From contig JAMCYU010000004.1 of assembly GCA_023473585.1 (NCBI GenBank), positions 66,033 through 130,032 of the forward strand: a stretch of DNA of 64,000 nt, given 5' to 3'. The notes beneath the pieces were generated by a model that worked only from the letters and a program-made list of their open reading frames with translations, did not search any database and was not told the origin of the DNA. Positions 1 through 64,000 of this stretch are shown here, in pieces. Both the position numbers and the translations under genes were made by a program. The stretch is from Patescibacteria group bacterium. Its GTDB lineage: Bacteria > Patescibacteriota > Microgenomatia > JAMCYU01. How positions within the stretch are numbered: the stretch's first letter is position 1; each line of letters starts with the position of its first letter.

Positions 1-1
1 T

Positions 2-478
2 AAGCTCCGGGTCTTAACGCCAAAGTATATAGATGGAGAAGTAACTTATTATCCATTCATGGAAAAAGCACAAACTCTAGACAGGTTTTTCCAGAAACCA
101 TTTTTGCAACCGGAGATCGTAGTTGGTCAACTTCTCGAAGATCTTCGTGCTGCCCACACTTTGGGTGTTAACTATGGAGATCGTTGGCACCCAAACATAT
201 TGGTTGTTCCCAATATTGGCATAATGCATATAGATTTTGATATTGAGATATCTGGGTCATGCGCAAAAGAATTTGAGACTGCCCAAGTAGTTTATTACAC
301 AGTGCTTTCAGGTAAAAATAAGGTTATTTCTCTAATAAGTGATTTTTTAGCTTACAGATTGTGGTGCAACTCCAAACTGGTCGCACATTTCCTTGAGGCA
401 AAAATAGCCTTTTTCCAAGGGACAGATTATGGCGGGATAGAAGACTCTATTAGGGCTATTATTCAAAAGACACTCTAA
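2..478 (+). CDS. protein kinase-like fold phosphotransferase, 5'-truncated at window edge
   Basis: Frame stays open back to base 2, so the 59..478 ORF continues upstream. Motifs GDRWHPNILV and IDFD resemble a kinase catalytic loop and DFG-like motif. Confidence 0.4.
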   Translation, partial: KLRVLTPKYIDGEVTYYPFMEKAQTLDRFFQKPFLQPEIVVGQLLEDLRAAHTLGVNYGDRWHPNILVVPNIGIMHIDFDIEISGSCAKEFETAQVVYYTVLSGKNKVISLISDFLAYRLWCNSKLVAHFLEAKIAFFQGTDYGGIEDSIRAIIQKTL

Positions 479-539
479 AAAGAGTTTTGGGCAACGGAAC
501 TTGACATTGTATACCTATTAGGTATATATTCTTGGTTGT

Positions 540-1352
540 ATGTTAGCAGAAAAGAGGACTTTGGCGCTTTCATATCAGGAAATAACTCATCCCGAAATAT
601 CATCTATTCGTGTGTTCCCGACTCCTGAAGAAACAGCAAGAGGTGCAGCGGAAGAAATTGTCAGAGTGGTTCAAGCAAATCCATCCGCCGCTATAACTTA
701 TGCCACAGGAGATACGATGATTCCAGTTTATGCGCATTTGACCCAAGCGGTACAAGGAAGACAGGTCAGCTTTGCCGAAACTATAGGTTTTCACTTGGAT
801 GAGTATTATCCTACAGGACCGGAACCTGATAAGTACCCACATAGTTTTGTTAGTTATTTGAGACAACGAGTTTTTGGTCCGTTACAGATTGCAATGGCCA
901 ATGAGCTTAATGGTCTTGCTCCTGATCCCGAGGCGGAAGTGCGTCGATATGACGGTCTTCTGAGCGCTCAGCTCATTGACTTAGCAATTTTAGGGATCGG
1001 TCCATGGTCTGATACAAGACAAAGCGGTTGCCATATTGCCCTTAATGAATCGGGTACGCCGTTTAGCACTCGAACACACGTTGCCGAACTCAATGAAGTT
1101 ACGGTTTCGCGTGACAGACAAGAACGTGGTCAAGATACGCCCAGCCGGGCACTTACTCAAGGAATTGCTAATATATTAGAGGCAAAACAAATTTATCTTA
1201 TTGCTTATGGAGAGAATAAAGGCATGTCACTTCGGGAGGCCCTATATGGAGAAGTCGGTGTTCGACGACCGGCCTCCGCTCTTCGTGTGCAAGGACATAA
1301 AGTTAAAATGTTTATTGATCGGGCTGCCGCATCACAACTTAAGGAGAGTTAA
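540..1352 (+). CDS. nagB: glucosamine-6-phosphate deaminase
   Basis: 270 aa. GRQVSF...GFHLDEY, NGLAPDPEAE and GIGP...HIALNESG align to NagB motifs (GQVSF..NMDEY, NGNAPD, G.DGHIAFNEP). Confidence 0.75.
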   Translation: MLAEKRTLALSYQEITHPEISSIRVFPTPEETARGAAEEIVRVVQANPSAAITYATGDTMIPVYAHLTQAVQGRQVSFAETIGFHLDEYYPTGPEPDKYPHSFVSYLRQRVFGPLQIAMANELNGLAPDPEAEVRRYDGLLSAQLIDLAILGIGPWSDTRQSGCHIALNESGTPFSTRTHVAELNEVTVSRDRQERGQDTPSRALTQGIANILEAKQIYLIAYGENKGMSLREALYGEVGVRRPASALRVQGHKVKMFIDRAAASQLKES

Positions 1353-1363
1353 GACACGGACCA

Positions 1364-1657
1364 TTGGCCTTGGTGGAGAAAGGCACTCCTTGTCTTGTTT
1401 TTCTTCCTAACGATGAAACTTACGGCGCCAATTTGGCCGGAGCCATGGAAATGAAAGCCAGGGGCGGTTATGTCATCGGTATCTCGTATAAAAAACACGA
1501 ACTTTTCGATGATTTTCTGCCGGTTGATGACGCCAGTGAGGCAACGATTATTCCGAATATCATTACCGGTCAGACGCTTGCCTATTATCTAACCATGGAA
1601 AAAGGCCTTGATCCGGATAAACCCAGGAATTTGGCCAAAAGCGTCACCGTCAAATAA
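1364..1657 (+). pseudogene. glmS: 3' remnant of glmS (glutamine--fructose-6-phosphate aminotransferase C-terminal SIS region)
   Basis: 97 aa ending ...TLAYYLTMEKGLDPDKPRNLAKSVTVK, essentially identical in pattern to the GlmS C-terminus (..LQLLAYH..KG.DVDQPRNLAKSVTVE). No upstream in-frame start; stop 22 nt upstream in frame. Confidence 0.6.
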
Positions 1658-2095
1658 ATGATAAAGAAGATCGTCAACTTCAGCCTTACTTTCTTTATTC
1701 CTCTTTTGTATTTTTTGGGATTAATCGTGATTTTACAAACCATGAAAATAACCAATTTCCCCTTGGCGATTTTAGGATTAATAGTTACTTTTTTGGGTTT
1801 ATTTTTTTGGGGCTTGGGTTTTTATTTTTTAGGCCGGCCGTCTTTCGCGGTTTTACCGAAAGCCAAAAAACTGCAAACCAAGGGTCTTTATAAATATTTT
1901 CGCCATCCGATTTATCTTGGCATTACTTTAACTCTTTTGGGTTTATCCTTAAGCACGTCTTCGCTTTTGGGTTTTATCTACACCATAATCATTATTATCC
2001 CCTTAAATATTCTAAGAGCCAAAAGAGAAGAAAGAGTTTTAATCGCTAAATTCGGCCCAGAGTATTTAGAATATCAGGAAAAAACCCTAATTTAA
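1658..2095 (+). CDS. isoprenylcysteine carboxyl methyltransferase (ICMT)/phospholipid methyltransferase family membrane protein
   Basis: 145 aa, multiple TM segments, signature GLYKYFRHPIYLG (RHPxY motif). Confidence 0.6.
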   Translation: MIKKIVNFSLTFFIPLLYFLGLIVILQTMKITNFPLAILGLIVTFLGLFFWGLGFYFLGRPSFAVLPKAKKLQTKGLYKYFRHPIYLGITLTLLGLSLSTSSLLGFIYTIIIIIPLNILRAKREERVLIAKFGPEYLEYQEKTLI

Positions 2096-2104
2096 AATTA
2101 AGAC

Positions 2105-2133
2105 TTGACACGGTTTCTTTATTTTTATAACAT
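2105..2133 (+). promoter_or_regulatory. sigma70-like promoter for the metK leader
   Basis: TTGACA (2105-2110) followed by TATAAC/TAACAT-like -10 at 15-17 nt spacing. Confidence 0.3.
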
Positions 2134-2156
2134 CAATTTAATTGAATATTTATATC

Positions 2157-2210
2157 GAAGATAAATGAGCAAATATCTTCGATTAATTTCGCTTTGCTCA
2201 TTATCAAGAG
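2157..2210 (+). repeat. copy of dispersed 47-bp inverted-repeat module (family also at 37237-37367 and 39721-39779)
   Basis: gataaatgagcaaatatcttcgattaatttcgctttgctcattat is ~80% identical to unit gattaattcgtttcgctcattatatcaaagataaatgagtgaacttt. Arms ATAAATGAGCAAA and TTTGCTCATTAT are inverted complements. Confidence 0.5.
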
Positions 2211-2430
2211 CGGTAGGTAGTCCCTCCCAATCTTACTTTTCGCCTTATTAGATTTCTACTGCGGCTCAAAGAGCGATTTTGGAAGGGCGCGGGAACTAGC
2301 CCGTTAATCTACCCAGCAACCCGTAAAGACGGGTGCTAAATCTAGACCCCGGCGAGGGGAGAGATAGGGTTACCGCCATCAGGTAACAATCTTAACCAGA
2401 CAACTCTCTCCAGGGAGAGTTTTTTTATGT
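2197..2430 (+). ncRNA. putative SAM-I-type riboswitch in the metK 5' leader
   Basis: Immediately upstream of metK. CAUUAUCAAGAGCGG matches SAM-I P1/J1-2 consensus YUCUUAUCAAGAGNGG; CCCAGCAACC resembles CCCGGCAACC. Candidate P1 partner GAUAG lies inside GGGGAGAGAUAGGG (2351-2364), which can alternatively pair with CUCUCUCC of the terminator (antiterminator logic). Confidence 0.45.
2403..2426 (+). terminator. intrinsic terminator of riboswitch expression platform
   Basis: ACUCUC-UCCAGG-GAGAGU hairpin followed by UUUUUU, 22 nt before the metK ATG. SD AAAGGAGG lies between. Confidence 0.5.
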
Positions 2431-2448
2431 TTTAAAGGAGGTTTTTTT

Positions 2449-3555
2449 ATGACTTATCAATATTTTACTTCCGAGTCCGTAGCCGCCGGACATCCCGATA
2501 AAATTTGTGACCAGATTTCCGACAGTATTTTGGATGAGGCGATAAAAGTTGATCCCCAAAGCCGCGTCGCTTTGGAAACAATGGTGACCAAACAAAGAAT
2601 CGTTTTGGCCGGAGAGGTAACCTGTTTGGCTAAATTGGATTTTAAAAAAATTGCCAGAAAAAAGATTAAAGAGTTGGGCTACATCGATAAAATCTATCAA
2701 TTTACCGATCGATCCCCGATTTCCGTTTATATCCACAAACAATCGCCGGATATTGCCAGGGGCGTTGATGATGGTGGTGCCGGTGATCAGGGGATGATGT
2801 TCGGTTATGCCTGCAGGGAGACGCCGGAGCTGATGCCCCTGCCTATTACCTTGGCTCATCGGTTGGTGGAAAAAATGGATGAATTAAGAGAAAAAAAAGT
2901 GCTTGCCTATCTTCGGCCCGATGGTAAAAGCGAAGTTAAGGTTAAATATTTAAACGGCATCCCAAAATCTGTCGAACAAATAATTTTGGCGGTTCCCAAT
3001 CGTCCGGAAATTTCAAAAGAAAAACTGGCAAGAGATTTATTTATAAAGGTCATTAGTCCTGTACTCAAAAATTACGGTTACACGGTAACCCAAGATAAAG
3101 TGATTATTAACGGTACGGGAAGATGGGAAATCGGCGGACCGGTCTCCGATACCGGCGTCACGGGCAGAAAAATTGCGGTTGATACTTATGGCGGCATGGG
3201 AAGGCTTGGCGGCGGTTGTTTTTCCGGTAAAGATCCGACTAAGGTCGATCGTTCCGGTGCTTATGCGGCCAGGTTTATCGCTAAAAACATTGTCGCCAAA
3301 AATTTGGCTGATCGTTGTGAGGTTCAATTGGCCTACGTAATTGGCTATCAAAAACCGGTAACTTATGCGCTGGAAACCTTTGGAACCGAAAAAGTTAAAA
3401 TCAGCAAAATTAAAAAATTAAGCCTGGAAATCTTAGATCTTTCCGTATCGGGCATCGTCAATAATTTAAAATTGCGGCAGCCAATTTATGCGCAGAGCGC
3501 TTGTTACGGGCATTTTGGCCGGGATATTTTTCCTTGGGAAAAAATTGTTGTATAA
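2449..3555 (+). CDS. metK: S-adenosylmethionine synthetase
   Basis: 368 aa. N-terminus FTSESVAAGHPDKICDQISD and GGGCFSGKDPTKVDRSGAYAAR match bacterial MetK. Confidence 0.9.
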   Translation: MTYQYFTSESVAAGHPDKICDQISDSILDEAIKVDPQSRVALETMVTKQRIVLAGEVTCLAKLDFKKIARKKIKELGYIDKIYQFTDRSPISVYIHKQSPDIARGVDDGGAGDQGMMFGYACRETPELMPLPITLAHRLVEKMDELREKKVLAYLRPDGKSEVKVKYLNGIPKSVEQIILAVPNRPEISKEKLARDLFIKVISPVLKNYGYTVTQDKVIINGTGRWEIGGPVSDTGVTGRKIAVDTYGGMGRLGGGCFSGKDPTKVDRSGAYAARFIAKNIVAKNLADRCEVQLAYVIGYQKPVTYALETFGTEKVKISKIKKLSLEILDLSVSGIVNNLKLRQPIYAQSACYGHFGRDIFPWEKIVV

Positions 3556-3598
3556 TAATGAGTGAAACGAATTAATCAAAGATGAGGAGGTGATAATT

Positions 3599-3850
3599 AT
3601 GAGCGATAAAAAAATTGGCAAGATAACTCATTTTTACGATAAAATCGGAGTCGCGGTTGTTTCCTTGTTCGGAGGATTAAAGGTTGGTGACCAGATAAAA
3701 ATTTCCGGACACGATCAGGAATTTTCCCAAACTGTCTCGTCAATCCAAATAGAACACGAAAAAATTAACGAAGCCAAAAAGGGACAGATTGTCGGTTTAA
3801 AAGTCGAAAAGCCGGTTAAGGAAAGCGACGAAATTTTTAAAGTTGAATAG
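3599..3850 (+). CDS. hypothetical small protein, EF-Tu domain-2-like beta-barrel
   Basis: SD GAGGAGG at 3583-3589. GGLKVGDQIKI...IVGLKV pattern resembles the beta-barrel of translation GTPase domain II. Confidence 0.3.
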   Translation: MSDKKIGKITHFYDKIGVAVVSLFGGLKVGDQIKISGHDQEFSQTVSSIQIEHEKINEAKKGQIVGLKVEKPVKESDEIFKVE

Positions 3851-3944
3851 CTGTTTTTCCTGCTTTTTGGTCGTTTTAGGCGAAGGCCCCTCTTTTCCTC
3901 TTTTTAAGCTTGCTTATGGAAGTCAAAAAGACTAAAATCCTCTT

Positions 3945-4367
3945 ATGAAAATGGAAATTTCGGCCGGAGGTGTTATCTATACTCAAAAAGGCCCAAAAAA
4001 AATTAAAATTCTGCTTTTGCTGGATAAGAATAATCATTGGACATTCCCTAAGGGTTTAATTGAAAAGGGCGAAGAAAAGATCGAAGCGGCCAGAAGAGAA
4101 ACCAAAGAAGAGGTCGGACTGCAAAGATTAAAGATGAAGGTTGCTCTTTCGCCTATTAAATATTGGTATAAATGGAAAGAACAAATTGTCAGAAAAACCG
4201 TCTATTATTTTCTTTTTGAAGGAGACGAGACCGAAAAACTTAAACCTCAGGAAGAAGAAGGGATTAAAGAAGTCAAGTGGGTTTCTCTTGAGAAGACGTT
4301 TGAAATCATCGGTTATCCCAAAACAAACGAGCCGATTTTAAAAGAAGTTAAACAACAATTGCTTTAA
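3945..4367 (+). CDS. NUDIX hydrolase
   Basis: Nudix box GLIEKGEEKIEAARRETKEEVGL (Gx5Ex7REUxEExGU). Confidence 0.7.
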   Translation: MKMEISAGGVIYTQKGPKKIKILLLLDKNNHWTFPKGLIEKGEEKIEAARRETKEEVGLQRLKMKVALSPIKYWYKWKEQIVRKTVYYFLFEGDETEKLKPQEEEGIKEVKWVSLEKTFEIIGYPKTNEPILKEVKQQLL

Positions 4368-4372
4368 AATCT

Positions 4373-4747
4373 ATGGATTGGTTTTTTGCCTCAGACATTC
4401 AAGAGTCTATTAAAAAAATCGTGGCTTCGTTAATGATGGGTCATGTTGATCCCAAAAGAGTGATTTGTTTCCGAAGCCAGGGTTCCAAAGCTCACGCCAG
4501 GGCCAGGATTTGGAGTTTGCCGCGCGTTTGGCAAAAAGCTTTAAATCTGCCCGCCCACTACGTTTTGGAGGTTATTTCGGAAAAGTTTGATCATTTGTCC
4601 GACGATGACCAAAAGCGCATTCTTATTCATGAACTTTTGCATATTCCTAAAAACTTTTCCGGCTCGCTTCTTCTCCACCGGGGAAGAGGAAGAAGGATTG
4701 ACACGCACAAAGTAGAGCAACTTTTTCAGGAATATAAAAAAAGATGA
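4373..4747 (+). CDS. putative Zn-metallopeptidase-like protein (HExxH)
   Basis: LIHELLHIP contains HExxH; small soluble protein. Family assignment uncertain. Confidence 0.35.
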   Translation: MDWFFASDIQESIKKIVASLMMGHVDPKRVICFRSQGSKAHARARIWSLPRVWQKALNLPAHYVLEVISEKFDHLSDDDQKRILIHELLHIPKNFSGSLLLHRGRGRRIDTHKVEQLFQEYKKR

Positions 4748-5439
4748 TCACGATTCTTCACGGCGAAAATCATTTGGCTTCAAGAAACCAGCTCGAAGCT
4801 TTGAAAAAAGAACAAAAGAACGAGGAAATTCTTTCTTTGGACGGCAAAAAAATCACCCTAAATGATTTAATCCAGGCTCTTGAAGCGCCTTCATTACTAG
4901 CTTCCTCCCGACTGGTGGTTATCGAACGCTTCTTCTCTTTGAAAAAAAGCGAAGAAAAACAAAAGATGATCACCTATCTTGTCGAAAATCAAAAAAAGGT
5001 CAATTTGCTTCTTTGGGAAGATGAGGAAGTTGCCAAAACCACGCTTGCTCAATTTTCTGGCGCGAAAATCCTGCTTTTTAAGAATGAGGGCGTTATTTTT
5101 AAGTTTTTAGAATCTCTAAAACCAGGTTGCACAGAAGAAATGCTTGCCCTTCTTAAAAAAGCCTTAGATTCGGAAATTCCCGAAATAATTTTTTCTTTGC
5201 TTATCAGACAATTAAGGTTACTTTTGTTGATGACCACTGAAACAAAAGAAGAAGCAGAGGATCTTAAGCGTTTGGCAACATGGCAAAAGGAAAAATTGGC
5301 AAGGCAAGCCAAGGACTTTACCCAGAAACAATTAATAAGCTCTTACCATGAACTTTTGGAAATTGATTCTCAGCAAAAAACCGGCCAAAATGCCTTTGAT
5401 TTAAAGAAAACTCTTGAAATTTTTATCATGAACCTCTAA
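4744..5439 (+). CDS. holA: DNA polymerase III delta subunit-like (short)
   Basis: N-terminus ILHGEN..L....LDGKKITLNDLIQALEAPSLLASSRLVVIE resembles HolA (YLLYGEE...FD..E.SL.EL.EALETLPFFSDRRLVIL). ATGA overlap with the upstream gene. Confidence 0.45.
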   Translation: MITILHGENHLASRNQLEALKKEQKNEEILSLDGKKITLNDLIQALEAPSLLASSRLVVIERFFSLKKSEEKQKMITYLVENQKKVNLLLWEDEEVAKTTLAQFSGAKILLFKNEGVIFKFLESLKPGCTEEMLALLKKALDSEIPEIIFSLLIRQLRLLLLMTTETKEEAEDLKRLATWQKEKLARQAKDFTQKQLISSYHELLEIDSQQKTGQNAFDLKKTLEIFIMNL

Positions 5440-5449
5440 GATAAAAATA

Positions 5450-6835
5450 ATGGAAAAAATCGACCCTGCAATTTTTAAGGCCTATGACATCAGGGGCATT
5501 TACCCCGTCGCTTTGGACGAAGACTTGGCCTATAAAATCGGCCGCGTTTTTGCCCAAATGATTAAAAAAGAAAACCCCGGCAAAAAGATCGTCATTGTTC
5601 TGTCGCGCGATATGCGCTTATCTTCTCCTTCTTTGCACGAGCAAGTTCTCCAGGGTTTTGCCGACGAAGAGGTTGAGGTTATTGATATCGGCCTGGCCTC
5701 AACGCCGCTGTTTTATTTTGCCGTCGCGACTTTTAAAGCCGACGCCGGCATGCAGATTACCGCCTCTCATAATCCTAAAGCCTATAACGGTTTTAAAATG
5801 ACCCGCCAAAAGGCCAGTCCGGTTAACGGCGATAACGGTATTTACCAAATGCGCGACGCCATTTTATCTTCAAATTTTGAGAAATTAAATAAACCCTTAA
5901 AAGTTCAAGATCGGGAGATTCTGGCTCTTTACCTTGAGCACGCGAGACAATACGTCAAAGACAAAGGGATGACCAAAAAAATTATTATTGATTCAGCCAA
6001 TGCCATGGCCGGGATTGATTTGGCTTCATTTTTCCAAAGTTTTCCCAACATAGAAGTGACTTATCTTAACCAAAAACTTGACGGTTCTTTTCCCGCCCAT
6101 GAAGCCAACCCCTTAAAAGAAGAAACCCTAGAGACTTTGAAAAAACAGGTGCTTGAGAGAAAAGCCGATTTTGGGATCGCGACGGACGGGGATGGTGACC
6201 GATATATGTTTATTGACGAGAAGGGACAATATGTCCGGTCTGACCTTGTTAATGCTCTTCTGGCCAGAAAAACGGTTACCGAGGGCAAAGGAGAACCCAT
6301 ACTTTACGATTTAAGAAGCAGCAAGGTCGTTGCGGAGGAAGTGGAAAAATACGGCGGTAGGGCTTTAAAATGCCGGGTGGGTCACTCGTTTATTAAAAAA
6401 CAAATGCGGGAAGTTGACGCTTATTTTGCCGCCGAATTATCGGGGCACTTCTACTTGGAAGTCATGCCTGATTCCTATTTTGAGTTTCCCTTATTTGTGG
6501 TCGCGAAATTAATGGAAATTCTTGAAGAGGCAAAAAAACCATTATCGGAAATGATTAAGCCTTTGAGAAAATATTTCCACACCAATGAGTTTAATTTCAA
6601 AATTGAAGATAAAGAAAAGGCCATGGCGGCCTTTGAAAAAAAATATCAAGACGGTCAACAGTTTAAGCTGGACGGTTTATCAATCGAATACCCGAGCTGG
6701 TGGTTTAACGTCCGCATGTCTAACACGGAACCCTTATTAAGGTTTAATTTGGAAAGCGACACCGAAGAAGAAATGCAAAGAAAAAAAGAAGAAGTCAGCC
6801 AAATAATTTTATCTTTAGGCGGCGAAAAAGAGTAA
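5450..6835 (+). CDS. phosphomannomutase/phosphoglucomutase
   Basis: 461 aa. Active-site TASHNP motif; the whole protein is alpha-D-phosphohexomutase family-like. Confidence 0.75.
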   Translation: MEKIDPAIFKAYDIRGIYPVALDEDLAYKIGRVFAQMIKKENPGKKIVIVLSRDMRLSSPSLHEQVLQGFADEEVEVIDIGLASTPLFYFAVATFKADAGMQITASHNPKAYNGFKMTRQKASPVNGDNGIYQMRDAILSSNFEKLNKPLKVQDREILALYLEHARQYVKDKGMTKKIIIDSANAMAGIDLASFFQSFPNIEVTYLNQKLDGSFPAHEANPLKEETLETLKKQVLERKADFGIATDGDGDRYMFIDEKGQYVRSDLVNALLARKTVTEGKGEPILYDLRSSKVVAEEVEKYGGRALKCRVGHSFIKKQMREVDAYFAAELSGHFYLEVMPDSYFEFPLFVVAKLMEILEEAKKPLSEMIKPLRKYFHTNEFNFKIEDKEKAMAAFEKKYQDGQQFKLDGLSIEYPSWWFNVRMSNTEPLLRFNLESDTEEEMQRKKEEVSQIILSLGGEKE

Positions 6836-6841
6836 AAAACC

Positions 6842-7894
6842 ATGATTGACTTAAACGACGAAAAGTTGGTGTCAAGTCTGGATAAGGCGAGGATGCTTGA
6901 GTCCATCAGGTTGCTACCCGATCAGTGTCGTCAGGCTTGGGAAGAAACCAAAAAAATTCAAATACCCTCTTCTTATATGGCGCAAACCTCGCAAATTATC
7001 GTTTCCGGTATGGGTGGTTCCGCCCTTGGAGCCCACATTATTAAAAGTCTTTTTCACCAAGATTTATCTTTACCCGTCGAAATTATTAATGACTATCATC
7101 TGCCGGGATACGTTGATTCCCGAACCCTTCTCCTTCTTTCTTCCTACTCGGGTTCAACCGAAGAAACGCTTTCTACGGCTTTCGAGGGCCTAAAAAGACA
7201 AGCTAAAATTGTCGGGATTACCACCGGAGGTAAATTAGGCAGTTTTCTTGAGGAAAATCATTTTCCCGCTTATATTTTTAAACCTCAATTTAATCCCTGC
7301 GGCCAACCGAGAATCGGTTTAGGCTATTCTATTGTCGGCCAAATCGGTTTGTTAAGAAAAATCGGTCTCTTAAAACTAGACGAAAATGATTTTTATCAGA
7401 CGATTGACTCATTGAGCCGGGAAAGCGAAACTCTCAAGAAAGAAGCCAAAGCCATGGCGGCAAAAATACAGGATAAAATCGTTGAAGTTATTGGGGCGAG
7501 TCATTTATCCGGCAATGCCCACGTTTTGGCTAATCAATTAAATGAAAACAGCAAAAACTTCGCCGGGTTTTTCTTCTTGCCGGAGTTGAATCATCACCTG
7601 ATGGAAGGACTAAAAAATCCAAAACAGAATAAATTAATTTTTCTTTTTCTTAGGTCCTTATTTTATGATGAAAAAATTAAGTTGCGATTAAAATTAACAC
7701 AGGAAATCATTGCCAAAAACAATTTGCCGTTTTTAGAATTTGAGTCCCACGGTGAAAATAAATTGGCGGAAGTTTTTCAAACTCTGCTCTTCGGCAGTTT
7801 TTTAAGTTTCTATTTATCTATAATTTACAATCAGGATCCCTCGGTCATTCCCTGGGTTGATTATTTTAAGGAAAAACTGGCAAAAGCCTCTTGA
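6842..7894 (+). CDS. bifunctional phosphoglucose/phosphomannose isomerase (archaeal-type PGI/PMI, SIS domain)
   Basis: 350 aa. SIS motif VSGMGGSALGA and overall similarity to the PGI/PMI family. Confidence 0.55.
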   Translation: MIDLNDEKLVSSLDKARMLESIRLLPDQCRQAWEETKKIQIPSSYMAQTSQIIVSGMGGSALGAHIIKSLFHQDLSLPVEIINDYHLPGYVDSRTLLLLSSYSGSTEETLSTAFEGLKRQAKIVGITTGGKLGSFLEENHFPAYIFKPQFNPCGQPRIGLGYSIVGQIGLLRKIGLLKLDENDFYQTIDSLSRESETLKKEAKAMAAKIQDKIVEVIGASHLSGNAHVLANQLNENSKNFAGFFFLPELNHHLMEGLKNPKQNKLIFLFLRSLFYDEKIKLRLKLTQEIIAKNNLPFLEFESHGENKLAEVFQTLLFGSFLSFYLSIIYNQDPSVIPWVDYFKEKLAKAS

Positions 7895-7926
7895 ATCTTT
7901 CTCCTTTGTCTTGCTATACTGAAATT

Positions 7927-10230
7927 ATGGAAGGAAAATTTATCCTGTGGTTTAATGAGGTAGGAAAGGATGATATTCCTTTGGTGGGCGGTAAGGGAGC
8001 TAACTTAGGAGAAATGGCTAAATTTGGTATTCCCGTTCCCGCAGGCTTTATCGTTACGGCCCAGGCCTATTTTTATTTTTTGGAGAAAGCAAATTTACGC
8101 ACGAAAATTAAGAATTATCTTTCTTCTTTAAACCTTAATGAACCCGACTCCCTGGAACAGGTCTCTTCTCATATTAAAAGACTGATTTTAACTTCTCCGG
8201 TGCCTAGGGATTTAGCGCAAGCGATCTCTGAAAATTACGCCAAACTGGGAACCTTTTTAAAACCGGCTTTAGTCGCGGTCCGTTCTTCGGCCACCGCCGA
8301 AGATTTGCCGACCGCCTCTTTTGCCGGTCAACAGGAAACCTTCTTAAATATCTCCGGCGATGCTTCGGTCGTGGAAAAAGTACGCCAGTCCTGGGCCTCT
8401 CTTTTTACTCCCCGGGCGATTTTTTATCGCGAAGAGCAAAAATTTGATCATTTTAAAGTCGGAATTGCGATCCCTATACAGAAAATGATTCAATCGGAAA
8501 CTTCCGGCATCATGTTTACGATTGATCCTCTCTCTTCGGATAAATCAAAAATTATTATCGAAGCGATTTATGGCCTAGGCGAAATGATCGTTCAGGGACA
8601 AGTTATTCCCGACCGCTACGAGATTTCTAAAAAAGACCTTAAAATTTTAAAAAAAGATATCTCGACACAAGATAAAATGCTTGTTGGGCAAAAACATCAG
8701 AATAAGCTTTTGGAAGTGCCTAAAAAAAATAGGAGTTTACAAAAAATAAAAGATCGGGAAATTACAGAACTGGGTGTTTTGGGCAAAAAAATTGAGCGTC
8801 ATTATTTTTTCCCTCAAGACATTGAATGGGCCATTGAAAACGGGAAGATTTATATTGTCCAAACAAGACCCGTAACCACGATGGCCAGTGTTGCCAGGGG
8901 TAAAGAAGAAGCTAAAGATATTAAATTAATTAATCCAAAATTAAAACCGATTTTTACGGGCGTTGGCGCCTCACCGGGTATTGCTTCAGGGCCGGTTAGG
9001 GAAATTCATTCGCCCAAAGAAATAAATCGGGTTATTTTAGGTGATGTTTTGGTGACGGAAATGACTAATCCTGACTTTGTTCCGGCGATGAAAAAAGCCG
9101 TGGCCATTGTTACCGATCAGGGAGGCAGAACCGCCCACGCGGCCATTGTCAGCCGGGAACTGGGTATTCCTTGTGTGGTCGGCGCAAAAATCGCCACGAA
9201 GCTTCTTAAAACCGGTCAGGTGGTCACGGTCAACGGTGAAACAGGGGAAGTCTTCAGGGGCGGAATTTTGCAAAGTCAAAAAATCGCCCATGAATTTAAA
9301 AAACAAGATCAAATCTTAGCAAAAAAACACGAGATCCCCATAAAAACCGCCACGAAGATTTATCTTAACTTGGCGGAGGCAGAAAAAGTCAAAGATTTGG
9401 CGAAAATGCCGGTTGAGGGCGTGGGTTTATTGAGAGCCGAATTTGTCATGGCGCAAATCGGCATTCATCCGAAGAAAATTATTCATGATCAAAAACAAAA
9501 AATGTTTATTGAGAAACTCGCTTCTTTCCTCGCCACTTTCTGCGAGGCGTTCAGTCCTCGTCCTGTCGTTTATCGAACTTCTGATTTTAAAACCAACGAA
9601 TATCGCAATCTTACGGGCGGTCAAGATTTTGAACCCGAAGAACAAAATCCCATGATCGGTTATCGCGGCGCCTATCGCTACCGATCTGACCCGGCGGTTT
9701 TAGAATTGGAACTTGAAGCGATCAAAGAAGTTCGCAAGAAAAAAGGCTTTACCAATTTATGGTTAATGCTGCCCTTTGTCCGAACTCCGCAAGAACTTTT
9801 GGAAGTCAAAAAGATTATCGCCAGCGCCGGCCTTCTTCGGTCGCCTTCCTTTAAACTGTGGCTGATGGTGGAAATTCCCGCCAACGTGATTTTGTTGGAT
9901 AAGTTTATCGAAATGGGCATTGACGGAGTTTCGATCGGTTCTAATGATTTAACGATGTTAACCTTAGGGGTTGACCGAGACAACGCCGAACTGGCCCAGG
10001 CTTTTAACGAGCAGGACCCGGCCGTTCTTTGGGAACTAGAAAAAATTATTAAAACCTGTCATCAATATAAAATAACCTCGTCCATTTGTGGTCAGGCGCC
10101 GTCTGATTACCCTTCCTTGGTGGAAAAATTAGTACACTGGGGAATAACCAGCGTCTCGGTAAACCCCGATGCCGTAGAAAGAACCAGAGAAACGATTTAT
10201 GAAGAGGAGAAAAAATTGTGCCAAAAATAA
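7927..10230 (+). CDS. ppsA: phosphoenolpyruvate synthase (pyruvate, water dikinase)
   Basis: N-terminus LWFNEVGKDDIPLVGGKGANLGEM and phosphohistidine domain GGRTAHAAIVSRELGIPCVVG. TATACT -10 lies 6 nt before the ATG. Confidence 0.85.
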   Translation: MEGKFILWFNEVGKDDIPLVGGKGANLGEMAKFGIPVPAGFIVTAQAYFYFLEKANLRTKIKNYLSSLNLNEPDSLEQVSSHIKRLILTSPVPRDLAQAISENYAKLGTFLKPALVAVRSSATAEDLPTASFAGQQETFLNISGDASVVEKVRQSWASLFTPRAIFYREEQKFDHFKVGIAIPIQKMIQSETSGIMFTIDPLSSDKSKIIIEAIYGLGEMIVQGQVIPDRYEISKKDLKILKKDISTQDKMLVGQKHQNKLLEVPKKNRSLQKIKDREITELGVLGKKIERHYFFPQDIEWAIENGKIYIVQTRPVTTMASVARGKEEAKDIKLINPKLKPIFTGVGASPGIASGPVREIHSPKEINRVILGDVLVTEMTNPDFVPAMKKAVAIVTDQGGRTAHAAIVSRELGIPCVVGAKIATKLLKTGQVVTVNGETGEVFRGGILQSQKIAHEFKKQDQILAKKHEIPIKTATKIYLNLAEAEKVKDLAKMPVEGVGLLRAEFVMAQIGIHPKKIIHDQKQKMFIEKLASFLATFCEAFSPRPVVYRTSDFKTNEYRNLTGGQDFEPEEQNPMIGYRGAYRYRSDPAVLELELEAIKEVRKKKGFTNLWLMLPFVRTPQELLEVKKIIASAGLLRSPSFKLWLMVEIPANVILLDKFIEMGIDGVSIGSNDLTMLTLGVDRDNAELAQAFNEQDPAVLWELEKIIKTCHQYKITSSICGQAPSDYPSLVEKLVHWGITSVSVNPDAVERTRETIYEEEKKLCQK

Positions 10231-11483
10231 AAGAAATTAAAGCCCGGGAAATTTTAGATTCACGGGGAAATCCCACGATCGAAACCAAAATAACTCTCGA
10301 TAACGATATTTTGGGCATCGCTTCTGTTCCTTCCGGAGCCTCGTTAGGCAAGTATGAAGCGCTTGAACTTCGTGACGCTGACATGAACCGCTATTTTGGG
10401 TTGGGCGTTTTGAAAGCCGTAGGAAACGTTAACCAGGTCATTGGTCCAAAACTTCTTGGGTTTGATCCAACCAAACAGCAGGAAATTGACAGGTTAATGA
10501 TTGATCTTGACGGCACAGAAAATAAGAGTAAGCTTGGCGCTAACAGTCTCTTGTCGGTTTCTTTAGCCGTAGCTTCTGCTGCTTCTAAGTCTCAAAAATT
10601 ACCATTGTACCGGTATCTTAATTCTTTATATGGGGAGACATTGCCAACCACGATTGAAAAAATGCCTACCCCGACTTTTAATATCATTAACGGCGGAAAA
10701 CACGGAGCCGGTAATTTAGATTTTCAGGAATTTCATGTCGTCCCCGCAACAACGAAACCATATCATGAGGCACTCCGCATCGGCGAAGAAATCTACCAAA
10801 AACTAAAAGAGGTTTTAATTCACCGCAACGCCATTCGTTCCGTTGGCGACGAAGGAGGTTTTGCGCCAAATCTTTTTACCAATTTAGACACCCTGGAGAT
10901 CATTCTGGAAGCTGTCAAATTAACGCCCCATGTTTTCGGCCGAGATGTTTTTTTAGGACTTGACATCGCCGCTTCCAATTTCAAAAAGGCTGATGGTTAC
11001 CAAATTAAAGATAAACCGAATTCACTTTCAGCCAATGAGTTTATTGAGTATTTGATTAATCTTAATAAGGAATACCAGCTTTTGATTTTAGAAGATCCTT
11101 TAGACGAGGACGATTGGGAGGATTGGGCAAGACTGACTCAACTCTTGGGCAAAGGAACTTTAATTGTCGGCGACGATTTGTTGGCGACTAACCTTCTAAG
11201 ATTAAAGCAGGCCATCGATAAGCGTCTTTGCACCACCATTCTTATTAAACCTAACCAGGCAGGAACTTTATCGGAAACTCTGGAAGTCGTTAAAACCGCG
11301 CGTGCGGGAGGGTTTAAGGTTATTGTTTCTCATCGCTCCGGGGAAACCAACGATACTTTTATTGCCGATTTTGCCGTGGCGGTTGGTTCGGACTACGTCA
11401 AATTCGGGGCTCCGGCCAGAGGCGAAAGGGTCGCTAAATATAATCGGCTTTTGGAAATTGAGGAAGAATTAAATTTAAAATGA
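10218..11483 (+). CDS. eno: enolase
   Basis: MPKIKEIKAREILDSRGNPTIE... classic enolase N-terminus; GTG start overlapping the ppsA end. Confidence 0.95.
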   Translation: MPKIKEIKAREILDSRGNPTIETKITLDNDILGIASVPSGASLGKYEALELRDADMNRYFGLGVLKAVGNVNQVIGPKLLGFDPTKQQEIDRLMIDLDGTENKSKLGANSLLSVSLAVASAASKSQKLPLYRYLNSLYGETLPTTIEKMPTPTFNIINGGKHGAGNLDFQEFHVVPATTKPYHEALRIGEEIYQKLKEVLIHRNAIRSVGDEGGFAPNLFTNLDTLEIILEAVKLTPHVFGRDVFLGLDIAASNFKKADGYQIKDKPNSLSANEFIEYLINLNKEYQLLILEDPLDEDDWEDWARLTQLLGKGTLIVGDDLLATNLLRLKQAIDKRLCTTILIKPNQAGTLSETLEVVKTARAGGFKVIVSHRSGETNDTFIADFAVAVGSDYVKFGAPARGERVAKYNRLLEIEEELNLK

Positions 11484-13105
11484 CTAATCCTGTCGTGTTG
11501 ATTATTTTAGACGGTTGGGGGTTAGCGCCTGCCGGTCCGGGAAACGCTGTTTCTCAAGCCTCGGTGCCTAATTTTAACCGGTTTTGGGCCTCATATCCTC
11601 ATGCCAAATTAACCGCTTCGGGGGAACCCGTGGGTTTGCCTCATGGCGAACGAGGTAATTCCGAAACCGGTCATCTCAATTTAGGGGCCGGAAGAATTGT
11701 TTATCAGGACCTACCCCGCATTAATATGAGTATTGCCGACGGCTCCTTTTTCAAAAATCAAGCTTTTCTCGCCTGTTTTGAACATGTAAAGAAAAATAAT
11801 TCGGCTTTGCATCTTATGGGCCTCATCGGTCAAGGCGGCGTTCATTCGTCCAATGAACATCTTTATGCCCTTTTACGTTTAGCTAAAGAGGCTGGCCTTA
11901 AAAATCTTTTTCTGCAGCTTTTTACTGACGGAAGAGATTCACCGCCGACCTCGGCCAGACTCTACTTGAGTCAAATTGAGACCAGGCTTAAAGAAGAAGG
12001 CTTGGGGAGAATCGCTTCTTTGTGCGGCCGTTATTTTGCTTTGGATCGTGATAACCGTTGGGAACGAACCCAGAAAACCTATGAACTTTTGGTTGATGGT
12101 CTAGGGGAAAAAGCCTTTTCGGCTGAAGAAGCTGTTCAGGCGGCTTACGATCATGGCAAAACCGATGAATTTATCGAACCGACCTTAATCGTGGAAAAAA
12201 ACGGACAACCGTTAGGTCCCATCAAAGATCAAGACGCGGTTATCTTTTTTAATTATCGTATTGATCGGCCAAGACAATTAACCAAGGCTTTTATTTTACC
12301 GGATCTTGAGCATATCGCCATTACTAAGCCGACTTTTGACCCTTACGCGGAAAAATATTTTAAAAAAACCTATATTGAACCGTCTCGGTTAAGAAAAACT
12401 TTTCCCCGAAAAAAGGTCCTTTCTGATCTTTTCTTTGTGACGATGACTGAATACGAAAAGGGTTTACCTGCCAAGGTTGCTTTTCCACCGATTTCCGTCA
12501 ACATGACTTTATCCCGCGTTTTATCGGAACGTAATCTAAGACAGCTTCATATTACCGAAACCGAAAAAGAAAGATTTGTTACTTATTATTTTAATGGTCA
12601 AAGAGAAATACCGTATTCAGGAGAAGAGTGGAAAACCGTACCTTCACCTAAGGTTCCGACCTATGATTTGCAGCCGGCGATGTCGGCGACGGAAATTACC
12701 GAAATCGTCCTTGAGAAAATCAACCACAAATTTTATGATTTTATTTTGATTAATTTTGCGAATCCCGATATGGTTGGTCATACCGGCGTTATTCCGGCAG
12801 GAATTACCGCCTGCGAGGTCGTTGATACCTGTTTAGGCAAAATTGCCAACGCCGTGAATATTTCTAACGGAACTTGCATCGTTACGGCAGACCATGGTAA
12901 TGTAGAAGAAATGATTAATCCCTTAACGGGTGGAGTTGACACCGAGCATTCAAGTAATCCGGTTCCCTTCATCTTAATTAACCGAAAATATCAGGGAGAT
13001 TTACGGGAACTTTCAAGTGGTATCTTAGCGGATGTGGCACCGACTGTTTTAACAGCCTTACAAATTCCTAAGCCCAGCGAACTTTCCGGTCGCAGTTTAA
13101 TTTAA
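11480..13105 (+). CDS. gpmI: 2,3-bisphosphoglycerate-independent phosphoglycerate mutase
   Basis: VVLIILDGWG...NSETGHLNLGAGR typical of iPGM; ATGA overlap with eno. Confidence 0.9.
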   Translation: MTNPVVLIILDGWGLAPAGPGNAVSQASVPNFNRFWASYPHAKLTASGEPVGLPHGERGNSETGHLNLGAGRIVYQDLPRINMSIADGSFFKNQAFLACFEHVKKNNSALHLMGLIGQGGVHSSNEHLYALLRLAKEAGLKNLFLQLFTDGRDSPPTSARLYLSQIETRLKEEGLGRIASLCGRYFALDRDNRWERTQKTYELLVDGLGEKAFSAEEAVQAAYDHGKTDEFIEPTLIVEKNGQPLGPIKDQDAVIFFNYRIDRPRQLTKAFILPDLEHIAITKPTFDPYAEKYFKKTYIEPSRLRKTFPRKKVLSDLFFVTMTEYEKGLPAKVAFPPISVNMTLSRVLSERNLRQLHITETEKERFVTYYFNGQREIPYSGEEWKTVPSPKVPTYDLQPAMSATEITEIVLEKINHKFYDFILINFANPDMVGHTGVIPAGITACEVVDTCLGKIANAVNISNGTCIVTADHGNVEEMINPLTGGVDTEHSSNPVPFILINRKYQGDLRELSSGILADVAPTVLTALQIPKPSELSGRSLI

Positions 13106-13132
13106 TTAAAATAATCAAAGAGGAGGTTTCAA

Positions 13133-14236
13133 ATGAAAATTACACTCTCGGTCATCAAGGCAGATATCGGTTCCATCGGCGGTCATGAATGTCCCAGTCA
13201 GGCTGTTTATGAGACAGTCAAAGACTATATTGAAAAGAACAGTCAGGGGTTGCTGATTGATTATTTCCAAACTTTTTTAGGCGACGATATTGCTCTTTTA
13301 ATGACCCATACCAAAGGCGAGGGAAACTCTGATATTCATAAACTGGCCTGGGATAGTTTTAAGGCGGGGACGGAGGTCGCAAAAAAACAGGGTCTTTATG
13401 GAGCCGGACAAGATTTGCTGAAAGAATCTTTTTCGGGCAATGTTAAAGGGATGGGCCCGGGTGTTTGCGAAATGGAAATTGAAGAAAGACCTAACGAGCC
13501 TTTTGTTTTTTTCCAGGCCGATAAAACCGACCCGGGAGCTTTTAATCTGCCGCTTTATTTAAGTTTTGCTGATCCGATGTATTCGCCGGGGCTTTTTATT
13601 TCCAAATCAATGAGGAAGGGATTCGAGTTTACGGTCATGAACGTTTACCATACCGAAGGCGATAAAATTGTGACTTTAAAAGCACCGGAAGAACTTTACA
13701 GTATTGCTGTCTTACTAAGGGATTTAGAAACTTATGTTATTGAATCGGTGCACTCGCGCGACAACGGCGAAATTGCCGCCGTGGTTTCCACTTCAAGGCT
13801 TCATAATATCGCCGGAACTTATGTGGGAAAAGATGACCCCGTGGCTTTGGTTCGGGCGCAAAAATTATTTCCCGATACGGGTGAAATTCTTTCTCCTTAT
13901 GCCATCGGTTATTTTGTCGCCGGCGACAATCGGGGAAGCCACAATACGCCTTTAATGCCGATTAAAACCCGCTCGACGGTGGCTTATTTTGACGGGCCGG
14001 CCTGTGTTTCGGCATTGGGCTTTTGTGTCCATGAAGGAAAATTGACCGAACCCGTGGATCTTTTTGATCATCCGGTTTGGGAAAGAGTCCGCAGCAAAAT
14101 TTCCGACAAAGCCATCGAGCTTAGGAAACAGGGATTTTTTGGTGCGGCGATGCTGGGCATGAATGAGCTTGAATATACGGAAATCGTTGATCATATCAAA
14201 GAGCTCGACAGTCGTTTTAAAGTAAGAAATAAATGA
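13133..14236 (+). CDS. fbp: fructose-1,6-bisphosphate aldolase/phosphatase (archaeal-type bifunctional FBP A/P)
   Basis: MKITLSVIKADIGSIGGH N-terminus is the hallmark of the class V FBPase/aldolase family. SD GAGGAGG upstream. Confidence 0.7.
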   Translation: MKITLSVIKADIGSIGGHECPSQAVYETVKDYIEKNSQGLLIDYFQTFLGDDIALLMTHTKGEGNSDIHKLAWDSFKAGTEVAKKQGLYGAGQDLLKESFSGNVKGMGPGVCEMEIEERPNEPFVFFQADKTDPGAFNLPLYLSFADPMYSPGLFISKSMRKGFEFTVMNVYHTEGDKIVTLKAPEELYSIAVLLRDLETYVIESVHSRDNGEIAAVVSTSRLHNIAGTYVGKDDPVALVRAQKLFPDTGEILSPYAIGYFVAGDNRGSHNTPLMPIKTRSTVAYFDGPACVSALGFCVHEGKLTEPVDLFDHPVWERVRSKISDKAIELRKQGFFGAAMLGMNELEYTEIVDHIKELDSRFKVRNK

Positions 14237-15939
14237 TCCAGGTCGTTAAGAAACCAAAAAATCCGAAAATTGTTCCTAATCTTACTGATTATACAAAAGT
14301 CTATAGCCATTTTTTATGGAAGAATTATCAGCAAGAACTGAAATGGTTTGCCCCCGATAAAATTAACGCCGCCTACAACGCCGTTGACCGTCATTTGGGA
14401 ACCTGGAGAAAGAATAAAATTGCCCTCTATTGGGAAGGTGAAGACGGCAGCCAAAAAAAATACACTTTTGAAGAAATAGCCAATCTCTCTTCCCAGTATG
14501 GTCGTTTTTTAAAAAAACTCGGCGTTAGGCGTGGGGACAGAGTTTTTATTTTTCTGCCACGGGTTCCGGAACTTTACTTCTCTTTTTTGGGAATCTTAAA
14601 AATCGGGGCGATCGCCGGAGCTCTTTTTTCCGCTTTTAAAGAACAGGCTCTTTATGACCGCTTGGATAATAGCGGTGCCAGCATTTTAATTACCAACAGT
14701 AAGCTTAAAAACCGTGTTGAAAAAATCAGGCAGAAATTAAAAAATCTCAAACACATTCTGGTCATTGATGATCCCCAGTTTCAGGATAAATTTAAAAAAA
14801 CCTCGTCTAAACTTCGTGTTTTGGAAATGGATCCGCAGGATCCGGCTTTCATGCTTTACACTTCGGGAACAACGGGGAAACCGAAAGGTGTCGTTCATCG
14901 GCATTTAGCCATTCTTCAGGAACATCTTACGGCCAAATGGGTTTTAGATCTTAAAGATACCGATACTTATTGGTGTACGGCCGATCCGGGTTGGGTAACG
15001 GGAATTGCCTACGAAATTCTTGGTTCCTGGTCAAACGGCGTGGCGACCATCGTTTATGAAGGCCGCTTTGATCCTAAGCGTTGGTACCAAATCTTAGAGA
15101 AATACAAAGTGACTATCTGGTATACCGCTCCTACGGCCATCAGAATGCTCATGTCGGCCGGCAGTCATCTTTTTAAAAACCATAACTTAACAAGCTTAAG
15201 ACATTTAGCCTCGGTGGGTGAACCTTTAAATCCCGAAGCGATTAGGTGGGGTCTTAAAGTTTTTAATCTTCCGTTCCATGACAATTGGTGGCAAACGGAA
15301 ACGGGCGGCATTTGCATTGCCAATTATCCGTGTCTTGATATCAAACTTGGCTCTATGGGTAAGCCGGTGCCGGGCGTTGAGGCGGGAATTGTTGATGATC
15401 ATGGCAAAGAACTTCGTCTTGGCCAGGAAGGAAATTTAGCCTTAAGACCTGGGTGGGCTTCAATGATGATTAAAATTTGGCGCCGGCCGAAAAAATATAA
15501 AAGTTATTTTACTCACGGTTGGTATTTAAGCGGGGATCGGGCCTATAAAGATAAAGACGGTTATTTTTGGTTCATCGGCAGAGCCGACGACGTGATTAAA
15601 ACCGCAGGAGAGCGGGTTGGACCGTTTGAAGTTGAATCTTCCCTGGTCGAACATGACGCCGTTGTCGAGGCCGGCGTTATCGGCAAACCCGATAAAATCA
15701 GAGGTGAAATTATTAAGGCTTTTGTCGTTTTAAAAAAGGGTATTTCGCCTTCAGAAAAATTAAAAGAAGAGCTTTCTTTGTATGTGAAGACGCACTTGGC
15801 CGGTCATGCTTATCCTCGGGAAGTTGAATTTATTGATAAGCTCCCCAAAACCCGCTCGGGGAAAATCATGCGCCGCGTTCTTAAGGCGAAAGAGCTTGGT
15901 CTGCCGGTAGGCGACCTTTCGACTCTTGAAGAATATTAA
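14233..15939 (+). CDS. acs: acetyl-CoA synthetase (AMP-forming)
   Basis: MLYTSGTTGKPKGVVHRH AMP-binding motif; YWCTADPGWVTGIAYEILG resembles the ACS core. Confidence 0.7.
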   Translation: MIQVVKKPKNPKIVPNLTDYTKVYSHFLWKNYQQELKWFAPDKINAAYNAVDRHLGTWRKNKIALYWEGEDGSQKKYTFEEIANLSSQYGRFLKKLGVRRGDRVFIFLPRVPELYFSFLGILKIGAIAGALFSAFKEQALYDRLDNSGASILITNSKLKNRVEKIRQKLKNLKHILVIDDPQFQDKFKKTSSKLRVLEMDPQDPAFMLYTSGTTGKPKGVVHRHLAILQEHLTAKWVLDLKDTDTYWCTADPGWVTGIAYEILGSWSNGVATIVYEGRFDPKRWYQILEKYKVTIWYTAPTAIRMLMSAGSHLFKNHNLTSLRHLASVGEPLNPEAIRWGLKVFNLPFHDNWWQTETGGICIANYPCLDIKLGSMGKPVPGVEAGIVDDHGKELRLGQEGNLALRPGWASMMIKIWRRPKKYKSYFTHGWYLSGDRAYKDKDGYFWFIGRADDVIKTAGERVGPFEVESSLVEHDAVVEAGVIGKPDKIRGEIIKAFVVLKKGISPSEKLKEELSLYVKTHLAGHAYPREVEFIDKLPKTRSGKIMRRVLKAKELGLPVGDLSTLEEY

Positions 15940-15963
15940 TTTTTCTCCTAAAATAGATCAATT

Positions 15964-16584
15964 ATGCTGGAAACATTAGGGACTTTTGTTATCAATATCA
16001 TTTCCGACACCGGCTACCTGGGAATTTTTCTTCTTATGGCTCTTGAGTCGGCCTGCATCCCTATTCCTTCGGAGGCTACCATGCCTTTTTCGGGTTCACT
16101 GGTGGCCTTGGGCAGGTTCAATTTATGGATGGTCGTCCTAATCGGCGCTTTGGGCAATTTGGCCGGATCGCTTTTGGCTTATGCCGTGGGTTATTGGGGT
16201 CAGGATAAAATTGTGAGAATCTTGATTGTCAAATACGGCCGTTATTTTTTAATTTCCGAACACGAATATGATCGGGCGCAAAAATGGTTTTTAAAATACG
16301 GAGAGATCATTGTTTTTGCCAGCCGCATGCTGCCTGTCGTCCGGACCTTCATTTCCCTGCCGGCCGGTATCGCCAAGATGAATTTAACCAAATTCATTCT
16401 CTACACGACCATCGGTTCTTTTTTCTGGTCGCTGGTTTTAACCTCTGTCGGCATGATTTTAGGCCAAAATTGGCAGTCTTTGGAAGTCTATTTTCGGCAA
16501 TTTGATGTTTTGATTGTGGCAGGACTGACGGTTGGGGGGTTGTTTTATCTTTACCACAAATACAAGCAATTAAAAAAGCGTTAA
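15964..16584 (+). CDS. DedA family membrane protein
   Basis: 206 aa polytopic membrane protein with a DedA/VTT-like pattern. Confidence 0.6.
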   Translation: MLETLGTFVINIISDTGYLGIFLLMALESACIPIPSEATMPFSGSLVALGRFNLWMVVLIGALGNLAGSLLAYAVGYWGQDKIVRILIVKYGRYFLISEHEYDRAQKWFLKYGEIIVFASRMLPVVRTFISLPAGIAKMNLTKFILYTTIGSFFWSLVLTSVGMILGQNWQSLEVYFRQFDVLIVAGLTVGGLFYLYHKYKQLKKR

Positions 16585-16585
16585 A

Positions 16586-17230
16586 TTAATATTTACGAAT
16601 GACGCCGACGACTTTGCCCTGTATTTTTACCTCGGTAACATAAATAGGCGACATCTGCGAGTTGGCCGGCTGCAATCTGATTCGTCCCTCTTCAAAAAAG
16701 ATTCTTTTTAAAGTGGCCAAACCGTTTCTCAAAACGGCCACGACGATATCGCCGTTTTGAGCGTCTTCCTGATGCTGGATAACGACATAATCGCCGTCGA
16801 AAATACCCTCTTCGATTAAAGATTGGCCTTTAACCTGTAAAATATAAGACGGCTTTCCCGAAGAAAGCAAACTCGGGGCGACGGAAAAATAAAGATTGGG
16901 GTCAGTGTGGGGTTCCAGAGGCTCTCCGGCAGCAATAAAACCCAAAACCGGCAATTCGACCGCTACCTCTTCTTGAGTATTGTTTGGTTTGCCGGCTCGG
17001 CTTATCAGTTCAATGCCTCTTTTGGTCCCGGTCGTTAATTTAATAAAGCCCTTTCCTTCAAGACTTCTTAAATGTTCATAAATCGTGGCGACCGCCCGAA
17101 CCCCAACGGCATCAGCCATTTCCTGAAGTGTCGGAGCAAAACCGTATCTTTGAATAAATTGCCCAATAAAATCCAAAAGATGTCTTTCTTTACTGTATAA
17201 AATAGGAGGCATATACCTATAAAAAACCAT
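16586..17230 (-). CDS. lexA: LexA repressor
   Basis: N-terminal winged HTH and C-terminal S24 peptidase domain (AAG cleavage region, GQSLIEEGI, LATLKR). Confidence 0.75.
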   Translation of the reverse strand: MVFYRYMPPILYSKERHLLDFIGQFIQRYGFAPTLQEMADAVGVRAVATIYEHLRSLEGKGFIKLTTGTKRGIELISRAGKPNNTQEEVAVELPVLGFIAAGEPLEPHTDPNLYFSVAPSLLSSGKPSYILQVKGQSLIEEGIFDGDYVVIQHQEDAQNGDIVVAVLRNGLATLKRIFFEEGRIRLQPANSQMSPIYVTEVKIQGKVVGVIRKY

Positions 17231-17250
17231 AAAAAACCCGAAATGTCAAG

Positions 17251-17266
17251 ATCATCAAACTATGAT
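17251..17266. promoter_or_regulatory. candidate SOS operator palindrome ATCAT-N6-ATGAT
   Basis: Palindrome sits in the spacer between the uvrB -35 (ATGTCA, 17243-17248) and -10 (TAAAAT, 17266-17271), in the divergent lexA/uvrB intergenic region. Confidence 0.3.
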
Positions 17267-17277
17267 AAAATAGAACA

Positions 17278-19260
17278 ATGATGTTTAAGTTGCGTTCTTC
17301 TTTTAAGCCGATCGGCGACCAGCCGCAGGCCATTAAAGGCCTAATTGACGGCCTTAAGAAAGACTATTCTGATCAGGTTCTTCTGGGTGTGACCGGTTCC
17401 GGGAAAACCTTTACCTTGGCTAATGTCATCGCCCATCTTCAAAAACCGACTTTGGTTATTTCCCATAACAAAACTTTGGCCGCCCAGCTTTATCAGGAAT
17501 TTCGCGATTTCTTTCCCCAAAACGCCGTTTCTTATTTTGTTTCTTATTATGATTATTATCAACCGGAATCATATCTTCCCCAAACCGATACCTATATCGA
17601 AAAGGAAACGGAAATCAACGATTTAATCGATAAGCTAAGGCTTCAGGCAACGACGAATTTAATGACCAGAAAAGATACGATTATTGTGGCTTCGGTTTCA
17701 TGTATTTACAATATCGGCTCGCCGAAAGAATACGGTCATTTTGTTCTTAATCTTGAATTAGGCCAAAGTATCGAAAGAGAACAAATTTTAAAAAAATTGG
17801 TAAGGCTTCAATATGAAAGATCGGACTATGTCTTTATTCAGGGAACTTATCGTGTCAGAGGAGAAACTTTGGATATTTTTCCGGCTTACGAAGATTTTGC
17901 TTACCGTGTGGAATTGGAAAACGCCCGGGTTAAAATGATTTCTAAAATTGACCCTTTAAATAGTCAGAAACTTAAAAGTGCCAAGGCAGAAGTTAAAACT
18001 CTGGTTATCTATCCGGCCAAACATTATATGACTGACCCGGAAACAACGGAAAAATCTTTTGGTCAGATAAGGGAAGATTTAGAAAAACAGTTGCAAAAAT
18101 TTAAAAAAGAAAGAAAATTTTTAGAAGCCCAAAGGCTTAAAAGCCGGGTTAACTACGATTTGGAAATGATTAAGGAAGTGGGTTTCGTCAACGGCATTGA
18201 AAATTATTCAAGATATTTCGACGGTAGGCAAGCAGGAGATCCGCCCTTTACCCTTTTGGATTATTTTAACGAGCCTTATAAAAAAGACTGGTTATGCGTG
18301 ATTGATGAATCTCATATGACGGTGCCGCAACTTAACGGCATGTATCGTGGTGACCGCTCGCGCAAGGAAACCTTAATCAATTTTGGTTTTCGACTACCCG
18401 CGGCTTTGGATAACCGGCCCCTGAAATTTGACGAATTTACAAGACGTCTTCCTCAAACCATTTACGTTTCCGCCACCCCTTCTCCTTGGGAAATCAGCCG
18501 TTCTCAACAGGTTGTCGAACAACTGATAAGGCCGACCGGTCTTTTGGATCCGGAAATTATTCTTAAAGAAAGCCAGGGACAAATTGATGATTTAATCCAA
18601 AGAATTGACGAAAGAGTTAAAGCCGGTGAAAGAGTTTTGGTGACGACCTTAACAAAAAGAATGGCAGAGGATTTAGCTGCCTATCTGGAGGAAAGAGGCA
18701 CCAAAGTTCATTATCTTCATGCGGACGTTGAGACTTTGGACCGAACGGACATTCTTGATGACTTAAGAGAGGGAAAATATGATGTTTTGGTTGGTATCAA
18801 TCTCTTAAGAGAGGGTCTTGATTTACCGGAAGTTTCGCTGGTGGCCATTCTGGATGCTGATAAGGAAGGTTTTTTACGTTCGGAAACAAGCTTAATTCAA
18901 ACCATGGGCCGGGCGGCCCGTCATCTTCACGGACAAGTTGTCATGTACGCTGATAAAATTACCGGATCAATGCAACGGGCCATTGATGAGGTTGGGCGCC
19001 GGCGAAAAAAACAATTGGCTTATAATCTAAAATTTAAGATCACACCTGCGTCAATTAAAAAACCCATCAGGGAAAAATTAGTCAAAAGACCCAAAATAAA
19101 GGAAGAAAAGGAAAAACTTTCTAAAATTGAAGTTGACCAGCTGACGCCTGAAGATAAAAAGAGATTACTGGCAAGGTTAAATCGGCAAATGCGGGAGGCT
19201 TCAAAAAATTTAGATTTTGAACTGGCGGTAAAAATTAGAGATCAAATTAAGAAATTGTGA
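17278..19260 (+). CDS. uvrB: excinuclease ABC subunit B
   Basis: 660 aa; VTGSGKTF Walker A, helicase motifs, C-terminal UVR domain. Confidence 0.9.
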   Translation: MMFKLRSSFKPIGDQPQAIKGLIDGLKKDYSDQVLLGVTGSGKTFTLANVIAHLQKPTLVISHNKTLAAQLYQEFRDFFPQNAVSYFVSYYDYYQPESYLPQTDTYIEKETEINDLIDKLRLQATTNLMTRKDTIIVASVSCIYNIGSPKEYGHFVLNLELGQSIEREQILKKLVRLQYERSDYVFIQGTYRVRGETLDIFPAYEDFAYRVELENARVKMISKIDPLNSQKLKSAKAEVKTLVIYPAKHYMTDPETTEKSFGQIREDLEKQLQKFKKERKFLEAQRLKSRVNYDLEMIKEVGFVNGIENYSRYFDGRQAGDPPFTLLDYFNEPYKKDWLCVIDESHMTVPQLNGMYRGDRSRKETLINFGFRLPAALDNRPLKFDEFTRRLPQTIYVSATPSPWEISRSQQVVEQLIRPTGLLDPEIILKESQGQIDDLIQRIDERVKAGERVLVTTLTKRMAEDLAAYLEERGTKVHYLHADVETLDRTDILDDLREGKYDVLVGINLLREGLDLPEVSLVAILDADKEGFLRSETSLIQTMGRAARHLHGQVVMYADKITGSMQRAIDEVGRRRKKQLAYNLKFKITPASIKKPIREKLVKRPKIKEEKEKLSKIEVDQLTPEDKKRLLARLNRQMREASKNLDFELAVKIRDQIKKL

Positions 19261-19474
19261 TTTTATGCCAACGATTTCTTCTTGGTTCACTTTTTTCGAG
19301 TCCACCAGAATTCGGATTCTGAGAACAAAGACCGAGGCATTTATTTCTTAAAGCAGCGTTTTTATGACCTAAGCGATTTTCTGGGTCTTTGTGGCTCCAA
19401 TAATTATAAATTTGTGAACATTTTCGAGAGATAACACCGCCAAAATAACCTTGTTCACTCGTATTGTGACCCAT
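19247..19474 (-). CDS. hypothetical small Cys/His-containing protein
   Basis: 75 aa ORF antisense between uvrB and uvrA. Perfect SD AAGGAGG 5 nt upstream of the ATG on the minus strand. Confidence 0.35.
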   Translation of the reverse strand: MGHNTSEQGYFGGVISRKCSQIYNYWSHKDPENRLGHKNAALRNKCLGLCSQNPNSGGLEKSEPRRNRWHKITIS

Positions 19475-19573
19475 CTTTTCCTCCTTATGCAGTTTCTTAC
19501 TGACGGATTATACCACATAACCGTAAACCCTTTCTAATCTTTCTCTTTTCTGGTATAATTTTACGTCCTTTAT

Positions 19574-22489
19574 ATGCAAGATGAAATTATTATCCGGGGA
19601 GCCAGGGTTCATAATCTCAAAAACGTTGATGCAAAGATTCCCAAAAATAAACTCGTCGTTTTTACGGGTTTATCCGGCAGCGGCAAGTCTTCCATGGCTT
19701 TTGATACCATTTACGCCGAGGGACAAAGACGCTACGTTGAATCCCTTTCTGCTTATGCCCGGCAATTCTTAGGCGTTATGGATAAACCCGACGTTGATTC
19801 TATCGAGGGACTTTCTCCGGCCATTTCGATTGATCAAAAATCCGTCTCTCATAACCCGCGCTCCACGGTCGGAACCGTCACCGAAATTTATGATTATTTA
19901 AGGTTGCTTTTTGCCCGCATCGGTCATCCTCATTGTCCGAATTGCGGTCGGGAAATCAGCCAGCAGTCAAGTCAACAGGTTGTTGAACAAACCCTAAGTT
20001 TAACCACAAAAATTTTAGACTCAAAAAAACAAGTCCGACTAATGATTCTTTCGCCGGTGGTCAGGGATCGCAGGGGAGAATTTAAGGAACTTTTTAAAAA
20101 TCTTCAAAGCAAAGGTTTCCAAAAGATAAGAATTGACAAACAAACTTATTCCCTAACAGACGACCTTACCCTTATCAAAACCAATAAACACACGATCGAG
20201 GCGGTTATTGACCAGCTGACGATTGATAAAATCCTTCTGCGGCATCAGGATAAATTACTTAATCTTAAAACCCGGTTAAACGACAGTATTGAACAGGCGT
20301 TAAAATTAGCCGATGGCTTAGTTATCGTGGCTGAAGTTTTGGATGCTGATTTTAATTTTCCGGAAAAACCCCAAAAATTTGCCGATCATCTTTTTTCCGA
20401 ACATTTCTCCTGTCCTGTCTGTAACTTAAGTTTACCACCCCTTGAACCCCGAACTTTTTCTTTTAATTCGCCTTACGGCGCCTGTCCTCAATGCTCCGGA
20501 TTGGGAACTCTTTTGAAAGTTGATGAAACTTTAGTTTTAAATCCCAATTTATCCATTACCGAAGGCGGTCTTCTTCCTTTTGCGAAGGCTTTTTTCCATG
20601 AAACTTGGTTTTCCCGAATTATTTTAAACGTCTGTCAAAAACAAAACATCAACCCGCGTTTGCCGCTTTCTTCTTTATCGGCAGAACAAAAAAGAATTCT
20701 TCTTTACGGAACCGGGGAGGAAATCCATGTTGTTGAAGGAAAAAATCGTTTCGGCAGTTTAACTCATATCCATGAAACTTTTGCCGGGATTATCTTTGAA
20801 TTAGAAAGACACTATCGGGAAACCGAATCTGATTATGTGAGGCTTGAAATAGAAAAATACATGCGGCGGGAAATTTGTCCCGAATGCCGGGGCGGAAGAC
20901 TTAAAAAGGAAGTCCTGTCGATCACGATTAACGGGCAATCAATTATTGAAATCACCAATTTATCAATCAGGGAAGCTTTGTCCTGGATTAACAATCTAAG
21001 CCTTCATCTTTCCGTTAGGGAGCAAACCATTGCTCACTTGGTGATCAAGGAAATTAAAACCCGGCTTAGCTTTTTAAACTCGGTCGGTTTGGATTACTTA
21101 ACCGTCGATCGGGGAACCCAAACCCTAGCCGGTGGGGAAGCCCAAAGAATCAGACTGGCTTCTCAAATCGGTTCCGGACTTTCCGGTGTTTTATATGTTT
21201 TAGATGAGCCGTCCATTGGTTTGCATCCAAGGGACAATCACAAGCTCATTGAGACCTTAAGAAATCTTCGCGATTTAGGCAATACCGTTATCGTCGTCGA
21301 GCACGACCGGGAGATGATCGAATCCGCCGATTTTATTTTTGATTTTGGGCCGGGTGCCGGTGATCATGGCGGTCAAATTGTGGCGACGGGAACTTTAAAC
21401 CAGATAAAAAATCATCAAGATTCTTTAACGGGGGCGTATTTGGCGGAAAGGAAAAAGATTAAAGTCGAACCGTCTTCCGCTTCTTCCGCCGCTCATTTTT
21501 TAAAAATTAACGGCTGCCAACAGTTTAATCTTAAAAAGATTGATGTCTCTTTTCCTTTAGGCAAGTTTATTTGCGTTACCGGCGTTTCCGGTTCCGGCAA
21601 ATCAACCCTCATTGTGGAAACCCTTTATCACGCTTTAGCCCAAAAAATTAATCCCTACCATCGGGAAAAACCAGGCAAATTTGAAAGCCTTGAAGGTCTG
21701 GATTATGTCAATAAAATTATTTTGATTGATCAGTCGCCGATTGGCCGGACACCAAGATCAAATCCGGTAACTTATACCGGCGCTTTTAATTTTATCCGCG
21801 ATTTATTCGCTCAAACACCCGAAGCTAAAGTCCGCGGCTATAAAACCGGAAGATTTTCCTTTAATGTTAAGGGGGGAAGATGTGAAGCCTGTGAGGGCGA
21901 AGGTCAAATAAAAATCGAGATGCAATTTTTACCCGATGTTTATGTGGATTGCGAAGTCTGCCATGGTCAAAGATATAACCATGAAACTCTCGAAGTCACC
22001 TTTAAGGGCAAAAACATCGCCGAAATCTTAGACATGACCGTTGAGGAAGCTTTAGTTTTCTTTACCCATATCCCGACGCTTGTTGATAAACTGCAAACTT
22101 TAACCGATGTTGGTTTGTCTTACATGCATTTAGGGCAGCCGGCGCCAACTCTGTCAGGCGGGGAGGCGCAAAGAGTTAAATTGGCCAGTGAGCTTTCCAA
22201 GAGAGCCACGGGGAAGACTTTGTATATTTTAGACGAACCTACCACGGGACTTCATTTTGCCGATTTAGAAAAATTGCTCCTGGTTCTCAAACAATTAGTG
22301 CAAAAGGGCAATACGGTCGTTATCATCGAACATAATCTTGATGTCATCAAAAACGCCGATTATCTTATTGATTTAGGCCCCGAGGGCGGAGACAAAGGAG
22401 GATACTTAGTTGCCAGCGGGACACCTTACGAGGTATCCTTAAAAAGGAAAGAGTCTCAAACAGGCCAATTTCTGGCAAGAATACTTTAG
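19574..22489 (+). CDS. uvrA: excinuclease ABC subunit A
   Basis: 971 aa, two ABC ATPase modules, zinc-finger cysteines; N-terminus IIRGARVHNLKNVD typical. Confidence 0.95.
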   Translation: MQDEIIIRGARVHNLKNVDAKIPKNKLVVFTGLSGSGKSSMAFDTIYAEGQRRYVESLSAYARQFLGVMDKPDVDSIEGLSPAISIDQKSVSHNPRSTVGTVTEIYDYLRLLFARIGHPHCPNCGREISQQSSQQVVEQTLSLTTKILDSKKQVRLMILSPVVRDRRGEFKELFKNLQSKGFQKIRIDKQTYSLTDDLTLIKTNKHTIEAVIDQLTIDKILLRHQDKLLNLKTRLNDSIEQALKLADGLVIVAEVLDADFNFPEKPQKFADHLFSEHFSCPVCNLSLPPLEPRTFSFNSPYGACPQCSGLGTLLKVDETLVLNPNLSITEGGLLPFAKAFFHETWFSRIILNVCQKQNINPRLPLSSLSAEQKRILLYGTGEEIHVVEGKNRFGSLTHIHETFAGIIFELERHYRETESDYVRLEIEKYMRREICPECRGGRLKKEVLSITINGQSIIEITNLSIREALSWINNLSLHLSVREQTIAHLVIKEIKTRLSFLNSVGLDYLTVDRGTQTLAGGEAQRIRLASQIGSGLSGVLYVLDEPSIGLHPRDNHKLIETLRNLRDLGNTVIVVEHDREMIESADFIFDFGPGAGDHGGQIVATGTLNQIKNHQDSLTGAYLAERKKIKVEPSSASSAAHFLKINGCQQFNLKKIDVSFPLGKFICVTGVSGSGKSTLIVETLYHALAQKINPYHREKPGKFESLEGLDYVNKIILIDQSPIGRTPRSNPVTYTGAFNFIRDLFAQTPEAKVRGYKTGRFSFNVKGGRCEACEGEGQIKIEMQFLPDVYVDCEVCHGQRYNHETLEVTFKGKNIAEILDMTVEEALVFFTHIPTLVDKLQTLTDVGLSYMHLGQPAPTLSGGEAQRVKLASELSKRATGKTLYILDEPTTGLHFADLEKLLLVLKQLVQKGNTVVIIEHNLDVIKNADYLIDLGPEGGDKGGYLVASGTPYEVSLKRKESQTGQFLARIL

Positions 22490-22498
22490 TTTAAAAAA

Positions 22499-24298
22499 AT
22501 GATCAAGTTTTTTTTCGTCGTTTTCTCTTTTTTCTTTTCTTTTCTTTTCTTCTTTGCCAAAGACGCCCGGGCTTCTAATGAATTTTCTTCAGCTTATGAT
22601 CTGACTTTCGAGGTCAAAAATGACGCCAAAACTTTTGTTTTACAAAATATCCATTTAACAAATTTAACGACCAATTATTACGCTTCCGAATACACCCTGA
22701 TTTTGGGAACCGATAAAATTGAACAAATAGAAGCTTTTGACGGTCAAGGACCATTAAAAATCAAGGTGGAAAAAAATTTCGAGCAAACCAAAATTCATGT
22801 TCAATTTAACGAAAAAATTGTCGGTTTGGGGAAAATTTTAAACTGGACTTTAAAATACCAAAGTTTGGAAATTGCCAAAAAATTAGGCAGAATCTGGGAA
22901 ATTAACATTCCCAGATTGTCTGCCGAAGAGAACCCGACCTTCTATAACGTTTCTCTCCTCGTCCCTCCGGTTTTTAATGAGCCGGCCTATGTTTTCCCGC
23001 AGCCTAAAAATCGCTATTACTGGACGCTTCATGAGGGTTCAAAAGACGGGATCAGTCTGGCTTTCGGTGACTGGCAAGGATTTAAATTTGATCTTAATTA
23101 TCATCTTGAAAATAAGCAACTTCTTTCCGGAAAAACGGAAATTGCTTTACCGGCAGACACACCTTACCAAAAGATAATTCTTAAAAATATTAACCCCAAA
23201 CCTAAAAAAATCAGGGTTGATCATGATGGCAATTGGTTAGCCGAGTATTTTCTTTTACCCAAACAAAAACTTGACGTTAAGGTTTCCGGTTCGGTGAAGA
23301 TTTTTGCCCAAGAACAACCCGATTACCCGAAAGACGACGGCGCTTCTGTTTACCATAATTATTTAAAGACGGAAGAATTTTGGGAGCAAAATGAAAAGAT
23401 AAAAGAGCTTGCTAAGCAATTAAAAACGCCGCGCGAGATCTATGATTACGTTATTAAAACTCTAAATTATGATTACGAACGCGCTAATCAGGAAACCAAG
23501 CGTCTGGGAGCGGCGGCAATTTTAACCCAGCCTCAAAAGGCTATTTGTATGGAATTCACTGATCTTTTCATTGCTTTAGCCAGAAGTTCAAATCTTCCCG
23601 CGCGTGAAGTTGATGGTTTTGCTTACACCAGCAATTCAAAACTAAAACCTCTGTCTTTAGTCACCGATGTTTTACATTCCTGGCCGGAATATTGGGATAA
23701 AGATAAAAATCTTTGGGTGCAAATTGATCCGACCTGGGGGAAAACCAGCCAGATGAATTATTTTGACCGCTTTGATTTTAATCATTTTGCTTTTGTCATC
23801 AGGGGTTTAAGTTCTAAAGAACCCTATCCCGCCGGTTCCTATCGAAGCCAAAGTGGCGGTAAAGACGTCCTGGTTGAATTTAGCGATGATATCCCGCAAG
23901 AAACGACGCAAAACCCAAAGGTCGAAATCGTTTTCCCCAAAAAATATCTTGCCGGTTTGCCCTTAAAAGGCAAAGTTATTATTTCTAACCCGAACCGGAC
24001 CGCTCTTTATAATTTAAAACCAAGCCTTAATTCCTCGTTCCAAATCAAGAATCATGATCTTGAAATCCCCATTTTGCCGCCTCAAGCCGAAAAAATCATG
24101 GAGATAGAAATTCCTAATAACGATTTTTTCCTTAATGCTTTAGGCTTGGTAACTTTAAGCTTGGATGGCCGACCTTACACGGCCAGGATAAACATTATTT
24201 CTTTGCCATTATTAATCATCCCGCTCGTTATTTTAATCGTCAGCTTAGGTTTTCTCCTTTGTCATGTTGGGAAAAAAATATGGACCAGAATCTTTTGA
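22499..24298 (+). CDS. transglutaminase-like domain protein, signal peptide and C-terminal TM anchor
   Basis: Catalytic-core-like AICMEFTDLF (Cys), HSWPEYW (His), DPTW (Asp). Confidence 0.5.
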   Translation: MIKFFFVVFSFFFSFLFFFAKDARASNEFSSAYDLTFEVKNDAKTFVLQNIHLTNLTTNYYASEYTLILGTDKIEQIEAFDGQGPLKIKVEKNFEQTKIHVQFNEKIVGLGKILNWTLKYQSLEIAKKLGRIWEINIPRLSAEENPTFYNVSLLVPPVFNEPAYVFPQPKNRYYWTLHEGSKDGISLAFGDWQGFKFDLNYHLENKQLLSGKTEIALPADTPYQKIILKNINPKPKKIRVDHDGNWLAEYFLLPKQKLDVKVSGSVKIFAQEQPDYPKDDGASVYHNYLKTEEFWEQNEKIKELAKQLKTPREIYDYVIKTLNYDYERANQETKRLGAAAILTQPQKAICMEFTDLFIALARSSNLPAREVDGFAYTSNSKLKPLSLVTDVLHSWPEYWDKDKNLWVQIDPTWGKTSQMNYFDRFDFNHFAFVIRGLSSKEPYPAGSYRSQSGGKDVLVEFSDDIPQETTQNPKVEIVFPKKYLAGLPLKGKVIISNPNRTALYNLKPSLNSSFQIKNHDLEIPILPPQAEKIMEIEIPNNDFFLNALGLVTLSLDGRPYTARINIISLPLLIIPLVILIVSLGFLLCHVGKKIWTRIF

Positions 24299-25572
24299 AC
24301 GACCTAAAAGGTTTGCCACAAACGCCGGGGGTTTATTTGTTTGCCGACAAAGAAAACCAAATTCTTTATGTCGGCAAGGCTCTGAATCTTCAGCATAGAG
24401 TCCGAAGTTATAAAAACGTCCTTGACCCAAAAACAAAACTTTTGTTCAGTCAGGTTGCCAAAATCAACCATATCAAAGTCTTTTCGGAATTTGAAGCGCT
24501 TTTGCTGGAAAGCTCCTTAATCAAAAAATATCAACCCAAATATAATTTAAGATTAAAAGACGATAAAAGTTTTTTATACATCGCCGTAACGCCGGAAGAA
24601 TATCCTAAGGTTTTAAGCGTCAGAAAAAACGATTTGACCCAAACCAAATATCTCTTTGGCCCTTTTCCTTCTGCAAAAACCGTTAAAGAGGTTTTGTTTT
24701 TTTTAAGAAAGATTTTTCCTTACTGCAGCCAGAAAGGCAAAAACTTAAAACCGTGTTTTTGGCATCATCTAAAACTCTGCGACCCTTGCCCCGGTGAAAT
24801 TAATAAATTAATTGGGGAAGAAAAGAAAAAACAAAAACAAATTTATCTTCGCAATCTAAAAAATTTGGCGGCTGTTTTATCGGGTGAATCCAAGAACTTA
24901 ATCAAAAATTTAACCTCGCAAATGCAATTGGCAGCCAAACAACAAAATTTCGAACAGGCCTTAACATTGCGCGATCAAAGAGAAAAACTAAACTGGTTAA
25001 CCGGTTCTTATTATCGAACCGGTCTTTATTTGGAAAAACCCAATTTTTTTGAAGAAGAACAGCAAAATGAGTTAAAAACTCTGAAAAAATTATTGAAGTT
25101 GCCCTCGTTAAAAAAAATTGAGGGTTATGATCTTTCCAATCTTTCCGGTCTTTTTGCCTCCGGCTCAATGGTCGTCTTTGCTGATGGCATCATGGCTCCT
25201 GATCAATACCGGCGCTTTAAAATAAAAAGAATCGGTCAGCCTAACGACGTCGGCATGCTCACCGAGGTTTTAACCCGGCGGCTTAAGCATCAAGAATGGA
25301 CTTATCCAGATTTAATTATGGTTGACGGCGGTCAGACTCAAGTTTCCGCGGCCTTAAAAATCATTAATTTGGCCAATTTAGATATTCCGGTGATCGGCTT
25401 AGCTAAAAAAATGGAGCGGATTATCTATAAAGATGGTCTTCTTTGGCGAAAACTAAAATTGGACGAAACCGATGCCGGCCTTAACCTTTTAAAAAGAATC
25501 AGAGACGAATCGCACCGTTTTGCTTTAGCTTATCATTTTAAGCTAAGAGAGAAAACTTTGGGTTTGACATAA
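24280..25572 (+). CDS. uvrC: excinuclease ABC subunit C (short form lacking C-terminal HhH)
   Basis: N-terminal GIY-YIG domain (GVYLF...ILYVGKA), UVR motif, RNase H-like endonuclease region. Only ~431 aa. Confidence 0.7.
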   Translation: MDQNLLNDLKGLPQTPGVYLFADKENQILYVGKALNLQHRVRSYKNVLDPKTKLLFSQVAKINHIKVFSEFEALLLESSLIKKYQPKYNLRLKDDKSFLYIAVTPEEYPKVLSVRKNDLTQTKYLFGPFPSAKTVKEVLFFLRKIFPYCSQKGKNLKPCFWHHLKLCDPCPGEINKLIGEEKKKQKQIYLRNLKNLAAVLSGESKNLIKNLTSQMQLAAKQQNFEQALTLRDQREKLNWLTGSYYRTGLYLEKPNFFEEEQQNELKTLKKLLKLPSLKKIEGYDLSNLSGLFASGSMVVFADGIMAPDQYRRFKIKRIGQPNDVGMLTEVLTRRLKHQEWTYPDLIMVDGGQTQVSAALKIINLANLDIPVIGLAKKMERIIYKDGLLWRKLKLDETDAGLNLLKRIRDESHRFALAYHFKLREKTLGLT

Positions 25573-25602
25573 AATAGGATCTTTGTTAGCATTAAGGGGT
25601 TC

Positions 25603-26004
25603 ATGAAGACATTATTAAGGTTATTTCTCTACAGTACCTTTGCTCTGTGGCTGACCCAGGTTGTTTCCGGCGGCTTAAAAATAGCCGGCGGTTTAGAAAC
25701 GCAAATTATTGCCGGCGCCGCCTTAGCCTTTATTTATCTTTTCGTTAAACCCATCTTAAAACTCTTTTTTTTACCCATCAATCTTCTTTCTTTAGGACTC
25801 TTATCTTGGCTTATTAACGTGGCGATTTTATATGTGTTAACCCTGATGGTTCCCCAAATTACCATCTCGGCTTGGCAATTTTCTGGTTTATCTTATCAGG
25901 GATTTTCCCTCCCTTCTTATTATTTCAGCCAGACGACTTCTTTTGTGGCCTCCGCTCTTATCTTAAGCTTTTTTATTAATTTTTTAGTTTGGCTTTCTAA
26001 ATGA
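25603..26004 (+). CDS. DUF360/YvlD-like membrane protein (phage holin superfamily IV-like)
   Basis: 133 aa, four TM segments with a YvlD-like pattern. Confidence 0.4.
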   Translation: MKTLLRLFLYSTFALWLTQVVSGGLKIAGGLETQIIAGAALAFIYLFVKPILKLFFLPINLLSLGLLSWLINVAILYVLTLMVPQITISAWQFSGLSYQGFSLPSYYFSQTTSFVASALILSFFINFLVWLSK

Positions 26005-27011
26005 ATAATCAACCCAAAATTGTCTGCATCGGCGGCGGCACGGGAACTTTTGTTGTCCTAAGGGGCCTTAAATATCATCCTTATAAGCTTTCGGCCATTG
26101 TCAGCATGAGTGATTCCGGAGGCAGCAATAAAAGAATCAGAGACGAATTTGGTTTGTTGCCGACTTCTGATTTACGTCAATGTCTGGTGGCTCTTTCCGA
26201 GGAAAATGGCGGGGTAGGACTTTTAAGAAAATTGTTCATGTATCGCTTTGAAAAAGGCCAGGGTATTTCCGGAATGACTTTTGGGAATCTTTTCATGGCG
26301 GCGCTTGCTGATATTTTAGGCTCCCAGGAAGAAGCCATCAAGCAAACCGGCAAAGTTTTGCGGATTCACGGCACGGTGATTCCGGTCACCTTTACCAAGA
26401 CGAATTTATACGCTGAATACGAAAATGGTCAAGTTCTTAAAGAAGAGCATCTGATTGATGAACCGCCCCATGATGGCACTTTAAAAATTACCGATATCTA
26501 CCTTAAACCCAAGGCCAAAGCCAACCCCGAAGCGTTAAATGTGCTCAGGGAAGCCGACCTTATTGTTTTAGGTCCGGGCGATCTTTATACCAGTCTTTTA
26601 CCTAATTTATTAATTGGCGAAATTTCGAACTCTCTTAAAAAAGCTCGGGGCAAAATTGTTTACGTCATGAATTTAATGACAAAATACGGTCAAACCTATA
26701 ATTACTCGGCCATGGATCATTTAAGAGTCATTGAGCAATTGATCGGCAAATCTGTCAATTATATTATTTTGAATAACGGGCGTTTAAACGAAACGACTTT
26801 AAAGGTCTACGCGAAATATCACGAATCTCCGGTTTTAAACGACTTAAGCGAAAATGACTATTTTAAAATCATTAAAGCTGACGTTGCCAATCGAGGCACT
26901 TTTAAGAAGTCTAGGGCCGATGCCTTGGTTCGCAGTTTAATTCGTCATGACAGTAAAAAATTAGCCCAAACGCTTGTTGATATTATTTCATCAGAAAGAG
27001 GTAACTTATGA
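26001..27011 (+). CDS. gluconeogenesis factor YvcK/CofD-like (UPF0052)
   Basis: N-terminus IVCIGGGTGTFVVLRGLK is the family signature. Confidence 0.65.
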   Translation: MNNQPKIVCIGGGTGTFVVLRGLKYHPYKLSAIVSMSDSGGSNKRIRDEFGLLPTSDLRQCLVALSEENGGVGLLRKLFMYRFEKGQGISGMTFGNLFMAALADILGSQEEAIKQTGKVLRIHGTVIPVTFTKTNLYAEYENGQVLKEEHLIDEPPHDGTLKITDIYLKPKAKANPEALNVLREADLIVLGPGDLYTSLLPNLLIGEISNSLKKARGKIVYVMNLMTKYGQTYNYSAMDHLRVIEQLIGKSVNYIILNNGRLNETTLKVYAKYHESPVLNDLSENDYFKIIKADVANRGTFKKSRADALVRSLIRHDSKKLAQTLVDIISSERGNL

Positions 27012-27223
27012 ATAACATCCTGTTAATTATCCAAATTATTGTCTCTGTCCTTTTAATTGCCGCCATTTTATTACAAAATAGGGGACAAGGACTCTCGGCA
27101 AGTTTTGGCGGCAGCGGCGAATTTTACCGTTCTAAAAGAGGCCTGGAAAAAATTCTTTTTTGGTTGACGGTTATTTTGGTTGGTCTCTTCCTAATAACTT
27201 CTCTGGTTAATCTCGTGCTTTAG
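27008..27223 (+). CDS. secG: preprotein translocase subunit SecG
   Basis: 71 aa, two TM segments, LLQNRGQGLSASFGG motif. Confidence 0.65.
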   Translation: MNNILLIIQIIVSVLLIAAILLQNRGQGLSASFGGSGEFYRSKRGLEKILFWLTVILVGLFLITSLVNLVL

Positions 27224-27232
27224 AATGAGAAT

Positions 27233-28573
27233 ATGAAGTTTTTTGTTCGTTATTTACGTTTGTTCTCTTGGTTTGTACGGGCTTTTGTTACTAAACACCG
27301 AAGTCTTATCTCTTTTAGTTTTATCGCCGGTTTCTTAATCTTTTTACTTTTTGTGGAACTTTATCCGATTGTCATCAAACCCTTGTTTCACCAAAAAACC
27401 AAAGTTATTGCCGTTATCGGTAATTATACCCCAACAACCCTTCCCTCTTATCTTCAAAATCTTATCAGTTTTGGTCTAACTTCCATTGATCAATCAGGCG
27501 AAGCAACTTCGTCAATTGCCTTAAATTGGGAAATAAAAGACGACGGCAAAACTTATCTTTTTAAAATTAAAAACGATTTATTTTGGCACGATAAAACAAA
27601 GTTTAAAGCTTCTGACATTAATTATAATCTTAAAGATGTCACCTTTGAGTTTATCACTCAAGATCTTCTGAAGATTAGCTTAAAGGAGCCTTTTTCTCCT
27701 TTACCAACCATTCTTTCCCGTCCGATTTTTAAACGCGGCTTAGTCGGTTTGGGCCCTTATAAGGTCACGAAAATAAAACTTAAAGGCGATACTTTGCAAA
27801 ATATGTCCTTAACCCCCTTAACCGCGGATTTTCCTCCGCTTGAGTTTAAGTTTTATTCTACGGAAGCGGCGGCGATAACGGCTTTTAAACTTGGCGAAGT
27901 TAATATCCTCGATCGAGTCAGCGACGTCAATGGTTTTAAAAATTGGCCGAATTTAAAGATAAGCTCACAAATTTATGAGAATTACAATATTATTCTTTTT
28001 TTCAATACCCGGCTGCCGTTACTCCAAAAAAGAGCCGTTCGCCAAGGTTTGGCTTACGCCGTTCCCTCTTTTTCGCAAGAAACCTCCAACAGTCCTCTTA
28101 ATCCTCATTCCTGGGCGTATAATCCGAATGTCAAAAATTATTCGCAAAATCAGGAACTGTCTAAAAGTTTATTGATAAAAGAGGGGATCGCCACGGCCTC
28201 GGCTAACCTGACCATCTCAACTTTTACTTCCTTTTTGCCTTACGCTCAAAAAATTGCCCAGTCCTGGGATTCCCTGGGCCTAAAAACCAATATCAGGGTC
28301 GAAAATTCCGTTCCGGGAAGCTTTGACGTTTTACTCATGAGTCAGGAGATTCCGCCTGACCCCGACCAGTATCACCTCTGGCATTCAACCCAAACCACGA
28401 ATATCACCGGTTTTGGCAGTCCCAAGATTGATAAACTTTTAGAAGACGGGAGAAAAACGACCGATAAGGAAAAAAGAACGCTAATTTATAAGGATTTTCA
28501 GCGTTACTTGCTTGAAGAAGCTCCCGCGGTTTTCCTCTTCCATCCCAAGCTCTACACCATTGAAAGAAGTTAG
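27233..28573 (+). CDS. ABC transporter substrate-binding protein family 5-like (membrane anchored)
   Basis: N-terminal TM anchor; C-terminal region similar to SBP_bac_5. Confidence 0.45.
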   Translation: MKFFVRYLRLFSWFVRAFVTKHRSLISFSFIAGFLIFLLFVELYPIVIKPLFHQKTKVIAVIGNYTPTTLPSYLQNLISFGLTSIDQSGEATSSIALNWEIKDDGKTYLFKIKNDLFWHDKTKFKASDINYNLKDVTFEFITQDLLKISLKEPFSPLPTILSRPIFKRGLVGLGPYKVTKIKLKGDTLQNMSLTPLTADFPPLEFKFYSTEAAAITAFKLGEVNILDRVSDVNGFKNWPNLKISSQIYENYNIILFFNTRLPLLQKRAVRQGLAYAVPSFSQETSNSPLNPHSWAYNPNVKNYSQNQELSKSLLIKEGIATASANLTISTFTSFLPYAQKIAQSWDSLGLKTNIRVENSVPGSFDVLLMSQEIPPDPDQYHLWHSTQTTNITGFGSPKIDKLLEDGRKTTDKEKRTLIYKDFQRYLLEEAPAVFLFHPKLYTIERS

Positions 28574-28584
28574 AAAAGAGCGGT

Positions 28585-28613
28585 TTGTGAGCAAAACGTC
28601 TTTCTGATATAAT
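28585..28613 (+). promoter_or_regulatory. sigma70-like promoter of tRNA cluster
   Basis: TTGTGA, 17 nt spacer, TATAAT; 14 nt upstream of tRNA-Leu. Confidence 0.4.
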
Positions 28614-28626
28614 TCTTTTTGCCTTT

Positions 28627-28713
28627 GGGCAAGTGGCGAAACTGGCAGACGCGCAGGCTTCAGGAGCCTGTTCCCTTTAACAAGGAATGGAGGTTCGAGT
28701 CCTCTCTTGCCCA
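28627..28713 (+). tRNA. tRNA-Leu (CAG)
   Basis: Class II cloverleaf: acceptor GGGCAAG/CUUGCCC, anticodon loop UUCAGGA, long variable arm, T-loop UUCGAGU. Confidence 0.8.
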
Positions 28714-28718
28714 CTTAA

Positions 28719-28805
28719 GCCGAGGTGGTGAAATCGGTAGACACGCAGCCTTGAGGAGGCTGTACCCTTAAACAAGGTGTGCAGGTTCAAATCCTGTCCT
28801 CGGCA
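28719..28805 (+). tRNA. tRNA-Leu (GAG)
   Basis: Acceptor GCCGAGG/CCUCGGC, anticodon loop UUGAGGA, long variable arm. Confidence 0.8.
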
Positions 28806-28888
28806 CAGCATAAGTGGGAGTTCGTTTACCCCGCTGATTGCGGAGCAATTTTGCGGGGAGTCTCCCCGAGAGCACTTAAAATAGAGAA

Positions 28889-29066
28889 TGACCGCTTAGC
28901 TCAACGGTGGAGCGCGACATTTACACCGCGCCTGCACTGGCCGGTTAGTTCAGTTGGTAGAACGCCTCGTTTACATCGAGGAAGTCGGAGGTTCGAGTCC
29001 TCCATCGGCCACAGTTTCGGCGGGCAGGTCGAAGAGGTTGGTGGTTCGAATCCACCAGCGGTCACC
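28889..29066 (+). other. two tRNA-half-like segments flanking tRNA-Val (5' half 28889-28938, 3' half 29012-29066 ending in encoded CCA)
   Basis: GACCGCU (5') and AGCGGUC-A-CCA (3') are perfectly complementary acceptor-like strands. The 5' piece has a canonical D-arm, the 3' piece a canonical T-arm GGUGGUUCGAAUCCACC. No canonical anticodon arm can be assembled. Confidence 0.3.
28939..29011 (+). tRNA. tRNA-Val (UAC)
   Basis: Acceptor GGCCGGU/AUCGGCC, anticodon loop UUUACAU, T-loop UUCGAGU. Confidence 0.8.
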
Positions 29067-29072
29067 AGAAGC

Positions 29073-29933
29073 TTATATTTTCGTTTTTTTCCATCGGCGG
29101 TAAAGAATAACTCCACCCAAAACCGGCACCCAGATAACCCCATAAACCATAATCCAAATTCCCTTTTCGGCCAAACCTCTTCCGGTATTGATTAAGGATC
29201 TGACGGCTAATTTAAAGACGACGGCCGGTCTAAAAGCCTGGCTTGGAGCGTAGGGAAGAGCCATTTCGTCTGAAGATAAATAAATCGTGATTTTTGATAA
29301 ACTGGCGGTTTGTTCCAAATATTTTTGCCTGCCTTTTAAAGCATCAATTTGATCCTGAAGACCAATCAGCTCCCGTTGAACCGTTAAGAGGTCCTGAACT
29401 TGTGCCGCCTTGTTCATAATTTCTTCAAATTTACTTTTGGTCGCTTCCAAAGTTTTTAAACGGGCCTCCAAATCAACATATTGGTCGGTTACGTCTGTTC
29501 CCATAACATTTTCTGAAGTAACCTTAACGGCAAGTTTTCGGTATTCGTCAATCGTCCCTTTAACTTTATCGGCGGGTATTCTTACCACAACTGTGGCAAA
29601 AGGCGCTTCTTCGGGTTGGCTAATAGTGCTTGAAACCATAAAACCGCCGTTCGTTTTGGCCAGATCGATGATTTTGTCAGCAACTTCCTTGACTTTTAAA
29701 ACGACCAAAGACATTGAGGTTTCTTCAACGATAATTCTTTTAGCCTGGTTCGTCGGCGCCGATTCTTGCTGAAAAGAAAGACGCGAAGGAAGGGGAGCGG
29801 AAGAAAAAAATTCGGAATAATTGGTTACCCTAGATAAACCGAAAGGAGAAACGCCAAAATAGGGCCGTAAGATAAAATAAACCAGGGCTATAAGAAGAAG
29901 GGAAGAGAGTTTGTGATTTTTAATCCAATCCAT
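29073..29933 (-). CDS. DUF4349-like membrane-anchored coiled-coil protein
   Basis: Start assigned to the internal Met (MDWIKNHK...) because the longer ORF runs into tRNA-Phe. N- and C-terminal TM segments with a central coiled coil. Confidence 0.45.
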   Translation of the reverse strand: MDWIKNHKLSSLLLIALVYFILRPYFGVSPFGLSRVTNYSEFFSSAPLPSRLSFQQESAPTNQAKRIIVEETSMSLVVLKVKEVADKIIDLAKTNGGFMVSSTISQPEEAPFATVVVRIPADKVKGTIDEYRKLAVKVTSENVMGTDVTDQYVDLEARLKTLEATKSKFEEIMNKAAQVQDLLTVQRELIGLQDQIDALKGRQKYLEQTASLSKITIYLSSDEMALPYAPSQAFRPAVVFKLAVRSLINTGRGLAEKGIWIMVYGVIWVPVLGGVILYRRWKKTKI

Positions 29934-29968
29934 AACTTCATGATAAAATTGAATAAAGTGTTTGTCAA

Positions 29969-29997
29969 GTAAACCCAAATTTGGTAGAATAAGTCGT
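29969..29997 (+). promoter_or_regulatory. sigma70-like promoter upstream of tRNA-Phe
   Basis: TTGTCA, 17 nt spacer, extended -10 TGgTAGAAT. Confidence 0.4.
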
Positions 29998-30023
29998 GTA
30001 CTTCCAAAACAAAGTTTGTACAT

Positions 30024-30096
30024 GCCGAGGTAGCCAAGGCGGTCACGGCGCGTGTCTGAAAAACATGAGATGACAGTTCGATTCTGTCCCTCGGCA
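30024..30096 (+). tRNA. tRNA-Phe (GAA)
   Basis: Acceptor GCCGAGG/CCUCGGC, anticodon loop CUGAAAA, T-loop UUCGAUU. Confidence 0.75.
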
Positions 30097-30162
30097 CTAG
30101 AAATTTACTCAGGAAACGTCTTTTGCGAAAATTATTTTTCGCAAGTAAATTTCTAGTGTGAA
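30094..30162 (+). repeat. ~65-nt palindromic hairpin element (paralog at 39277-39337)
   Basis: CACTAGAAATTTACT...AGTAAATTTCTAGTG outer 15-bp inverted repeat with a nested CTTTTGCGAAAA/TTTTTCGCAAG inverted repeat; begins at the 3' end of tRNA-Phe. Confidence 0.5.
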
Positions 30163-30213
30163 CACGTTTTAAAAGAAGATGTTTACACTGAAAAATCGTT
30201 TAGATTTTTTAGT

Positions 30214-30284
30214 GCGGGTGTGGTTTAATGGTAAAATAACTCCCTTCCAAGGAGTTGACGGCAGTTCGATTCTGCTCACCCGCT
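30214..30284 (+). tRNA. tRNA-Gly (UCC)
   Basis: Acceptor GCGGGUG/CACCCGC, anticodon loop CUUCCAA. Confidence 0.8.
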
Positions 30285-30349
30285 CAAGTCGTTGAGCGAG
30301 GCTCGCTAAAGGCGGCCCGCTCCCGAGTCAAACTCGGTTCGTAAAAGTT

Positions 30350-30420
30350 TTCGGGATCGTCTAGCGGTAGGACAGCAGCCTTTGGAGCTGCGAACCTAGG
30401 TTCGAATCCTAGTCCCGAAG
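30350..30420 (+). tRNA. tRNA-Gln (UUG)
   Basis: U1-A72 start as in bacterial tRNA-Gln, D-loop AGCGGUA, anticodon loop CUUUGGA. Confidence 0.7.
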
Positions 30421-30454
30421 CCGATTCGACTCGCGAAAGAATCATATTAATTAT

Positions 30455-30540
30455 GCCGGGGTGGCGGAACTGGCAGACGCGCAGGACTTAAAATCCTGTG
30501 ATGCTAACACATCGTGAGGGTTCGAGTCCCTCTCTCGGCA
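30455..30540 (+). tRNA. tRNA-Leu (UAA)
   Basis: Class II; anticodon loop CUUAAAA, long variable arm, T-loop UUCGAGU. Confidence 0.75.
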
Positions 30541-30598
30541 CAAAGGATGTTAATAATTATCACTTGCTAAATAGCGTGAGGTAATATACACTTAAGAC

Positions 30599-31024
30599 GT
30601 GAAAGACCTTAAGGAAATAAGAAGTGTTATACCGCTAATCATATGGTGGTGTGAAGGGACAAAACCCAGACGTGATAAGAGGTGGAAAAACGCAGTCCTT
30701 TGCCCAATAGAGGTTAGCAACACTGATCCAAAAATTATTAAAATATTTAGAGATTATCTTGTACAAGAATTGGGGGTTTCAGAAAAAGGTATAAAGGGTC
30801 AACTGCAAGTTCATGAAGGAGATAATAAAAGTGAACTTGAGATTTATTGGTCAAAAATAACCGATATTCCATTGAGTCAATTCAATAAAACTATCATAAG
30901 AAAAATCGGAAATAAACCTGGAAAGAGTAAAGGAACTTTCAAATTAAGATTTTACAATAAAAGAGTATATAAAAAACTAGAAAGCTCTTTAACTAAATTT
31001 TTGAAGCTCTTTAACGGAGTGTAG
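30599..31024 (+). CDS. hypothetical protein embedded in tRNA cluster
   Basis: 141 aa ORF, GTG start 8 nt after a TATACA -10. Its stop codon lies inside the 5' end of tRNA-Pro. No recognisable domain. Confidence 0.3.
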   Translation: MKDLKEIRSVIPLIIWWCEGTKPRRDKRWKNAVLCPIEVSNTDPKIIKIFRDYLVQELGVSEKGIKGQLQVHEGDNKSELEIYWSKITDIPLSQFNKTIIRKIGNKPGKSKGTFKLRFYNKRVYKKLESSLTKFLKLFNGV

Positions 31025-31091
31025 CGCAGTTGGCTAGCGCGCCTCGTTTGGGACGAGGAGGTCCCCGGTTCAAGTCCGGGCACTCCGACCA
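31015..31091 (+). tRNA. tRNA-Pro (UGG), CCA encoded
   Basis: C1-G72 pair typical of bacterial tRNA-Pro, anticodon loop UUUGGGA, 3' end ...CACUCCG-A-CCA. Confidence 0.8.
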
Positions 31092-31140
31092 ACTTAAAAG
31101 TGAGGGTTTGGTTCATAGCAGAACAATTCACTAGGGTTAC

Positions 31141-31212
31141 GCGGGAGTAGTTCAGCAGTAGAACGTTTCCTTGCCAAGGAAAAGGTCGCGGGTGCGAATC
31201 CCGTCTCCCGCT
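31141..31212 (+). tRNA. tRNA-Gly (GCC)
   Basis: Acceptor GCGGGAG/CUCCCGC, anticodon loop UUGCCAA. Confidence 0.8.
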
Positions 31213-31278
31213 CAAGCGCCTTTGGCGACTTGAGCGAGGCTCGCCTCGCCTGAAAGGCGGGCGGCCCGCTCTATATTT

Positions 31279-31530
31279 ATGTTTATTGTTTACGTCCTTC
31301 AAAGTCTCAAAGATAACAAGACATACGTTGGATATACCGACAATTTTGAGAGACGATTCAAACAGCATAATTCAGGGAAATCAAAATCTACAAAAAATCG
31401 AGCGCCATTTAAATTACTCTTCGAAGAAGAATTTGAAAATTCAGTTGAAGCGAAAAAACGAGAGTTGTGGTGGAAAAGCGGAATTGGAAGAAAGAAACTG
31501 AAGGAGTATTTTGATAAGATCAAGAAATGA
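31279..31530 (+). CDS. GIY-YIG nuclease family small protein (YhbQ/UPF0213-like)
   Basis: 83 aa; IVYVLQSLKDNKTYVGYTDNFERRFKQHN matches the GIY-YIG (GIY...YVG..R...H) pattern. Follows tRNA-Gly and a GC-rich hairpin. Confidence 0.65.
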   Translation: MFIVYVLQSLKDNKTYVGYTDNFERRFKQHNSGKSKSTKNRAPFKLLFEEEFENSVEAKKRELWWKSGIGRKKLKEYFDKIKK

Positions 31531-31853
31531 CAGAAAAGATATGTTTTAAGCGAGGGCTCTTTGGAGCGCTTCCCGGATATTTTTGCCGCCAAACCAACCT
31601 TTAAGATATAAAATTGTGTGTTTGTTCCGATGCCAGTCCTGAAGATAATATTTATCAATACGTCCACCCCTTTTTAAGAAAATAGCGATTAGTTCATCGA
31701 TAGAGGATTTTGTATTTATACCTTATTATAACACACCCAAAATTTAATTTCTCCGAGAGCTTGATAAGCTTCTTGTAACTTGATAAAATAGTTTTAATTG
31801 CCTCGAGCAGACGCGTTACAACGCGATTTGGTATAATCAAATCGCTAGTTTTT

Positions 31854-31927
31854 GCTCTCGTAGCTCAATTGGATAGAGCAGAGGGTTTCTAACCTTCAGG
31901 TTGCGTGTTCGAATCACGCCGAGAGCG
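31854..31927 (+). tRNA. tRNA-Arg (UCU)
   Basis: Acceptor GCUCUCG/CGAGAGC, anticodon loop UUUCUAA. Preceded by extended -10 TGgTATAAT embedded in the 8-bp inverted repeat GCGATTTG...CAAATCGC. Confidence 0.75.
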
Positions 31928-32047
31928 CAAAAAGAAGCGCGCGGTTGGGGGGTTCGCTTGCCCCGTAGACGACTTTAAGGAGTTCTTCGGGGAGTCCCTC
32001 TGGAGGCGCACGATAAGTTGGGAAAAGACAGGTGTTTTATCCCATAT

Positions 32048-32120
32048 GGTGGATGTAGCTCACCAGTAGAGCGCCCGCCTGTGAAGCGGGAGGAAGCGGG
32101 AGCATCACCCGTCATCCACC
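32048..32120 (+). tRNA. tRNA-His (GUG) with encoded G-1; atypical D- and T-loops
   Basis: 8-bp acceptor including G-1:C73 (His hallmark) and anticodon loop CUGUGAA. D-loop ACCAGUA lacks G18G19; T-loop AGCAUCA lacks the UUC motif. Confidence 0.5.
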
Positions 32121-32153
32121 CATAAAGACTTAGGCCGTTACGACGACATATAG

Positions 32154-32182
32154 TTGACATATTTCCTCCTAATTGCTATCAT
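32154..32182 (+). promoter_or_regulatory. sigma70-like promoter
   Basis: TTGACA, 17 nt spacer, TATCAT. Confidence 0.35.
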
Positions 32183-32193
32183 TCAAACACTTT

Positions 32194-32439
32194 ATGATAA
32201 TCAGATATGAGGGAAGAGAAGTTTTTCACGAGACAACCGTTGGCGCGAAAGGCGCTTTACTTGGCGCCTTAATGGGTGGACCAAGAACGGTTAGTTTAAG
32301 GCTTGTGCCTGACCGCGACGAACCCTTAAACGATACTGTCGTTGTTAGTGCCAGTTATGGCTCTTACGAGGTAAGGGGATCAGATATAAACACGAATTCT
32401 ACCTGCCTCAGAAATCACGTAAGGTGGTCTTGTTATTAA
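32194..32439 (+). CDS. hypothetical small glycine-zipper protein (uncertain; may be non-coding)
   Basis: 81 aa ORF 11 nt after the -10, no SD. GAKGALLGALMGG motif. Local GC higher than surroundings. Confidence 0.25.
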   Translation: MIIRYEGREVFHETTVGAKGALLGALMGGPRTVSLRLVPDRDEPLNDTVVVSASYGSYEVRGSDINTNSTCLRNHVRWSCY

Positions 32440-32527
32440 GTTGTAACCCGCCTCTCTTCAAACCTTCGAAATAACATTCTCCCTGCAATAAGCAGAGCTT
32501 TTACTTCGTAATAAATTGCAGGGTTTC

Positions 32528-32610
32528 AACCCTAAAGGAGAACGTTTTCTTTGCTTCAATTCATCCTCGCAATAAATTGTGAGGTATTCTTGAAGCGCCG
32601 AATAAAAAAT
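32528..32610 (+). ncRNA. candidate structured RNA element (paralog at 47527-47619)
   Basis: CCCUAAAGG..GUUUUCUUUG-GCUUCAA-UUCAUCC-[hairpin CCUCGCAA/UUGUGAGG]-UAUUC-UUGAAGC-GCCGAAUAAAAAA. The second copy has a different but self-complementary inner hairpin and a compensatory outer-stem change. Confidence 0.35.
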
Positions 32611-32689
32611 CCTGTTTAAAGGCTATCTTTTAAGTTGGCGGTTGGGTTATAATAAATTCGTAGATCGTTTATAAGGCTTCTTCCACGAA

Positions 32690-33808
32690 TTAAGCGATGA
32701 AATATCCCCTTGTAAAAAGAGCCACCAACAGAAACTGCAGAATTAAGAAAACAATAATTGTCAGGTAAAATTGCCATTTTGTTTTTGTCAAAAGCCCCAT
32801 GGCGATAAAGGCCGGAAAAAGATGAAGAATATACCTGGGCATGCTTTGCAAGGTTCCGGTAAAAGTGGGAATCAGTAGCGAGACGATCATCCAGACCCCA
32901 TAGGAAACTCTGACCTTTTTAAGAACATAAAAACCTAAGAAGAAGTAAAAAAAAGTCGAACCTAATTCTAAAATGGCAGTAAAATAAGTAATGTTTTTAG
33001 AAGCGAAGATAATTATCTTTAAGTATCTAAAAAGAACCTGAAAGGGAGAAATAAAATTTGCCTGTCCCCAATGAATCATTGATTTTTGAAAAAGAAAGAA
33101 ATCGCCGAAGTTTATTTGCAAATATAACCCGTAGAGAATCATCCCTAAAGGAATCAGAAAAATAAAATAAACTTTTCTTTTGAAAAAATTTTCAAGTAAA
33201 TTGCCATGTTTGTCTTTATTTTGCCAATACCATTCCACCAGTAGGGCTACAATCAGGGAAAGACCCACAAGTCTGGCTAGTCCCGCCATTAAGCCAAAAA
33301 TACCCGCCAACGGCCACCGACTTTTCCTGGCACAGTAAAAACTCAGGGTGGCAAAAAGAAAATAGAGCGATTCGGTGTAAACCGCGCCATAAAAAAACGA
33401 TACCGGAAAAACCAAAAGCAAGATGAGTGTTCGCCAAGCGATTTTTTGATCAAAGTCGAAAAGAATAATTTTGTAAAAAACGAAAAGAGAAAGAAAAAAA
33501 ACAAAATTAGTTATCAGCAATCCGGAGGTGAGAAAAGAAAAAGACGTTAGTTTATGAAGAATTGAAACAAGAAATGGCAAGAGCGGAAAATAGGCAAAAT
33601 TCGGATAATGGTAACCATCACGGGCAATATTAAGATAATTCGCTCCGTCAAAATTAGCCCAAATTCCCAAGAAATAGTTTAAGGAATTAAGATAGTTCAA
33701 AGAAAACCCATGAGTCGGATTAAAACGAAGAATAAAAACCGCCAGCAGGGAAAAAAAGAAGATAAGAATCTTCCAGCCGATAAAAAAAGAGGCTATTCGT
33801 TTAAACAT
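32690..33808 (-). CDS. GT-C fold integral membrane glycosyltransferase (ArnT/PMT/DUF2029-like)
   Basis: 372 aa, >=10 TM segments. WANFDGANYLNIARDGY resembles the conserved periplasmic loop of GT-C mannosyl/arabinosyl transferases. Confidence 0.45.
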   Translation of the reverse strand: MFKRIASFFIGWKILIFFFSLLAVFILRFNPTHGFSLNYLNSLNYFLGIWANFDGANYLNIARDGYHYPNFAYFPLLPFLVSILHKLTSFSFLTSGLLITNFVFFLSLFVFYKIILFDFDQKIAWRTLILLLVFPVSFFYGAVYTESLYFLFATLSFYCARKSRWPLAGIFGLMAGLARLVGLSLIVALLVEWYWQNKDKHGNLLENFFKRKVYFIFLIPLGMILYGLYLQINFGDFFLFQKSMIHWGQANFISPFQVLFRYLKIIIFASKNITYFTAILELGSTFFYFFLGFYVLKKVRVSYGVWMIVSLLIPTFTGTLQSMPRYILHLFPAFIAMGLLTKTKWQFYLTIIVFLILQFLLVALFTRGYFIA

Positions 33809-33850
33809 TATTTAATAGTGTATAATGGCAGCAACAAATAAGTTTCTAAA

Positions 33851-34537
33851 ATGAAAAAACTTTCTAGTCTTTCGGTTGTCTATCCGGTTTTTAATGACAG
33901 TTACTCTCTTTCTCAATTGATTAAGAAAACCGTTGGGTTTCTGCCTTTTGTCGCCAACGAGTACGAAATCATTATAGTCAATGACGGCAGTGATGACAAG
34001 ACAACCAAAATCTTATTAAGCGAATTTGAGGAGAAAATTCCGTTTTTAAGCGTAATTAACCATAAGAAAAACTTGGGTTATGGAGCCGCTCTCGCAACGG
34101 GATTTGCAAAAGCGAAGTCTGATTTTATTTTTTATACCGACAGTGATGGTCAATATGATCCTCTGGAACTTAAGAAATTAGTCGCCAAATTTAATGATAA
34201 GGTCGATTTAGTTACCGGTTTTAAGCTTAATCGAGCCGACACATGGTTCAGAAGAATAATCGGATTTTTATATAATCATTTCGTTAAAATTCTCTTCAAT
34301 CTTAATGTCCGTGATGTTGATTGCGACTTTAGACTTTTCCGCCGAAGTCTTCTTCAGGGGCTGAACTTTAAAATCGCCAGCGGCGCCTTTGACGTTGATT
34401 TTATGAAAAAGCTGCAACAAAAGAAGGTTCGTTTCCGAGAAGTCCCCGTGCATCATTATAAAAGACAATACGGAAAATCGCAATTTTTTAGTTTCTTAAA
34501 TATTGCTAGAAGTTTGTTTGATTTAACAAAAATATGA
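33851..34537 (+). CDS. family 2 glycosyltransferase (polyprenyl-phosphate sugar synthase, ArnC/DPM1-like)
   Basis: GT2 motifs IIIVNDGSDD...YTDSDGQYD. Confidence 0.7.
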   Translation: MKKLSSLSVVYPVFNDSYSLSQLIKKTVGFLPFVANEYEIIIVNDGSDDKTTKILLSEFEEKIPFLSVINHKKNLGYGAALATGFAKAKSDFIFYTDSDGQYDPLELKKLVAKFNDKVDLVTGFKLNRADTWFRRIIGFLYNHFVKILFNLNVRDVDCDFRLFRRSLLQGLNFKIASGAFDVDFMKKLQQKKVRFREVPVHHYKRQYGKSQFFSFLNIARSLFDLTKI

Positions 34538-35640
34538 AACCCAAAATAAAAATACCCATTGTCAACTTGCAAAAAAATTATCAAGGTCTTCAAAAAGAAA
34601 TAAACCAAACCGTTCATAAAATTTTCCGGAAGGGTAATTTTATTCTCGGAGAAAATGTTTATTTTTTTGAAAAGGAATTCAGTCAATACCTGGGGGTAAA
34701 ATACGCCATCGGTGTGGCTTCGGGAACGGACGCTTTAATCTTAGCCTTCAAATCACTCGGAATCCGCTCAGAAGATGAGGTTATTATCCCTGCCAACAGT
34801 TACCCGACCGCTTTTGCGGTTGCTTCGGTAGCCACGCCAAAACTTGTCGATATTGATCCGCGGACTTTTAATATGGATGTTTCAAAGATAGAAAAAGCCA
34901 TCACCGTTAGGACCCGCGCCATTGTGCCCGTTCATCTTTTTGGTTTGGCCGCGGAAATGAAATCAATTCTCAAAGTGGCCAAAAAACACCATCTTTTTGT
35001 CATCGAAGACGTCGCCCAAGCCCACGGAGCCAGTTATGAGGGTAAAAAATTAGGCACTTTAGGAGATTTGGGTTGTTTCAGTTTTTATCCCACCAAAAAT
35101 TTAGGTTGTTGCGGCGACGGGGGAATGGTGGTCACCAATAATAAAAAATTGGCCGCATTAATTCGGCAGTTAAGAACCTATGGAGAAAAGAAACGTTATC
35201 AAAGCCTAAGGCCGGGAGTAAATAGTCGACTTGATGAACTCCAGGCTGGGATATTGCGCGTTAAACTTAAAAGACTCGATTCTTATAATCAATTACGACA
35301 AAAAGTTGCTTCCCATTATTTCTCCTGTCTTAAAAACGAGAAGATTATTCTTCCTCCCGAAAAATCTGACGGCAGCCACGTTTACCATCTTTTTACGATA
35401 CGCGCCAGGGAAAGAGACAGACTCAAAAGATATCTGAAAAAACATGGGGTCGAAACAAACATTCATTATCCATTACCTGTCCATCTTGTTAAAGCTTTTT
35501 CCTCTTTAAAATATAAAAAGGGAGATTTCCCGCAGGCCGAAAAGGCGTGCAAAGAAATACTTTCCCTTCCTTGCTATCCAGAACTCACCACCAGCCAAAT
35601 AACAAATATTTGCAATCTTATTAAATCTTCATTAAAATGA
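34534..35640 (+). CDS. DegT/DnrJ/EryC1/StrS family PLP-dependent sugar aminotransferase (ArnB-like)
   Basis: 368 aa, family-typical N-terminus and PLP-lysine region. ATGA overlap with the GT2 gene. Confidence 0.8.
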   Translation: MKPKIKIPIVNLQKNYQGLQKEINQTVHKIFRKGNFILGENVYFFEKEFSQYLGVKYAIGVASGTDALILAFKSLGIRSEDEVIIPANSYPTAFAVASVATPKLVDIDPRTFNMDVSKIEKAITVRTRAIVPVHLFGLAAEMKSILKVAKKHHLFVIEDVAQAHGASYEGKKLGTLGDLGCFSFYPTKNLGCCGDGGMVVTNNKKLAALIRQLRTYGEKKRYQSLRPGVNSRLDELQAGILRVKLKRLDSYNQLRQKVASHYFSCLKNEKIILPPEKSDGSHVYHLFTIRARERDRLKRYLKKHGVETNIHYPLPVHLVKAFSSLKYKKGDFPQAEKACKEILSLPCYPELTTSQITNICNLIKSSLK

Positions 35641-35644
35641 TTAC

Positions 35645-36205
35645 ATGAAAATCAATTTTCTTAGCGTTAACAATCAAGATGGTCTTATTGAAGGAATTAA
35701 GCTCTTTAAACTCAAAGTTAACCGCGATTCAAGAGGCATCCTCATGGAAACCTTTAAAACAAGCTGGCCAGAGGTTTTTGGTCCGGATCTTCCCTTCGGC
35801 CAAAGTTATTGTTCGGTAACCAACCCGGGTTTTGCCCGTGATGAGGATCGCTGGCATTATCACCCGACCAAACAAACGGATAGATTTGTTGTTGTCAAAG
35901 GAAGCGCCGTTTTCGCTATTTACGATTCGCGAAAGGATTCGAAAACTCGCGGACATTTAAATCTTTTTTTGATGGGGGATATAAATGGGGACAAAGGACA
36001 CTATCTTTTGGTTATTCCCCGTAATGTTCTGCACGGATTTTGCGTGGTAAGCAGGGAGCCTTGTTATCTTATCTCTTATATTTCCACCCTGTACGATCCC
36101 AATGAAGAGGGGAGAATTTCCTTTACGGAATCAGGCGTGGTCTTTCCTGACGGAACACCATTCTCTTGGAAACCGGTAAGAGAACAGTTTATCTCCCAAA
36201 AGTGA
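35645..36205 (+). CDS. RmlC-like cupin (dTDP-4-dehydrorhamnose 3,5-epimerase/sugar ketoisomerase family)
   Basis: 186 aa. [17 protein letters not shown]...HGF pattern typical of RmlC/FdtA cupins. Confidence 0.5.
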
Positions 36206-37232
36206 GAATATCTTCATCCGCAAGTTTATGATTAAGACCGACGTTTTGGCCTGGAAATTTCACCGATTGACCCCAGACTTTGGCCTCTTTAACTTGCAAT
36301 TCTTGAGAAATCTTAAAAACGGCGTCTTTAACGGTTTGCCCTTTTTTTAAGATTAACGGTTTGTCTTTATCGGCTTCACAACCTGGCGTTTTTAAATACA
36401 CTCTGATTAAATTTAATTCTTGCCAGATTTTTTCTTTTAGTTCTTCAACCCCTTGGCCTAAAAGTCCGGAAAGATAAAGAAAATCGGGGTTTTTTTCATA
36501 ATTATTCCGCTGATCTATTTTGTTGATAACGGTTAAAGCCGGCAGATAAACCCGGTTGCCTAAAAAGGCATCAATTAATTGGTTAACGTTTAGGTCTTCT
36601 TTCACCTGAATTTCCGCGTTGACCAAACGAAATTCCGAAGCTATGGCCAAAGCCAGACTGACGTTACTTCTTAAACCACCCTTGGCTTTCTTTTTGATCA
36701 GGACAAGCGGCGGCTTTTGATTAATTCTGACACCGGCGGCATAAAGCTCTGTTTCGATGCTTTTTAACTGTTCTTCACTTTTTTGAATGTCCAAAATTAA
36801 AAGCAAAAGATCGGCTGATCTGACCACGGAGAGAATCTCCCGGCCCCGTCCCTTGCCCTTGGCGGCGCCTCCGACCAAGCCCGGCAAATCCAAAATCTGG
36901 ATTTTCGCCCCCTTATAATCCATCATCCCCGGAATCACGGTTATGGTCGTAAAGGCATAAGGCGCCACCCTGGAATTGGCCTCGGTCAGAAGGTTTAAAA
37001 GCGTTGATTTACCCACCGAAGGATAACCGACCAAAACGACGGTCGCGTCACCCTGCTTGGCCACGGCAAAAGCCGCCCCACCGCCGCCTTTTTTACTTTG
37101 TTTTTCGGCCAGTTCGTCTTCGAGTCTGGCAATCCGCGCCCGCATTTTTCCCAGATAATGATCGGTTCCCTTATGATGAGGGGTTTTTCTGATCTCTTCT
37201 TCAATTTGGGCAATTCTTTCCTGAATTTCCAT
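36189..37232 (-). CDS. DRG-family Obg-like GTPase with C-terminal TGS domain (archaeal/eukaryotic-type)
   Basis: Near-colinear match to DRG1: [11 protein letters not shown]...[42 protein letters not shown]...YAFTT...PG...[13 protein letters not shown]...[10 protein letters not shown]. Confidence 0.8.
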
Positions 37233-37236
37233 AAGT

Positions 37237-37367
37237 TGATAAATTATTAATTCGTTTCGCTCATTATATCAAAGATAAATGAGTGAACTTTGATTAATTC
37301 GTTTCGCTCATTATATCAAAGATAAATGAGTGAACTTTGATTAATTCGTTTCGCTCATTATATCAAA
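37237..37367 (+). repeat. tandem array (~2.7 copies) of 47-bp inverted-repeat module
   Basis: Unit gattaattcgtttcgctcattatatcaaagataaatgagtgaacttt repeats exactly at 37292-37338 and 37339-37367, with a variant first copy. On the minus strand each unit reads TGaTATAAT (extended -10) facing the DRG gene. Confidence 0.85.
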
Positions 37368-37412
37368 AAAGCCTCTCTTGAAAAGAATCGATAATTAGCG
37401 TATAAAAGATTC

Positions 37413-38228
37413 ATGAGGAAAAAAACGAAAAACGCGAACTTTTCTTCTCAAGATTTAATCCGCATCCCGACGGAAAGTAACGAACTTTTGGAAAAAGTTC
37501 TTCAGGAAATAAACCGAAATGTTGAGGTTAAAACGCTTTGGCGGGTCATGAACGTTAACGCTATCGAACGCCTGCACATGACCGATCACGGCTCGGTCCA
37601 TTTTCAGATTGTGGCCAACAGCGGGCTTCGCTTATTGCGGCTTTTGGTTAAAAGAAAAATTGAAATGTCCGTGACCAAAAATTATAAACTTTCCCATAAA
37701 TACGCCGAACTTGTGGTTTTGCTGGCCAGTCTTTTTCATGATTTGGGCATGTCGATTAATCGGGAAGGCCATGAAGACTTTAGTTTGTTTTTGACGGAAA
37801 ATCTTCTTAAAGATTTTTTATCTTTTCTACCGACCGAGGAAAGAGTCATCATTAAATCAGAAGTTTTACACGCCATTATCAGCCACCGCAGTGACGGCCG
37901 GCCTATTACCGTTGAAGCGGGGATTATGAGAGTGGCCGACGCTTTGGATATGAGTCAGGGACGCTCCCGGATTCCTTTTGAGGCCGGAAATATCGACATT
38001 TACTCCATCTCCGCCTACGCCATCGATAACGTCGAAATCAAGGAGGGTAAGGAAAAACCGGTCCAGATTAATGTTTATATGAATAATTCCTCGGGTATTT
38101 TCCAGGTTGACCAGCTTTTGAAAAGCAAGTTGGAAAACTCGGGTATTTCGCAATATATTGGGATTAAAGCTTTTGTCGTCGGCGAAGCGGAGAAGAAATT
38201 AATCAACGAGTTTGATCTAACGCCCTAA
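37413..38228 (+). CDS. HD-domain phosphohydrolase-like protein
   Basis: H..H...HDLG...H pattern (HGSVHFQ, FHDLGMS). Confidence 0.4.
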   Translation: MRKKTKNANFSSQDLIRIPTESNELLEKVLQEINRNVEVKTLWRVMNVNAIERLHMTDHGSVHFQIVANSGLRLLRLLVKRKIEMSVTKNYKLSHKYAELVVLLASLFHDLGMSINREGHEDFSLFLTENLLKDFLSFLPTEERVIIKSEVLHAIISHRSDGRPITVEAGIMRVADALDMSQGRSRIPFEAGNIDIYSISAYAIDNVEIKEGKEKPVQINVYMNNSSGIFQVDQLLKSKLENSGISQYIGIKAFVVGEAEKKLINEFDLTP

Positions 38229-39155
38229 TTTATTTTTTAATCCTTCGTACATAACCTTAGTTAATTTTGCCAGGTCATACTTGGGTTTCCAGTTCCAGTC
38301 TTTTCTCGCTTTTCTATCATCAATCGAATTCGGCCAGGAATCGGCAATTTTCTGCCGGTCGTCAGGTTTATAATTATAAGTAAAATCAGGCGCCAATTTA
38401 ACAATTTCCCCAATTAATTCTCTTGGGGTAAAACTGATGGCGGCAAAATTATAACTGGTTCTTATAGTTATTTTCTTTGCCGGCGCTTCCATAAGTTTGA
38501 TGGTTCCGTCAATCGCGTCGTCAATATACATCATGGGCAAACGCGTGTTCTCTTTTAAAAAGACAGTGTAGTGTTTTTGCCGTATGGCTCCATAGAAAAT
38601 ATGAACGGCATATTCGGTTGTGCCGTCACCCGGAGGGGCTTTATAACCGATAAGCCCCGGGTAGCGAAGGCTGCGGACATCCAGCCCGTATTTTAAAAAA
38701 TAATATTGGCATAAGAGTTCACCGGCAACTTTATTGACTCCGTACATTGTCGTCGGTTCAAGAATCGTCGATTGAGGAGTATTGATTTTCGGCGTCGTCG
38801 AACCAAAAGCAGCGATAGAGCTTGGCCAGAAAACCTTTGCTTTATATTTGACTGCCAAATCAAGAATATTTTTAAGACCACCCAAATTGACATCCCAGGC
38901 AAGTTGAGGATTTTTTTCACTGCCAACCGATAACAAACCGGCAAGGTGGTAAATCTCGTTTATCTTGTGTTTTTTAATGATTTTATCTAAGGAAAGGAGA
39001 TCGGTGACATCGCCATTTTCAACAATTGTCTGAGAATCTCTTGTGGCTTTATGAGCAAGGGTAACGATATTTTTTGCAGAATACTTTTTAGTTAAAGCTT
39101 CGACCAGGTCCGTACCAACTAATCCAAACGCGCCGGTAACCAGTATCTTTTTCAT
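38217..39155 (-). CDS. NAD-dependent epimerase/dehydratase (extended SDR; L-threonine dehydrogenase/GalE-like)
   Basis: N-terminal Rossmann VTGAFGLVG and catalytic YGVNK (YxxxK). Confidence 0.6.
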   Translation of the reverse strand: MKKILVTGAFGLVGTDLVEALTKKYSAKNIVTLAHKATRDSQTIVENGDVTDLLSLDKIIKKHKINEIYHLAGLLSVGSEKNPQLAWDVNLGGLKNILDLAVKYKAKVFWPSSIAAFGSTTPKINTPQSTILEPTTMYGVNKVAGELLCQYYFLKYGLDVRSLRYPGLIGYKAPPGDGTTEYAVHIFYGAIRQKHYTVFLKENTRLPMMYIDDAIDGTIKLMEAPAKKITIRTSYNFAAISFTPRELIGEIVKLAPDFTYNYKPDDRQKIADSWPNSIDDRKARKDWNWKPKYDLAKLTKVMYEGLKNKLGR

Positions 39156-39201
39156 CGGTTCATTTTAACGCATATTAATTCGGATTACTTACGATATTTT
39201 G

Positions 39202-39274
39202 TGAGCGACCAGGGGCTCGAACCCTGAACCTATTCCTTAAGAGGGAATTGCTCTACCAATTGAGCTAGTCGCCC
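39202..39274 (-). tRNA. tRNA-Lys (CUU)
   Basis: Reverse complement gives acceptor GGGCGAC/GUCGCUC, anticodon loop CUCUUAA, T-loop UUCGAGC. Confidence 0.8.
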
Positions 39275-39276
39275 TA

Positions 39277-39337
39277 AAAATTTGCTTGCAAAAAATCCTT
39301 TTTGCAAAAGTCGTTTCGCGAGTAAATTTTCAGGGTA
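39277..39337 (-). repeat. ~62-nt palindromic hairpin element (paralog of 30094-30162)
   Basis: Minus strand CCTGAAAATTTACTCGCGAAACGACTTTTGCAAAAAGGATTTTTTGCAAGCAAATTTTTAGG is ~80% identical to the 30.1 kb element. Overlaps the GIY-YIG stop codon and abuts the 5' end of tRNA-Lys. Confidence 0.5.
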
Positions 39338-39596
39338 AACCCTTCTTTTTATTTAAAATTAGTTTAATTTTATAATCCCTAGCCCATTTTTTAATAGCGC
39401 TTTCTCTTTTTCGTGCCTCTGATTGATTATTATATTCTTCAAAATATTTGAGTGTTACTGGTCTCTTTGGTCTAAGTGATTTTGCGCCTTTAATATTATC
39501 ATTATTATGTTCTATTATCCTTCTTTTGATATCGGTCGTTATTCCTGTGTAAAGGGACCCATCACTACATTCTACAATATAAACATACCACTTCAT
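39330..39596 (-). CDS. GIY-YIG nuclease family small protein (YhbQ/UPF0213-like)
   Basis: 88 aa; YVYIVECSDGSLYTGITTDIKRRIIEHN is a GIY-YIG motif. No SD; the ATG is 6 nt after a hairpin. Confidence 0.7.
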   Translation of the reverse strand: MKWYVYIVECSDGSLYTGITTDIKRRIIEHNNDNIKGAKSLRPKRPVTLKYFEEYNNQSEARKRESAIKKWARDYKIKLILNKKKGLP

Positions 39597-39602
39597 CGTG
39601 TT

Positions 39603-39635
39603 CGCACTGTAAAATCGTCAAAATTTTACAGTGCG
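39603..39635 (-). promoter_or_regulatory. perfect 13-bp stem hairpin overlapping the tRNA-Arg 3' end and preceding the GIY-YIG start
   Basis: CGCACUGUAAAAU-uuugacg-AUUUUACAGUGCG; no U-tract follows. Confidence 0.45.
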
Positions 39636-39705
39636 CCCCTGGCAGGAATCGAACCCGCATTACTGGTTCCGAAGACCAGAGCTTTATCCGTTAAGCTACA
39701 GGGGC
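39634..39705 (-). tRNA. tRNA-Arg (UCG)
   Basis: Acceptor GCCCCUG/CAGGGGC, anticodon loop CUUCGGA, T-loop UUCGAUU. Confidence 0.8.
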
Positions 39706-39720
39706 TTAACTTATTTTGTA

Positions 39721-39779
39721 AAAAATGAGCAAAATTATTGATATTTCTTTGATTAATTCGTTTCGCTCATTATATCAAA
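39721..39779 (+). repeat. partial copy (~1.3 units) of the 47-bp inverted-repeat module
   Basis: gattaattcgtttcgctcattatatcaaa (39751-39779) is identical to the 37.3 kb unit; preceded by the aaaaatgagcaaaa arm. Minus-strand TGaTATAAT faces tRNA-Arg. Confidence 0.6.
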
Positions 39780-40386
39780 TTTGTTCTTTTTTTGCTTCGC
39801 CGATGGTCGAAACTTCGCCGTGGCCGGGGTAGAGAATGGTTGCTTTGGGTAATTTAAATATTTTGTTTAAAGATTGATCCAGATCTTTTTTGGAGCTATA
39901 AGAAAAATCCGTGCGGCCCAAACCGTTGGCAAATAACGTATCACCGGAAAAAATAACCCCTTGACCCAAAAGACTGATCCCGCCTGGCGTATGGCCGGGC
40001 GTTTCCATAACTTTTAAAACCTCTTGCCCGAACTTAATTTTTTCTTTCTCTTTTAAAAAACGGTCAGCCGAAGGAGCCGGATCAACGCTAATGCCTAAAA
40101 AATATTGGGCGCTTTTTTGCGCCTGTTTTAATAAAAAGAGATCTTTTGCATGAATCAAAAAGGGGATTTGGTAGGCTAATTTAAGCTCCAAAGCCGCCAG
40201 GACATGATCAAAATGAGCGTGAGTTGCCAAAAGGGCCGTGGGTTTGAGCTTAAGGTCGGCAATTTTAGCCTCGATATAAGCGGCCGCCTCGCCCGGATCA
40301 ATAATCAAGGTTTCTTTGGTTTTTTCGTCCCAGACAAGATAACAATTCGTTGCCAACTGTCCAACGCTCAGTCTTTGCACCTTCAT
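39775..40386 (-). CDS. MBL-fold metallo-hydrolase (glyoxalase II-like)
   Basis: THAHFDH zinc motif; 203 aa. Confidence 0.7.
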   Translation of the reverse strand: MKVQRLSVGQLATNCYLVWDEKTKETLIIDPGEAAAYIEAKIADLKLKPTALLATHAHFDHVLAALELKLAYQIPFLIHAKDLFLLKQAQKSAQYFLGISVDPAPSADRFLKEKEKIKFGQEVLKVMETPGHTPGGISLLGQGVIFSGDTLFANGLGRTDFSYSSKKDLDQSLNKIFKLPKATILYPGHGEVSTIGEAKKEQI

Positions 40387-40465
40387 GATTTGATTTTAGC
40401 ATATTGACAATCTTTAGGGAATCTTGACTTGACACTTTTAAAAAGTTATGTAAGTATAGGGACAC

Positions 40466-41059
40466 ATGAAAAAAGTGCTACTCGTAGTTCTTTGGTTTCC
40501 GCTCACCATGGCAACTTTAAGCGGCGCCCTCTTGACTCTTTATTTCTTCGATAATGTCAGGGCCGGAGATTTGCTTTTTGCTAAACAAGCTAAGGAGTTG
40601 GCTTTGAAAAATCAATACGAGTTTTATGCCGCCCTCCCTCAAGTCTTGGGCTCATTGACAACCGTCGTTGAGGCGGCTGACGCCCGGCCGGAATTGATTC
40701 GACAATATCTTACTAAATACAATTCGCCGCTCTTACCCTACGCTGATTTAATCGTCAAGTTATCTGATCAGTATAATTTGGATTTCCGTCTGATCGTTTC
40801 CATCGCTCAATGCGAATCAAATGTTTGTAAAAGAATACCGGAAGGATCCTATAATTGTTGGGGGTTTGAAAATGGCGCAACCCATTTTCAATCCTTCGAA
40901 CAGGCTTTGGAACAAGTCGCCAAAACTTTAAAAGAAGGTTACATCGATCAGGGATTAACTACTCCGGACTTAATAATGCCCAAATATGCTCCACCGTCAG
41001 TGGCCAAAGGCGGCCCCTGGGCCAAATGCGTTAACCAATTTATGGAAGAACTTAAATAA
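40466..41059 (+). CDS. secreted GH73-like glucosaminidase-domain protein (putative peptidoglycan hydrolase), paralog 1
   Basis: Signal peptide; IAQCESN..NCWGFENG resembles the glucosaminidase ESGWG...NN.FG core. Paralogous to 41291..41833. Confidence 0.4.
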   Translation: MKKVLLVVLWFPLTMATLSGALLTLYFFDNVRAGDLLFAKQAKELALKNQYEFYAALPQVLGSLTTVVEAADARPELIRQYLTKYNSPLLPYADLIVKLSDQYNLDFRLIVSIAQCESNVCKRIPEGSYNCWGFENGATHFQSFEQALEQVAKTLKEGYIDQGLTTPDLIMPKYAPPSVAKGGPWAKCVNQFMEELK

Positions 41060-41077
41060 AGATTTCCTCCCCGAAAC

Positions 41078-41106
41078 TTGACAAGCCTATAATATTATGA
41101 TATAAT
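41078..41106 (+). promoter_or_regulatory. consensus sigma70 promoter
   Basis: TTGACA, 17 nt spacer, TATAAT (perfect consensus). Confidence 0.5.
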
Positions 41107-41112
41107 CCCCGC

Positions 41113-41290
41113 CAGATCCTGAGGTACGGAGGTATTTCACTTCCTACTTTAGGATTTTTTTATGGGCTTGTTAATGAGCCGGTAGGCAAGTTTTTACAAG
41201 CCCAAATCCTGCCAAAGCGCCCCTCGGAGGCAAGGACATAAGACTTTGCGACGAGGCAAGCGGAGGCGGATAGGAAGAGAGGTCAAGCTT
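41113..41290 (+). promoter_or_regulatory. ~180-nt structured 5' leader of the second GH73-like gene
   Basis: Long hairpin GAUCCUGAGGUA...UACUUUAGGAU followed by U7 (41124-41160); 7-codon uORF MGLLMSR (41162-41185); 8-bp stem GGGCUUGU/ACAAGCCC; three GGCAAG repeats; SD GAAGAGAGG before the ATG. Confidence 0.3.
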
Positions 41291-41833
41291 ATGAAAAAAC
41301 AGATCTGGTTGGCAGTTTTCGTTTTAACTGCCCTAATGATTCTTATCTCTCCCTCCTTTGTTATGGCTTCGGAGGGTAAAGAAGCCGCCAGCTCGGCTGA
41401 TATCTTTGTGGGTCAAGCGCCAAATCCTAATGTTGATAGATTGCGCCGGTTTTTGGCCTATTACGATTCGCCTTTGGCAAACTATGCGCCGGTTTTTGTT
41501 GAAAAGGCTTCTCGGTATAACTTAGACTGGAAATTGATTCCGGCCATTACGGGTGTGGAATCGACCTTCGGCAAGGCCATTCCTTTTAACTCCTATAACG
41601 CCTATGGCTGGGCTAACGGGGAATACTCTTTTAAGTCCTGGGAAGAATCAATTGAGGTTGTTTCAAAAACCTTAAGAGAAAACTATGCCAATAGGGGTGC
41701 TGATACCGTTGAAAAAATAGCGCCGATTTATGCTCCTCCTTCCCAAACCTGGGCCGGCAAGGTTTTGTATTTTATGGACAAAATTGAAAATTTTGCTCCT
41801 AACAAAACGATTGCTTTGGAACTTTCACTATAA
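41291..41833 (+). CDS. secreted GH73-like glucosaminidase-domain protein, paralog 2
   Basis: Signal peptide MKKQIWLAVFVLTALMILIS; ITGVEST..NAYGWANG core; conserved YAPPS near the C-terminus shared with paralog 1. Confidence 0.4.
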   Translation: MKKQIWLAVFVLTALMILISPSFVMASEGKEAASSADIFVGQAPNPNVDRLRRFLAYYDSPLANYAPVFVEKASRYNLDWKLIPAITGVESTFGKAIPFNSYNAYGWANGEYSFKSWEESIEVVSKTLRENYANRGADTVEKIAPIYAPPSQTWAGKVLYFMDKIENFAPNKTIALELSL

Positions 41834-41851
41834 TATAATGGCGTAAACCAT

Positions 41852-41933
41852 GCCGCGATGGCGGAATTGGCATACGCATACGGCTTAGGACCGTATCCCG
41901 CAAGGGTTGGGGGTTCAAGTCCCTCTCGCGGCA
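41852..41933 (+). tRNA. tRNA-Leu (UAG)
   Basis: Class II; acceptor GCCGCGA/UCGCGGC, anticodon loop CUUAGGA; TATAAT upstream. Confidence 0.75.
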
Positions 41934-41943
41934 CTTGCTCTTT

Positions 41944-43458
41944 ATGACAAATTTAACACCAGCAGCGCAGGAATTGATTGCCGCTGTTTCGAAAAATTAT
42001 CAAGAAAAACAATCTTGGGAAAGAGAAGCCAAGATTCATAGTCAGGAAACAATTTCTTTTTTTGCTTTTCTTTATGAGAAGCTAAGAAATTTTGTGGACT
42101 ATCAGGAAGAACATCTTTTGCGCCGTCGTGCCATTACCAGAGCCTTAAGCCGGCGCCTCATCTTTCCTCAGCCAAGCGAAGAAACGGCCAGAGCTTTAAT
42201 TTTAGAGCTTATCAGGGCCCGCTATTTTCCCAATAATAAAATTCCTGAAAATAAAATCTTGGCAGTTTCTCAAATCATTGATAAGTTTTCCGGTCTTATT
42301 AAGGTCCTTCCTGAAATAAAAGAACTCTTAATCGGTTTTGCGGCGAGAGAAATTGAGGAAATTTTAACGCTCGATCATGAAACCGCCCTGCTTTTATTTG
42401 CCCAGAAGGTCTTTAAAGAAAGACTTTTGGTTAAAGACGACGCGATTCTTTTTATTGCCCTGGAGGAGGCTCTATCCCGCGCTGATGAAACGACAATCCG
42501 CTACCATTTAATCAAGTTCTCTTTGCCCAACTGGGATAACGCCGAACGCCTTGAAAAAATTAATCAGGAAATCACTCATAGACTCGCTTCCCCGGATAAA
42601 GAACCTCTGGCAAGACGCGTCAGAAAAGAAATCGCTCCCTATGTTATTTTGCGTGACTTAATCAATCAAAATGAGGCTGATTTAACCAGTATTTTTGCCA
42701 ATCCTGATCTTTTGGATAAAGTTGTCACTCAAGTGGCCTCAAACCGCTACCGTCAAGCCGCCACTAATTTACGGACGGCCGCCATTCAGAGTTTTATTTA
42801 TATCTTTTTAACGAAAATGGTTTTTGCTTTTATTATCGAGGTTCCTTATGATCTTTATATTTTACGCCGGTTTAATTTATTGCCTTTGGTTGTCAATTTG
42901 CTTTTCCCGCCGGCTTTTATGGTGATGACGACCCAAACCGTGACGATCCCTGGTTTTGGCAATACCCAAAAAATCATGAGAGAACTTAAATCGGCGATTT
43001 ATTTTCAACCGGGATTAACCATACCCAGGATTAATCTTGATCTTTTAAGCCGGGTCAGACCCTTTTTAGATCTGACTTTCAGGCTTTTTTATCTCTTAAC
43101 GTTTGTCCTGGTTTTCGGTTCCGTCGTTTATATCTTAAAGAAACTTGAATTTAGTTTAGCCTCGATGGCCGTTTTCTTCTTTTTTGTTTCCACCGTTGCC
43201 TTTTTTGCTTTTAGAATTCGCCGCAACTTCGGTGATTTAACGATTGCCGAAGAAAAAGAAGGACTTTTGAGCGGACTTTTCAATTTTATCTCTTATCCTT
43301 TTATACGACTGGGTCTGGTCTTTTCCAAAGCTCTCTCCCGGTTTAACATTTTTATCTTAATTTTGGATCTTTTAATTGAAACACCTTTAAAAATGGTTTT
43401 TGAATTAATTGAGGAATGGTTTGCTTTTATTAGAAGAAAACAAGAGGAGATTCTTTAA
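41944..43458 (+). CDS. hypothetical membrane protein (N-terminal soluble domain, C-terminal multi-TM)
   Basis: ~505 aa, no recognisable motif. Confidence 0.4.
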   Translation: MTNLTPAAQELIAAVSKNYQEKQSWEREAKIHSQETISFFAFLYEKLRNFVDYQEEHLLRRRAITRALSRRLIFPQPSEETARALILELIRARYFPNNKIPENKILAVSQIIDKFSGLIKVLPEIKELLIGFAAREIEEILTLDHETALLLFAQKVFKERLLVKDDAILFIALEEALSRADETTIRYHLIKFSLPNWDNAERLEKINQEITHRLASPDKEPLARRVRKEIAPYVILRDLINQNEADLTSIFANPDLLDKVVTQVASNRYRQAATNLRTAAIQSFIYIFLTKMVFAFIIEVPYDLYILRRFNLLPLVVNLLFPPAFMVMTTQTVTIPGFGNTQKIMRELKSAIYFQPGLTIPRINLDLLSRVRPFLDLTFRLFYLLTFVLVFGSVVYILKKLEFSLASMAVFFFFVSTVAFFAFRIRRNFGDLTIAEEKEGLLSGLFNFISYPFIRLGLVFSKALSRFNIFILILDLLIETPLKMVFELIEEWFAFIRRKQEEIL

Positions 43459-43462
43459 AGAA

Positions 43463-44512
43463 ATGAAAAAATTTATTCTTTTTATTTTTATTATTTTTGT
43501 CGCTTCAATTATCTTTATTGCCAGATTAACTCGACAGGGAACTTCTGCTCTTAAAACGGAAAAAGTGCAAAGGGGAACAATTACGAAAAGCGTGTCTGCT
43601 TCCGGAGAAATAACCTCGGAAGAAATTGCCGAATTGAAATTTCAAACCTCAGGGCAACTTGCCTGGGTTGGGGTTAAAGAAGGTGAACAAGTCCAGGCTT
43701 AGCAAGCCCTTGCCCAACTTGACACCAGAGAACTTCAGAAAACTTTAGAAAAATACTTAAGGGATTATGCCAAACAAAGAAACGATTTCGAGGAGATGAA
43801 TCGGGAAACCTATCGCGGACAAACACCCTCAACCGCTCTCACTAATACCGTGAGGCGAATTTTAGAAAAAAACCAGTGGGACATGGATAAAGCGGTTTTG
43901 GATGTTGAATTAAAGGATATCGCCTTAAAATATGCCACTTTGGTAACGCCCATCTCGGGCATCGTCACGCAAGTGGAAACACCTCTCGCGGGAATAAATA
44001 TTACCCCGTCAACGGCCGTTTTTAAAGTCTCTAATCCCGAAAAAATGATTTTTAAGGCTAATCTCGACGAGACCGATATTGCCGGCGTTGTCCCCGGTCT
44101 TAAAGCCCAAGTGACACTCGATGCCTATCCTGAAGAAAAATTTGCCGGAGAAATAACTAAAATTGCTTTCCAGGCAATCACAACTTCGGGCGGCGGAACG
44201 GCTTTTCCCACCGAAATAACTTTGCCGCAAAATGAGAATTTTAAATTTAAATTAGGGATGAACGGTGATGCCGAAATTATCTTGCAAACAAAAGATGATG
44301 TCCTTAAGGTCTCTTCGGAAGTTTTAATGAAAAGTGACGATAAAAATTACGTTTGGTTAGTTGTCGGTAAAAAAGCCAAAAAACAGGAAGTTCAAACCGG
44401 CATCGAGGGAGAAGAAGCCGTCGAAATTACCAGTGGCTTAAAAGAGAATGATATTGTTATTAAGTCGGGAACCTCCAAAATCAAAGAAGGTCAAAAAATT
44501 GACAGCCAATGA
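43463..44512 (+). pseudogene. HlyD/MacA-family periplasmic adaptor subunit interrupted by an in-frame TAG at 43700-43702
   Basis: ORFs 43409..43702 and 43796..44512 share a frame. Sequence ...VGVKEGEQVQA*QALAQLDTRELQ spans the stop and fits the adaptor pattern V.EG..V..G..LA.LD. N-terminal TM anchor; beta-barrel/MP domains downstream. Confidence 0.55.
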
Positions 44513-45186
44513 CAGATGACAAACTTCTCCTGCGGATTCAAAATGTAAGCAAGATCTTTCGATTAGACGGTCTTGAGGTTAAAGATCTTAATAATGTTTC
44601 CTTAGAAATAAAAAAAGGTGAATTTGTTTCGATTATGGGGCCCTCCGGTTGCGGTAAGTCAACTTTAATGTATTTACTGGGCTGTCTTGATAAACCAACC
44701 TCCGGAAAAATAATTCTTGAGGACAAAGACTTTTCTTCACTCTCGGAAATCGAACTGGCTAAAATCAGAAATCAAAAAATCGGTTTTGTTTTTCAAATGT
44801 TTAATCTTTTACCCAGAACTTCAGCCTTAACTAATGTTGAGTTGCCTCTTGTTTATTCTAATTTAAATTCCGAAACCAGGCATCAAAAAGCTAAAGAAGC
44901 GTTAGAAAGAGTTGGTCTGGGAAATAGAATCTCGCATTTCCCAAATCAGCTCTCCGGAGGACAGCAGCAAAGAATTGCGATTGCCAGGGCCTTAATTAAT
45001 CATCCCTCTTTAATTTTAGCTGATGAACCGACAGGGAATATCGATTCTAAAGCCGGTAAGGAAATTATGGATTTATTGAAAAATCTTAACAAACAAGGCA
45101 ATACCATTATTTTGGTTACTCATGATATCGAAATCGCTAATTATGCCCAAAGAATAATCTCAATGCGCGATGGACGAATTGTTTGA
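44509..45186 (+). CDS. ABC transporter ATP-binding protein (MacB/LolD-like)
   Basis: Walker A GPSGCGKST, signature LSGGQQQRIAIARAL, Walker B ILADEPTGNID. Confidence 0.85.
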   Translation: MTDDKLLLRIQNVSKIFRLDGLEVKDLNNVSLEIKKGEFVSIMGPSGCGKSTLMYLLGCLDKPTSGKIILEDKDFSSLSEIELAKIRNQKIGFVFQMFNLLPRTSALTNVELPLVYSNLNSETRHQKAKEALERVGLGNRISHFPNQLSGGQQQRIAIARALINHPSLILADEPTGNIDSKAGKEIMDLLKNLNKQGNTIILVTHDIEIANYAQRIISMRDGRIV

Positions 45187-46378
45187 AATTATTAAAATAG
45201 CTTTTACCGCTTTAAGAGCCAATAAAATGCGCTCTCTTTTAACGATGCTGGGCGTTATTATTGGGGTTTCTTCAGTCATCCTTCTGGTTTCTATCGGCAG
45301 CGGCTTACAGGGCTATATTACGAAACAACTTGAGGATTTGGGGGCAAAAAACATTATGCTGATGCCGGGAAATATCGGCTTAGGACAAGGCGGCAGCGGC
45401 GGAGGGGTTCCCGGAGCCGGCATGATGGCTTCAAAATTTGACATGGAACAGGTAAAGGCTTTGGAAAAAGCCGATCTGGTCAGTCTCGTTATGCCCTACA
45501 CGGAAAACAACAGCACTTTGCGTTTTGGCAAAAATTCCCATATTACGCAAATCGCCGGCGTCAGCGTCGATTATCCGGAAATTAGAAACCAGAAAATTGC
45601 CGCCGGGCGCTTTTTTAATCACAATGAACAAAATTCGGCTAAAAAAGTCGTGGTTTTGGGAAAAACCGTGGCGGAAAAATTATTTGCGGAAGAAAACCCC
45701 GTCAATAAAAAAATTACGATTGGGGATGGCCGTTATACTGTCTTGGGGATCTTGGAAGAAAAGGGAGGAATGAGCGGTGTTGATATGGACGATCAGGCGT
45801 TTATTCCCGCCACGACCGCCCTTCGCGAATTCGACATGGAGCATTTTATCGCCATCTGGGTTCAGGCAAAATCACAAGAAAATATGGAAGAAACGAAAAC
45901 CCAAGTTAAAAAAATTATGCTGAAGTTTCTTAAAGATGATGAGTTTTCCGTTTTAGACACGAAAAGTCTTTTAAATACGATTGCCACGATTCTTAGTGCC
46001 TTAACTTTAGCTTTAGGTGGAATTGCCGCTATTTCTCTTTTAGTCGGCGGCATTGGCATCGCCAACATCATGCTTGTTTCCGTAACCGAAAGAACCAGAG
46101 AAGTTGGTTTAAGAAAAGCCGTCGGCGCCACGCCACGATTAATTTTATTACAATTCTTAATTGAGGCCATGATTCTTTCCATAACGGGCGGTCTTATCGG
46201 CATTATTATTGGGGGAGGGGGCAGCTTTCTTTTAAGTAAATTTATCCCCAGCGCCGTCACTTTTTGGTCTATTTTAATCGCTTTTGTCGTTTCCGCCTTA
46301 GTCGGTATTGTTTTTGGCTTAGCGCCGGCCATGCGAGCGTCTCGGCTGACACCAGTTGACGCTTTAAGATACGAGTGA
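45170..46378 (+). CDS. ABC transporter permease (MacB/FtsX-like)
   Basis: 402 aa. N-terminal TM, large periplasmic domain, C-terminal FtsX-like 3-TM bundle. Confidence 0.8.
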   Translation: MDELFEIIKIAFTALRANKMRSLLTMLGVIIGVSSVILLVSIGSGLQGYITKQLEDLGAKNIMLMPGNIGLGQGGSGGGVPGAGMMASKFDMEQVKALEKADLVSLVMPYTENNSTLRFGKNSHITQIAGVSVDYPEIRNQKIAAGRFFNHNEQNSAKKVVVLGKTVAEKLFAEENPVNKKITIGDGRYTVLGILEEKGGMSGVDMDDQAFIPATTALREFDMEHFIAIWVQAKSQENMEETKTQVKKIMLKFLKDDEFSVLDTKSLLNTIATILSALTLALGGIAAISLLVGGIGIANIMLVSVTERTREVGLRKAVGATPRLILLQFLIEAMILSITGGLIGIIIGGGGSFLLSKFIPSAVTFWSILIAFVVSALVGIVFGLAPAMRASRLTPVDALRYE

Positions 46379-46392
46379 TAGACTAAAAATTA

Positions 46393-47175
46393 ATGAGAAA
46401 AGTTCTGCCCGTTTTCGTCTTGGTTTTCCTTCTCTTTTTCCCTTTTGTGACTTCTTCGGTTTTTGCTGATTTTGATAAAACCTACCAGACTTATATTTCT
46501 CAATATGACGAGTACCGGATAAGTTTGACTAATTTTTTAACGAGCAAAAATCGTTATCTCACGTACAAAACCTTGACGGCTCAAACCGAAGCTCTAACGG
46601 CCACCAAGGTTTTTCTTGAGGACCGCGACCAAACCCTAATTAATTTCATGACCATGATTTTGGAGAAAAATCCTTCGGAAAGTTTTAAAAAATTAATAAG
46701 TGATGAAATTGTCTTTTTTTCAGATCATAAAAAATTAGTTACCGCCGTCGCTTCTTTGGAAGACAGCGTTCAGGTTTCCGAAACTTTTACTAACCGTTTT
46801 CCCACCACTGAAGTTTTATTAAGGCAAACAATCGCCAATGTCTTGCTTTCTAAAGTAAAAAGTTTCGACGAACAAATCGTCGATCTTATGGCGCGCTTTG
46901 AAGAAAAAATTAATTTTCTTAAAAGTCAGGGAAAAGACGTTTCCACCCTGGAACGCTGGCTTTTAGAAACAAAAAACAAACAATTATTAGCTCACGAAAA
47001 ACTAACCACAGCTCAATTGATGGCTGATCAATTTCAAACAAATAATAACCCCGCGAAGATCTCTGAAGATTTCAGAAAGGTTCAGGTTTTGATTTTTGAA
47101 GCCAATCAATATCTTAAGGAATCAACGGCTTATCTTCGGGAAATAAAGGAAGAACTCAAATATGGAAATTATTGA
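46393..47175 (+). CDS. hypothetical secreted protein
   Basis: Signal peptide MRKVLPVFVLVFLLFFPFVTSSVFA. Confidence 0.4.
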   Translation: MRKVLPVFVLVFLLFFPFVTSSVFADFDKTYQTYISQYDEYRISLTNFLTSKNRYLTYKTLTAQTEALTATKVFLEDRDQTLINFMTMILEKNPSESFKKLISDEIVFFSDHKKLVTAVASLEDSVQVSETFTNRFPTTEVLLRQTIANVLLSKVKSFDEQIVDLMARFEEKINFLKSQGKDVSTLERWLLETKNKQLLAHEKLTTAQLMADQFQTNNNPAKISEDFRKVQVLIFEANQYLKESTAYLREIKEELKYGNY

Positions 47176-47536
47176 AAATAACATTCCTGGTCCGGAGGTA
47201 AATAATTCAGAAAAAATAAGATTAGATTTACATCCCGATCGGAAAAAAATCTTTATATTTTTAGGCTTAATTATCCTTATCGGCCTAATCGCCATCGGCA
47301 GCATCGCTCTTTTTTTTGTGAAAAAACCCGCGACGGAAATTTCTTCTTCGCCTAATCCTTCCGTTGAGGCAACACCAAGTGCTAAAAGAAATCTCTCGGC
47401 GATTGCGACCGACGCGGCTTTTTTAAAACTTGAGGAAGATCTTAATAATTTGGAAAAAAATATTGGCACCGTTGATCTGACGGAACCAAAACTGACGCTG
47501 CCGATTTTGGAAATGAAAATTAGTTTCGAAAAATAA
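47162..47536 (+). CDS. hypothetical single-pass membrane protein
   Basis: 124 aa with central TM IFIFLGLIILIGLIAIGSIALFFV. Confidence 0.35.
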   Translation: MEIIENNIPGPEVNNSEKIRLDLHPDRKKIFIFLGLIILIGLIAIGSIALFFVKKPATEISSSPNPSVEATPSAKRNLSAIATDAAFLKLEEDLNNLEKNIGTVDLTEPKLTLPILEMKISFEK

Positions 47537-47619
47537 CATTCACCCTTAAGGCTAAATGTTTTCTTTGTTTCAACTCATCCCCGCCAGAGGCGGGGTATTC
47601 TTGAAACGCCAAATAAAAA
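47527..47619 (+). ncRNA. candidate structured RNA element (paralog of 32528-32610)
   Basis: UUCGAAAAAUAACAUUCACCCUUAAGG..GUUUUCUUUG-GUUUCAA-CUCAUCC-[CCCCGCC-AGA-GGCGGGG]-UAUUC-UUGAAAC-GCCAAAUAAAAAG. Lies immediately upstream of the rarA -10. Confidence 0.35.
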
Positions 47620-47641
47620 GAGAAGTGTTATACTTGTCTCC

Positions 47642-48793
47642 ATGTTAACGCCGTTAGCAGACAGGCTACGACCTAAAACTTTAGCTGACTTTGTCGGACA
47701 AGAACATTTAATTGGTCCACATGGCCTTCTTCGAAAAATGATTGATAGCGACCAGTTGGTTTCGATGATTTTTTGGGGACCTCCGGGTTCTGGTAAAACT
47801 ACTTTAGCGCAAATTATCGCTAATGCGACAAAAAATCATTTTGTTATGTTCTCGGCCGTCACTAATAATTTGGCGGATCTAAGAAAGATTGTCGAAGAAA
47901 CGAAAGAGAGATTAGACCAAAACCTACAAAAAACGGTTCTTTTTGTTGATGAAATTCATCGTTTTTCCAAGGCCCAACAGGATGCTTTTTTGCCGATTGT
48001 CGAAAAAGGAACGATTATTTTAATCGGCGCAACCACGGAGAATCCTTCTTTTGAAGTGATCGGCCCGCTTTTATCAAGATGTAAGGTTTTGTTATTAAAT
48101 CAGTTAAACAACCAAGATTTGAGTATTATTTGTGAACGAGGACTAAAAGAACTCAAAATTAGCCTCAAAGACGATGCTAAAAACTTTTTGATCGAATTTG
48201 CCAATGGCGACGCCAGGGTTGTTCTTAATACCCTGGAAATTGCTAAAATCATTTCCCGTCAAAAAAAGATTAATTTATTAACCGTTCAGGAAGCATTACA
48301 GTCAAAACTTCTTTATGATCGTTTGGGAGAGGAACATTACAACACGATCAGTGCTTTTATTAAAAGCATGAGAGCCGGTAATGTTGATGCCAGCCTTTAT
48401 TATCTGGCCAGAATGGTCGAGGCCGGTGAGGACCCGCTGTTTATTGCCCGAAGAATGGTAGTTTTTGCCTCCGAAGATGTGGCTTCTCCTACGGCCTTAG
48501 TTGTCGCCAATGCCGTCTTTGCGGCCTGTCAGCAAATTGGCTATCCGGAATGTCAGGAGAATCTGGCGGCCGGAACCGTTTATCTTGCCAAAGCTTCCAA
48601 AGACCGTTCCTCTTATAACGCTTACATGCAAGCTTTAAGTGATGTCAAAAGATACGGTAATCTTCCCATTCCTCTTAATCTTAGAAATGCCCCAACCAAG
48701 CTCATGAAGGAAATTGGGTATGGTAAGGGTTATGAACAATACACCAAAGAAGATTTATTTCCCGAGAAATTAAGGGGTAGGAAATACTTTTAA
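47642..48793 (+). CDS. rarA: replication-associated recombination protein A (AAA+ ATPase)
   Basis: Walker [16 protein letters not shown], conserved RarA/MgsA C-terminal region. Confidence 0.85.
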
Positions 48794-48813
48794 AAAATGT
48801 TATAATTCCCCCC

Positions 48814-49689
48814 ATGACTATTGCCGTCAATAAGTTAGCCAACGGGACTATTGAATTAACGATCACCATTCCCTGGTCGGAGATTAAATCTGCCTATGAT
48901 TTGGTCGTTGATGATCTGATTAAAGAGACTGAATTACCGGGCTTTCGAAAAGGAAAAGCCCCGCGAAACCTCGTGGAAGAAAAAATGGACAAGAGCAAAG
49001 TTTATGAGGAAGTTTTGAAAAAAATCGTGCCGCAATATTACGCGACGGCCATTAAACAAGAAAATCTTGCCCCCATTGTTTCCCCGCAAATAGAAATAAT
49101 CGCCGCCAAAGAAAAAACCGACTGGCAATTTCGGGCCAAAACCTGTGAAAAACCAGAAGTTAAGTTGGGAAATTATCAGGAAGCGATCGCTTCTCTTAAA
49201 AAAGAAAAACAAACGAAAATCTGGGTCTCGGGCAAAGAAGAAAAACCGGAGAAACCCGCCGCTTTGACTCTCGATGAAATCGTTAAGGCCCTGCTTTCGG
49301 TTTGTCAGGTTCAAGTACCCGACCTTTTGATCGAAGACGAAGTCAATCGCATGCTTTCAAGACTGGTTGATCAAACGCAAAAACTTGGCCTAACCATTGA
49401 ACAATACTTGGTTTCGCAAAATAAAACCTCGGAGAGTCTTCGCGAAGAATATAAATTTCAAGCGCAACAGACTTTAGCTCTAGAGTTTATTTTGGAAGCG
49501 ATTGCCGATCAGGAAAAAGTTGAAGTCAACGATGCGGAAATTGAAAAAATTATTCAGGAAGTTAAAGACCCGAGAGAACAGGCCGCCTTAAAATCACAAA
49601 AATATTATTTAGCCACAATTTTGCGTCGACAAAAAACGCTGGAGAAATTAAGCGGCTCCCTTGACACTGCCTCTAAACCCATAGTATAA
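48814..49689 (+). CDS. tig: trigger factor (short form, no recognisable PPIase domain)
   Basis: Ribosome-binding signature GFRKGKAP near the N-terminus; 291 aa. Confidence 0.65.
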   Translation: MTIAVNKLANGTIELTITIPWSEIKSAYDLVVDDLIKETELPGFRKGKAPRNLVEEKMDKSKVYEEVLKKIVPQYYATAIKQENLAPIVSPQIEIIAAKEKTDWQFRAKTCEKPEVKLGNYQEAIASLKKEKQTKIWVSGKEEKPEKPAALTLDEIVKALLSVCQVQVPDLLIEDEVNRMLSRLVDQTQKLGLTIEQYLVSQNKTSESLREEYKFQAQQTLALEFILEAIADQEKVEVNDAEIEKIIQEVKDPREQAALKSQKYYLATILRRQKTLEKLSGSLDTASKPIV

Positions 49690-49700
49690 TACGGCCGTTT

Positions 49701-50288
49701 ATGGCTACGCCAAAGAAAAAACAGACCATCGGCAATAAAGATTCTGCTCTTGAGCAATTGCGTGATTTGGGTACGGATGTCGTCAAAAGTGCGCAAAGTG
49801 ACCTCGTGGCCGGCGTGGCCGGTGGTATTCTCAACGATTTGTTTGCCCCAAAAAGTCAAGACTTAAAACCGAATCAGGAAGTTTTTGTCTCTTCAGAAAC
49901 AACTTTGCGACCAAGACAACCGGAGGGACAAAGACCGGAGTTTGTTTTATTTACCGCCCAAGAAGCTAATTTGGCCCATGAAGTTGAGGCCGTCAGAACC
50001 GAACTGAAAAGAACCGTTGAGGAATTAAAGGCATTAAATACGGCCGTCATTGAAGTTGAGAAGGCTGTAGCTTTAACTCCTGTTAAAGCCGGCAAATATC
50101 ATCTGTCCTTTTTCGGAAAGCTCCAAGCCATTTTAAGACTTTTCCGTCAGCAGGTTTCCGAATCCCGAGTTTGGTTGGAAGAGACCTTTGCGAAAAAAAG
50201 AAAGAAACAATATTGGTCCATGTTTAAAAAACACGGCACGACTTTCGGTTTATCTTCAGAAAGAGCTCTGGCCAGTCAAGCTGGTTAA
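49701..50288 (+). CDS. hypothetical protein
   Basis: 195 aa, higher GC than neighbours, no recognisable motifs. Confidence 0.3.
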   Translation: MATPKKKQTIGNKDSALEQLRDLGTDVVKSAQSDLVAGVAGGILNDLFAPKSQDLKPNQEVFVSSETTLRPRQPEGQRPEFVLFTAQEANLAHEVEAVRTELKRTVEELKALNTAVIEVEKAVALTPVKAGKYHLSFFGKLQAILRLFRQQVSESRVWLEETFAKKRKKQYWSMFKKHGTTFGLSSERALASQAG

Positions 50289-50334
50289 CTCTCCTTGAAT
50301 AAATCTTTCTTTTCGGATAAAATTGTCTTATTAA

Positions 50335-50408
50335 GGGCGCATAGCTCAGTTGGCTAGAGCGTTGCATTGACATTGCAGAGGTCTCAGGTTCGAGTCCTGA
50401 TGCGCCCA
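50335..50408 (+). tRNA. tRNA-Val (GAC)
   Basis: Acceptor GGGCGCA/UGCGCCC, anticodon loop UUGACAU, T-loop UUCGAGU. Confidence 0.8.
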
Positions 50409-50411
50409 CTC

Positions 50412-52163
50412 ATGGATAATGATGATTTGAAAAAAATAAGACATTCCTGCGAGCACGTCTTAACTCAGGCCATGCTCAAACTTTACCCAAAGATTAAGAT
50501 GGCTATGGGGCCGGCGACGGAAAACGGTTTTTATTTTGATTTTGACAGTCAAAAGATAAAAATTAACGAAGACGATTTAACGAGAATTGAAGAAGAGATG
50601 AGAAAAATCGCCAAAGCCGATCTTCCCATCAGACAGGAAAAAGTCACAGTTACCAAAGCCAGACAACTTTTTAAGGGAAATCCTTACAAACAAGAATGGC
50701 TTGATGAAATTGATAAAAGAAACGAAGAAGTCAGTCTTTACTGGACAGGTCAAGAATTTGTTGATCTTTGTTCGGGTCCTCATGTGTCTTCAACCGGAAA
50801 GATCGGTTATTTTAAACTCCTCTCCGTAGCCGGAGCTTATTGGCGCGGCGACGAAAAAAACAAAATGCTGACCCGTATTTATGGCACCAGTTTCGCAACT
50901 AAGGAGGAACTCGATTGTTATCTTTGGCAAATTGAAGAGGCGAAAAAAAGAGATCATCGCAAATTGGGCAAAGAATTGGGTTTGTTTATTCTCACCGACG
51001 AAGTTGGTCCGGGACTGATTATTTGGACGCCTAAAGGAGCCACTTTAAGAAGGGAAGTTGAAAATTTCATTATTGAAGAACAAACCAAAAGAGGTTATCA
51101 GCATGTCTATACACCGCATATCGGTAAAAAATCCTTATGGGTTACCTCGGGCCATTGGGATTTGTATCGAGACAAGATGTATGCCCCTATGAAAATTGAC
51201 AACGAAGATTATTTAGTGAAACCCATGAATTGTCCGATGCACATGATGGTTTATAAAAGCCAACTGCGAAGTTATAAAGACCTACCCGTGCGCCTTGCCG
51301 AAAATGCCACGGTTTATCGTTACGAACAAACCGGAGAACTTTCCGGCATGGTCAGAGTTCGCTATATCACTCAGGACGATGCCCATCTTTTTTGCCGGGA
51401 AGATCAGGTTATTCAAGAGTTCGTCGGTGTCGTTGATTACATTATGTTTCTTTTGAAAACATTTCAAATTAATGACTTTTACTTAAGACTCTCTTTAAGA
51501 GATCCCAAAAATAAAGACAAATATCTGGGAAATGACGAGATTTGGCAAGAAGCCGAAACGAAAATCGAAGAGGCGGTTAAAAAAACAGGTTTAACCCCCA
51601 AAAAAGCCGAAGGAGAAGCGGCTTTTTACGGACCAAAACTGGATGTCATGGTTAAAGATTCCTTGGGCCGGGAGTGGCAGTGCGGCACGGTTCAGGTTGA
51701 TTTTATGCTGCCCGAAAGGTTTAATCTTGAGTATGTTGATAGGGATGGTCAGAAGAAAAGACCGGTTTTAATTCATCGGGCCCCCCTGGGAGCCCTAGAG
51801 AGATGGGTTGGCCTTTTGATTGAACACTACGCCGGTAATTTCCCCCTTTGGCTTTCTCCAGTGCAGGTTACCATTATTCCCATTGCCGAAAGACATGCAG
51901 ATTACGCCTCTGAGGTTAAAAAACTTCTTGCCGAACAAAAAATTCGCGTGGAAATTGACGACCGCAACGAAACAATGCAGGCTAAAGTGAGGGAAGCGAC
52001 TTTACAAAAAGTTCCGTATATGGTAATAATAGGGGATAAGGAAGCGAAAAACAAAACGATTGCGGTCCGAACCAGAAAGGGCCAGGACCAAGGAGAGACA
52101 GAATTAAATAAATTTATCTTAAAAATCGCGGAGGAAATAAAATCCAAAAGTATTACCGACTAA
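50412..52163 (+). CDS. thrS: threonine--tRNA ligase (lacking N-terminal TGS domain)
   Basis: Begins at the second (editing) domain ...IRHSCEHVL; class II core; ~584 aa. Confidence 0.85.
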   Translation: MDNDDLKKIRHSCEHVLTQAMLKLYPKIKMAMGPATENGFYFDFDSQKIKINEDDLTRIEEEMRKIAKADLPIRQEKVTVTKARQLFKGNPYKQEWLDEIDKRNEEVSLYWTGQEFVDLCSGPHVSSTGKIGYFKLLSVAGAYWRGDEKNKMLTRIYGTSFATKEELDCYLWQIEEAKKRDHRKLGKELGLFILTDEVGPGLIIWTPKGATLRREVENFIIEEQTKRGYQHVYTPHIGKKSLWVTSGHWDLYRDKMYAPMKIDNEDYLVKPMNCPMHMMVYKSQLRSYKDLPVRLAENATVYRYEQTGELSGMVRVRYITQDDAHLFCREDQVIQEFVGVVDYIMFLLKTFQINDFYLRLSLRDPKNKDKYLGNDEIWQEAETKIEEAVKKTGLTPKKAEGEAAFYGPKLDVMVKDSLGREWQCGTVQVDFMLPERFNLEYVDRDGQKKRPVLIHRAPLGALERWVGLLIEHYAGNFPLWLSPVQVTIIPIAERHADYASEVKKLLAEQKIRVEIDDRNETMQAKVREATLQKVPYMVIIGDKEAKNKTIAVRTRKGQDQGETELNKFILKIAEEIKSKSITD

Positions 52164-52171
52164 ATCAATAT

Positions 52172-52690
52172 ATCTTATCACCGAAGTTACGCGTTTTGGA
52201 CGAAAAGGGTAAGCAAATCGGTGTTTTGACTAAAGACGAAGCCCTACAAAAGGCCAGAGACTTAGAACTTGATTTGGTGGAGTTTGCTCCTAACGCCCAA
52301 CCGCCGGTGGCTAAAATTATTGATTTTAAAAAATTTCGGTACCTGGAAAATAAAAGGGATCAAGAAATAAAGAAAAAAACCCATGAGGTTGAAGTTAAAG
52401 AAATCAGATTAAGACCGTTTATAGGCAACCACGATTTTGAAGTCAGGGTTAAACAAGCCGAAGGGTTTATTAAGGAAGGAAATCGTCTCAAAGTTGTCGT
52501 TAAATTTCAGGGAAGAGAATTCACCAAAAAAGAATTCGGGTTTAATATTATTAAAAAATTTACGGAGGCATTGGCCAAAGTGGCCGAACCTCAAGGGTTA
52601 GTTCATTTTGAGGGACGGGCTTTAATCTCGCACTTTGCACCGGTGAAACAAGCATATGCCAAAAATGAAGACGAAAAAAGTCGTCAGTAA
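52172..52690 (+). CDS. infC: translation initiation factor IF-3
   Basis: LDLVEFAPNAQPPVAKIIDFKKFRYLENK and the C-terminal domain match IF-3. First in-frame canonical start is TTG at 52196, but homology (..LRVLDEKGKQIGV) extends upstream, consistent with a rare AUU/AUC-type start. Confidence 0.75.
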   Translation: MLSPKLRVLDEKGKQIGVLTKDEALQKARDLELDLVEFAPNAQPPVAKIIDFKKFRYLENKRDQEIKKKTHEVEVKEIRLRPFIGNHDFEVRVKQAEGFIKEGNRLKVVVKFQGREFTKKEFGFNIIKKFTEALAKVAEPQGLVHFEGRALISHFAPVKQAYAKNEDEKSRQ

Positions 52691-52856
52691 AAGATTTAAA
52701 ATTACCAAAAACGGGAAAATCATTCGCGGCCGACAAATGGGTCGGCATTTAAGAATTAACAAAAATAAAACCCATCAGCGCCGTTTAAAAGAACCGGGGA
52801 AAGTTGCCGGCAAATTAGCTAAATCCGTCAGAAGATTTTTACCGTATGGGCAATAA
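52656..52856 (+). CDS. rpmI: 50S ribosomal protein L35
   Basis: MPKMKTKKVVSKRFKITKNGKI... Confidence 0.85.
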   Translation: MPKMKTKKVVSKRFKITKNGKIIRGRQMGRHLRINKNKTHQRRLKEPGKVAGKLAKSVRRFLPYGQ

Positions 52857-53008
52857 ATCAAATATTAATTATCGGCAAACTAATTCCAGCCGATCGGCTA
52901 ATAAATCGGCAGTAAGTTTTGGCCATTTCCAAAGAATGGCGCCTTTTACCAAGGTCAAGGATTTTTTTACCAAATTTAATCTTAAGAATAAAGGAGGCTT
53001 CTAAACCT

Positions 53009-53356
53009 ATGGCACGAGTAAAAAGAGGCACGATCAGCCGCCAACGTCATAAAAAGATTTTTGAGCTTAATAAGGGTTACCGGATGACCCGCCGAAGACT
53101 GATTAAGGTCGCTTCGGAATCGGCTCTCCATGCGGGAGAGTATGCTTTTGCCGGCCGAAAAAATAAAAAAAGAGACCTTCGCCGTTTGTTTATAACCAGA
53201 ATTAACGGCGCTTGCGAAAATCTTGGCCTTTCTTACAGTCAATTCATCGCCGGTTTAAAAAAGGCAAAGATTACTCTTGACCGAAAAATTTTAGCCGAAT
53301 TAGTAAGTTCTGATTTTGAGACTTTTAAAAAGGTGGTCGAAAAGGCCAGGGCTTAA
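53009..53356 (+). CDS. rplT: 50S ribosomal protein L20
   Basis: MARVKRGTISRQRHKKI...; SD AAGGAGG. Confidence 0.9.
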   Translation: MARVKRGTISRQRHKKIFELNKGYRMTRRRLIKVASESALHAGEYAFAGRKNKKRDLRRLFITRINGACENLGLSYSQFIAGLKKAKITLDRKILAELVSSDFETFKKVVEKARA

Positions 53357-53383
53357 AAATTTTGGCCCTCCTTCGACCACTTA

Positions 53384-53410
53384 ACCTACGTTAGACGAAC
53401 GTAGGTTTTT
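53384..53410 (+). terminator. intrinsic terminator after rplT
   Basis: CCUACGUU-agacg-AACGUAGG followed by UUUUUU. Confidence 0.6.
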
Positions 53411-53429
53411 TGTTGTAAAATAGTAAAGT

Positions 53430-54455
53430 ATGGAAGAAAAATTAATGGCTCTTAAAAACGAGGCAATCGCCATCATCTGGCAAACCAAAGATTTGGCTGA
53501 CTTGGAAAATTTACGAATAAAATACTTTGGAAAAAACGGTGAGTTAACCAACACCCTTAGAGAGTTGCCTAAACTTGAAATTACCGAACGCCGGCGCTTG
53601 GGGGTTTTGGCCAATGACGTTAAAACCGCAATCGAACACGCCATAACTGAAACTAAGGAAAAAATTTTAGGAGAAGAAAAGAAAGAGGAATGGTTTGACG
53701 TCACTAAACCCGGCTTCAAATTTCCCTTGGGCCATCTTCATCTTATTTCCCAAACGATTGCGGAAATTGACCTCATTTTTGCAAAAATCGGCTTTACCAG
53801 AGTGGCTTATCCTGAGGTCGAATGGGACTGGTACGCTTTTGAGGGTTTAAATATGAGCCAAAACCATCCGGCCAGGGACGAATGGGAAACTTTTTTTATT
53901 GAAAATTTGTTTCATCAAAAATACGGCGTCGGTCTTTTAACGCCTCACACGTCTTCGGGGCAACTTCGGGAAATGGAGAGAAAGAAAAAACCACCGATAA
54001 GGATGCTCAATATCGCCAAATGTTACCGACGACAATCGGATGTTTCTCATGCCCCCATGTTTTATCAGTTTGAGGGTTTAGTTGTTGATCAAAACATTAA
54101 TATCACCCATCTTAAGGGAACCTTGGATTATTTTGTCAAAGAATTTTTTGGAAAGACTAGGAAAACGAGGATTCGTCCCTTTCATTTTCAATTTACCGAA
54201 CCTTCTTTTGAAGTTGACGTCACCTGTATGGTTTGTCAGGGAAAGGGTTGCCGAGCCTGTAAAGAGGGTTGGATGGAAATAGGGGGCGCGGGAATGGTTC
54301 ATCCGACGGTTTTGCGAAACGGCGGTTTTAATCCCAAACTTTATAGCGGTTTTGCTTTCGGTTGGGGAGTCGAAAGGGTTCTGATGATGAAATACGGCAT
54401 TCCCGATATCAGACTTTTATTTAACGGCGACTTACGATTTTTAAACCAATTTTAA
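53430..54455 (+). CDS. pheS: phenylalanine--tRNA ligase alpha subunit
   Basis: Class II motifs; C-terminus GFAFGWGVERVLMMKYGIPDIRLLFNGDLRFLNQF. Confidence 0.9.
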   Translation: MEEKLMALKNEAIAIIWQTKDLADLENLRIKYFGKNGELTNTLRELPKLEITERRRLGVLANDVKTAIEHAITETKEKILGEEKKEEWFDVTKPGFKFPLGHLHLISQTIAEIDLIFAKIGFTRVAYPEVEWDWYAFEGLNMSQNHPARDEWETFFIENLFHQKYGVGLLTPHTSSGQLREMERKKKPPIRMLNIAKCYRRQSDVSHAPMFYQFEGLVVDQNINITHLKGTLDYFVKEFFGKTRKTRIRPFHFQFTEPSFEVDVTCMVCQGKGCRACKEGWMEIGGAGMVHPTVLRNGGFNPKLYSGFAFGWGVERVLMMKYGIPDIRLLFNGDLRFLNQF

Positions 54456-54458
54456 GAT

Positions 54459-56474
54459 ATGAATATTTTGATCAGTGACTCATGGTTAAGGGATTTTCTT
54501 AAAACTAAAGCTACGGCTTACGAAATCGGGCAGTCTCTGTCTTTATGCAGTCAATCGGTCGAAAGAATTAAAAAAGTTGGTCATGATTTTCTTTATGATA
54601 TTGAAATCACGACCAACCGGCCGGATTGTTTTTCCGTTTATGGTCTGGCCAGAGAATTGGCGGCCATCCTCCCAAGATTTAACTTTCCGGCAAAATTCAA
54701 CGCAGGGGAAGTAGCTAAAATTCAAGAACCTGAAGGAAAAAATGCTTTGCCCCTGGAGGTTAAAATTACCGACCCAAATTTATGTCCGAGATTTACGGCT
54801 CTCATTTTTGAAATCCCAAAACTTGGCCCCTCACCAAAGATTGTCCAGGAAAGGTTAGAAAAAGCGGGCATAAGAGCCCTAAATAATGTCGTCGACATCT
54901 CCAATTATCTGATGATTGAACTTGGCCAGCCAATGCATACTTTTGATTACGACAAAATTAAAGGGGCTAAAATGACTCTTCGCTCAACCCAAAAGGAAGA
55001 AAAAATTACAACTTTGGATAAACAAACAAGAATCCTGCCTAAGGAAACAATCATTATTGAAGACGGGGAAGAAAGAATTATCGACCTTTGCGGGATTATG
55101 GGAGCTTATAATTCCGCGGTTGATGAAAAAACCCGAAGGGTTCTTCTCTTTGTGCAAACTTATGATCCCGCCAGAATCCGCCGCACCTGTCAACTTTTAG
55201 GTTTCCGAACCGAAGCCGCCTCAAGGTTTGAAAAAGGAGTTGATCCTGAAAGTGTTCCTTTAGCTATTGGCAAAGCCCTAAAGATGTTTGAGGAAAATTG
55301 CCAGGCTAAAATCGTGAGCCGCTTAATTGATCTTTATCCTAAAAAGCAAAAAGTGAAAAAAGTTCGGCTGGACCTGACTTTACTTGCAAGAATCATGGGT
55401 CTAGAAATTCCTAAAAAGGAAATTACGGAAATCCTCGAATCTTTAGGCTTTCTCCTCAAAATGAATGATCCCTCACTTATAACGGCGACGGTTCCTCACT
55501 GGCGCTATCAGGATATTTCCATTCCCGAGGACTTAATTGAGGAAGTTGCCAGAATTTACGGTTACAACCGACTCCCGAATACTCCTTTGCCGGTTCTTGC
55601 TGACAACGAAAGCCAGGAAAAATTTTTCTGGGAGGGAAGCATCAAAACAGCTTTGAAGTATTGGGGGTTTACCGAAATTACCAATTATTCCCTAATCGAT
55701 GAGAACTCGTTAAAAAAAGTTAATCTTGAACCTTGTGATTATTTGAAAATTGCCAATCCCTTAACCGAAGACCTCCTCTATTTAAGACCAAGTCTTCTGC
55801 CCTCGCTTCTGCGGATTATTTCTCAAAATCAAGCTAATTTTTCGGCCATGAGAATTTTTGAAATCGCTAATGTTTATCTGCCACAAGGAGAAAATCATTT
55901 ACCGGATGAAATTAAAATGTTTTCAGGGCTTTATACCGGTCATGATTTTTTTGCTCTTAAAGGACTTCTTGAAAATCTTTTGGAGAATTTAGGGATAACC
56001 GATTATCAATTTGCAACTTCGTTGCCAACGACGAGCATTTTTAATTCCCAAAAAACAGCCGAAATCTTAATCAAAGGCAAGTCAATCGGCCTTTTGGGAG
56101 AGATTAACCAAAAAATCTCACATTCTTTTTCTGTAACTTCAAAATTAATCGGTTTTGATATCGAACTTGAGTCTTTAATAAAAAACGCGACAAAAATAAA
56201 AAAATATCAACCGCTTATTTCTTTTCCTCCCATTATCGAGGATCTTTCTTTTGTCATTAAAAATAAAATTGAGGTGGCCAAAATAATCGTGGCCATTAAG
56301 TCCGTTGATAGATTAATTACCCAGGTTGATTTCCTGGGCAGTTTTGAAGACACCCAAACGTTTCGAATCAGTTATCAATCAAGAACCAAAACCTTACAAA
56401 GCCAGGAAGCAGAAAAAATAAGAAACAAAATTATAAACGAAATCAAACAAAAATTCGGCGCTTATCTTAAATAA
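54459..56474 (+). CDS. pheT: phenylalanine--tRNA ligase beta subunit
   Basis: N-terminus MNILISDSWLRDFL like the E. coli PheT start; B3/4 and B5 domains; 671 aa. Confidence 0.85.
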   Translation: MNILISDSWLRDFLKTKATAYEIGQSLSLCSQSVERIKKVGHDFLYDIEITTNRPDCFSVYGLARELAAILPRFNFPAKFNAGEVAKIQEPEGKNALPLEVKITDPNLCPRFTALIFEIPKLGPSPKIVQERLEKAGIRALNNVVDISNYLMIELGQPMHTFDYDKIKGAKMTLRSTQKEEKITTLDKQTRILPKETIIIEDGEERIIDLCGIMGAYNSAVDEKTRRVLLFVQTYDPARIRRTCQLLGFRTEAASRFEKGVDPESVPLAIGKALKMFEENCQAKIVSRLIDLYPKKQKVKKVRLDLTLLARIMGLEIPKKEITEILESLGFLLKMNDPSLITATVPHWRYQDISIPEDLIEEVARIYGYNRLPNTPLPVLADNESQEKFFWEGSIKTALKYWGFTEITNYSLIDENSLKKVNLEPCDYLKIANPLTEDLLYLRPSLLPSLLRIISQNQANFSAMRIFEIANVYLPQGENHLPDEIKMFSGLYTGHDFFALKGLLENLLENLGITDYQFATSLPTTSIFNSQKTAEILIKGKSIGLLGEINQKISHSFSVTSKLIGFDIELESLIKNATKIKKYQPLISFPPIIEDLSFVIKNKIEVAKIIVAIKSVDRLITQVDFLGSFEDTQTFRISYQSRTKTLQSQEAEKIRNKIINEIKQKFGAYLK

Positions 56475-56840
56475 TTAATAATTGGCGATTTTGGAACGCT
56501 GTTTTTCCGTTTGCCCCCTAACAAAAGAGGCAATCTCACTTAAAAGTCTTCCTTCCCGATTTTCCAATTCCCGAAAATCCTGATTATTATCTAAACCCCT
56601 GAAGATTCTTGAAGCTCTCTTGGTGCTGCCCTCGGCGATTTTTCTTTGGGCACGATAATAACCTCTTAAAAGCCGTAGCTCTCTTGGATCAAAATTTGAA
56701 AGCTGGCAATAGCCAATCACTTCGGCCCACCCGGGAATAAAACCGTTCTTTTTGTACGGGGGAAGTTCACAAAATTTTCTTTCGGTATCGGGCAAAGGTA
56801 TGGTGGTGTTTTTTAATCGATCCTGCGCTTCAAGTGTCAT
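56475..56840 (-). CDS. hypothetical protein
   Basis: 121 aa ORF downstream of the PBP gene on the minus strand. Confidence 0.3.
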   Translation of the reverse strand: MTLEAQDRLKNTTIPLPDTERKFCELPPYKKNGFIPGWAEVIGYCQLSNFDPRELRLLRGYYRAQRKIAEGSTKRASRIFRGLDNNQDFRELENREGRLLSEIASFVRGQTEKQRSKIANY

Positions 56841-56902
56841 GGTTTTAACTTGAACTTATTCTAACACAAAAGTCAAACGCTTGACGATTTTAGGGTAAGG
56901 AG

Positions 56903-59554
56903 TTAAAGCGGGGACGGCGTCGGCGCCGGGGTGGGGACAGGGGTCGGCGTCGGCGCCGCCCAATCCCAGGGAACAAAAACACCAAATTTAATTTCCGCAT
57001 CAGAAGCGTTGCCTTTGGAATCCTGGGCTTTAATTTTAAGAGTGTGTGTTCCTTTAGCCATGTTTATTCTTTCGGAAAATTTATTGGTGGAAAGCGTCCG
57101 ATTGACTAAACCATCAATAATTATTTCCAGTTTGACAATTTCTCCAACCGCCGAATAAGCTTCGGTTTCAACCAAGACATCATTGTCGTTTATCTGCGAC
57201 CGATCGCCGGGACTCTTAATTTTGACAATGGCTCGATCAAGTTTATCCTGCGAAGTTTCTTTCGGGGGATGATATTTGCTGTCGGTATTTGAAGCTAACC
57301 AAGCGTCAATGCCCTCCTGCCAGCGATTTTTCCCGTCGGTTGAGACCGGGTCCTGTTCAGTTAAGACAATAAAGTCTTTCTCCTCGTATTCTCCCATGGC
57401 AATTTCACTTTGATTAGCTAATTTACCATTATTTTTGGAAATTTTAAGTTTTTGATAAATTGCGGCTGGCTGTGTCGGTTCGGTACCGGAGATAAAATAT
57501 TCACTTCTGGTCGGAAAACCCTCTTTAGGCAACCCTCCACCAAAAGCATCGATCGTTGAGGCAACAACATTTGCGGGAACGATAGGTGGCTCGTCCGGTT
57601 TATCTTTTAAAATAAAGCGCATAATTTTATTCCAAATTGGCGCGGCGCCGGTAACCCCGGAAGCCAAAGAAGGATGCATGGCCGAATTATCGTTATTGCC
57701 AACCCACACGCCAACCACAAAACTGGGAGTAAAACCAACAGTCCAATTGTCTTTTTTATCATCGGTCGTTCCGGTCTTGACCGAGACGGTTTTCCCCGGC
57801 ACAACCAACCAGGAACTTGGACCAAAAATTTCTTTTCTGGCTTCATTGTCTAAAAGAATATGAGAAATTAAAAAAGAGACTTCCGGTGACAAAACTTTTT
57901 GTCCGGAGGTCGGTTTCGTTTCGAAAAGAGTTTTACCGCGCGAATCCTGAACTTTAAGAATAGAGGTCGGTTCATGCCGAACGCCGCTTTGGCCAAAAAC
58001 GCCGAAAGCGCTGGTTAGATCTAAAAGCTTAACTTCGCCGCCACCAAGGGTTAAAGCCAAACCGAAACGGCTCAAGTTTTCATTCGTCGGCTGAAGCGTT
58101 GTCAACCCCATATCATAAGCGGTCACTAAAGCTTCTTTAACCCCGACCATCGCCAACATCTTAACGGCCGCAATGTTAATTGAATTAGCCAAAGCAAATC
58201 TGACCTGAACCGGACCTCTGAATTTCCCGTCATAATTTTTAGGAATATAGTCGGGCTTATTCTCGCCACCAGGGAAATGAGTTTCCGTATCCATTAAAAG
58301 CGTGGCCGGTGTGTATCCTTTCTGAAAAGCGGTCGCGTAAATAATCGGTTTAATCGCCGAGCCCGGCTGGCGCAATCCCTGGGTCACGACGTTAAATTTA
58401 AAACCAGAAGAATCCGTCGCATTATAGTCCTTAGAACCAACCATCGCCAAAATCTGACCGGTTTTAGGATCCAAAACCGCGGCGGCGCCGTTGGTGACCT
58501 TAAGACTTTTAAGTTTCCCAATCTCTTCCTTGACGATTTTTTCCGCCTCTTCCTGAATCTTCCAATCTAGTGTCGTTGTGACTTTAAGACCGCCCTGTTC
58601 GATCATCTTCTCGCCGAATTGGGCAATCAATTTTTCCTTAACGTACATGACAAAATGAGGCGCCCGAAAATTGGTATCGGTTTCAGAAAACTTAACGTTA
58701 GTAATGTCTTTTTTGGCCTGTTCTTCCTGATCTTTTGAGATATAACCGTCCTCACGCATTCTTCGCAAAACCTGTCCGGTCCGCCAAATATAGGCCTTAG
58801 GATCCGAACCGAAAAGGGGAGAGTATTTGGTCGGCGCGTTCGGCAGTCCGGCCAAAATGACCGACTCTAAAAAACTTAAATCTTTGGTGTGTTTGCCAAA
58901 ATAGGTTTGGGAGGCTGTCTCGACCCCCCAAGCCGTCCCGCCATAGGGAGCCTCGTTTAAATACATCTGCAAAATCTCGTCTTTGGAATATTTTCTTTCA
59001 ATCTGAATCGCCAAAATAAACTCTTTAATTTTCCGAGGCAAGGTCCGTTCGCTTGTTAACAAGACGTTTTTCACCAGCTGTTGAGTTAAGGTCGAACCGC
59101 CCTGAAGGTTTCTAAAAACAAAGATGTTAACCAAGGCCCTCCCCATACCGCTAAAGGAAAAACCCTGATGTTTATAAAATTCTTTATCCTCAATGGCCAC
59201 GGTCGCCTGACGCAAAGATTGGGGCATATCGGCAAAAGAAACCGGAACCCGATTTTGATCCCCGTAAATGTCGTATAAAACCTCGCCGTTTTTGTCGGTA
59301 ATAACCGTTGATAAACCTTCAACCCGATGAACCTTATCCGGACGGGGCAAATCTTTACTGTACCAGGCAAAAAGGAAAACCACGAAAAAAACTAAAGCCA
59401 AACTTCCCAAAAGAACCAGGGTGCTTAACTGCGACCAGCGCTTGATCCGTTCCAGTCTTGAAGAAGAACCGAAATGGGAGCGTTTCCAGCGTTTTTCCTG
59501 AAAAACATCAAGCATATCTTCACTTGGAGAAATTTTGGTTTCGATTTTCTCCAT
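56903..59554 (-). CDS. class A penicillin-binding protein (PBP1A-like) with C-terminal Ig-like/Pro-Thr-rich extension
   Basis: GT51 motifs EDKEFYKHQGF and GGSTLTQQ; transpeptidase SAIKP, SIN, KTGTT; C-terminal TPTPVPTPAPTPSP. Confidence 0.85.
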   Translation of the reverse strand: MEKIETKISPSEDMLDVFQEKRWKRSHFGSSSRLERIKRWSQLSTLVLLGSLALVFFVVFLFAWYSKDLPRPDKVHRVEGLSTVITDKNGEVLYDIYGDQNRVPVSFADMPQSLRQATVAIEDKEFYKHQGFSFSGMGRALVNIFVFRNLQGGSTLTQQLVKNVLLTSERTLPRKIKEFILAIQIERKYSKDEILQMYLNEAPYGGTAWGVETASQTYFGKHTKDLSFLESVILAGLPNAPTKYSPLFGSDPKAYIWRTGQVLRRMREDGYISKDQEEQAKKDITNVKFSETDTNFRAPHFVMYVKEKLIAQFGEKMIEQGGLKVTTTLDWKIQEEAEKIVKEEIGKLKSLKVTNGAAAVLDPKTGQILAMVGSKDYNATDSSGFKFNVVTQGLRQPGSAIKPIIYATAFQKGYTPATLLMDTETHFPGGENKPDYIPKNYDGKFRGPVQVRFALANSINIAAVKMLAMVGVKEALVTAYDMGLTTLQPTNENLSRFGLALTLGGGEVKLLDLTSAFGVFGQSGVRHEPTSILKVQDSRGKTLFETKPTSGQKVLSPEVSFLISHILLDNEARKEIFGPSSWLVVPGKTVSVKTGTTDDKKDNWTVGFTPSFVVGVWVGNNDNSAMHPSLASGVTGAAPIWNKIMRFILKDKPDEPPIVPANVVASTIDAFGGGLPKEGFPTRSEYFISGTEPTQPAAIYQKLKISKNNGKLANQSEIAMGEYEEKDFIVLTEQDPVSTDGKNRWQEGIDAWLASNTDSKYHPPKETSQDKLDRAIVKIKSPGDRSQINDNDVLVETEAYSAVGEIVKLEIIIDGLVNRTLSTNKFSERINMAKGTHTLKIKAQDSKGNASDAEIKFGVFVPWDWAAPTPTPVPTPAPTPSPL

Positions 59555-59583
59555 TCTTTAAGTTTATCAGAACAAGGCTCTAT

Positions 59584-59612
59584 TTGACAAGTCAAAAAGC
59601 AATCGGTATAAT
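59584..59612 (+). promoter_or_regulatory. consensus sigma70 promoter
   Basis: TTGACA, 17 nt spacer, TATAAT. Confidence 0.5.
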
Positions 59613-59619
59613 TAAACCC

Positions 59620-59703
59620 ATGTTGTCAACCACCCAAACTCTTTTTTGGTTTTATTATACCTTCCAAAAAGGGAGGTTGGTTGACGTGGTTATAGAACAC
59701 TAA
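59620..59703 (+). CDS. putative leaderless leader peptide (27 aa, aromatic-rich) of a racemase-tyrS attenuator
   Basis: ATG 7 nt after the -10. Encodes MLSTTQTLFWFYYTFQKGRLVDVVIEH. Codons 17-22 form the hairpin ACCUUCC-AAAAA-GGGAGG. Confidence 0.35.
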   Translation: MLSTTQTLFWFYYTFQKGRLVDVVIEH

Positions 59704-59728
59704 ACATTAATCATTAAATTAAAACCAG

Positions 59729-59752
59729 CCTCCCAAAAAGGGAGGTTTTTTT
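59729..59752 (+). terminator. intrinsic terminator (attenuator) upstream of the racemase gene
   Basis: CCUCCC-AAAAA-GGGAGG followed by UUUUUUU. The 5' arm can alternatively pair with GGGAGG at 59671-59676. Confidence 0.6.
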
Positions 59753-59769
59753 GTGGAAAAAGGAGAATT

Positions 59770-60468
59770 ATGAAAACAGCTGGAATTATCGGTGGTTTTG
59801 GACCGGAGACAACGACTAAGTTTCAACTAGAAATAGTTGAGATTTTTCGTGCTTTAAAGATCAAAGAAAGACCAGCTCTTCTAATTTGGCAAACACCTAT
59901 CCCCGTAAAAATTGAACAAAGAATGATTCTTCAGGGCCAGGGAATCTCAAAATTTTTACCTTTTTTAATTGACGGGGCTCAAAAATTAGAAAATGGTGGG
60001 GCTGATTTTTTGGTTCTACCGTGCAATACGTTGCACATCTTAATTGATGACTTACGGAAATCAATTAATCTTCCGCTTATAAACCTTATTGAAGAAACGG
60101 CCAAAGACCTGGTTCGCAAAAAAATTAAAAGCATCGGGATCCTTGGAAGCCAAGAAACAATCAAAAGCCGTCTGCATCAGCAATTATTATCTAGAAAAGG
60201 AATCATTCCCATCTTGCCAAACGAAAACGAACAAAAGTTAATTAATAAAGTCATTAGCCAAATCCTGACTAATAAAAACTTAAGCGAAACCGAAAAGACC
60301 TTAAGAAGAGTAGTTAAAAACCTAGAGGCTAGGGGAACGAAAAACATTCTCCTGGCCTGCACCGATTTACAACTTGTTTTCCCCAAAATAAAAGGCATTG
60401 AAATCCACGATACATTGTCGATTTTAGCCCAAGCAACCGCAAGAGAAATTCTTAAAAAGAAGCTTTAA
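59770..60468 (+). CDS. aspartate/glutamate racemase family protein (aspartate racemase-like)
   Basis: 232 aa with the two catalytic Cys motifs LPCNTLH and LACTDL. SD AAAAAGGAG. Confidence 0.7.
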   Translation: MKTAGIIGGFGPETTTKFQLEIVEIFRALKIKERPALLIWQTPIPVKIEQRMILQGQGISKFLPFLIDGAQKLENGGADFLVLPCNTLHILIDDLRKSINLPLINLIEETAKDLVRKKIKSIGILGSQETIKSRLHQQLLSRKGIIPILPNENEQKLINKVISQILTNKNLSETEKTLRRVVKNLEARGTKNILLACTDLQLVFPKIKGIEIHDTLSILAQATAREILKKKL

Positions 60469-60490
60469 TTTAAAAGGAGTTTGATTTATA

Positions 60491-61726
60491 ATGAATTTAT
60501 CTATGGACAACATTGACGAACTTTTAACCAGGGGGGTAGAGAAAATATACCCTTCCAAAGAAGCTCTTGAAACCGTTTTGAGAACCGGGAAAAAATTGCG
60601 GATCTATCAGGGCTTTGACCCAACCGCCCCGGAATTACATCTCGGCCACATGATCGGTTTAAGAAAACTTCGCCAATGGCAAGACCTGGGACACGAAGTT
60701 ATCTTCTTAATCGGTGACTTTACCGGGATGATTGGCGACCCGTCCGGAAAAGATAAAACCCGTATCCCCCTAACCCGTGAACAGGTTTTATTAAATGCCA
60801 AAACCTATCAAGAACAAGCGAGAAGAGTTCTGCGTTTTAGCGGAGAAAATCCGGTCCAACTTAAATTTAACAGCACCTGGTTGGGCAAATTATCGGCAGA
60901 AGAACTTTTAAGATTAACCTCAAACTTAACCTATCAACAGGTTATTGAAAGAGATATGTTCCAAAAGCGGCTTGAGAAAAAGATGGATATTTCGCTCGTT
61001 GAATTTTTCTATCCCTTCATGCAGGGATACGATTCGGTCGCTATGGATATTGACGTGGAAGTTGGAGGCAGCGATCAATTATTTAACATGATGACCGGAC
61101 GAGACCTGATGCGTAAATTAAAAAAGAAAGAAAAATTCGTGATGACAACGCCTCTTTTGACGGATTCTTCCGGCCGTAAAATTGGCAAAACCACAGGCAA
61201 TATTATTACCCTAACGGCGCCTGCCAATGACTTTTACGGCCTGATTATGAGTTTGGGAGATGACGTGATCGTCAGGTGTTTTGAATACTTAACGGATTTA
61301 CCCTTGGATGAAGTCAATGAAATTAGGGAAAAAATCAAAAAGGGCGAAAACCCTATGGTTTACAAGAAAAAGCTCGCCCGCAAACTCACGGCCATGCTAA
61401 ATAGCGAGGCATCGGCCGAAGAAGCAGAAAAGGAATTCGAAAGAGTCCACCAGAAAGGGCAGATTCCAGAACAAGTCTCCATATTTAAACTCTCAAACAA
61501 GATAACTGACTTTTATGATTTGTTAGTTAAAAGTCAGATAGCGAGTTCTAGGGGAGAAGCTAAAAGACTTATCGAACAAAGGGCAATTAAAGTTAACGGT
61601 AAAACTGTTAAAAACAGTTGGGATTATAAAATCTCACAGGGGACAATTATGGAGAATTCTCAACCTATTACCGGAGGGATCACTATCCAGAAGGGACCCA
61701 CAAAATTTATTAAAATAGAATCTTAA
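60491..61726 (+). CDS. tyrS: tyrosine--tRNA ligase
   Basis: HLGH (HIGH) motif, KIGKT (KMSKS-like), C-terminal S4 domain. Confidence 0.9.
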   Translation: MNLSMDNIDELLTRGVEKIYPSKEALETVLRTGKKLRIYQGFDPTAPELHLGHMIGLRKLRQWQDLGHEVIFLIGDFTGMIGDPSGKDKTRIPLTREQVLLNAKTYQEQARRVLRFSGENPVQLKFNSTWLGKLSAEELLRLTSNLTYQQVIERDMFQKRLEKKMDISLVEFFYPFMQGYDSVAMDIDVEVGGSDQLFNMMTGRDLMRKLKKKEKFVMTTPLLTDSSGRKIGKTTGNIITLTAPANDFYGLIMSLGDDVIVRCFEYLTDLPLDEVNEIREKIKKGENPMVYKKKLARKLTAMLNSEASAEEAEKEFERVHQKGQIPEQVSIFKLSNKITDFYDLLVKSQIASSRGEAKRLIEQRAIKVNGKTVKNSWDYKISQGTIMENSQPITGGITIQKGPTKFIKIES

Positions 61727-61728
61727 CG

Positions 61729-61833
61729 ATGAATAAATTCAGAAAATATCACTGGGTTTGGACAATCATTGTTATTTTTGCCTCGCTGGCTTTAATCTTA
61801 ACCTCCTTTTTACCTTTGCTAACCTTGCGTTAA
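61729..61833 (+). CDS. hypothetical 34-aa single-TM peptide
   Basis: MNKFRKYHWVWTIIVIFASLALILTSFLPLLTLR. Starts 2 nt after the tyrS stop; no SD. Confidence 0.25.
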   Translation: MNKFRKYHWVWTIIVIFASLALILTSFLPLLTLR

Positions 61834-61855
61834 AACCTTGTGCTATACTAGCCTC

Positions 61856-63886
61856 ATGGAGCTCGCAACGCCCGTTCAAAACGTCTACATGGTCGGTCCG
61901 ACTTACGCAAAAAGACTGGAAAAATTAGGTCTTAAAACCGTCGAGGATTTGCTGTTTCATTTTCCCCACCGCTACGAAGACTATTCTTTAATTTCCAAAA
62001 TTAACCAGATTAAACCCGGAGAAACAGTTACCATTCAGGGAATCGTTAACGAAATTAAAAATGAATACACGAAAAACGGCAAAAAAATCCAAAAAGCCTT
62101 AGTTTCTGACGGGACAAAAATTTTAGAAGTTACCTGGTTTAATCAGCCTTTTTTGATAAGAACGATTAAAGTGGGGGAGACCTACAATTTTTCCGGCAAA
62201 GTCAATTGGTTCGGCCATAAAGTAAGCTTAATCAGCCCCGAATACGAACAGGTCTCGGGTCAAAGATATGAAACTTTGGGCTCAATTCATACCGGCAGAC
62301 TCGTTCCCATCTATTCGGAAACTTACGGCGTTACCTCCAAATGGTTGCGTTCAAGAATTGCCCCCCTTTTAAATGAATACCTGCCTTTATTTACCGAATA
62401 TCTGCCGGATAAGGTTATCAGTAAAAATCAACTTTTGGCTTACCAAAAAGCGATTAGGCAAATTCATTTCCCCGATAATCAATATTTCGCGGATGCGGCT
62501 AAAAAGAGACTGGCTTTTGACGAATTATTTCTTATTCAACTGGCCTCTCTTAAAAGAAAAAAAAGGCAAGAAAAAGAAAAAGTTAAATATCAATTTAAAA
62601 TAGACCCGTACCAAACCTCAATCGAAACCTTTATCAAAAAATTACCGTTTGTCTTAACTAGAGCGCAACAAAGAGTCGTACGGGAGATATTTCATGATCT
62701 TGCTCAACCCAAACCTATGAATCGTCTGCTTGAGGGCGACGTCGGTTCCGGAAAAACGGTGGTCGCCGCAATCAGCATGTATTTTTCTTATCTTAACGGC
62801 TGTCAGTCCCTTTTGCTGGCACCGACCGAAATTTTAGCCAACCAGCATTTTAAGACCCTGAAAGACCTGCTTTCTCCTTTCGGCGTGAAAGTTAATTTGC
62901 GAAGCGGAAGCTTCAAAAAAGAGGAAGAATTTGATATTTTAGTCGGGACTCACGCTCTTTTATCGGAAAAAATTAAGATTCAGAAATTAGGCCTGGTTGT
63001 TGTTGACGAACAACACCGCTTCGGGGTTGAGCAAAGAAAACAAATTCGAGAGAAAGGAGTTAATCCGCATCTTTTGTCGATGACCGCCACCCCTATTCCC
63101 CGAACCGTAGCCTTGACTTTATACGGCGATCTTGATCTGTCTTTTTTAGACGAAATGCCCAAGGGTCGAATGAAGGTCAAAACCTGGGTTGTCCCCTCAT
63201 TAAAAAGAGAGGCGGCTTATGCCTGGATAAAAAAACGGGTAAAAGGAACCAAAGAACAGGCTTTTATTATCTGCCCCCTAATTGAAGAGTCGGAAACTTT
63301 AGTTTCCGTTAGGGCGGCCACTCAGGAATTTGAAAGTCTGCAAAAGAAAATTTTTCCGGATCTTCGCTTGGGCCTTCTTCATGGCCGGATGAAAGCTCGG
63401 GATAAAGATTTGGAAATTGAACGCTTTCGGTCGGGCAAATTGGATATTTTGGTTGCCACGCCGGTCGTTGAGGTCGGGATTGATATTCCCCAGGCAACCA
63501 TCATGATGATTGAGGGAGCGGAAAGATTCGGCTTGGCGCAACTGCATCAATTAAGAGGTCGGGTCGGCCGGGCAAATCTTGTCTCTTATTGTCTTCTTTT
63601 TAGTGAATCCGAGCAAAATCAAAGACTTAAGGCCATGGAAAAAATCCATATCGGCGCCAATTTGGCCGAAGTCGACCTGCAGATGCGCGGTCCGGGTGAA
63701 GTTTTAGGAACCAAACAACACGGCATCCCTGATTTGAGAGTTGCCTCCTTAACCGATAAGCTTTTGATTACCGAAACGAGGTTGGCCGCTCAAGAAACCA
63801 TCAATGAAGATTTGTCTTTGAAGAAATTTCCCCTCTTGAAAGAAAAGCTTGAAAGATTTACAATAAAAGCGGTTTCATCTGATTAG
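61856..63886 (+). CDS. recG: ATP-dependent DNA helicase RecG
   Basis: N-terminus MELATPVQNVYMVGPTYAKRLEKLGLKTVEDLLFHFPHRYED; helicase motifs GDVGSGKT, DEQHRFG. Confidence 0.9.
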   Translation: MELATPVQNVYMVGPTYAKRLEKLGLKTVEDLLFHFPHRYEDYSLISKINQIKPGETVTIQGIVNEIKNEYTKNGKKIQKALVSDGTKILEVTWFNQPFLIRTIKVGETYNFSGKVNWFGHKVSLISPEYEQVSGQRYETLGSIHTGRLVPIYSETYGVTSKWLRSRIAPLLNEYLPLFTEYLPDKVISKNQLLAYQKAIRQIHFPDNQYFADAAKKRLAFDELFLIQLASLKRKKRQEKEKVKYQFKIDPYQTSIETFIKKLPFVLTRAQQRVVREIFHDLAQPKPMNRLLEGDVGSGKTVVAAISMYFSYLNGCQSLLLAPTEILANQHFKTLKDLLSPFGVKVNLRSGSFKKEEEFDILVGTHALLSEKIKIQKLGLVVVDEQHRFGVEQRKQIREKGVNPHLLSMTATPIPRTVALTLYGDLDLSFLDEMPKGRMKVKTWVVPSLKREAAYAWIKKRVKGTKEQAFIICPLIEESETLVSVRAATQEFESLQKKIFPDLRLGLLHGRMKARDKDLEIERFRSGKLDILVATPVVEVGIDIPQATIMMIEGAERFGLAQLHQLRGRVGRANLVSYCLLFSESEQNQRLKAMEKIHIGANLAEVDLQMRGPGEVLGTKQHGIPDLRVASLTDKLLITETRLAAQETINEDLSLKKFPLLKEKLERFTIKAVSSD

Positions 63887-63900
63887 AAAAGCAAGATTTT

Positions 63901-64000
63901 ATGACACCACTACCAAAAAGACGTTTATCAACAGCCAGATCAAGCAAAAGAACCAGGGCTCTTAAGTTAGCTCGTACTTCTTTGGTGACTTGTCCTCATT
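63901..64000 (+). CDS. rpmF: 50S ribosomal protein L32, 3'-truncated at window edge
   Basis: MTPLPKRRLSTARSSKRTRALKLARTSLVTCPH resembles the L32 N-terminus (basic region followed by the C-x2-C zinc-ribbon start). Confidence 0.55.
   Translation, partial: MTPLPKRRLSTARSSKRTRALKLARTSLVTCPH

Follow-up and report, generated by a model that had tools for sequence, protein, structure and literature searches.

What does a long, structured leader behind a very strong promoter do for a cell-wall hydrolase gene? Since the organisms of the Candidate Phyla Radiation are uncultured, how they regulate their genes has hardly been explored, and a locus of a Patescibacteria group bacterium (GCA_023473585.1, JAMCYU010000004.1:66033-130032) puts the question in concrete form. 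We analysed the whole 64,000-nucleotide stretch, here called the window. Positions are counted from its first letter, and all features described lie on the + strand unless the minus strand is named.

The gene behind the leader (41291–41833) encodes a secreted, GH73/glucosaminidase-like protein of 180 amino acids. When 40 homologs are combined into a profile, it hits a phage cell wall hydrolase (8yxk, E 1e-6) and LytB-type glucosaminidases (E 5e-4), but the protein itself scores only 21.1 bits against Pfam PF01832 (cut-off 30.2; E 5e-4). The label GH73-like, given in an earlier note on this DNA, is thus apt for a distant GH73 relative and not for a scored member of the family. The protein has 1091 homologs, whose named sources are Gottesmanbacteria, Woesebacteria and Microgenomates, with one record labelled Marinimicrobia. 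Upstream lies a second gene (40466–41059) for a protein of 197 amino acids; at 40% identity the two are paralogs, as had been proposed. The tandem arrangement recurs in related loci L081 and L083–L087.

A -10-like hexamer ends 5–9 nt before the ATG of 16 of the 45 long ORFs in the window, against a background of 5–6%, and SD-like 4-mers stand upstream of 16% of starts, against a background of 15%. Many mRNAs therefore look leaderless, which makes a structured leader of about 177–188 nt with an SD stand out as exceptional. Few genes of this genome combine a strong promoter with a long leader.

A promoter and a 5' hairpin conserved together

The leader begins with a sigma-70-type promoter (41078–41106) that matches consensus at 12/12 positions in a promoter scan: TTGACA at 41078–41083, a 17-nt spacer and TATAAT at 41101–41106, exactly where the earlier note had placed them. 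An extended -10 TG sits at 41098–99, and the spacer carries a box, CCTATAAT (41086–93), that is conserved in relatives. Both strands of the 64-kb window hold only three perfect TTGACA-N16-18-TATAAT promoters, all on the + strand. The spacer box (searched as TTGACANNCCTATART) occurs once in the window and is missing from the other two perfect promoters, and it was therefore rejected as a generic promoter signature. Across 176 distinct related loci, TTGACA is perfect in 157 and the promoter consensus reads cTTGACAa.cctata....T.TG.TATA.T, in which the spacer box is conserved as CCTATAAT/CCTATAGT and TG precedes the -10.

Downstream, the end of the -10 is separated from the first base of a hairpin, H1, by 6–7 nt in 133 of the 176 distinct loci. 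This fixed spacing argues that transcription probably begins at the foot of H1. In the window the predicted transcription start is 41113–41114, placed by its distance from the -10 (7–8 nt here, 6–7 nt in most relatives).

H1 is a 5'-terminal hairpin of 44 nt (41114–41157; MFE about -22 kcal/mol). It consists of a lower stem, AGAUCCUGAGGU/ACUUUAGGAUU, and a variable upper stem-loop, and its 3' arm contains AGGA (41151–54). A U7 tract (41155–41161) abuts the stem, spaces the AGGA from a following AUG and ends at about +48. The long terminator-like hairpin and U7 of the earlier note are both present and conserved, but the hairpin does not lie some 45 nt from the predicted transcription start, as that note had it: it starts there. 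A uniform scan of both strands ranks H1 as the most stable hairpin-plus-U-tract in the window (-21.7 kcal/mol; next best, -18.5 kcal/mol). The 188-nt leader as a whole, previously described as a structured leader of about 180 nt, has an MFE of -72.9 kcal/mol (z = -6.1 against dinucleotide shuffles), and none of 200 shuffles folds as well. The structure is beyond chance, and the decisive evidence for this is its conservation in other genomes.

Our comparative set comprised 80 loci encoding protein relatives, one genome per species, and seven loci of the closest metagenomic homologs. The stretch that holds promoter, H1 and U-tract (41074–41166) keeps 72–79% DNA identity, although the proteins encoded behind it share only about 50%. 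The H1 fold is present in 86 of 88 sequences. In an alignment of 71 sequences, 87% of the cells of the lower stem pair, and seven of its 12 pairs change on both sides, a covariation score that none of 500 shuffles reaches. When the 3' partners are slid by 1–3 columns, the signal collapses. The upper stem is free in sequence (102 distinct sequences, 39% pairwise identity), yet its folding beats that of shuffles (median z = -2.0). Conserved nucleotides of H1 are paired positions: GAGG of the 5' arm is conserved in sequence, as is one pair that is always non-Watson-Crick. Antisense matches to H1 are weak or absent and G.U pairs are many, which places the structure in the + strand RNA. A 9/12 promoter match on the minus strand within H1 was discarded, as its -35 falls in the non-conserved hairpin H2 described below.

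Two types of leader share this core. Type A, the type of the window, reads AGAUCCURAGGU ... ACUUUAGGAU, followed by U5-9 and AUGG, and its non-Watson-Crick pair is G.U. Type B, found in Woesebacteria, reads ACGUUCYGAGGC ... GCGUYRGRAU, followed by an AU-rich linker and a GC-rich hairpin with a U-run, and its non-Watson-Crick pair is G.G.

How tightly is this element bound to the gene? A covariance model of H1, built from the 71-sequence alignment, finds a single match in the 64-kb window (42.9 bits; 12.6 bits or less elsewhere). It finds exactly one + strand match in 86 of the 87 gene-anchored loci (29.7–59.7 bits), and across about 500 kb of locus sequence it returned no further H1. Comparison of orthologous leaders, a check named in the earlier note, thus shows the promoter, H1 and U-tract as a conserved unit: 86 of 87 gene-anchored loci carry a single copy of it ahead of the orthologous GH73-like gene, in the same orientation. 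The lineages that carry promoter and H1 are the Woese-, Gottesman-, Shapiro- and Levybacteria.

We also scanned metagenome contigs with a type-A H1 pattern, blind to the gene, and recovered at least 120 loci. Among the gene-blind matches listed, 103 of 120 have a match to the hydrolase family profile directly downstream. The 17 others listed divide into nine with 192 nt or less of downstream sequence, two long leaders cut off by the contig end, two chance matches inside ORFs with no promoter, and four loci (L138, L143, L170 and L200) in which promoter and H1 have outlasted the downstream gene. The upstream paralog is retained in at least three of these four (none was detected on the short L200 contig), and in all four the tRNA adjoins H1. 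These four loci count against the attenuator reading favoured below.

Taken together, promoter and hairpin are conserved jointly in at least four candidate phyla of Microgenomates, with more than 170 distinct examples and clear covariation of the stem. This is the part of the leader that is conserved and informative, and the earlier note overlooked it. It yields a promoter consensus and a probable transcription start for Microgenomates, and a candidate cis-regulatory RNA family for RNA databases and annotation.

The U-tract, the start-codon site and the downstream hairpins

H1 with U7 is a stable stem-loop followed by a U-tract on the transcribed strand, the make-up of an intrinsic terminator or attenuator. 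Among 125 distinct type-A leaders, a U run of 5–9 nt (mode 7) occurs in 124, and H1 is terminator-like in 119. In 40 of 46 type-B leaders the stretch from H1 to the start codon holds a separate canonical terminator, made of a GC-rich hairpin and a U-run, and some type-B leaders (L030, L058, L061, L027 and L020) have two or more terminator hairpins. In Woesebacterial leaders, one to three strong terminators follow H1, and the start codon lies 10–25 nt further on. What both types have in common is a promoter-proximal terminator-like element ahead of a conserved gene.

A classical attenuator would alternate between two folds. In the type-B leaders examined, forcing the 5' arm of H1 to be unpaired in silico left the downstream terminator unchanged. 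No pairing of H1 with H2 that could serve as antiterminator was found; in the window, H1, H2 and the third hairpin, H3, fold independently. With no mutually exclusive antiterminator fold, a classical switch is not demonstrated.

Directly after the U-tract, the AUG at 41162 opens a seven-codon uORF (41162–41185) that reads MGLLMSR and stops at UAG (41183–85), as the earlier note had reported. In the 125 distinct type-A leaders the codon after the U-run is ATG in 69, TTG in 42 and GTG in six; eight have no start codon there. This codon is the start of the hydrolase gene itself in 25 of the 125 and is in frame with the gene in 14 more. In the remaining leaders it opens uORFs of 1–46 codons, 16 of which have only two codons, with no common peptide; the two closest relatives carry a 19-codon and a two-codon uORF at this position. 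At many metagenome loci the hydrolase family profile aligns from its position 1, 2 nt past the motif. The start position, with AGGA 7–8 nt upstream in the 3' arm of H1, is therefore what is conserved, and the peptide is not. Most likely, the AUG at 41162 is the ancestral start-codon site of the hydrolase gene, with an ancestral order of H1, U-tract and gene start, and in the lineage of the window the gene start has most likely moved 129 nt downstream. Whether AGGA serves as an SD is uncertain because SD use is weak in the genome.

These comparisons also bear on the uORF as a regulator. A leader-peptide attenuator was rejected: there is no shared peptide, and the uORF sits downstream of the terminator-like hairpin, not upstream of or across it. 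Translational coupling of uORF and gene was rejected as a general mechanism, since uORF stop and gene start lie 1–214 nt apart (105 nt in the window).

Two further hairpins fill the space between the uORF start and the gene. H2 (41163–41204 in the MFE fold) is the 8-bp stem with a 24-nt loop reported before, GGGCUUGU (41164–71) pairing with ACAAGCCC (41196–203). Its loop contains a small inner hairpin, and its 5' strand includes the start region of the uORF. A hairpin of at least 5 bp begins within 5 nt of the U-tract in 53 of the 71 type-A leaders with room for one, but its sequence is not conserved, and the closest relatives, L081 and L082, have a different H2.

H3 (41206–41271) is a long, irregular hairpin composed of P1 (AUCC(U)GCC/GGCGGAU), an AGCG/AGCG mini-helix, P2 and P3. 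Ten related-locus sequences each adopt this same architecture, P2 and P3 covary (double changes in eight of ten predicted pairs), and the junction nucleotides AGCG are conserved on both strands. A sequence profile finds H3 in only ten distinct loci (12 entries, L085–L087 being identical) of about 200; it was found in L082, L085–87, L077, L078, L164, L185, L075, L199 and L193. The search returned the ten seeds, two identical copies of one of them and one spurious match. In MAFFT alignments of H3, P1 is inconsistent. H3 is missing from L081, whose protein is 90% identical, and from L083/84. We consequently rejected H3 as a widespread domain, its profile matches being confined to the seed loci and their copies.

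The three GGCAAG repeats with GGA motifs pointed out earlier exist (41185, 41229 and 41255), the last two as strands of H3, but they do not form a repeated binding motif: they belong, as strands, to H2 and H3 and are restricted to the lineage. BLAST and nhmmer searches of the window and all loci with H2–H3 found only itself and its closest relatives, which disposes of a repeat or mobile element. Other lineages have different long hairpins, or CU-rich strands that pair with the SD region. Hence, the leader consists of a conserved core with lineage-specific extensions. It ends in an SD-like GAGAGG (41277–82) that is unpaired in the MFE fold and lies 8 nt before the hydrolase ATG at 41291 (SD to start codon, 41277–41293), confirming the SD that had been proposed before the gene.

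Comparison with known RNA elements

Long leaders of this kind had been suspected to be riboswitches, of the c-di-AMP/ydaO type for example, or attenuators. At gathering score, Rfam 15 recognises only tRNAs in the whole window. At E ≤ 10, the region 40950–41450 gives four chance-level matches of 16.7 bits or less, all on the minus strand, and a Woesebacteria leader and a long Gottesmanbacteria-type leader likewise give only chance-level matches (19.7 bits or less, in L060). All of these lie far below the gathering score of each family. The ydaO-yuaA family (RF00379) gave no match at any threshold tried, and the Rfam thermometer families gave none to the window leader. No published description of the element was found in the full-text literature searched. 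The suggestion of a known riboswitch, ydaO included, is thus not supported, and the attenuator suggestion stands on a first hairpin that is terminator-like and conserved. The leader is a new conserved leader/attenuator motif, absent from Rfam.

Two short likenesses were set aside. The 3' arm of H1 contains UUAGGA, which tRNA-Leu(UAG) has as its anticodon loop, and CUA/CUG occurs in the 5' arm; a T-box-like element or anticodon mimic was rejected, as the match is gone in type-B leaders, where those positions covary. The UCCGAGG of H1 presumably resembles the Ro-binding stem of Y RNAs, a likeness that is short and has no Rfam support. What the leader has in common with ydaO-yuaA is only its genomic place, ahead of a cell-wall hydrolase gene; the two are unrelated in size and architecture.

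Several known systems share parts of the architecture. The hairpin hp1 of ompA is a 5'-terminal stabiliser stem-loop, and FourU and ROSE thermometers are SD-occluding hairpins. Like these, H1 sits at the extreme 5' end and pairs a purine-rich, SD-like tract in its 3' arm, 7–8 nt before an AUG. Unlike them, it carries a U-tract, its sequence is conserved over a very wide phylogenetic range, and in Woesebacteria it is not adjacent to the start codon.

The put RNA of phage HK022 is a leader hairpin that nucleates processive antitermination. Leader hairpins act in this way in the LoaP system as well (PMC12691694). LoaP and put offer a likeness in an early conserved hairpin, followed by intrinsic terminator(s), ahead of envelope-related genes, with no need for a competing structure. 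Here, in contrast, no cognate factor was found, and the window-type hairpin itself carries the U-tract.

The HMP-PP (thiS motif) riboswitch is a 'terminator-embedded aptamer' (PMC6478431). It resembles H1 as a very small element whose conserved nucleotides lie inside an intrinsic terminator stem. In the present leader, neither an alternative aptamer fold nor a ligand is evident, Rfam shows no similarity in sequence, and a hydrolase gene stands where a biosynthetic gene would have pointed to a ligand.

Promoter-proximal intrinsic terminators and 5'-leader attenuators of Gram-positive-type bacteria (compare PMC2965389) come with the same order of promoter, structured leader, stem-loop with U-tract and gene, and are tied to one gene family. 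The present leader differs from them in having no antiterminator or anti-antiterminator alternative, in a terminator-like hairpin that starts at +1, and in a stem sequence and promoter conserved over a class-level lineage.

Possible roles of the leader

Which function fits this architecture? On the anatomy, conservation, covariation, gene association and absence from Rfam described above we place one reading to which we give an even chance: H1 is a promoter-proximal attenuator that also buries an ancestral ribosome-binding site, and it limits or gates expression of the hydrolase. Transcription start, termination at the U-tract, read-through and any regulation are here predicted from sequence. 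The promoter would start transcription at the foot of H1, and H1 with U7 would act as an intrinsic-terminator-like attenuator from about +1 to +48. Transcription from the strong promoter would mostly end at the U-tract and yield an RNA of about 48 nt; the fraction that reads through would be hydrolase mRNA, protected at its 5' end by the hairpin. That the lower stem is conserved in sequence suggests that a partner may set the level of read-through. H1 and the U-tract would thereby attenuate near the promoter and occlude the ancestral translation-initiation region, so that a potentially lytic enzyme would have limited or gated output from a very strong promoter. If so, the locus is a concrete case of how such an enzyme is kept in check.

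'Attenuator' is a fair description because the first hairpin is terminator-like and evolutionarily conserved. That H1 buries an ancestral translation-initiation region follows from the AGGA in its 3' arm, 7 nt before the AUG, and from that AUG being the gene start in 25 of 125 leaders. In the window, the present gene start lies 129 nt beyond the ancestral AUG, behind H2 and H3, with an exposed SD of its own. A plain terminator or occluding hairpin leaves the conserved GAGG and the G.U/G.G pair unexplained. Moreover, H1 of type B is a poor terminator and not beside the start codon, yet it is conserved, so the common role must be something else as well.

One such role would lie in trans. The promoter–H1 unit has the consensus promoter and terminator of its own that a small-RNA gene has, and it could be an abundant stand-alone, trans-acting small RNA, about 48 nt long or, in Woesebacteria, where H2 would be the terminator, about 95 nt long, the hydrolase riding on read-through. 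We regard this as possible but doubtful. It would suit the type-B layout of hairpin, AU-rich linker and GC-rich terminator, the sequence-conserved lower stem, which suggests a specific partner, and the four loci that keep an intact promoter and H1 after gene loss. Set against it, where downstream sequence suffices the motif occurs almost only directly upstream of the hydrolase family. In the 25 of 125 leaders whose gene starts within a few nt of the U-tract there is no room for another promoter, so H1 must act in cis there. In at least three of these four 'orphans' the upstream paralog is still there, so H1 may survive in them as its terminator. No trans target is known.

A further alternative is that H1 is the recognition element of a new Microgenomates regulatory system, either a terminator-embedded aptamer or a loading site for a factor, or for RNA polymerase itself, in passing the U-tract and the Woesebacteria terminators. 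We hold this doubtful. Such a system would tie peptidoglycan hydrolase expression to a signal from the cell envelope or from growth, in a group of organisms whose mRNAs often look leaderless within the window. If the conserved stem does bind a factor or ligand, the leader would represent a new regulatory class; otherwise it is a well-documented new attenuator/leader motif.

A broader version of this idea makes either H1 or H2–H3 a new sensor, as an HMP-PP/thiS-like terminator-embedded aptamer or as a LoaP- or put-like hairpin for an antitermination factor, and we consider it rather unlikely. Several features speak for it: conserved nucleotides inside a terminator-like stem, with one pair invariably non-Watson-Crick; an H3 with covarying stems and the junction AGCG conserved on both strands; and the rarity of strong promoter and long leader in this genome. 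In addition, the Woesebacterial terminators, lacking antiterminator pairing, would silence a conserved gene unless termination is overcome. On the other side, neither a ligand nor a factor nor another fold was identified, the transcript offers nothing upstream of H1 from which a second conformation could form, and there is no Rfam similarity. H2 and H3 also come and go between close relatives, H3 being missing from L081 and L083/84, and an essential aptamer would not usually do so.

Another possibility is that H1 is purely a 5' stabiliser in the manner of ompA hp1, shielding a highly expressed envelope-protein mRNA from 5'-end-dependent RNases, with the U-tract as spacer. H1 does start 0–2 nt from the predicted 5' end in most loci, behind a strong promoter, and its upper stem varies freely. 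However, in 124 of 125 type-A leaders the U-tract directly adjoins the stem, including leaders whose gene starts more than 100 nt further on; canonical terminators are added in type B; and protection does not need sequence conservation in the lower stem. We judge this role improbable.

That H1 is a mere terminator of the upstream paralog, with an incidental promoter match, is more improbable still. With the paralog's stop codon 55 nt ahead of it, H1 could also end the paralog transcript, and the 'orphan' loci keep paralog plus H1. But the promoter is conserved and at fixed spacing to H1 in 176 distinct loci, and many loci have tRNAs or opposite-strand genes upstream, which leaves no upstream gene to terminate. 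Finally, a known riboswitch (c-di-AMP/ydaO or other) or leader-peptide attenuation through the MGLLMSR uORF fits the general context alone, a cell-wall hydrolase gene behind a structured leader in which a short ORF follows a hairpin, and is hardly credible given chance-level Rfam scores at E ≤ 10, no match at gathering score, and uORFs of 1–46 codons, often two, that share no peptide.

A tRNA gene completes the locus. tRNA-Leu(UAG) (41852–41934) follows the hydrolase gene with its own -10, TATAAT at 41834–39 (together 41834–41934). It lies downstream of the gene on the same strand in all 60 loci tested, usually within about 100 nt, and a -10-like box stands 4–20 nt (mostly 8–11 nt) before the tRNA in 41 of 53 loci. 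With this box of its own the tRNA does not require co-transcription, and the idea that the leader promoter serves it was dropped. The tight linkage of gene and tRNA is instead explained by a tRNA promoter that overlaps the gene end.

Linkage of the hydrolase-like gene to tRNA-Leu(UAG)

We examined what lies downstream of the GH73-like hydrolase gene (41291–41833), whose transcript is predicted to open with the conserved 5′-terminal hairpin H1 (41114–41157, +). In all 60 loci tested, the hydrolase-like gene has a tRNA-Leu(UAG) gene downstream in the same orientation, usually within ~100 nt. In the window, the tRNA and its −10-like box occupy 41834–41934, and the same arrangement recurs among related loci L001–L085. 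This box, often TGATATAAT or GGTATAAT, sits 4–20 nt ahead of the tRNA in 41/53 loci, mostly at 8–11 nt, and falls within the 3′ end of the hydrolase-like gene or just past it. Such an overlap between tRNA −10-like box and gene end probably locks the two together across Microgenomates.

Variation in promoter, hairpin and gene

The promoter ahead of H1 (41078–41106) carries a CCTATAAT/CCTATAGT box inside its spacer, at 41086–41093, conserved at the same position in ~170 related loci. The box constitutes a second −10-like hexamer, 12–13 nt 5′ of the real −10, and neither of the window's two other perfect promoters has it. It could serve as an operator or provide RNA polymerase with a second contact.

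Four metagenome contigs (L138, L143, L170 and L200) preserve the promoter and an intact H1 while missing the downstream hydrolase-like gene. All four retain tRNA-Leu(UAG), inverted relative to H1 in L143, and L138, L143 and L170 also retain the upstream paralog (40466–41059 in the window). These loci reflect either recent gene loss or a role of H1 that is independent of the gene. The converse arrangement occurs once: L069 (2650–3000), which has tandem paralogs, is the sole gene-anchored locus (n = 87) without H1. A TTGACA-17-TATAAT promoter is kept there, with another short hairpin leader (UAGGCUAAUAGCCUA) standing in place of H1.

Woesebacteria-type leaders, in which an AU-rich linker joins H1 to a GC-rich hairpin with a U-run, elaborate the region further. 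In five of these (L020, L027, L030, L058 and L061), two or three strong hairpins are arranged in series between H1 and the start codon, which lies just 10–25 nt past them. Some of the serial hairpins have an A-run on one side and a U-run on the other, resembling bidirectional terminators.

A leader upstream of an Asp/Glu racemase gene

At 59584–59775 (+), TTGACA-17-TATAAT occurs again as a perfect promoter, here with a leader of ~155 nt that precedes an Asp/Glu racemase gene (59770–60468). This gene, which is divergent from a class-A PBP gene (56903–59554), probably encodes glutamate racemase, a further peptidoglycan function. The leader contains two near-identical hairpins, CCUUCC-AAAAA-GGGAGG and CCUCCC-AAAAA-GGGAGG, and the 5′ arm of the second can pair with the 3′ arm of the first. 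This predicted cross-pairing resembles a choice between terminator and antiterminator. The second hairpin is followed by a U7 tract and then by a GUG that begins a uORF of 6 codons; the uORF stop and the AUG of the racemase gene overlap (AUGA). The leader has no match in Rfam; it looks like a classical attenuator.

Start sites and record titles

Across the whole window, 16 of the 45 long ORFs have a −10-like hexamer that ends 5–9 nt ahead of the ATG, compared with a background of 5–6%. SD-like motifs occur at background frequency. Examples of the −10-like arrangement lie at 7927, 19574, 48814, 49701 and 61856 (+) and at 40386 and 39155 (−). Together, these sequence frequencies suggest that most mRNAs of the source genome are leaderless or nearly so.

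Many genome loci, L003, L004, L006 and L010 among them, come from MAG records titled ‘uncultured Gammaproteobacteria’; Nevskiaceae and Alphaproteobacteria titles also occur. Because of their gene content and adjoining tRNA arrays, these records, which carry a Microgenomates-type locus, look like mislabelled Patescibacteria bins.

Follow-up and report, generated by a model that had tools for sequence, protein, structure and literature searches.

Does a stop codon inside an otherwise conserved gene mark a gene that has died, a fault in the assembly, or a codon that the cell passes over? This question is raised by an efflux adaptor gene on the plus strand of the 64-kb stretch of DNA analysed here (the window), in which a single 349-codon frame contains one internal stop, a TAG at codon 80. 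A first-pass annotation, made from the letters of the DNA, had proposed a very recent nonsense mutation, a sequencing error and stop-codon readthrough or suppression as possible explanations. The first of these readings is supported by the TGG codon found in relatives, by the absence of decay in the surrounding genes and by the lack of a recoding signal, and the stop is very probably a true nonsense mutation, TGG to TAG at Trp80 of the adaptor, specific to this lineage and recent on an evolutionary scale.

An efflux adaptor gene with one internal stop

The features on which the argument depends are listed here by their positions in the window.

43463-44512, plus strand: adaptor, a membrane-fusion protein of the HlyD/MacA/YknX type, 349 codons, recognized from its translation and from Pfam HlyD_D23 and HlyD_3; very probably a pseudogene in this strain
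43463-43699, plus strand: the part still open to translation, 79 residues, which from its sequence has a hydrophobic anchor at the N-terminus (residues ~4-20) and then the opening strands of the lipoyl/barrel-sandwich domain
43700-43702, plus strand: premature TAG derived from TGG (Trp80) by G to A at 43701, from DNA alignment with relatives and the composition of the alignment column
43703-44512, plus strand: remainder predicted to go untranslated, codons 81-349, with the alpha-hairpin, the second lipoyl half, the beta-barrel and the membrane-proximal domain
44509-45186, plus strand: ABC ATPase resembling the N-terminal half of MacB or LolD, intact (Pfam ABC_tran, 3e-36; NCBIfam MacB N-terminal part, 6e-76)
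45170-46378, plus strand: MacB-type permease (MacB_PCD plus FtsX), intact (Pfam MacB_PCD, 4e-48; FtsX, 7e-19)
47579-47595, plus strand: GC-rich hairpin of 7 G-C pairs whose tail lacks a clean T run, from a consensus scan

Translation of the adaptor frame gives WVGVKEGEQVQA, then the stop, then QALAQLDTRELQ, with VKEGEQVQA directly before the stop, and codon 80 is flanked on either side by homologous sequence in one frame. When the stop is replaced by X, the Pfam HlyD_D23 match runs across it (residues 40-235, 64.6 bits against a cut-off of 30), HlyD_3 scores 48.4 bits (cut-off 22.2), Biotin_lipoyl_2 gives a weak match to residues 58-87, and a search at E<=1e-10 with this protein brings up over 1000 adaptor homologues of full length. 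An intact orthologue, P0001, scores 146.5 bits against the NCBIfam model TIGR01730 RND_mfp (cut-off 94.9) and covers positions 2-320 of its 322, so membership of the adaptor family is given by scores above the curated cut-offs of TIGR01730, HlyD_D23 and HlyD_3. Relatives of known structure in the PDB include MacA and the TriA/TriB adaptor, and the 238-residue ORF that follows the stop carries precomputed Pfam Beta-barrel_YknX and YknX_C domains. The internal TAG reported in an adaptor of the HlyD/MacA type is thus real, since a single frame, the homology and the HlyD_D23 match all cross it. The TAG at codon 80 leaves only the anchor, whose sequence starts MKKFILFIFIIFVASIIFIA, and the first half of the lipoyl domain as translatable protein.

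All sites in the window at which two ORFs, each running from stop to stop over 60 codons or more, adjoin in one frame were scanned for similar interruptions. The adaptor was the sole real coding pair that has no start codon near the stop on its downstream side, the next start lying 31 codons on, and the remaining same-frame junctions were ordinary adjacent genes or spurious ORFs. The first in-frame start past the stop is the ATG at 43796, against which a GAGGAG abuts at zero spacing. Restart at this ATG to give a functional C-terminal protein was considered and rejected, given the unspaced GAGGAG, the absence of an anchor and the loss of half of the lipoyl domain.

The pump operon and its neighbours

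The identity proposed for the gene and its operon (adaptor, ABC ATPase and MacB_PCD/FtsX permease) proved correct. The ATPase and permease genes are adjacent and in the conserved order of MacB-type (type VII ABC) systems, and the order adaptor, ATPase, permease recurs in most of 14 Microgenomates-like genome loci, with the ATPase in 12 and the permease in 13. Proteins identical to the ATPase are present in NCBI as MCL4382325.1 and MCL5095403.1, and the source names given for these and for the adaptor homologues assign the organism to the Patescibacteria group, close to Gottesmanbacteria and other Microgenomates. The first-pass annotation had also described ATGA overlaps, in the plural, between these genes; one exists, where the adaptor stop overlaps the ATPase start at 44509-44512, whereas the ATPase and permease genes are joined instead by a 17-nt overlap that extends from the ATG at 45170 to the TGA ending at 45186.

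Other genes lie close to the pump genes on both sides. The product of orf504 (41944-43458), which ends 4 nt upstream of the adaptor, resembles a multi-pass membrane protein, and the pump genes are also tightly flanked by orf260 (46393-47175), with a signal-peptide-like N-terminus, and orf124 (47162-47536). Pfam and NCBIfam gave no match to any of them. All three keep their synteny in L004 and L022, the two close relatives described below, and a weak relative of orf260 (27% identity) is found right behind the permease gene in a distant locus, L008. The hairpin at 47579-47595 is the first terminator-like site past the run orf504-adaptor-ATPase-permease-orf260-orf124, in a region where the total of such sites from the consensus scan is not above the shuffled expectation. 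Directly upstream of orf504, between the pump genes and orf197/orf180, which encode secreted proteins lacking LysM, there is a tRNA-Leu(UAG) gene (41852-41934); orf197 and orf180 match the same regions of distant loci and are apparent paralogues. Among the ORFs adjoining the operon, none stood out as a TolC-like outer-membrane partner. A TolC-like exit duct may not apply to Patescibacteria.

The ancestral codon

The closest homologue of the adaptor, P0001, is an intact protein of 349 residues that is 98% identical and reads VQAWQALAQLD at the site of the stop. Its contig, L004 (Logan assembly, SRR22388012), is syntenic with the window and 98.4% identical to it in a gap-free alignment of 7770 nt that contains 121 substitutions. 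A more distant contig used as the outgroup, L022 (GCA_040960625.1, 787 kb), is also syntenic, at ~91% nucleotide identity, and encodes an intact 349-residue adaptor (P0123) with TGG at this codon. In the DNA alignment at codon 80, TAG is found in the window, L001 and L002, and TGG in L004. Three-taxon parsimony with the window, L004 and L022 assigns the change from tryptophan to stop to the window branch, as one G to A transition at 43701.

Across the 120 closest homologues the codon-80 column is occupied by W in 87, Y in 19, G in 11, F in 2 and N in 1, all of them sense. The earlier statement that the stop falls where family members typically have a glycine is therefore wrong for this clade, in which 87 of the 120 have Trp and 11 have Gly; Gly does occupy the site farther out in the family, for example in the TriA/TriB adaptor (PDB 6vej). 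Since both L004 and L022 have TGG and tryptophan holds the majority of the column, the stop is best explained as a single TGG to TAG transition on the window branch. The features of a nonsense pseudogene are present together: a sense codon one substitution away, intact orthologues (P0001 and P0123), and no functional restart.

A scan of genome contigs recovered only relatives of at most 63% identity, from Gottesmanbacteria, Shapirobacteria and other Patescibacteria MAGs, which indicates that the window's own species is absent from the scanned representatives. At five loci (L008, L010, L014, L016 and L018) an adaptor operon of the Microgenomates type, with 43-63% identity, occurs in MAGs titled 'uncultured Gammaproteobacteria bacterium' or 'Pseudomonadales'. 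These titles, one of which belongs to a 615-kb 'chromosome', look like placeholders or mistakes, and the genomes are apparently patescibacterial.

Error, readthrough or recoding

If the organism has TGG at codon 80, the A at 43701 would be an artefact of sequencing or assembly, or a minority allele within the population. The closest strain does differ from the window by one base here. The same TAG is shared, however, by contigs that match the window at 100% identity over 9.5-10.7 kb, namely L001 (Logan assembly, SRR10267473), L002 (NCBI GCA_023380895.1, JAMCSI010000012.1) and a second NCBI contig, of the 50-200 kb class, that may be the window's own source contig. It was thus recovered by different pipelines, in two NCBI contigs and one Logan contig, although the complete identity of these contigs means that they could share their samples and read sets or draw on related ones, and their independence is not proven. 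The 79-residue truncated product is annotated on both NCBI contigs. The quality of the consensus also appears high, in that the 121 differences from L004 over the surrounding 7.8 kb are clean substitutions without a single indel, and all 15 neighbouring syntenic genes that were compared are full length, matching those of L022. Because the TAG recurs in 100%-identical contigs of other assemblies, an assembler artefact is unlikely, an error or minority allele at 43701 is given little weight, and the sequencing-error reading of the first-pass annotation is disfavoured. A scan of JGI metagenome contigs for exact copies of the local sequence, with either A or G accepted, gave 0 matches, which is uninformative on allele frequency, and a literature search on the run and assembly accessions returned no matching papers.

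Several conserved genes of the window use TAG as their natural terminator. For example, UvrA (19574-22489, 971 residues) ends on TAG, and the next gene begins 10 nt on with a signal-like N-terminus of its own; RecG (61838-63886, 682 residues) ends on TAG with its C-terminal domain covered to residue 672 of 682; and an epimerase (38217-39155, minus strand, 312 residues) ends on TAG, as does its L022 orthologue of equal length. Stop usage in the window is approximately TAA 37, TGA 18 and TAG 8, as estimated from a crude gene call with 93% coding density. The first-pass annotation had called for a survey of the genome for other in-frame TAGs in conserved genes and for a suppressor tRNA with anticodon CUA. 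Over the 64-kb window, to which these two surveys apply, no other interrupted gene was found, the adaptor TAG being the sole in-frame TAG in a real gene, and none of the 15 tRNAs has the CUA anticodon, so a suppressor tRNA inside the window is ruled out. A recoding RNA element at the stop was likewise ruled out, as there were no Rfam matches at E<=1 within 43300-44700 and no stable structure past the stop, where the 121 nt from 43690 to 43810 fold more weakly than 200 of 200 shuffled sequences (z = +2.2).

These observations bear on two further explanations of the stop. One is that an amber suppressor tRNA, or near-cognate tRNAs acting at UAG-C, read through it often enough to supply full-length adaptor for the pump. 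In E. coli, termination at UAG is comparatively weak when the next base is C. The stop in the adaptor does lie in this context (TAG CAA), the 269 codons past it and both pump genes are free of frameshifts, extra stops and any clear excess of non-synonymous changes, and a suppressor tRNA could sit elsewhere in the genome, of which the tRNA search covered 64 kb. Against this stand the natural termination of UvrA, RecG and the epimerase on TAG, the lack of a tRNA-CUA among those of the window, and the blank search for a stimulatory 3' RNA element or structure. In addition, a stop that is read through would be expected to be conserved in related lineages, and the two closest relatives have TGG; the one degenerate motif tried, requiring TAG, had 0 matches among JGI metagenome contigs, as had the exact sequence, and lends no support to conservation. 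The absence of decay would be expected in any case at ~1.6% divergence. Functional readthrough or suppression is therefore assigned a small chance. The other explanation, programmed recoding of TAG as pyrrolysine or through a genome-wide change of code, has the existence of an in-frame TAG in its favour and nothing further. With TGG at the orthologous codon of close relatives, conserved genes ending on TAG at normal C-termini, and neither a tRNA-CUA nor a second in-frame TAG in a real gene, the marks of genome-wide TAG reassignment are missing from the window, for which recoding is effectively refuted and scarcely credible.

Age of the mutation

Compared pairwise between the window and L004, adaptor codons 1-79 give a dN/dS of 0.07 (~5 substitutions) and codons 81-349 one of 0.21 (~15 substitutions). 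When codons that differ between the window and L004 were polarized with L022 as outgroup, over the adaptor, ATPase and permease genes together, the window branch carried ~5-6 non-synonymous changes besides the stop and 9 synonymous ones, and the L004 branch 4 and 8, respectively. The two branches thus do not differ in a way that would signal relaxed selection after the stop, in counts that are too small for such a signal. From the lack of detectable decay in the operon we infer that the mutation is recent relative to the ~1.6% divergence between the strains. The intact ATPase and permease genes and the few changes past the stop would fit a very recent mutation and a continued low level of use equally well. 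Conceivably, too, the TAG allele has been kept because the strain tolerates it or gains from it, through tuned readthrough, a suppressor tRNA encoded outside the window, or an adaptive loss of the adaptor in an episymbiont-like lineage, and this we give only a slim chance.

One substitution past the stop can be noted separately. Adaptor codon 141 (43883-43885) encodes methionine (ATG) in the window and leucine in 120 of 120 homologues, both close relatives included. Neutral change in the now dead stretch of the gene may have begun here, or the substitution may simply be a conservative one; a single change proves nothing.

Predicted consequences and significance

Under the preferred reading, a recent nonsense mutation, the ancestral TGG (Trp80) of a three-gene operon for a MacAB/YknXYZ-like ABC efflux pump would have become TAG by the G to A change at 43701, in a patescibacterial host (Microgenomates, near Gottesmanbacteria) that presumably uses the standard bacterial code. 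Translation would then halt past Ala79 and yield a 79-residue membrane-anchored stub without the alpha-hairpin, half of the lipoyl domain, the beta-barrel and the membrane-proximal domain, parts that are needed to engage the pump, so that the adaptor is expected to be non-functional. Near-cognate misreading of UAG-C might supply trace amounts of full-length adaptor at most. Ribosomes would be released ~810 nt upstream of the ATGA junction, and translational coupling to the ATPase gene would be lost; because the ATPase start depends on this overlap, early release should lower expression downstream, and the ATPase and permease are probably under-expressed. We infer, then, both a loss of adaptor function and a polar effect on the two pump genes.

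In practical terms, the adaptor of the window strain should be labelled a pseudogene with an internal stop, and the finding has little weight beyond this annotation. Nothing in the window points to an alternative genetic code in this lineage of Patescibacteria. The finding does provide a small, clean case of an efflux-operon gene inactivated at the strain level, as seen between two genomes that are 98.4% identical, and may be of use in studies of population variation or gene loss in reduced genomes.

Other features of the window

Elsewhere in the window, a dense tRNA cluster (28627-32121) places 11 genes in 3.5 kb (Leu x3, Val, Phe, Gly x2, Gln, Pro, Arg and His). The ORFs called within it are short (88-141 residues), overlapping and spurious-looking, save for one of 316 residues on the minus strand (29073-30023). 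In addition, a UvrC homologue (24259-25572) has only 437 residues; it contains the GIY-YIG, UVR and RNase H endonuclease domains and stops just past the last of these, without the usual C-terminal helix-hairpin-helix region. The ORF beside it (25603-26004) encodes a separate 133-residue membrane protein of the holin family (Phage_holin_4_2) and is no UvrC remnant.

Comparison with known systems

An amber nonsense mutation of the TGG to TAG type is a textbook event of an already known kind. Like ordinary amber pseudogenes that arise in this way, the adaptor gene shows a one-step transition, intact nearest orthologues, no compensating start and no recoding signal. It differs from them in that the allele is seen in several metagenome assemblies, and is otherwise unremarkable.

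Judged by sequence likeness, the operon may be compared with both MacAB and YknXYZ. With the MacA-MacB macrolide/enterotoxin efflux system of E. coli (PDB 5nik and 3fpp) it shares an adaptor of the MFP family followed by a transporter of the MacB_PCD plus FtsX type. The ATPase and permease are encoded by separate genes here, whereas E. coli has a single fused MacB; the score against the MacA equivalog model, 86.5 bits, is far under the cut-off of 342; no TolC-like partner was seen near the operon; and the adaptor of the window strain is broken by a stop.

The split arrangement of adaptor, ATPase and permease, in this order, is that of YknXYZ in Bacillus subtilis and of Spr0693-0694-0695 in Streptococcus pneumoniae (PDB 5xu0). 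As in these systems, the adaptor appears from its sequence to have an N-terminal membrane anchor and not a lipobox, its orthologues carry precomputed Pfam Beta-barrel_YknX and YknX_C domains, and there is a weak PDB match to 5xu0. Sequence similarity to the Gram-positive pumps is only distant, and the operon differs from them in its extra conserved neighbours, orf504, orf260 and orf124. The presence of Beta-barrel_YknX and YknX_C on the orthologues nevertheless suggests that the likeness of this operon to the split pumps of Gram-positive bacteria is as great as its likeness to E. coli MacAB.

Follow-up and report, generated by a model that had tools for sequence, protein, structure and literature searches.

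A probable ribosome-mediated transcription attenuator with a leaderless reading frame upstream of a racemase-tyrS operon in Patescibacteria

How is the expression of an operon affected when a short reading frame rich in aromatic codons, followed by a terminator, is lodged between its promoter and its genes? This question is raised by a locus that encodes an amino-acid racemase and tyrosine--tRNA ligase (tyrS) and is located in a stretch of 64,000 nucleotides (hereinafter, the window) from an uncultured Patescibacteria bacterium. To our knowledge, gene regulation in Patescibacteria (CPR) is almost unexplored, since these bacteria cannot be cultured alone. An earlier note on this DNA had read the locus as a leader-peptide attenuator sensing the charging of aromatic tRNAs. 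Comparative sequence analysis makes it likely that the leader would function as a ribosome-mediated (leader-peptide) transcription attenuator controlling the racemase-tyrS operon; most likely, the racemase and tyrS would be switched on when charged tyrosine tRNA is in short supply. The elements of the locus are as follows.

59584-59612, + strand: sigma-70 type promoter, TTGACA 59584-59589, 17-nt spacer, TATAAT 59607-59612 (scan score 12/12)
59620-59703, + strand: leader ORF of 27 codons, MLSTTQTLFWFYYTFQKGRLVDVVIEH and stop (ORF list and translation)
59625-59634, + strand: segment 0, GUCAACCACC; pairs with GGUUGGUUGAC at 59675-85 and lengthens the anti-antiterminator
59644-59664, + strand: regulatory codon run UUU UGG UUU UAU UAU ACC UUC (F W F Y Y T F; read from the sequence)
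59659-59665, + strand: segment 1, ACCUUCC (core CCUUCC 59660-65), inside the ORF; partner segment 2, alternatively segment 4
59671-59685, + strand: segment 2, GGGAGG (59671-76) plus UUGGUUGAC, inside the ORF; arm common to the anti-antiterminator and the antiterminator
59723-59734, + strand: segment 3, AACCAGCCUCCC (CCUCCC 59729-34); 5' arm of the terminator and 3' arm of the 12-bp antiterminator
59727-59752, + strand: intrinsic terminator, AGCCUCCC, loop AAAAA, GGGAGGUU, U7 59746-52 (terminator scan, 59727-59747 plus T-run; -13.4 kcal/mol)
59740-59745, + strand: segment 4, GGGAGG, followed by U7 at 59746-52
59760-59765 and 59770-60468, + strand: Shine-Dalgarno (SD) sequence AAGGAG and amino-acid racemase gene (PF01177, 117.5 bits; TIGR00035, 164 bits)
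60491-61726, + strand: tyrS, second gene of the operon (TIGR00234, 350 bits)

The promoter, described earlier as a perfect consensus, is one of two perfect matches detected by the promoter scan in the 64-kb window, where sites with at most one mismatch number 5 against 0.37 expected, a count that none of 100 shuffles reached. The 27-codon ORF is likewise present as claimed; its ATG at 59620 is 7 nt downstream of the -10 box, and no SD sequence was found upstream of this ATG. The leader RNA is predicted to begin at the AUG or 1 nt earlier, and the ORF would be translated in the leaderless mode. The feasibility of such translation is suggested by the presence of -10-like boxes 6-8 nt before the candidate ATG in 12 of the 49 long ORFs of the window, including recG, compared with a background of 2.2% of all ATGs. 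No gene on the + strand ends upstream of the terminator, so that the leader transcript is the sole RNA that the terminator can stop. The terminator precedes the racemase SD, in agreement with the earlier note, and this SD falls outside the hairpin. No promoter was found by the promoter scan between the terminator and the racemase gene, nor any other promoter for racemase-tyrS, and the 22-nt gap between the two genes contains an SD and no terminator. The racemase protein is identical to an NCBI protein labelled 'Patescibacteria group bacterium'.

All four of the segments proposed previously to pair in mutually exclusive ways were recovered, and their pairings turned out to be longer than originally listed. 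The antiterminator 2:3 is a 12-bp duplex of GGGAGGUUGGUU (59671-82) with AACCAGCCUCCC (59723-34), at -22.5 kcal/mol, and the additional segment 0 extends the competing structure, such that the (0+1):2 duplex reaches -21.1 kcal/mol, compared with -9.5 for the 1:2 hairpin and -13.4 for 3:4. The minimum free energy fold of the free RNA nests 1:4 around 2:3, and the whole leader, only about 133 nt in length, folds better than its shuffled versions (z = -2.87). Several hallmarks of an attenuator are present, namely, an ORF with clustered codons, an intrinsic terminator, and an exclusive 2:3 pairing together with a 1:2 pairing that overlaps the ORF.

The codon run has a mixed composition (2 Tyr, 3 Phe, 1 Trp and 1 Thr), so that the amino-acid response we infer for the leader may not be specific to tyrosine. 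The UAU UAU pair (59653-59658) is located 18 and 15 nt upstream of segment 2, and the geometry fits a ribosome stalled on these codons, rather than on the whole aromatic run, that would mask segment 1 but spare segment 2. The previous assignment of the aromatic run as the stall site accordingly stands with respect to its attenuator role but not with respect to its extent, because the UAU pair, not the entire run, is at the masking distance. Under the proposed mechanism, transcription would begin at the AUG of the ORF, and the leaderless RNA would be translated by a 70S ribosome. When charged aromatic tRNAs, above all Tyr-tRNA, are ample, the ribosome would proceed to the stop codon at 59701; segment 2 would then be paired with segments 0 and 1 or covered by the ribosome itself, 3:4 would form, and RNA polymerase would halt at U7 around 59752, the end of the terminator, which leaves 17 nt to the racemase start. 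A shortage of Tyr-tRNA, by contrast, would be expected to stall the ribosome with the UAU at 59653 or 59656 in the A site, and the footprint of the ribosome, extending to approximately 59665-59669, would hide segment 1 and leave GGGAGGUUGGUU free to form the 12-bp antiterminator with AACCAGCCUCCC; segment 4 would remain without a partner, allowing readthrough into the racemase and tyrS genes.

The predicted folding is in part consistent with this scheme. Nascent RNA that extends to 59734, with the ribosome masked, folds into 2:3. When a 28-nt ribosome mask is placed on the Tyr codons, the full-length equilibrium fold is not flipped but keeps segment 0 paired to the extension of segment 2 as well as the terminator, so that readthrough requires a kinetic or steric argument: either pairing across the ribosome is unlikely or segment 0 is covered by a second ribosome.

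To place the leader among its relatives, metagenomic loci were searched with a pattern that represents the terminator only; at least 120 loci were found, for which the identical terminator is the selection criterion. At least about 69 non-redundant loci, including the window, L024 and L071, share a common chassis. Its start codon follows the -10 box by 5-10 nt, most often by 7, and it further comprises a codon run, a hairpin (CCUC-loop-GGGAGG), an antiterminator and a terminator (CCUCCC-loop-GGGAGG-U7). The window leader possesses all the defining features of this Microgenomates family of CCUCCC/GGGAGG leaderless attenuators. Among the 69 family leaders, the amino-acid run falls on codons that lie 9-27 nt upstream of segment 2, and 80% of the leaders, compared with 7.9% of control windows, have at least three identical or aromatic residues in the run. 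The identity of the run matches the downstream gene: Thr runs precede thrS (500 and 495 bits), Ile runs ileS (758 bits), L/V/I runs ilvB (747 bits), Ser runs serA, Pro runs proB, Y/W/H runs a hisC-like aminotransferase and F/W/Y runs DAHP synthase. Leaders of the W-Y-Y type precede racemase genes of the same clade as the window racemase in at least 12 loci, and Tyr-rich leaders are found upstream of tyrS in L086, L159, L114 and L110. The attenuation logic of the earlier note is supported by this family of about 69 loci among the matches listed, by the correspondence between runs and genes, and by the tyrosine T-boxes of relatives described below; the comparison with related leaders that it had called for reveals recurrence of the ORF, the run and the pairing partners.

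The pairings themselves were assessed across the family. The antiterminator and segment 0 pairings are locus-specific: the 2:3 duplex of each locus is stronger than those with swapped (p = 7e-15) or shuffled (p = 2e-12) partners, which supports the antiterminator proposed for the window, and the duplex between segment 0 and the extension of segment 2 has an energy of -9.6 kcal/mol compared with -6.95 kcal/mol in shuffled controls (p = 3e-6). These duplex-energy tests were used in place of a fixed-register pairing test of the antiterminator extension, in which matched and swapped partners performed about equally owing to a bulge that follows the first 6 bp in most loci. For 13 racemase leaders, RNAalifold produced the nested fold of 1:4 and 2:3 with covariation in 2 of the 19 pairs; the near invariance of the arms accounts for this weak classical covariation. 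A covariance model (R1) was built from 40 family 5' halves, the window excluded, and this half of the leader lies outside the search pattern. In the window, R1 has a sole match at 59604-59686 (49.3 bits, E 2.9e-6; the next-best score is 17.3 bits), and in 529 kb of other loci, it matches only L024, L071 and the ortholog in L204-206. No further copies were found in the window with a 3-mismatch pattern, a relaxed regular expression or R1 with filters off. Apparently, these bacteria have a large, undescribed family of leader switches.

Neither the small ORFs downstream of the leaders nor several large proteins encoded there matched Pfam or NCBIfam; many small ORFs without assigned function appear to be under amino-acid control, and the codon runs provide functional hints for such unannotated genes. 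For the clade of the window racemase, the ties to tyrosine, which include W-Y-Y leaders, Tyr T-boxes, tRNA-Tyr, D-Tyr-tRNA deacylase and DAHP synthase, point to interconversion of D- and L-tyrosine.

An independent line of evidence comes from the closest relatives (L204, L207, L209, L210, L211, L215, L001 and L016), in which a T-box is present at the racemase-tyrS operon. T-boxes with a UAC (Tyr) specifier exceed the gathering score of 93 bits in L209 (116.7), L207 (96.9) and L204 (96.2), whereas those in L001, L016 and L210 score 78-85 bits. The T-box-controlled operons often also carry tRNA-Tyr or D-aminoacyl-tRNA deacylase (Dtd; 181 bits). The tyrosine specifier at the relatives' racemase-tyrS indicates that expression of the operon is adjusted to the charging of tRNA-Tyr. 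Taken together with tyrS in the operon itself and the correlation between runs and genes across the family, the Tyr T-boxes, tRNA-Tyr and Dtd of the relatives suggest that the regulated genes are cognate to the amino acid that would be sensed. The orthologous leader in the syntenic relative L204 shares with the window the -35 block TTGACAAGT, the GGTAnAAT -10 block and an identical stretch, GGGAGGTTGGTTGACGTG, in the segment 2 region; it contains the run F-Y-F-L-L-L, with one Tyr codon compared with two in the window, and is located upstream of a 78-aa ORF rather than tyrS. In L204 and L209, the order is the orthologous leader, an ORF of 57-78 aa, the T-box and the racemase, and the window lacks that ORF and the T-box. 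Direct fusion of the leader to racemase-tyrS looks secondary, given that the L204 leader controls the 78-aa ORF upstream of the T-box, and the arrangement in the window may be the product of a recent deletion. Attenuator and T-box evidently replace each other at the same operon.

This history also prompts the question whether the window leader is still functional. If the loss of the small ORF and the T-box left behind a constitutive, partly leaky terminator with an aromatic run inherited from the regulation of another gene, the attenuator would no longer be usefully responsive, as the gene order in L204 and L209 would allow; but the promoter, the ORF and all four segments are intact, the R1 score is that of a full family member, the window exceeds L204 in Tyr codons, the two of the window lying at the family's regulatory distance, and racemase or tyrS is driven directly by such leaders in other lineages, all of which renders a mere remnant quite unlikely. 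A perfect promoter and a strong terminator that enclose a structured RNA, along with weak sub-threshold similarities to sRNA families, might alternatively delineate a standalone small RNA gene of about 133 nt that acts in trans, with an incidental ORF and with racemase-tyrS expressed by leak-through only. Such an RNA would not need an ORF that is open in at least about 69 loci, has its start at a constrained spacing from the -10 box and shows codon runs suited to the gene that follows, and it would leave racemase-tyrS without a promoter of its own; we consider this very unlikely, and the terminated leader RNA could have a second function. The least probable of the readings, to the point of being extremely unlikely, is a riboswitch-like leader that binds a ligand, a protein or tRNA in the T-box or TRAP manner, with translation irrelevant: alternative terminator and antiterminator structures are shared by all such systems and relatives have T-boxes at this very position, but the short leader of the window matches neither the T-box nor another Rfam family above threshold, its codon run is the sole conserved unpaired motif, and the ORF is kept across the family.

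Two further possibilities assign a different role to the ribosome. In at least 13 racemase leaders, W followed by Y is kept at the amino-acid level within a motif of the N-W-Y-Y-G type, as would be expected of peptide-dependent ribosome arrest akin to TnaC or SecM, in which the nascent motif would respond to free tyrosine, tryptophan or some other ligand. The family runs, though, switch to Thr, Ile, Leu, Phe, Cys, Met and Pro alongside cognate synthetase or biosynthetic genes, and such swaps in step with the genes are a signature of codon or tRNA sensing; in addition, the window motif F-W-F-Y-Y-T-F is unlike N-W-Y-Y-G, and in relatives, a tRNA-sensing T-box serves the same operon, so that arrest of this kind is very improbable. 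The other possibility concerns the nearly invariant arms: GGGAGG has the sequence of a perfect Shine-Dalgarno site, and the anti-SD core of the 16S rRNA 3' end is reproduced in (A)CCUCC(C). Conceivably, the ribosome joins the switch directly via the 16S tail and holds segment 2 during the synthesis of segment 3; alternatively, once segment 4 is free, the ribosome might initiate there, at the conserved GUG located 7 nt further on, and thereby carry coupled translation into the operon. Transcription and translation would then be switched together by one chassis, which would have spread as a cassette among the genomes of Microgenomates and could be exchanged for T-boxes. The GUG after the U-tract is in frame in 13 of 65 loci, and the stop overlaps the gene start in 19 of 65; combined, these configurations occur in 20 of the 32 genes without their own SD versus 12 of the 33 others, a difference for which there is no proper null model. 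We regard this reading as unlikely.

A ribosome-mediated attenuator, then, is the interpretation to be compared with known systems. At gathering thresholds, Rfam identified tRNAs only in the window. With a permissive search, Phe_leader (RF01859) is the only Rfam family that aligns, weakly, to the full length of the window leader; at 26.5 bits, it falls far short of the gathering score of 55, and the window does not belong to the family. Trp_leader (RF00513) reaches 24.6 against 41 bits, with the match limited to the 3' half. Both sub-threshold matches are due largely to the terminator and U-rich stretches. The T-box model (RF00230) has no match in 59450-59900 even at E up to 10, and there is no Stem I. 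The open-access literature yielded nothing relevant on leader peptides, attenuation or T-boxes in Patescibacteria, CPR or Microgenomates, or on leader peptides with tyrosine codons, and in this respect, the earlier statement that no attenuator has been described for a racemase-tyrS operon agrees with our searches. If the present interpretation is correct, this would be the first tyrosine attenuator, given that none was found in Rfam or the searchable literature.

The closest counterparts in organization are the pheST leader (pheM) and the pheA leader of E. coli, which similarly combine a short ORF containing aromatic codons, the 1:2, 2:3 and 3:4 segments and a terminator ahead of a synthetase or amino-acid operon. 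These leaders, however, are proteobacterial, SD-started and Phe-only, whereas the window leader is patescibacterial and predicted to be leaderless, its run mixes F, W and Y and places Tyr at the key position, and its target is a racemase together with tyrS. E. coli trpL (RF00513), the textbook case of the mechanism, resembles it in having just two key codons and a 2:3 pairing about as stable as 1:2, so that the outcome is set by kinetics, but differs in its SD-dependent leader ORF and in its target, a biosynthetic operon rather than a synthetase. Control of the T-box type, which takes the corresponding role in Firmicutes and is found at the same operon in the closest relatives, likewise links tyrS to tRNA-Tyr charging through a terminator and an antiterminator but senses uncharged tRNA directly and is translation-free. 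Outside Proteobacteria, classical attenuators have been predicted by comparative genomics for trpS and leuS of Streptomyces, and tyrosine was listed as T-box-regulated rather than attenuator-regulated (Seliverstov et al. 2005, PMC1262725); these cases share with the window the leader-peptide control of aminoacyl-tRNA synthetase genes but belong to another phylum, involve other amino acids and have no sequence in common with it. In mycobacteria, leaderless polycysteine short ORFs serve as sensory sORFs at mRNA 5' ends, where ribosomes that stall on the codon run change RNA structure further downstream, and their occurrence at many loci constitutes a ribosome-directed regulon (Canestrari et al. 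2020, bioRxiv 10.1101/834739). The window leader is alike in its predicted leaderless, 5'-terminal sensory ORF and in the proposed reshaping of downstream RNA by a stalled ribosome but is outside this class: its alternative structure is an intrinsic terminator with U7, which implies transcriptional control. Thus, the mechanism as such is the textbook one, and what appears to be new is its use in Patescibacteria (Microgenomates), the leaderless translation, and the tyrosine and tyrS target.

The earlier note proposed a leader-peptide attenuator upstream of an operon for an amino-acid racemase and tyrS, and the promoter, the leaderless 27-codon ORF, segments 1-4 of the leader RNA and the terminator are all present where that note had placed them (window coordinates):

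59584-59589 and 59607-59612, plus strand: promoter, TTGACA and TATAAT with a 17-nt spacer, scoring 12/12 in a promoter scan
59620, plus strand: leader start codon ATG, 7 nt past the -10 box, without a Shine-Dalgarno (SD) sequence
59620-59703, plus strand: leader ORF, 27 codons, MLSTTQTLFWFYYTFQKGRLVDVVIEH-stop
59660-59665, plus strand: segment 1, CCUUCC
59671-59676, plus strand: segment 2, GGGAGG
59727-59747, plus strand: intrinsic terminator (terminator scan)
59729-59734, plus strand: segment 3, CCUCCC
59740-59745, plus strand: segment 4, GGGAGG, then U7 to 59752
59760-59765, plus strand: racemase SD
59770-60468, plus strand: Asp/Glu-type amino-acid racemase (PF01177, TIGR00035)
60491-61726, plus strand: tyrS (TIGR00234, 350 bits)

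The promoter is one of two perfect sites in 64 kb, where five sites with at most one mismatch occur against 0.37 expected by chance; the transcription start and the leaderless translation of the leader are predicted. The racemase and tyrS genes are separated by 22 nt that contain an SD and no terminator. Given that the upstream neighbor, a PBP1A gene, is transcribed divergently, the leader transcript is the only possible target of the terminator. At gathering thresholds, Rfam detected only tRNAs in the window and nothing in the leader; with permissive settings, the leader matched Phe_leader (26.5 bits; 55 required) and Trp_leader (24.6 bits; 41 required) below threshold, and no T-box was detected.

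Judging from promoter-like signals, leaderless mRNAs look common in this genome. A -10-like box is located 6-8 nt before a candidate ATG in 12 of 49 long window ORFs, a count somewhat inflated by multiple candidate starts, and at the same distance from 2.2% of all window ATGs. These starts, which include recG (ATG 61856; 61838-61860) and eleven others (e.g. 17278, 27233, 35645, 39155, 40386 and 53430), lack an SD, and the box often reads TGnTAnnnT. The region 41078-41295 (plus strand) holds the only other perfect promoter of the window, followed directly by a 19-bp hairpin with U7 (41114-41161), two more hairpins and a secreted-protein gene (ATG 41292); this 189-nt leader (-73.9 kcal/mol, z = -4.87) contains no leader ORF and matches nothing in Rfam.

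The four-segment pairing exists as claimed, but the pairings are longer than originally listed. The antiterminator 2:3 comprises 12 bp, GGGAGGUUGGUU with AACCAGCCUCCC (-22.5 kcal/mol), compared with -13.4 kcal/mol for the terminator hairpin 3:4 and -9.5 kcal/mol for the 1:2 hairpin; the extended anti-antiterminator (0+1):2 adds GUCAACCACC (segment 0, 59625-59634) paired with GGUUGGUUGAC and reaches -21.1 kcal/mol. Segments 1 and 3, and likewise 2 and 4, are near copies, so that 1:4 pairing is also possible; the minimum free energy (MFE) fold of the free full-length leader is 1:4 nested around 2:3, a hairpin that also ends at the U-tract. The two UAU codons of the leader ORF start 18 and 15 nt upstream of segment 2; by standard footprint sizes, a ribosome holding either codon in its A site should shield the RNA as far as ~59665-59669, covering segment 1 and not segment 2. 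Under such a mask, the nascent RNA to 59734 folds as 2:3; the equilibrium fold of the complete leader still combines the terminator with a duplex between segment 0 and the segment 2 extension. Readthrough would therefore have to be a kinetic effect, or result from a ribosome sterically hindering pairing between the sequences on either side of it. Segment 4 would lack a partner only while segment 1 is masked by a ribosome and segment 3 is taken up by segment 2. In the MFE fold of the readthrough RNA, CUCUUUUUU (59639-59647, within the leader ORF) pairs with AAAAAGGAG (59757-59765), which includes the racemase SD; this could be an added translational layer or chance.

The window racemase is identical to a protein of an NCBI 'Patescibacteria group bacterium' MAG, with related proteins in Levybacteria, Woesebacteria and Gottesmanbacteria (all Microgenomates). 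Among the 80 species-representative loci of the racemase-based comparison (comparison loci carry L-numbers), L024 and L071 follow the window design ahead of the racemase, with an ATG right after the -10 box, a W-Y-C-Y or W-Y-Y run, the CCUC-loop-GGGAGG hairpin and then CCUCCC-loop-GGGAGG-U7-GUGG; L001 and L016 carry T-box leaders instead (78 bits). The closest racemase homologs (50-65% identity) show the following gene orders:

L209: terminator of the window type, 57-aa ORF, T-box (116.7 bits; specifier GAAAUACU), tRNA-Tyr(GUA), racemase
L204-206: leader MLTNRHSKRFYFLLLRGRLVDVT-stop, 78-aa ORF, T-box (96.2 bits; GAAUUACC), racemase, small ORFs (77 and 127 aa), tyrS
L207/L208: T-box (96.9 bits), racemase, tyrS
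L211: T-box, tRNA-Tyr, racemase, tyrS, recG
L215: T-box, 73-aa ORF, tRNA-Tyr, racemase, tyrS
L201-203: racemase, 49-aa ORF, D-aminoacyl-tRNA deacylase (TIGR00256, 181 bits), tyrS, recG
L214: DAHP synthase, racemase, tyrS

These T-box, leader and gene arrangements indicate that the operon is geared to tRNA-Tyr in all lineages examined. L204-206 are syntenic with the window (divergent PBP1A, recG downstream), and the L204 leader is, by its sequence, orthologous to that of the window: the two have in common a -35 block, a GGTAnAAT -10 block, GTyAACCAyC, TTTTAT and an identical GGGAGGTTGGTTGACGTG. The window lacks the small ORF, T-box and tRNA of the relatives, and its upstream attenuator directly adjoins the racemase, an arrangement that plausibly arose by deletion between two U-tracts. 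The GUGG directly 3' of the U-tract (59753-59756) recurs in L024 and L071, found independently of the terminator pattern, and after the L204 T-box terminator (2560-2580; UUUUUUGUGGGAAAAAUAUG), and is missing after the attenuator terminators of L204 and L209. Where L209, L211 and L215 carry tRNA-Tyr(GUA) between T-box and racemase, L210 (1750-1836) has a long-arm tRNA (ARAGORN 'SeC', anticodon UCA, G not U at position 33, Rfam tRNA 43.5 bits) that could be a UGA-reading or degenerate tRNA-Tyr derivative. The 64-kb window contains no tRNA-Tyr; 11 tRNA genes at 28627-32121 (plus strand) are Leu x3 (CAG, GAG, UAA), Gly x2 (UCC, GCC), Val, Phe, Gln, Pro, Arg and His.

The TIGR00035-type clade to which the racemase belongs (the window gene, L201-L203, L209, L211, L214 and L215) is in every case linked to tyrosine or aromatic functions: Tyr (UAC) T-boxes, W-Y-Y leaders, adjacent tRNA-Tyr, D-aminoacyl-tRNA deacylase, tyrS and DAHP synthase. 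Such constant context suggests a D/L-tyrosine (aromatic) racemase induced on Tyr-tRNA shortage, and 'aspartate racemase' is probably a misannotation.

Searching metagenome contigs for the terminator pattern alone (CCTCCC-N3-6-GGGAGGTTTTTTTGTGG) retrieved at least 120 loci. After de-duplication, at least ~69, including the window, L024 and L071, carry the complete chassis, that is, -10 box, nearby start codon, codon run, CCUC-loop-GGGAGG hairpin, antiterminator and terminator. Members include one each from Candidatus Daviesbacteria and Candidatus Gottesmanbacteria. Among the family loci listed, the start codon is 5-10 nt from the -10 box (peak 7), the peptides mostly have 14-34 residues (two are longer), and the amino-acid run takes up the codons that lie 9-27 nt ahead of segment 2. 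Three or more identical or aromatic residues are present in 80% of these leaders vs 7.9% of control windows, and four or more in 45% vs 0.5%. In the same loci, the codon runs follow the identity of the first recognizable downstream gene:

Thr: thrS (L092, 500 bits; L190, 495 bits)
Ile: ileS (L172, 758 bits)
Y-Y-W-H: hisC-like aminotransferase (L088)
F/W/Y: DAHP synthase (at least 9 loci)
Ser: serA (L094)
Pro: proB (L108)
L/V/I: ilvB (L090, 747 bits)
V-V-V: class IV aminotransferase (L083)
W-Y-Y, W-Y-F, F-W-Y: racemase (at least 12 loci)

Furthermore, tyrS is downstream of Tyr-rich leaders in at least four loci: L159 (leader F-Y-R-Y-Y-F, 191-aa ORF, aminotransferase, tyrS 73% identical to that of the window), L114 (W-A-Y-Y), L086 (racemase-tyrS) and L110.

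The antiterminator and segment 0 pairings are also specific to each locus. Among the listed loci, the duplex of segment 2 plus extension with extension plus segment 3 has -19.4 kcal/mol with its own partners vs -16.4 with partners swapped between loci (p = 7e-15) and -15.8 with its own extension shuffled (p = 2e-12); the duplex of segment 0 and the segment 2 extension is likewise stronger for own partners (p = 1e-7 and p = 3e-6). Bulges and the invariance of the arms limited what a fixed-register pair count and RNAalifold could add. A covariance model of the 5' halves of 40 members (-10 box to segment 2 extension, a region outside the retrieval pattern), built with the window left out, matched window 59604-59686 (49.3 bits, E 2.9e-6), the next window match being the terminator itself (17.3 bits); in 529 kb of racemase-anchored loci, it matched L024, L071 and L204-206 only.

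Small ORFs (55-160 aa) with a strong GGAGGTGA SD are the first gene after many leaders and some T-boxes (L190 834-1094, L172 4320-4532, L204 1812-2048, L209 90-263, L215 1379-1600, L110), including ~33 parsed leaders of the listed set with duplicates kept. They have no Pfam or NCBIfam match and little similarity across loci, often directly precede a synthetase gene (thrS, ileS, tyrS), and in two cases end in GPGGP. On the high-GC contigs L083, L090, L102 and L117, the CCUCCC-loop-GGGAGG-U7-GUGG terminator follows Val/Leu/Ile-rich leader ORFs and precedes ilvB or ilvE-like genes, so the chassis, or a convergent copy, is not restricted to low-GC Microgenomates.

Taken together, the gene-matched codon runs of the family and the Tyr T-boxes of relatives support the attenuator originally proposed, and the leader probably works as a Tyr/aromatic-tRNA-sensing transcription attenuator. 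In the open-access literature, our searches found no paper on leader peptides, attenuation or T-boxes in Patescibacteria, CPR or Microgenomates, and none on leader peptides with tyrosine codons. Attenuation in trp, pheA and pheST is a classical mechanism, with pheST under leader-peptide attenuation in gamma-proteobacteria, and the mechanism proposed for the window leader is the same. In Streptomyces, trpS and leuS have predicted leader-peptide attenuators, described in a study that places tyrosine under T-box control (PMC1262725). The leaderless sensory short ORFs of mycobacteria control translation, not termination (10.1101/834739), whereas transcription termination is predicted for the window leader. 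The regulator type is known; this leader is a new member of it and the visible tip of a family that is both new and large.
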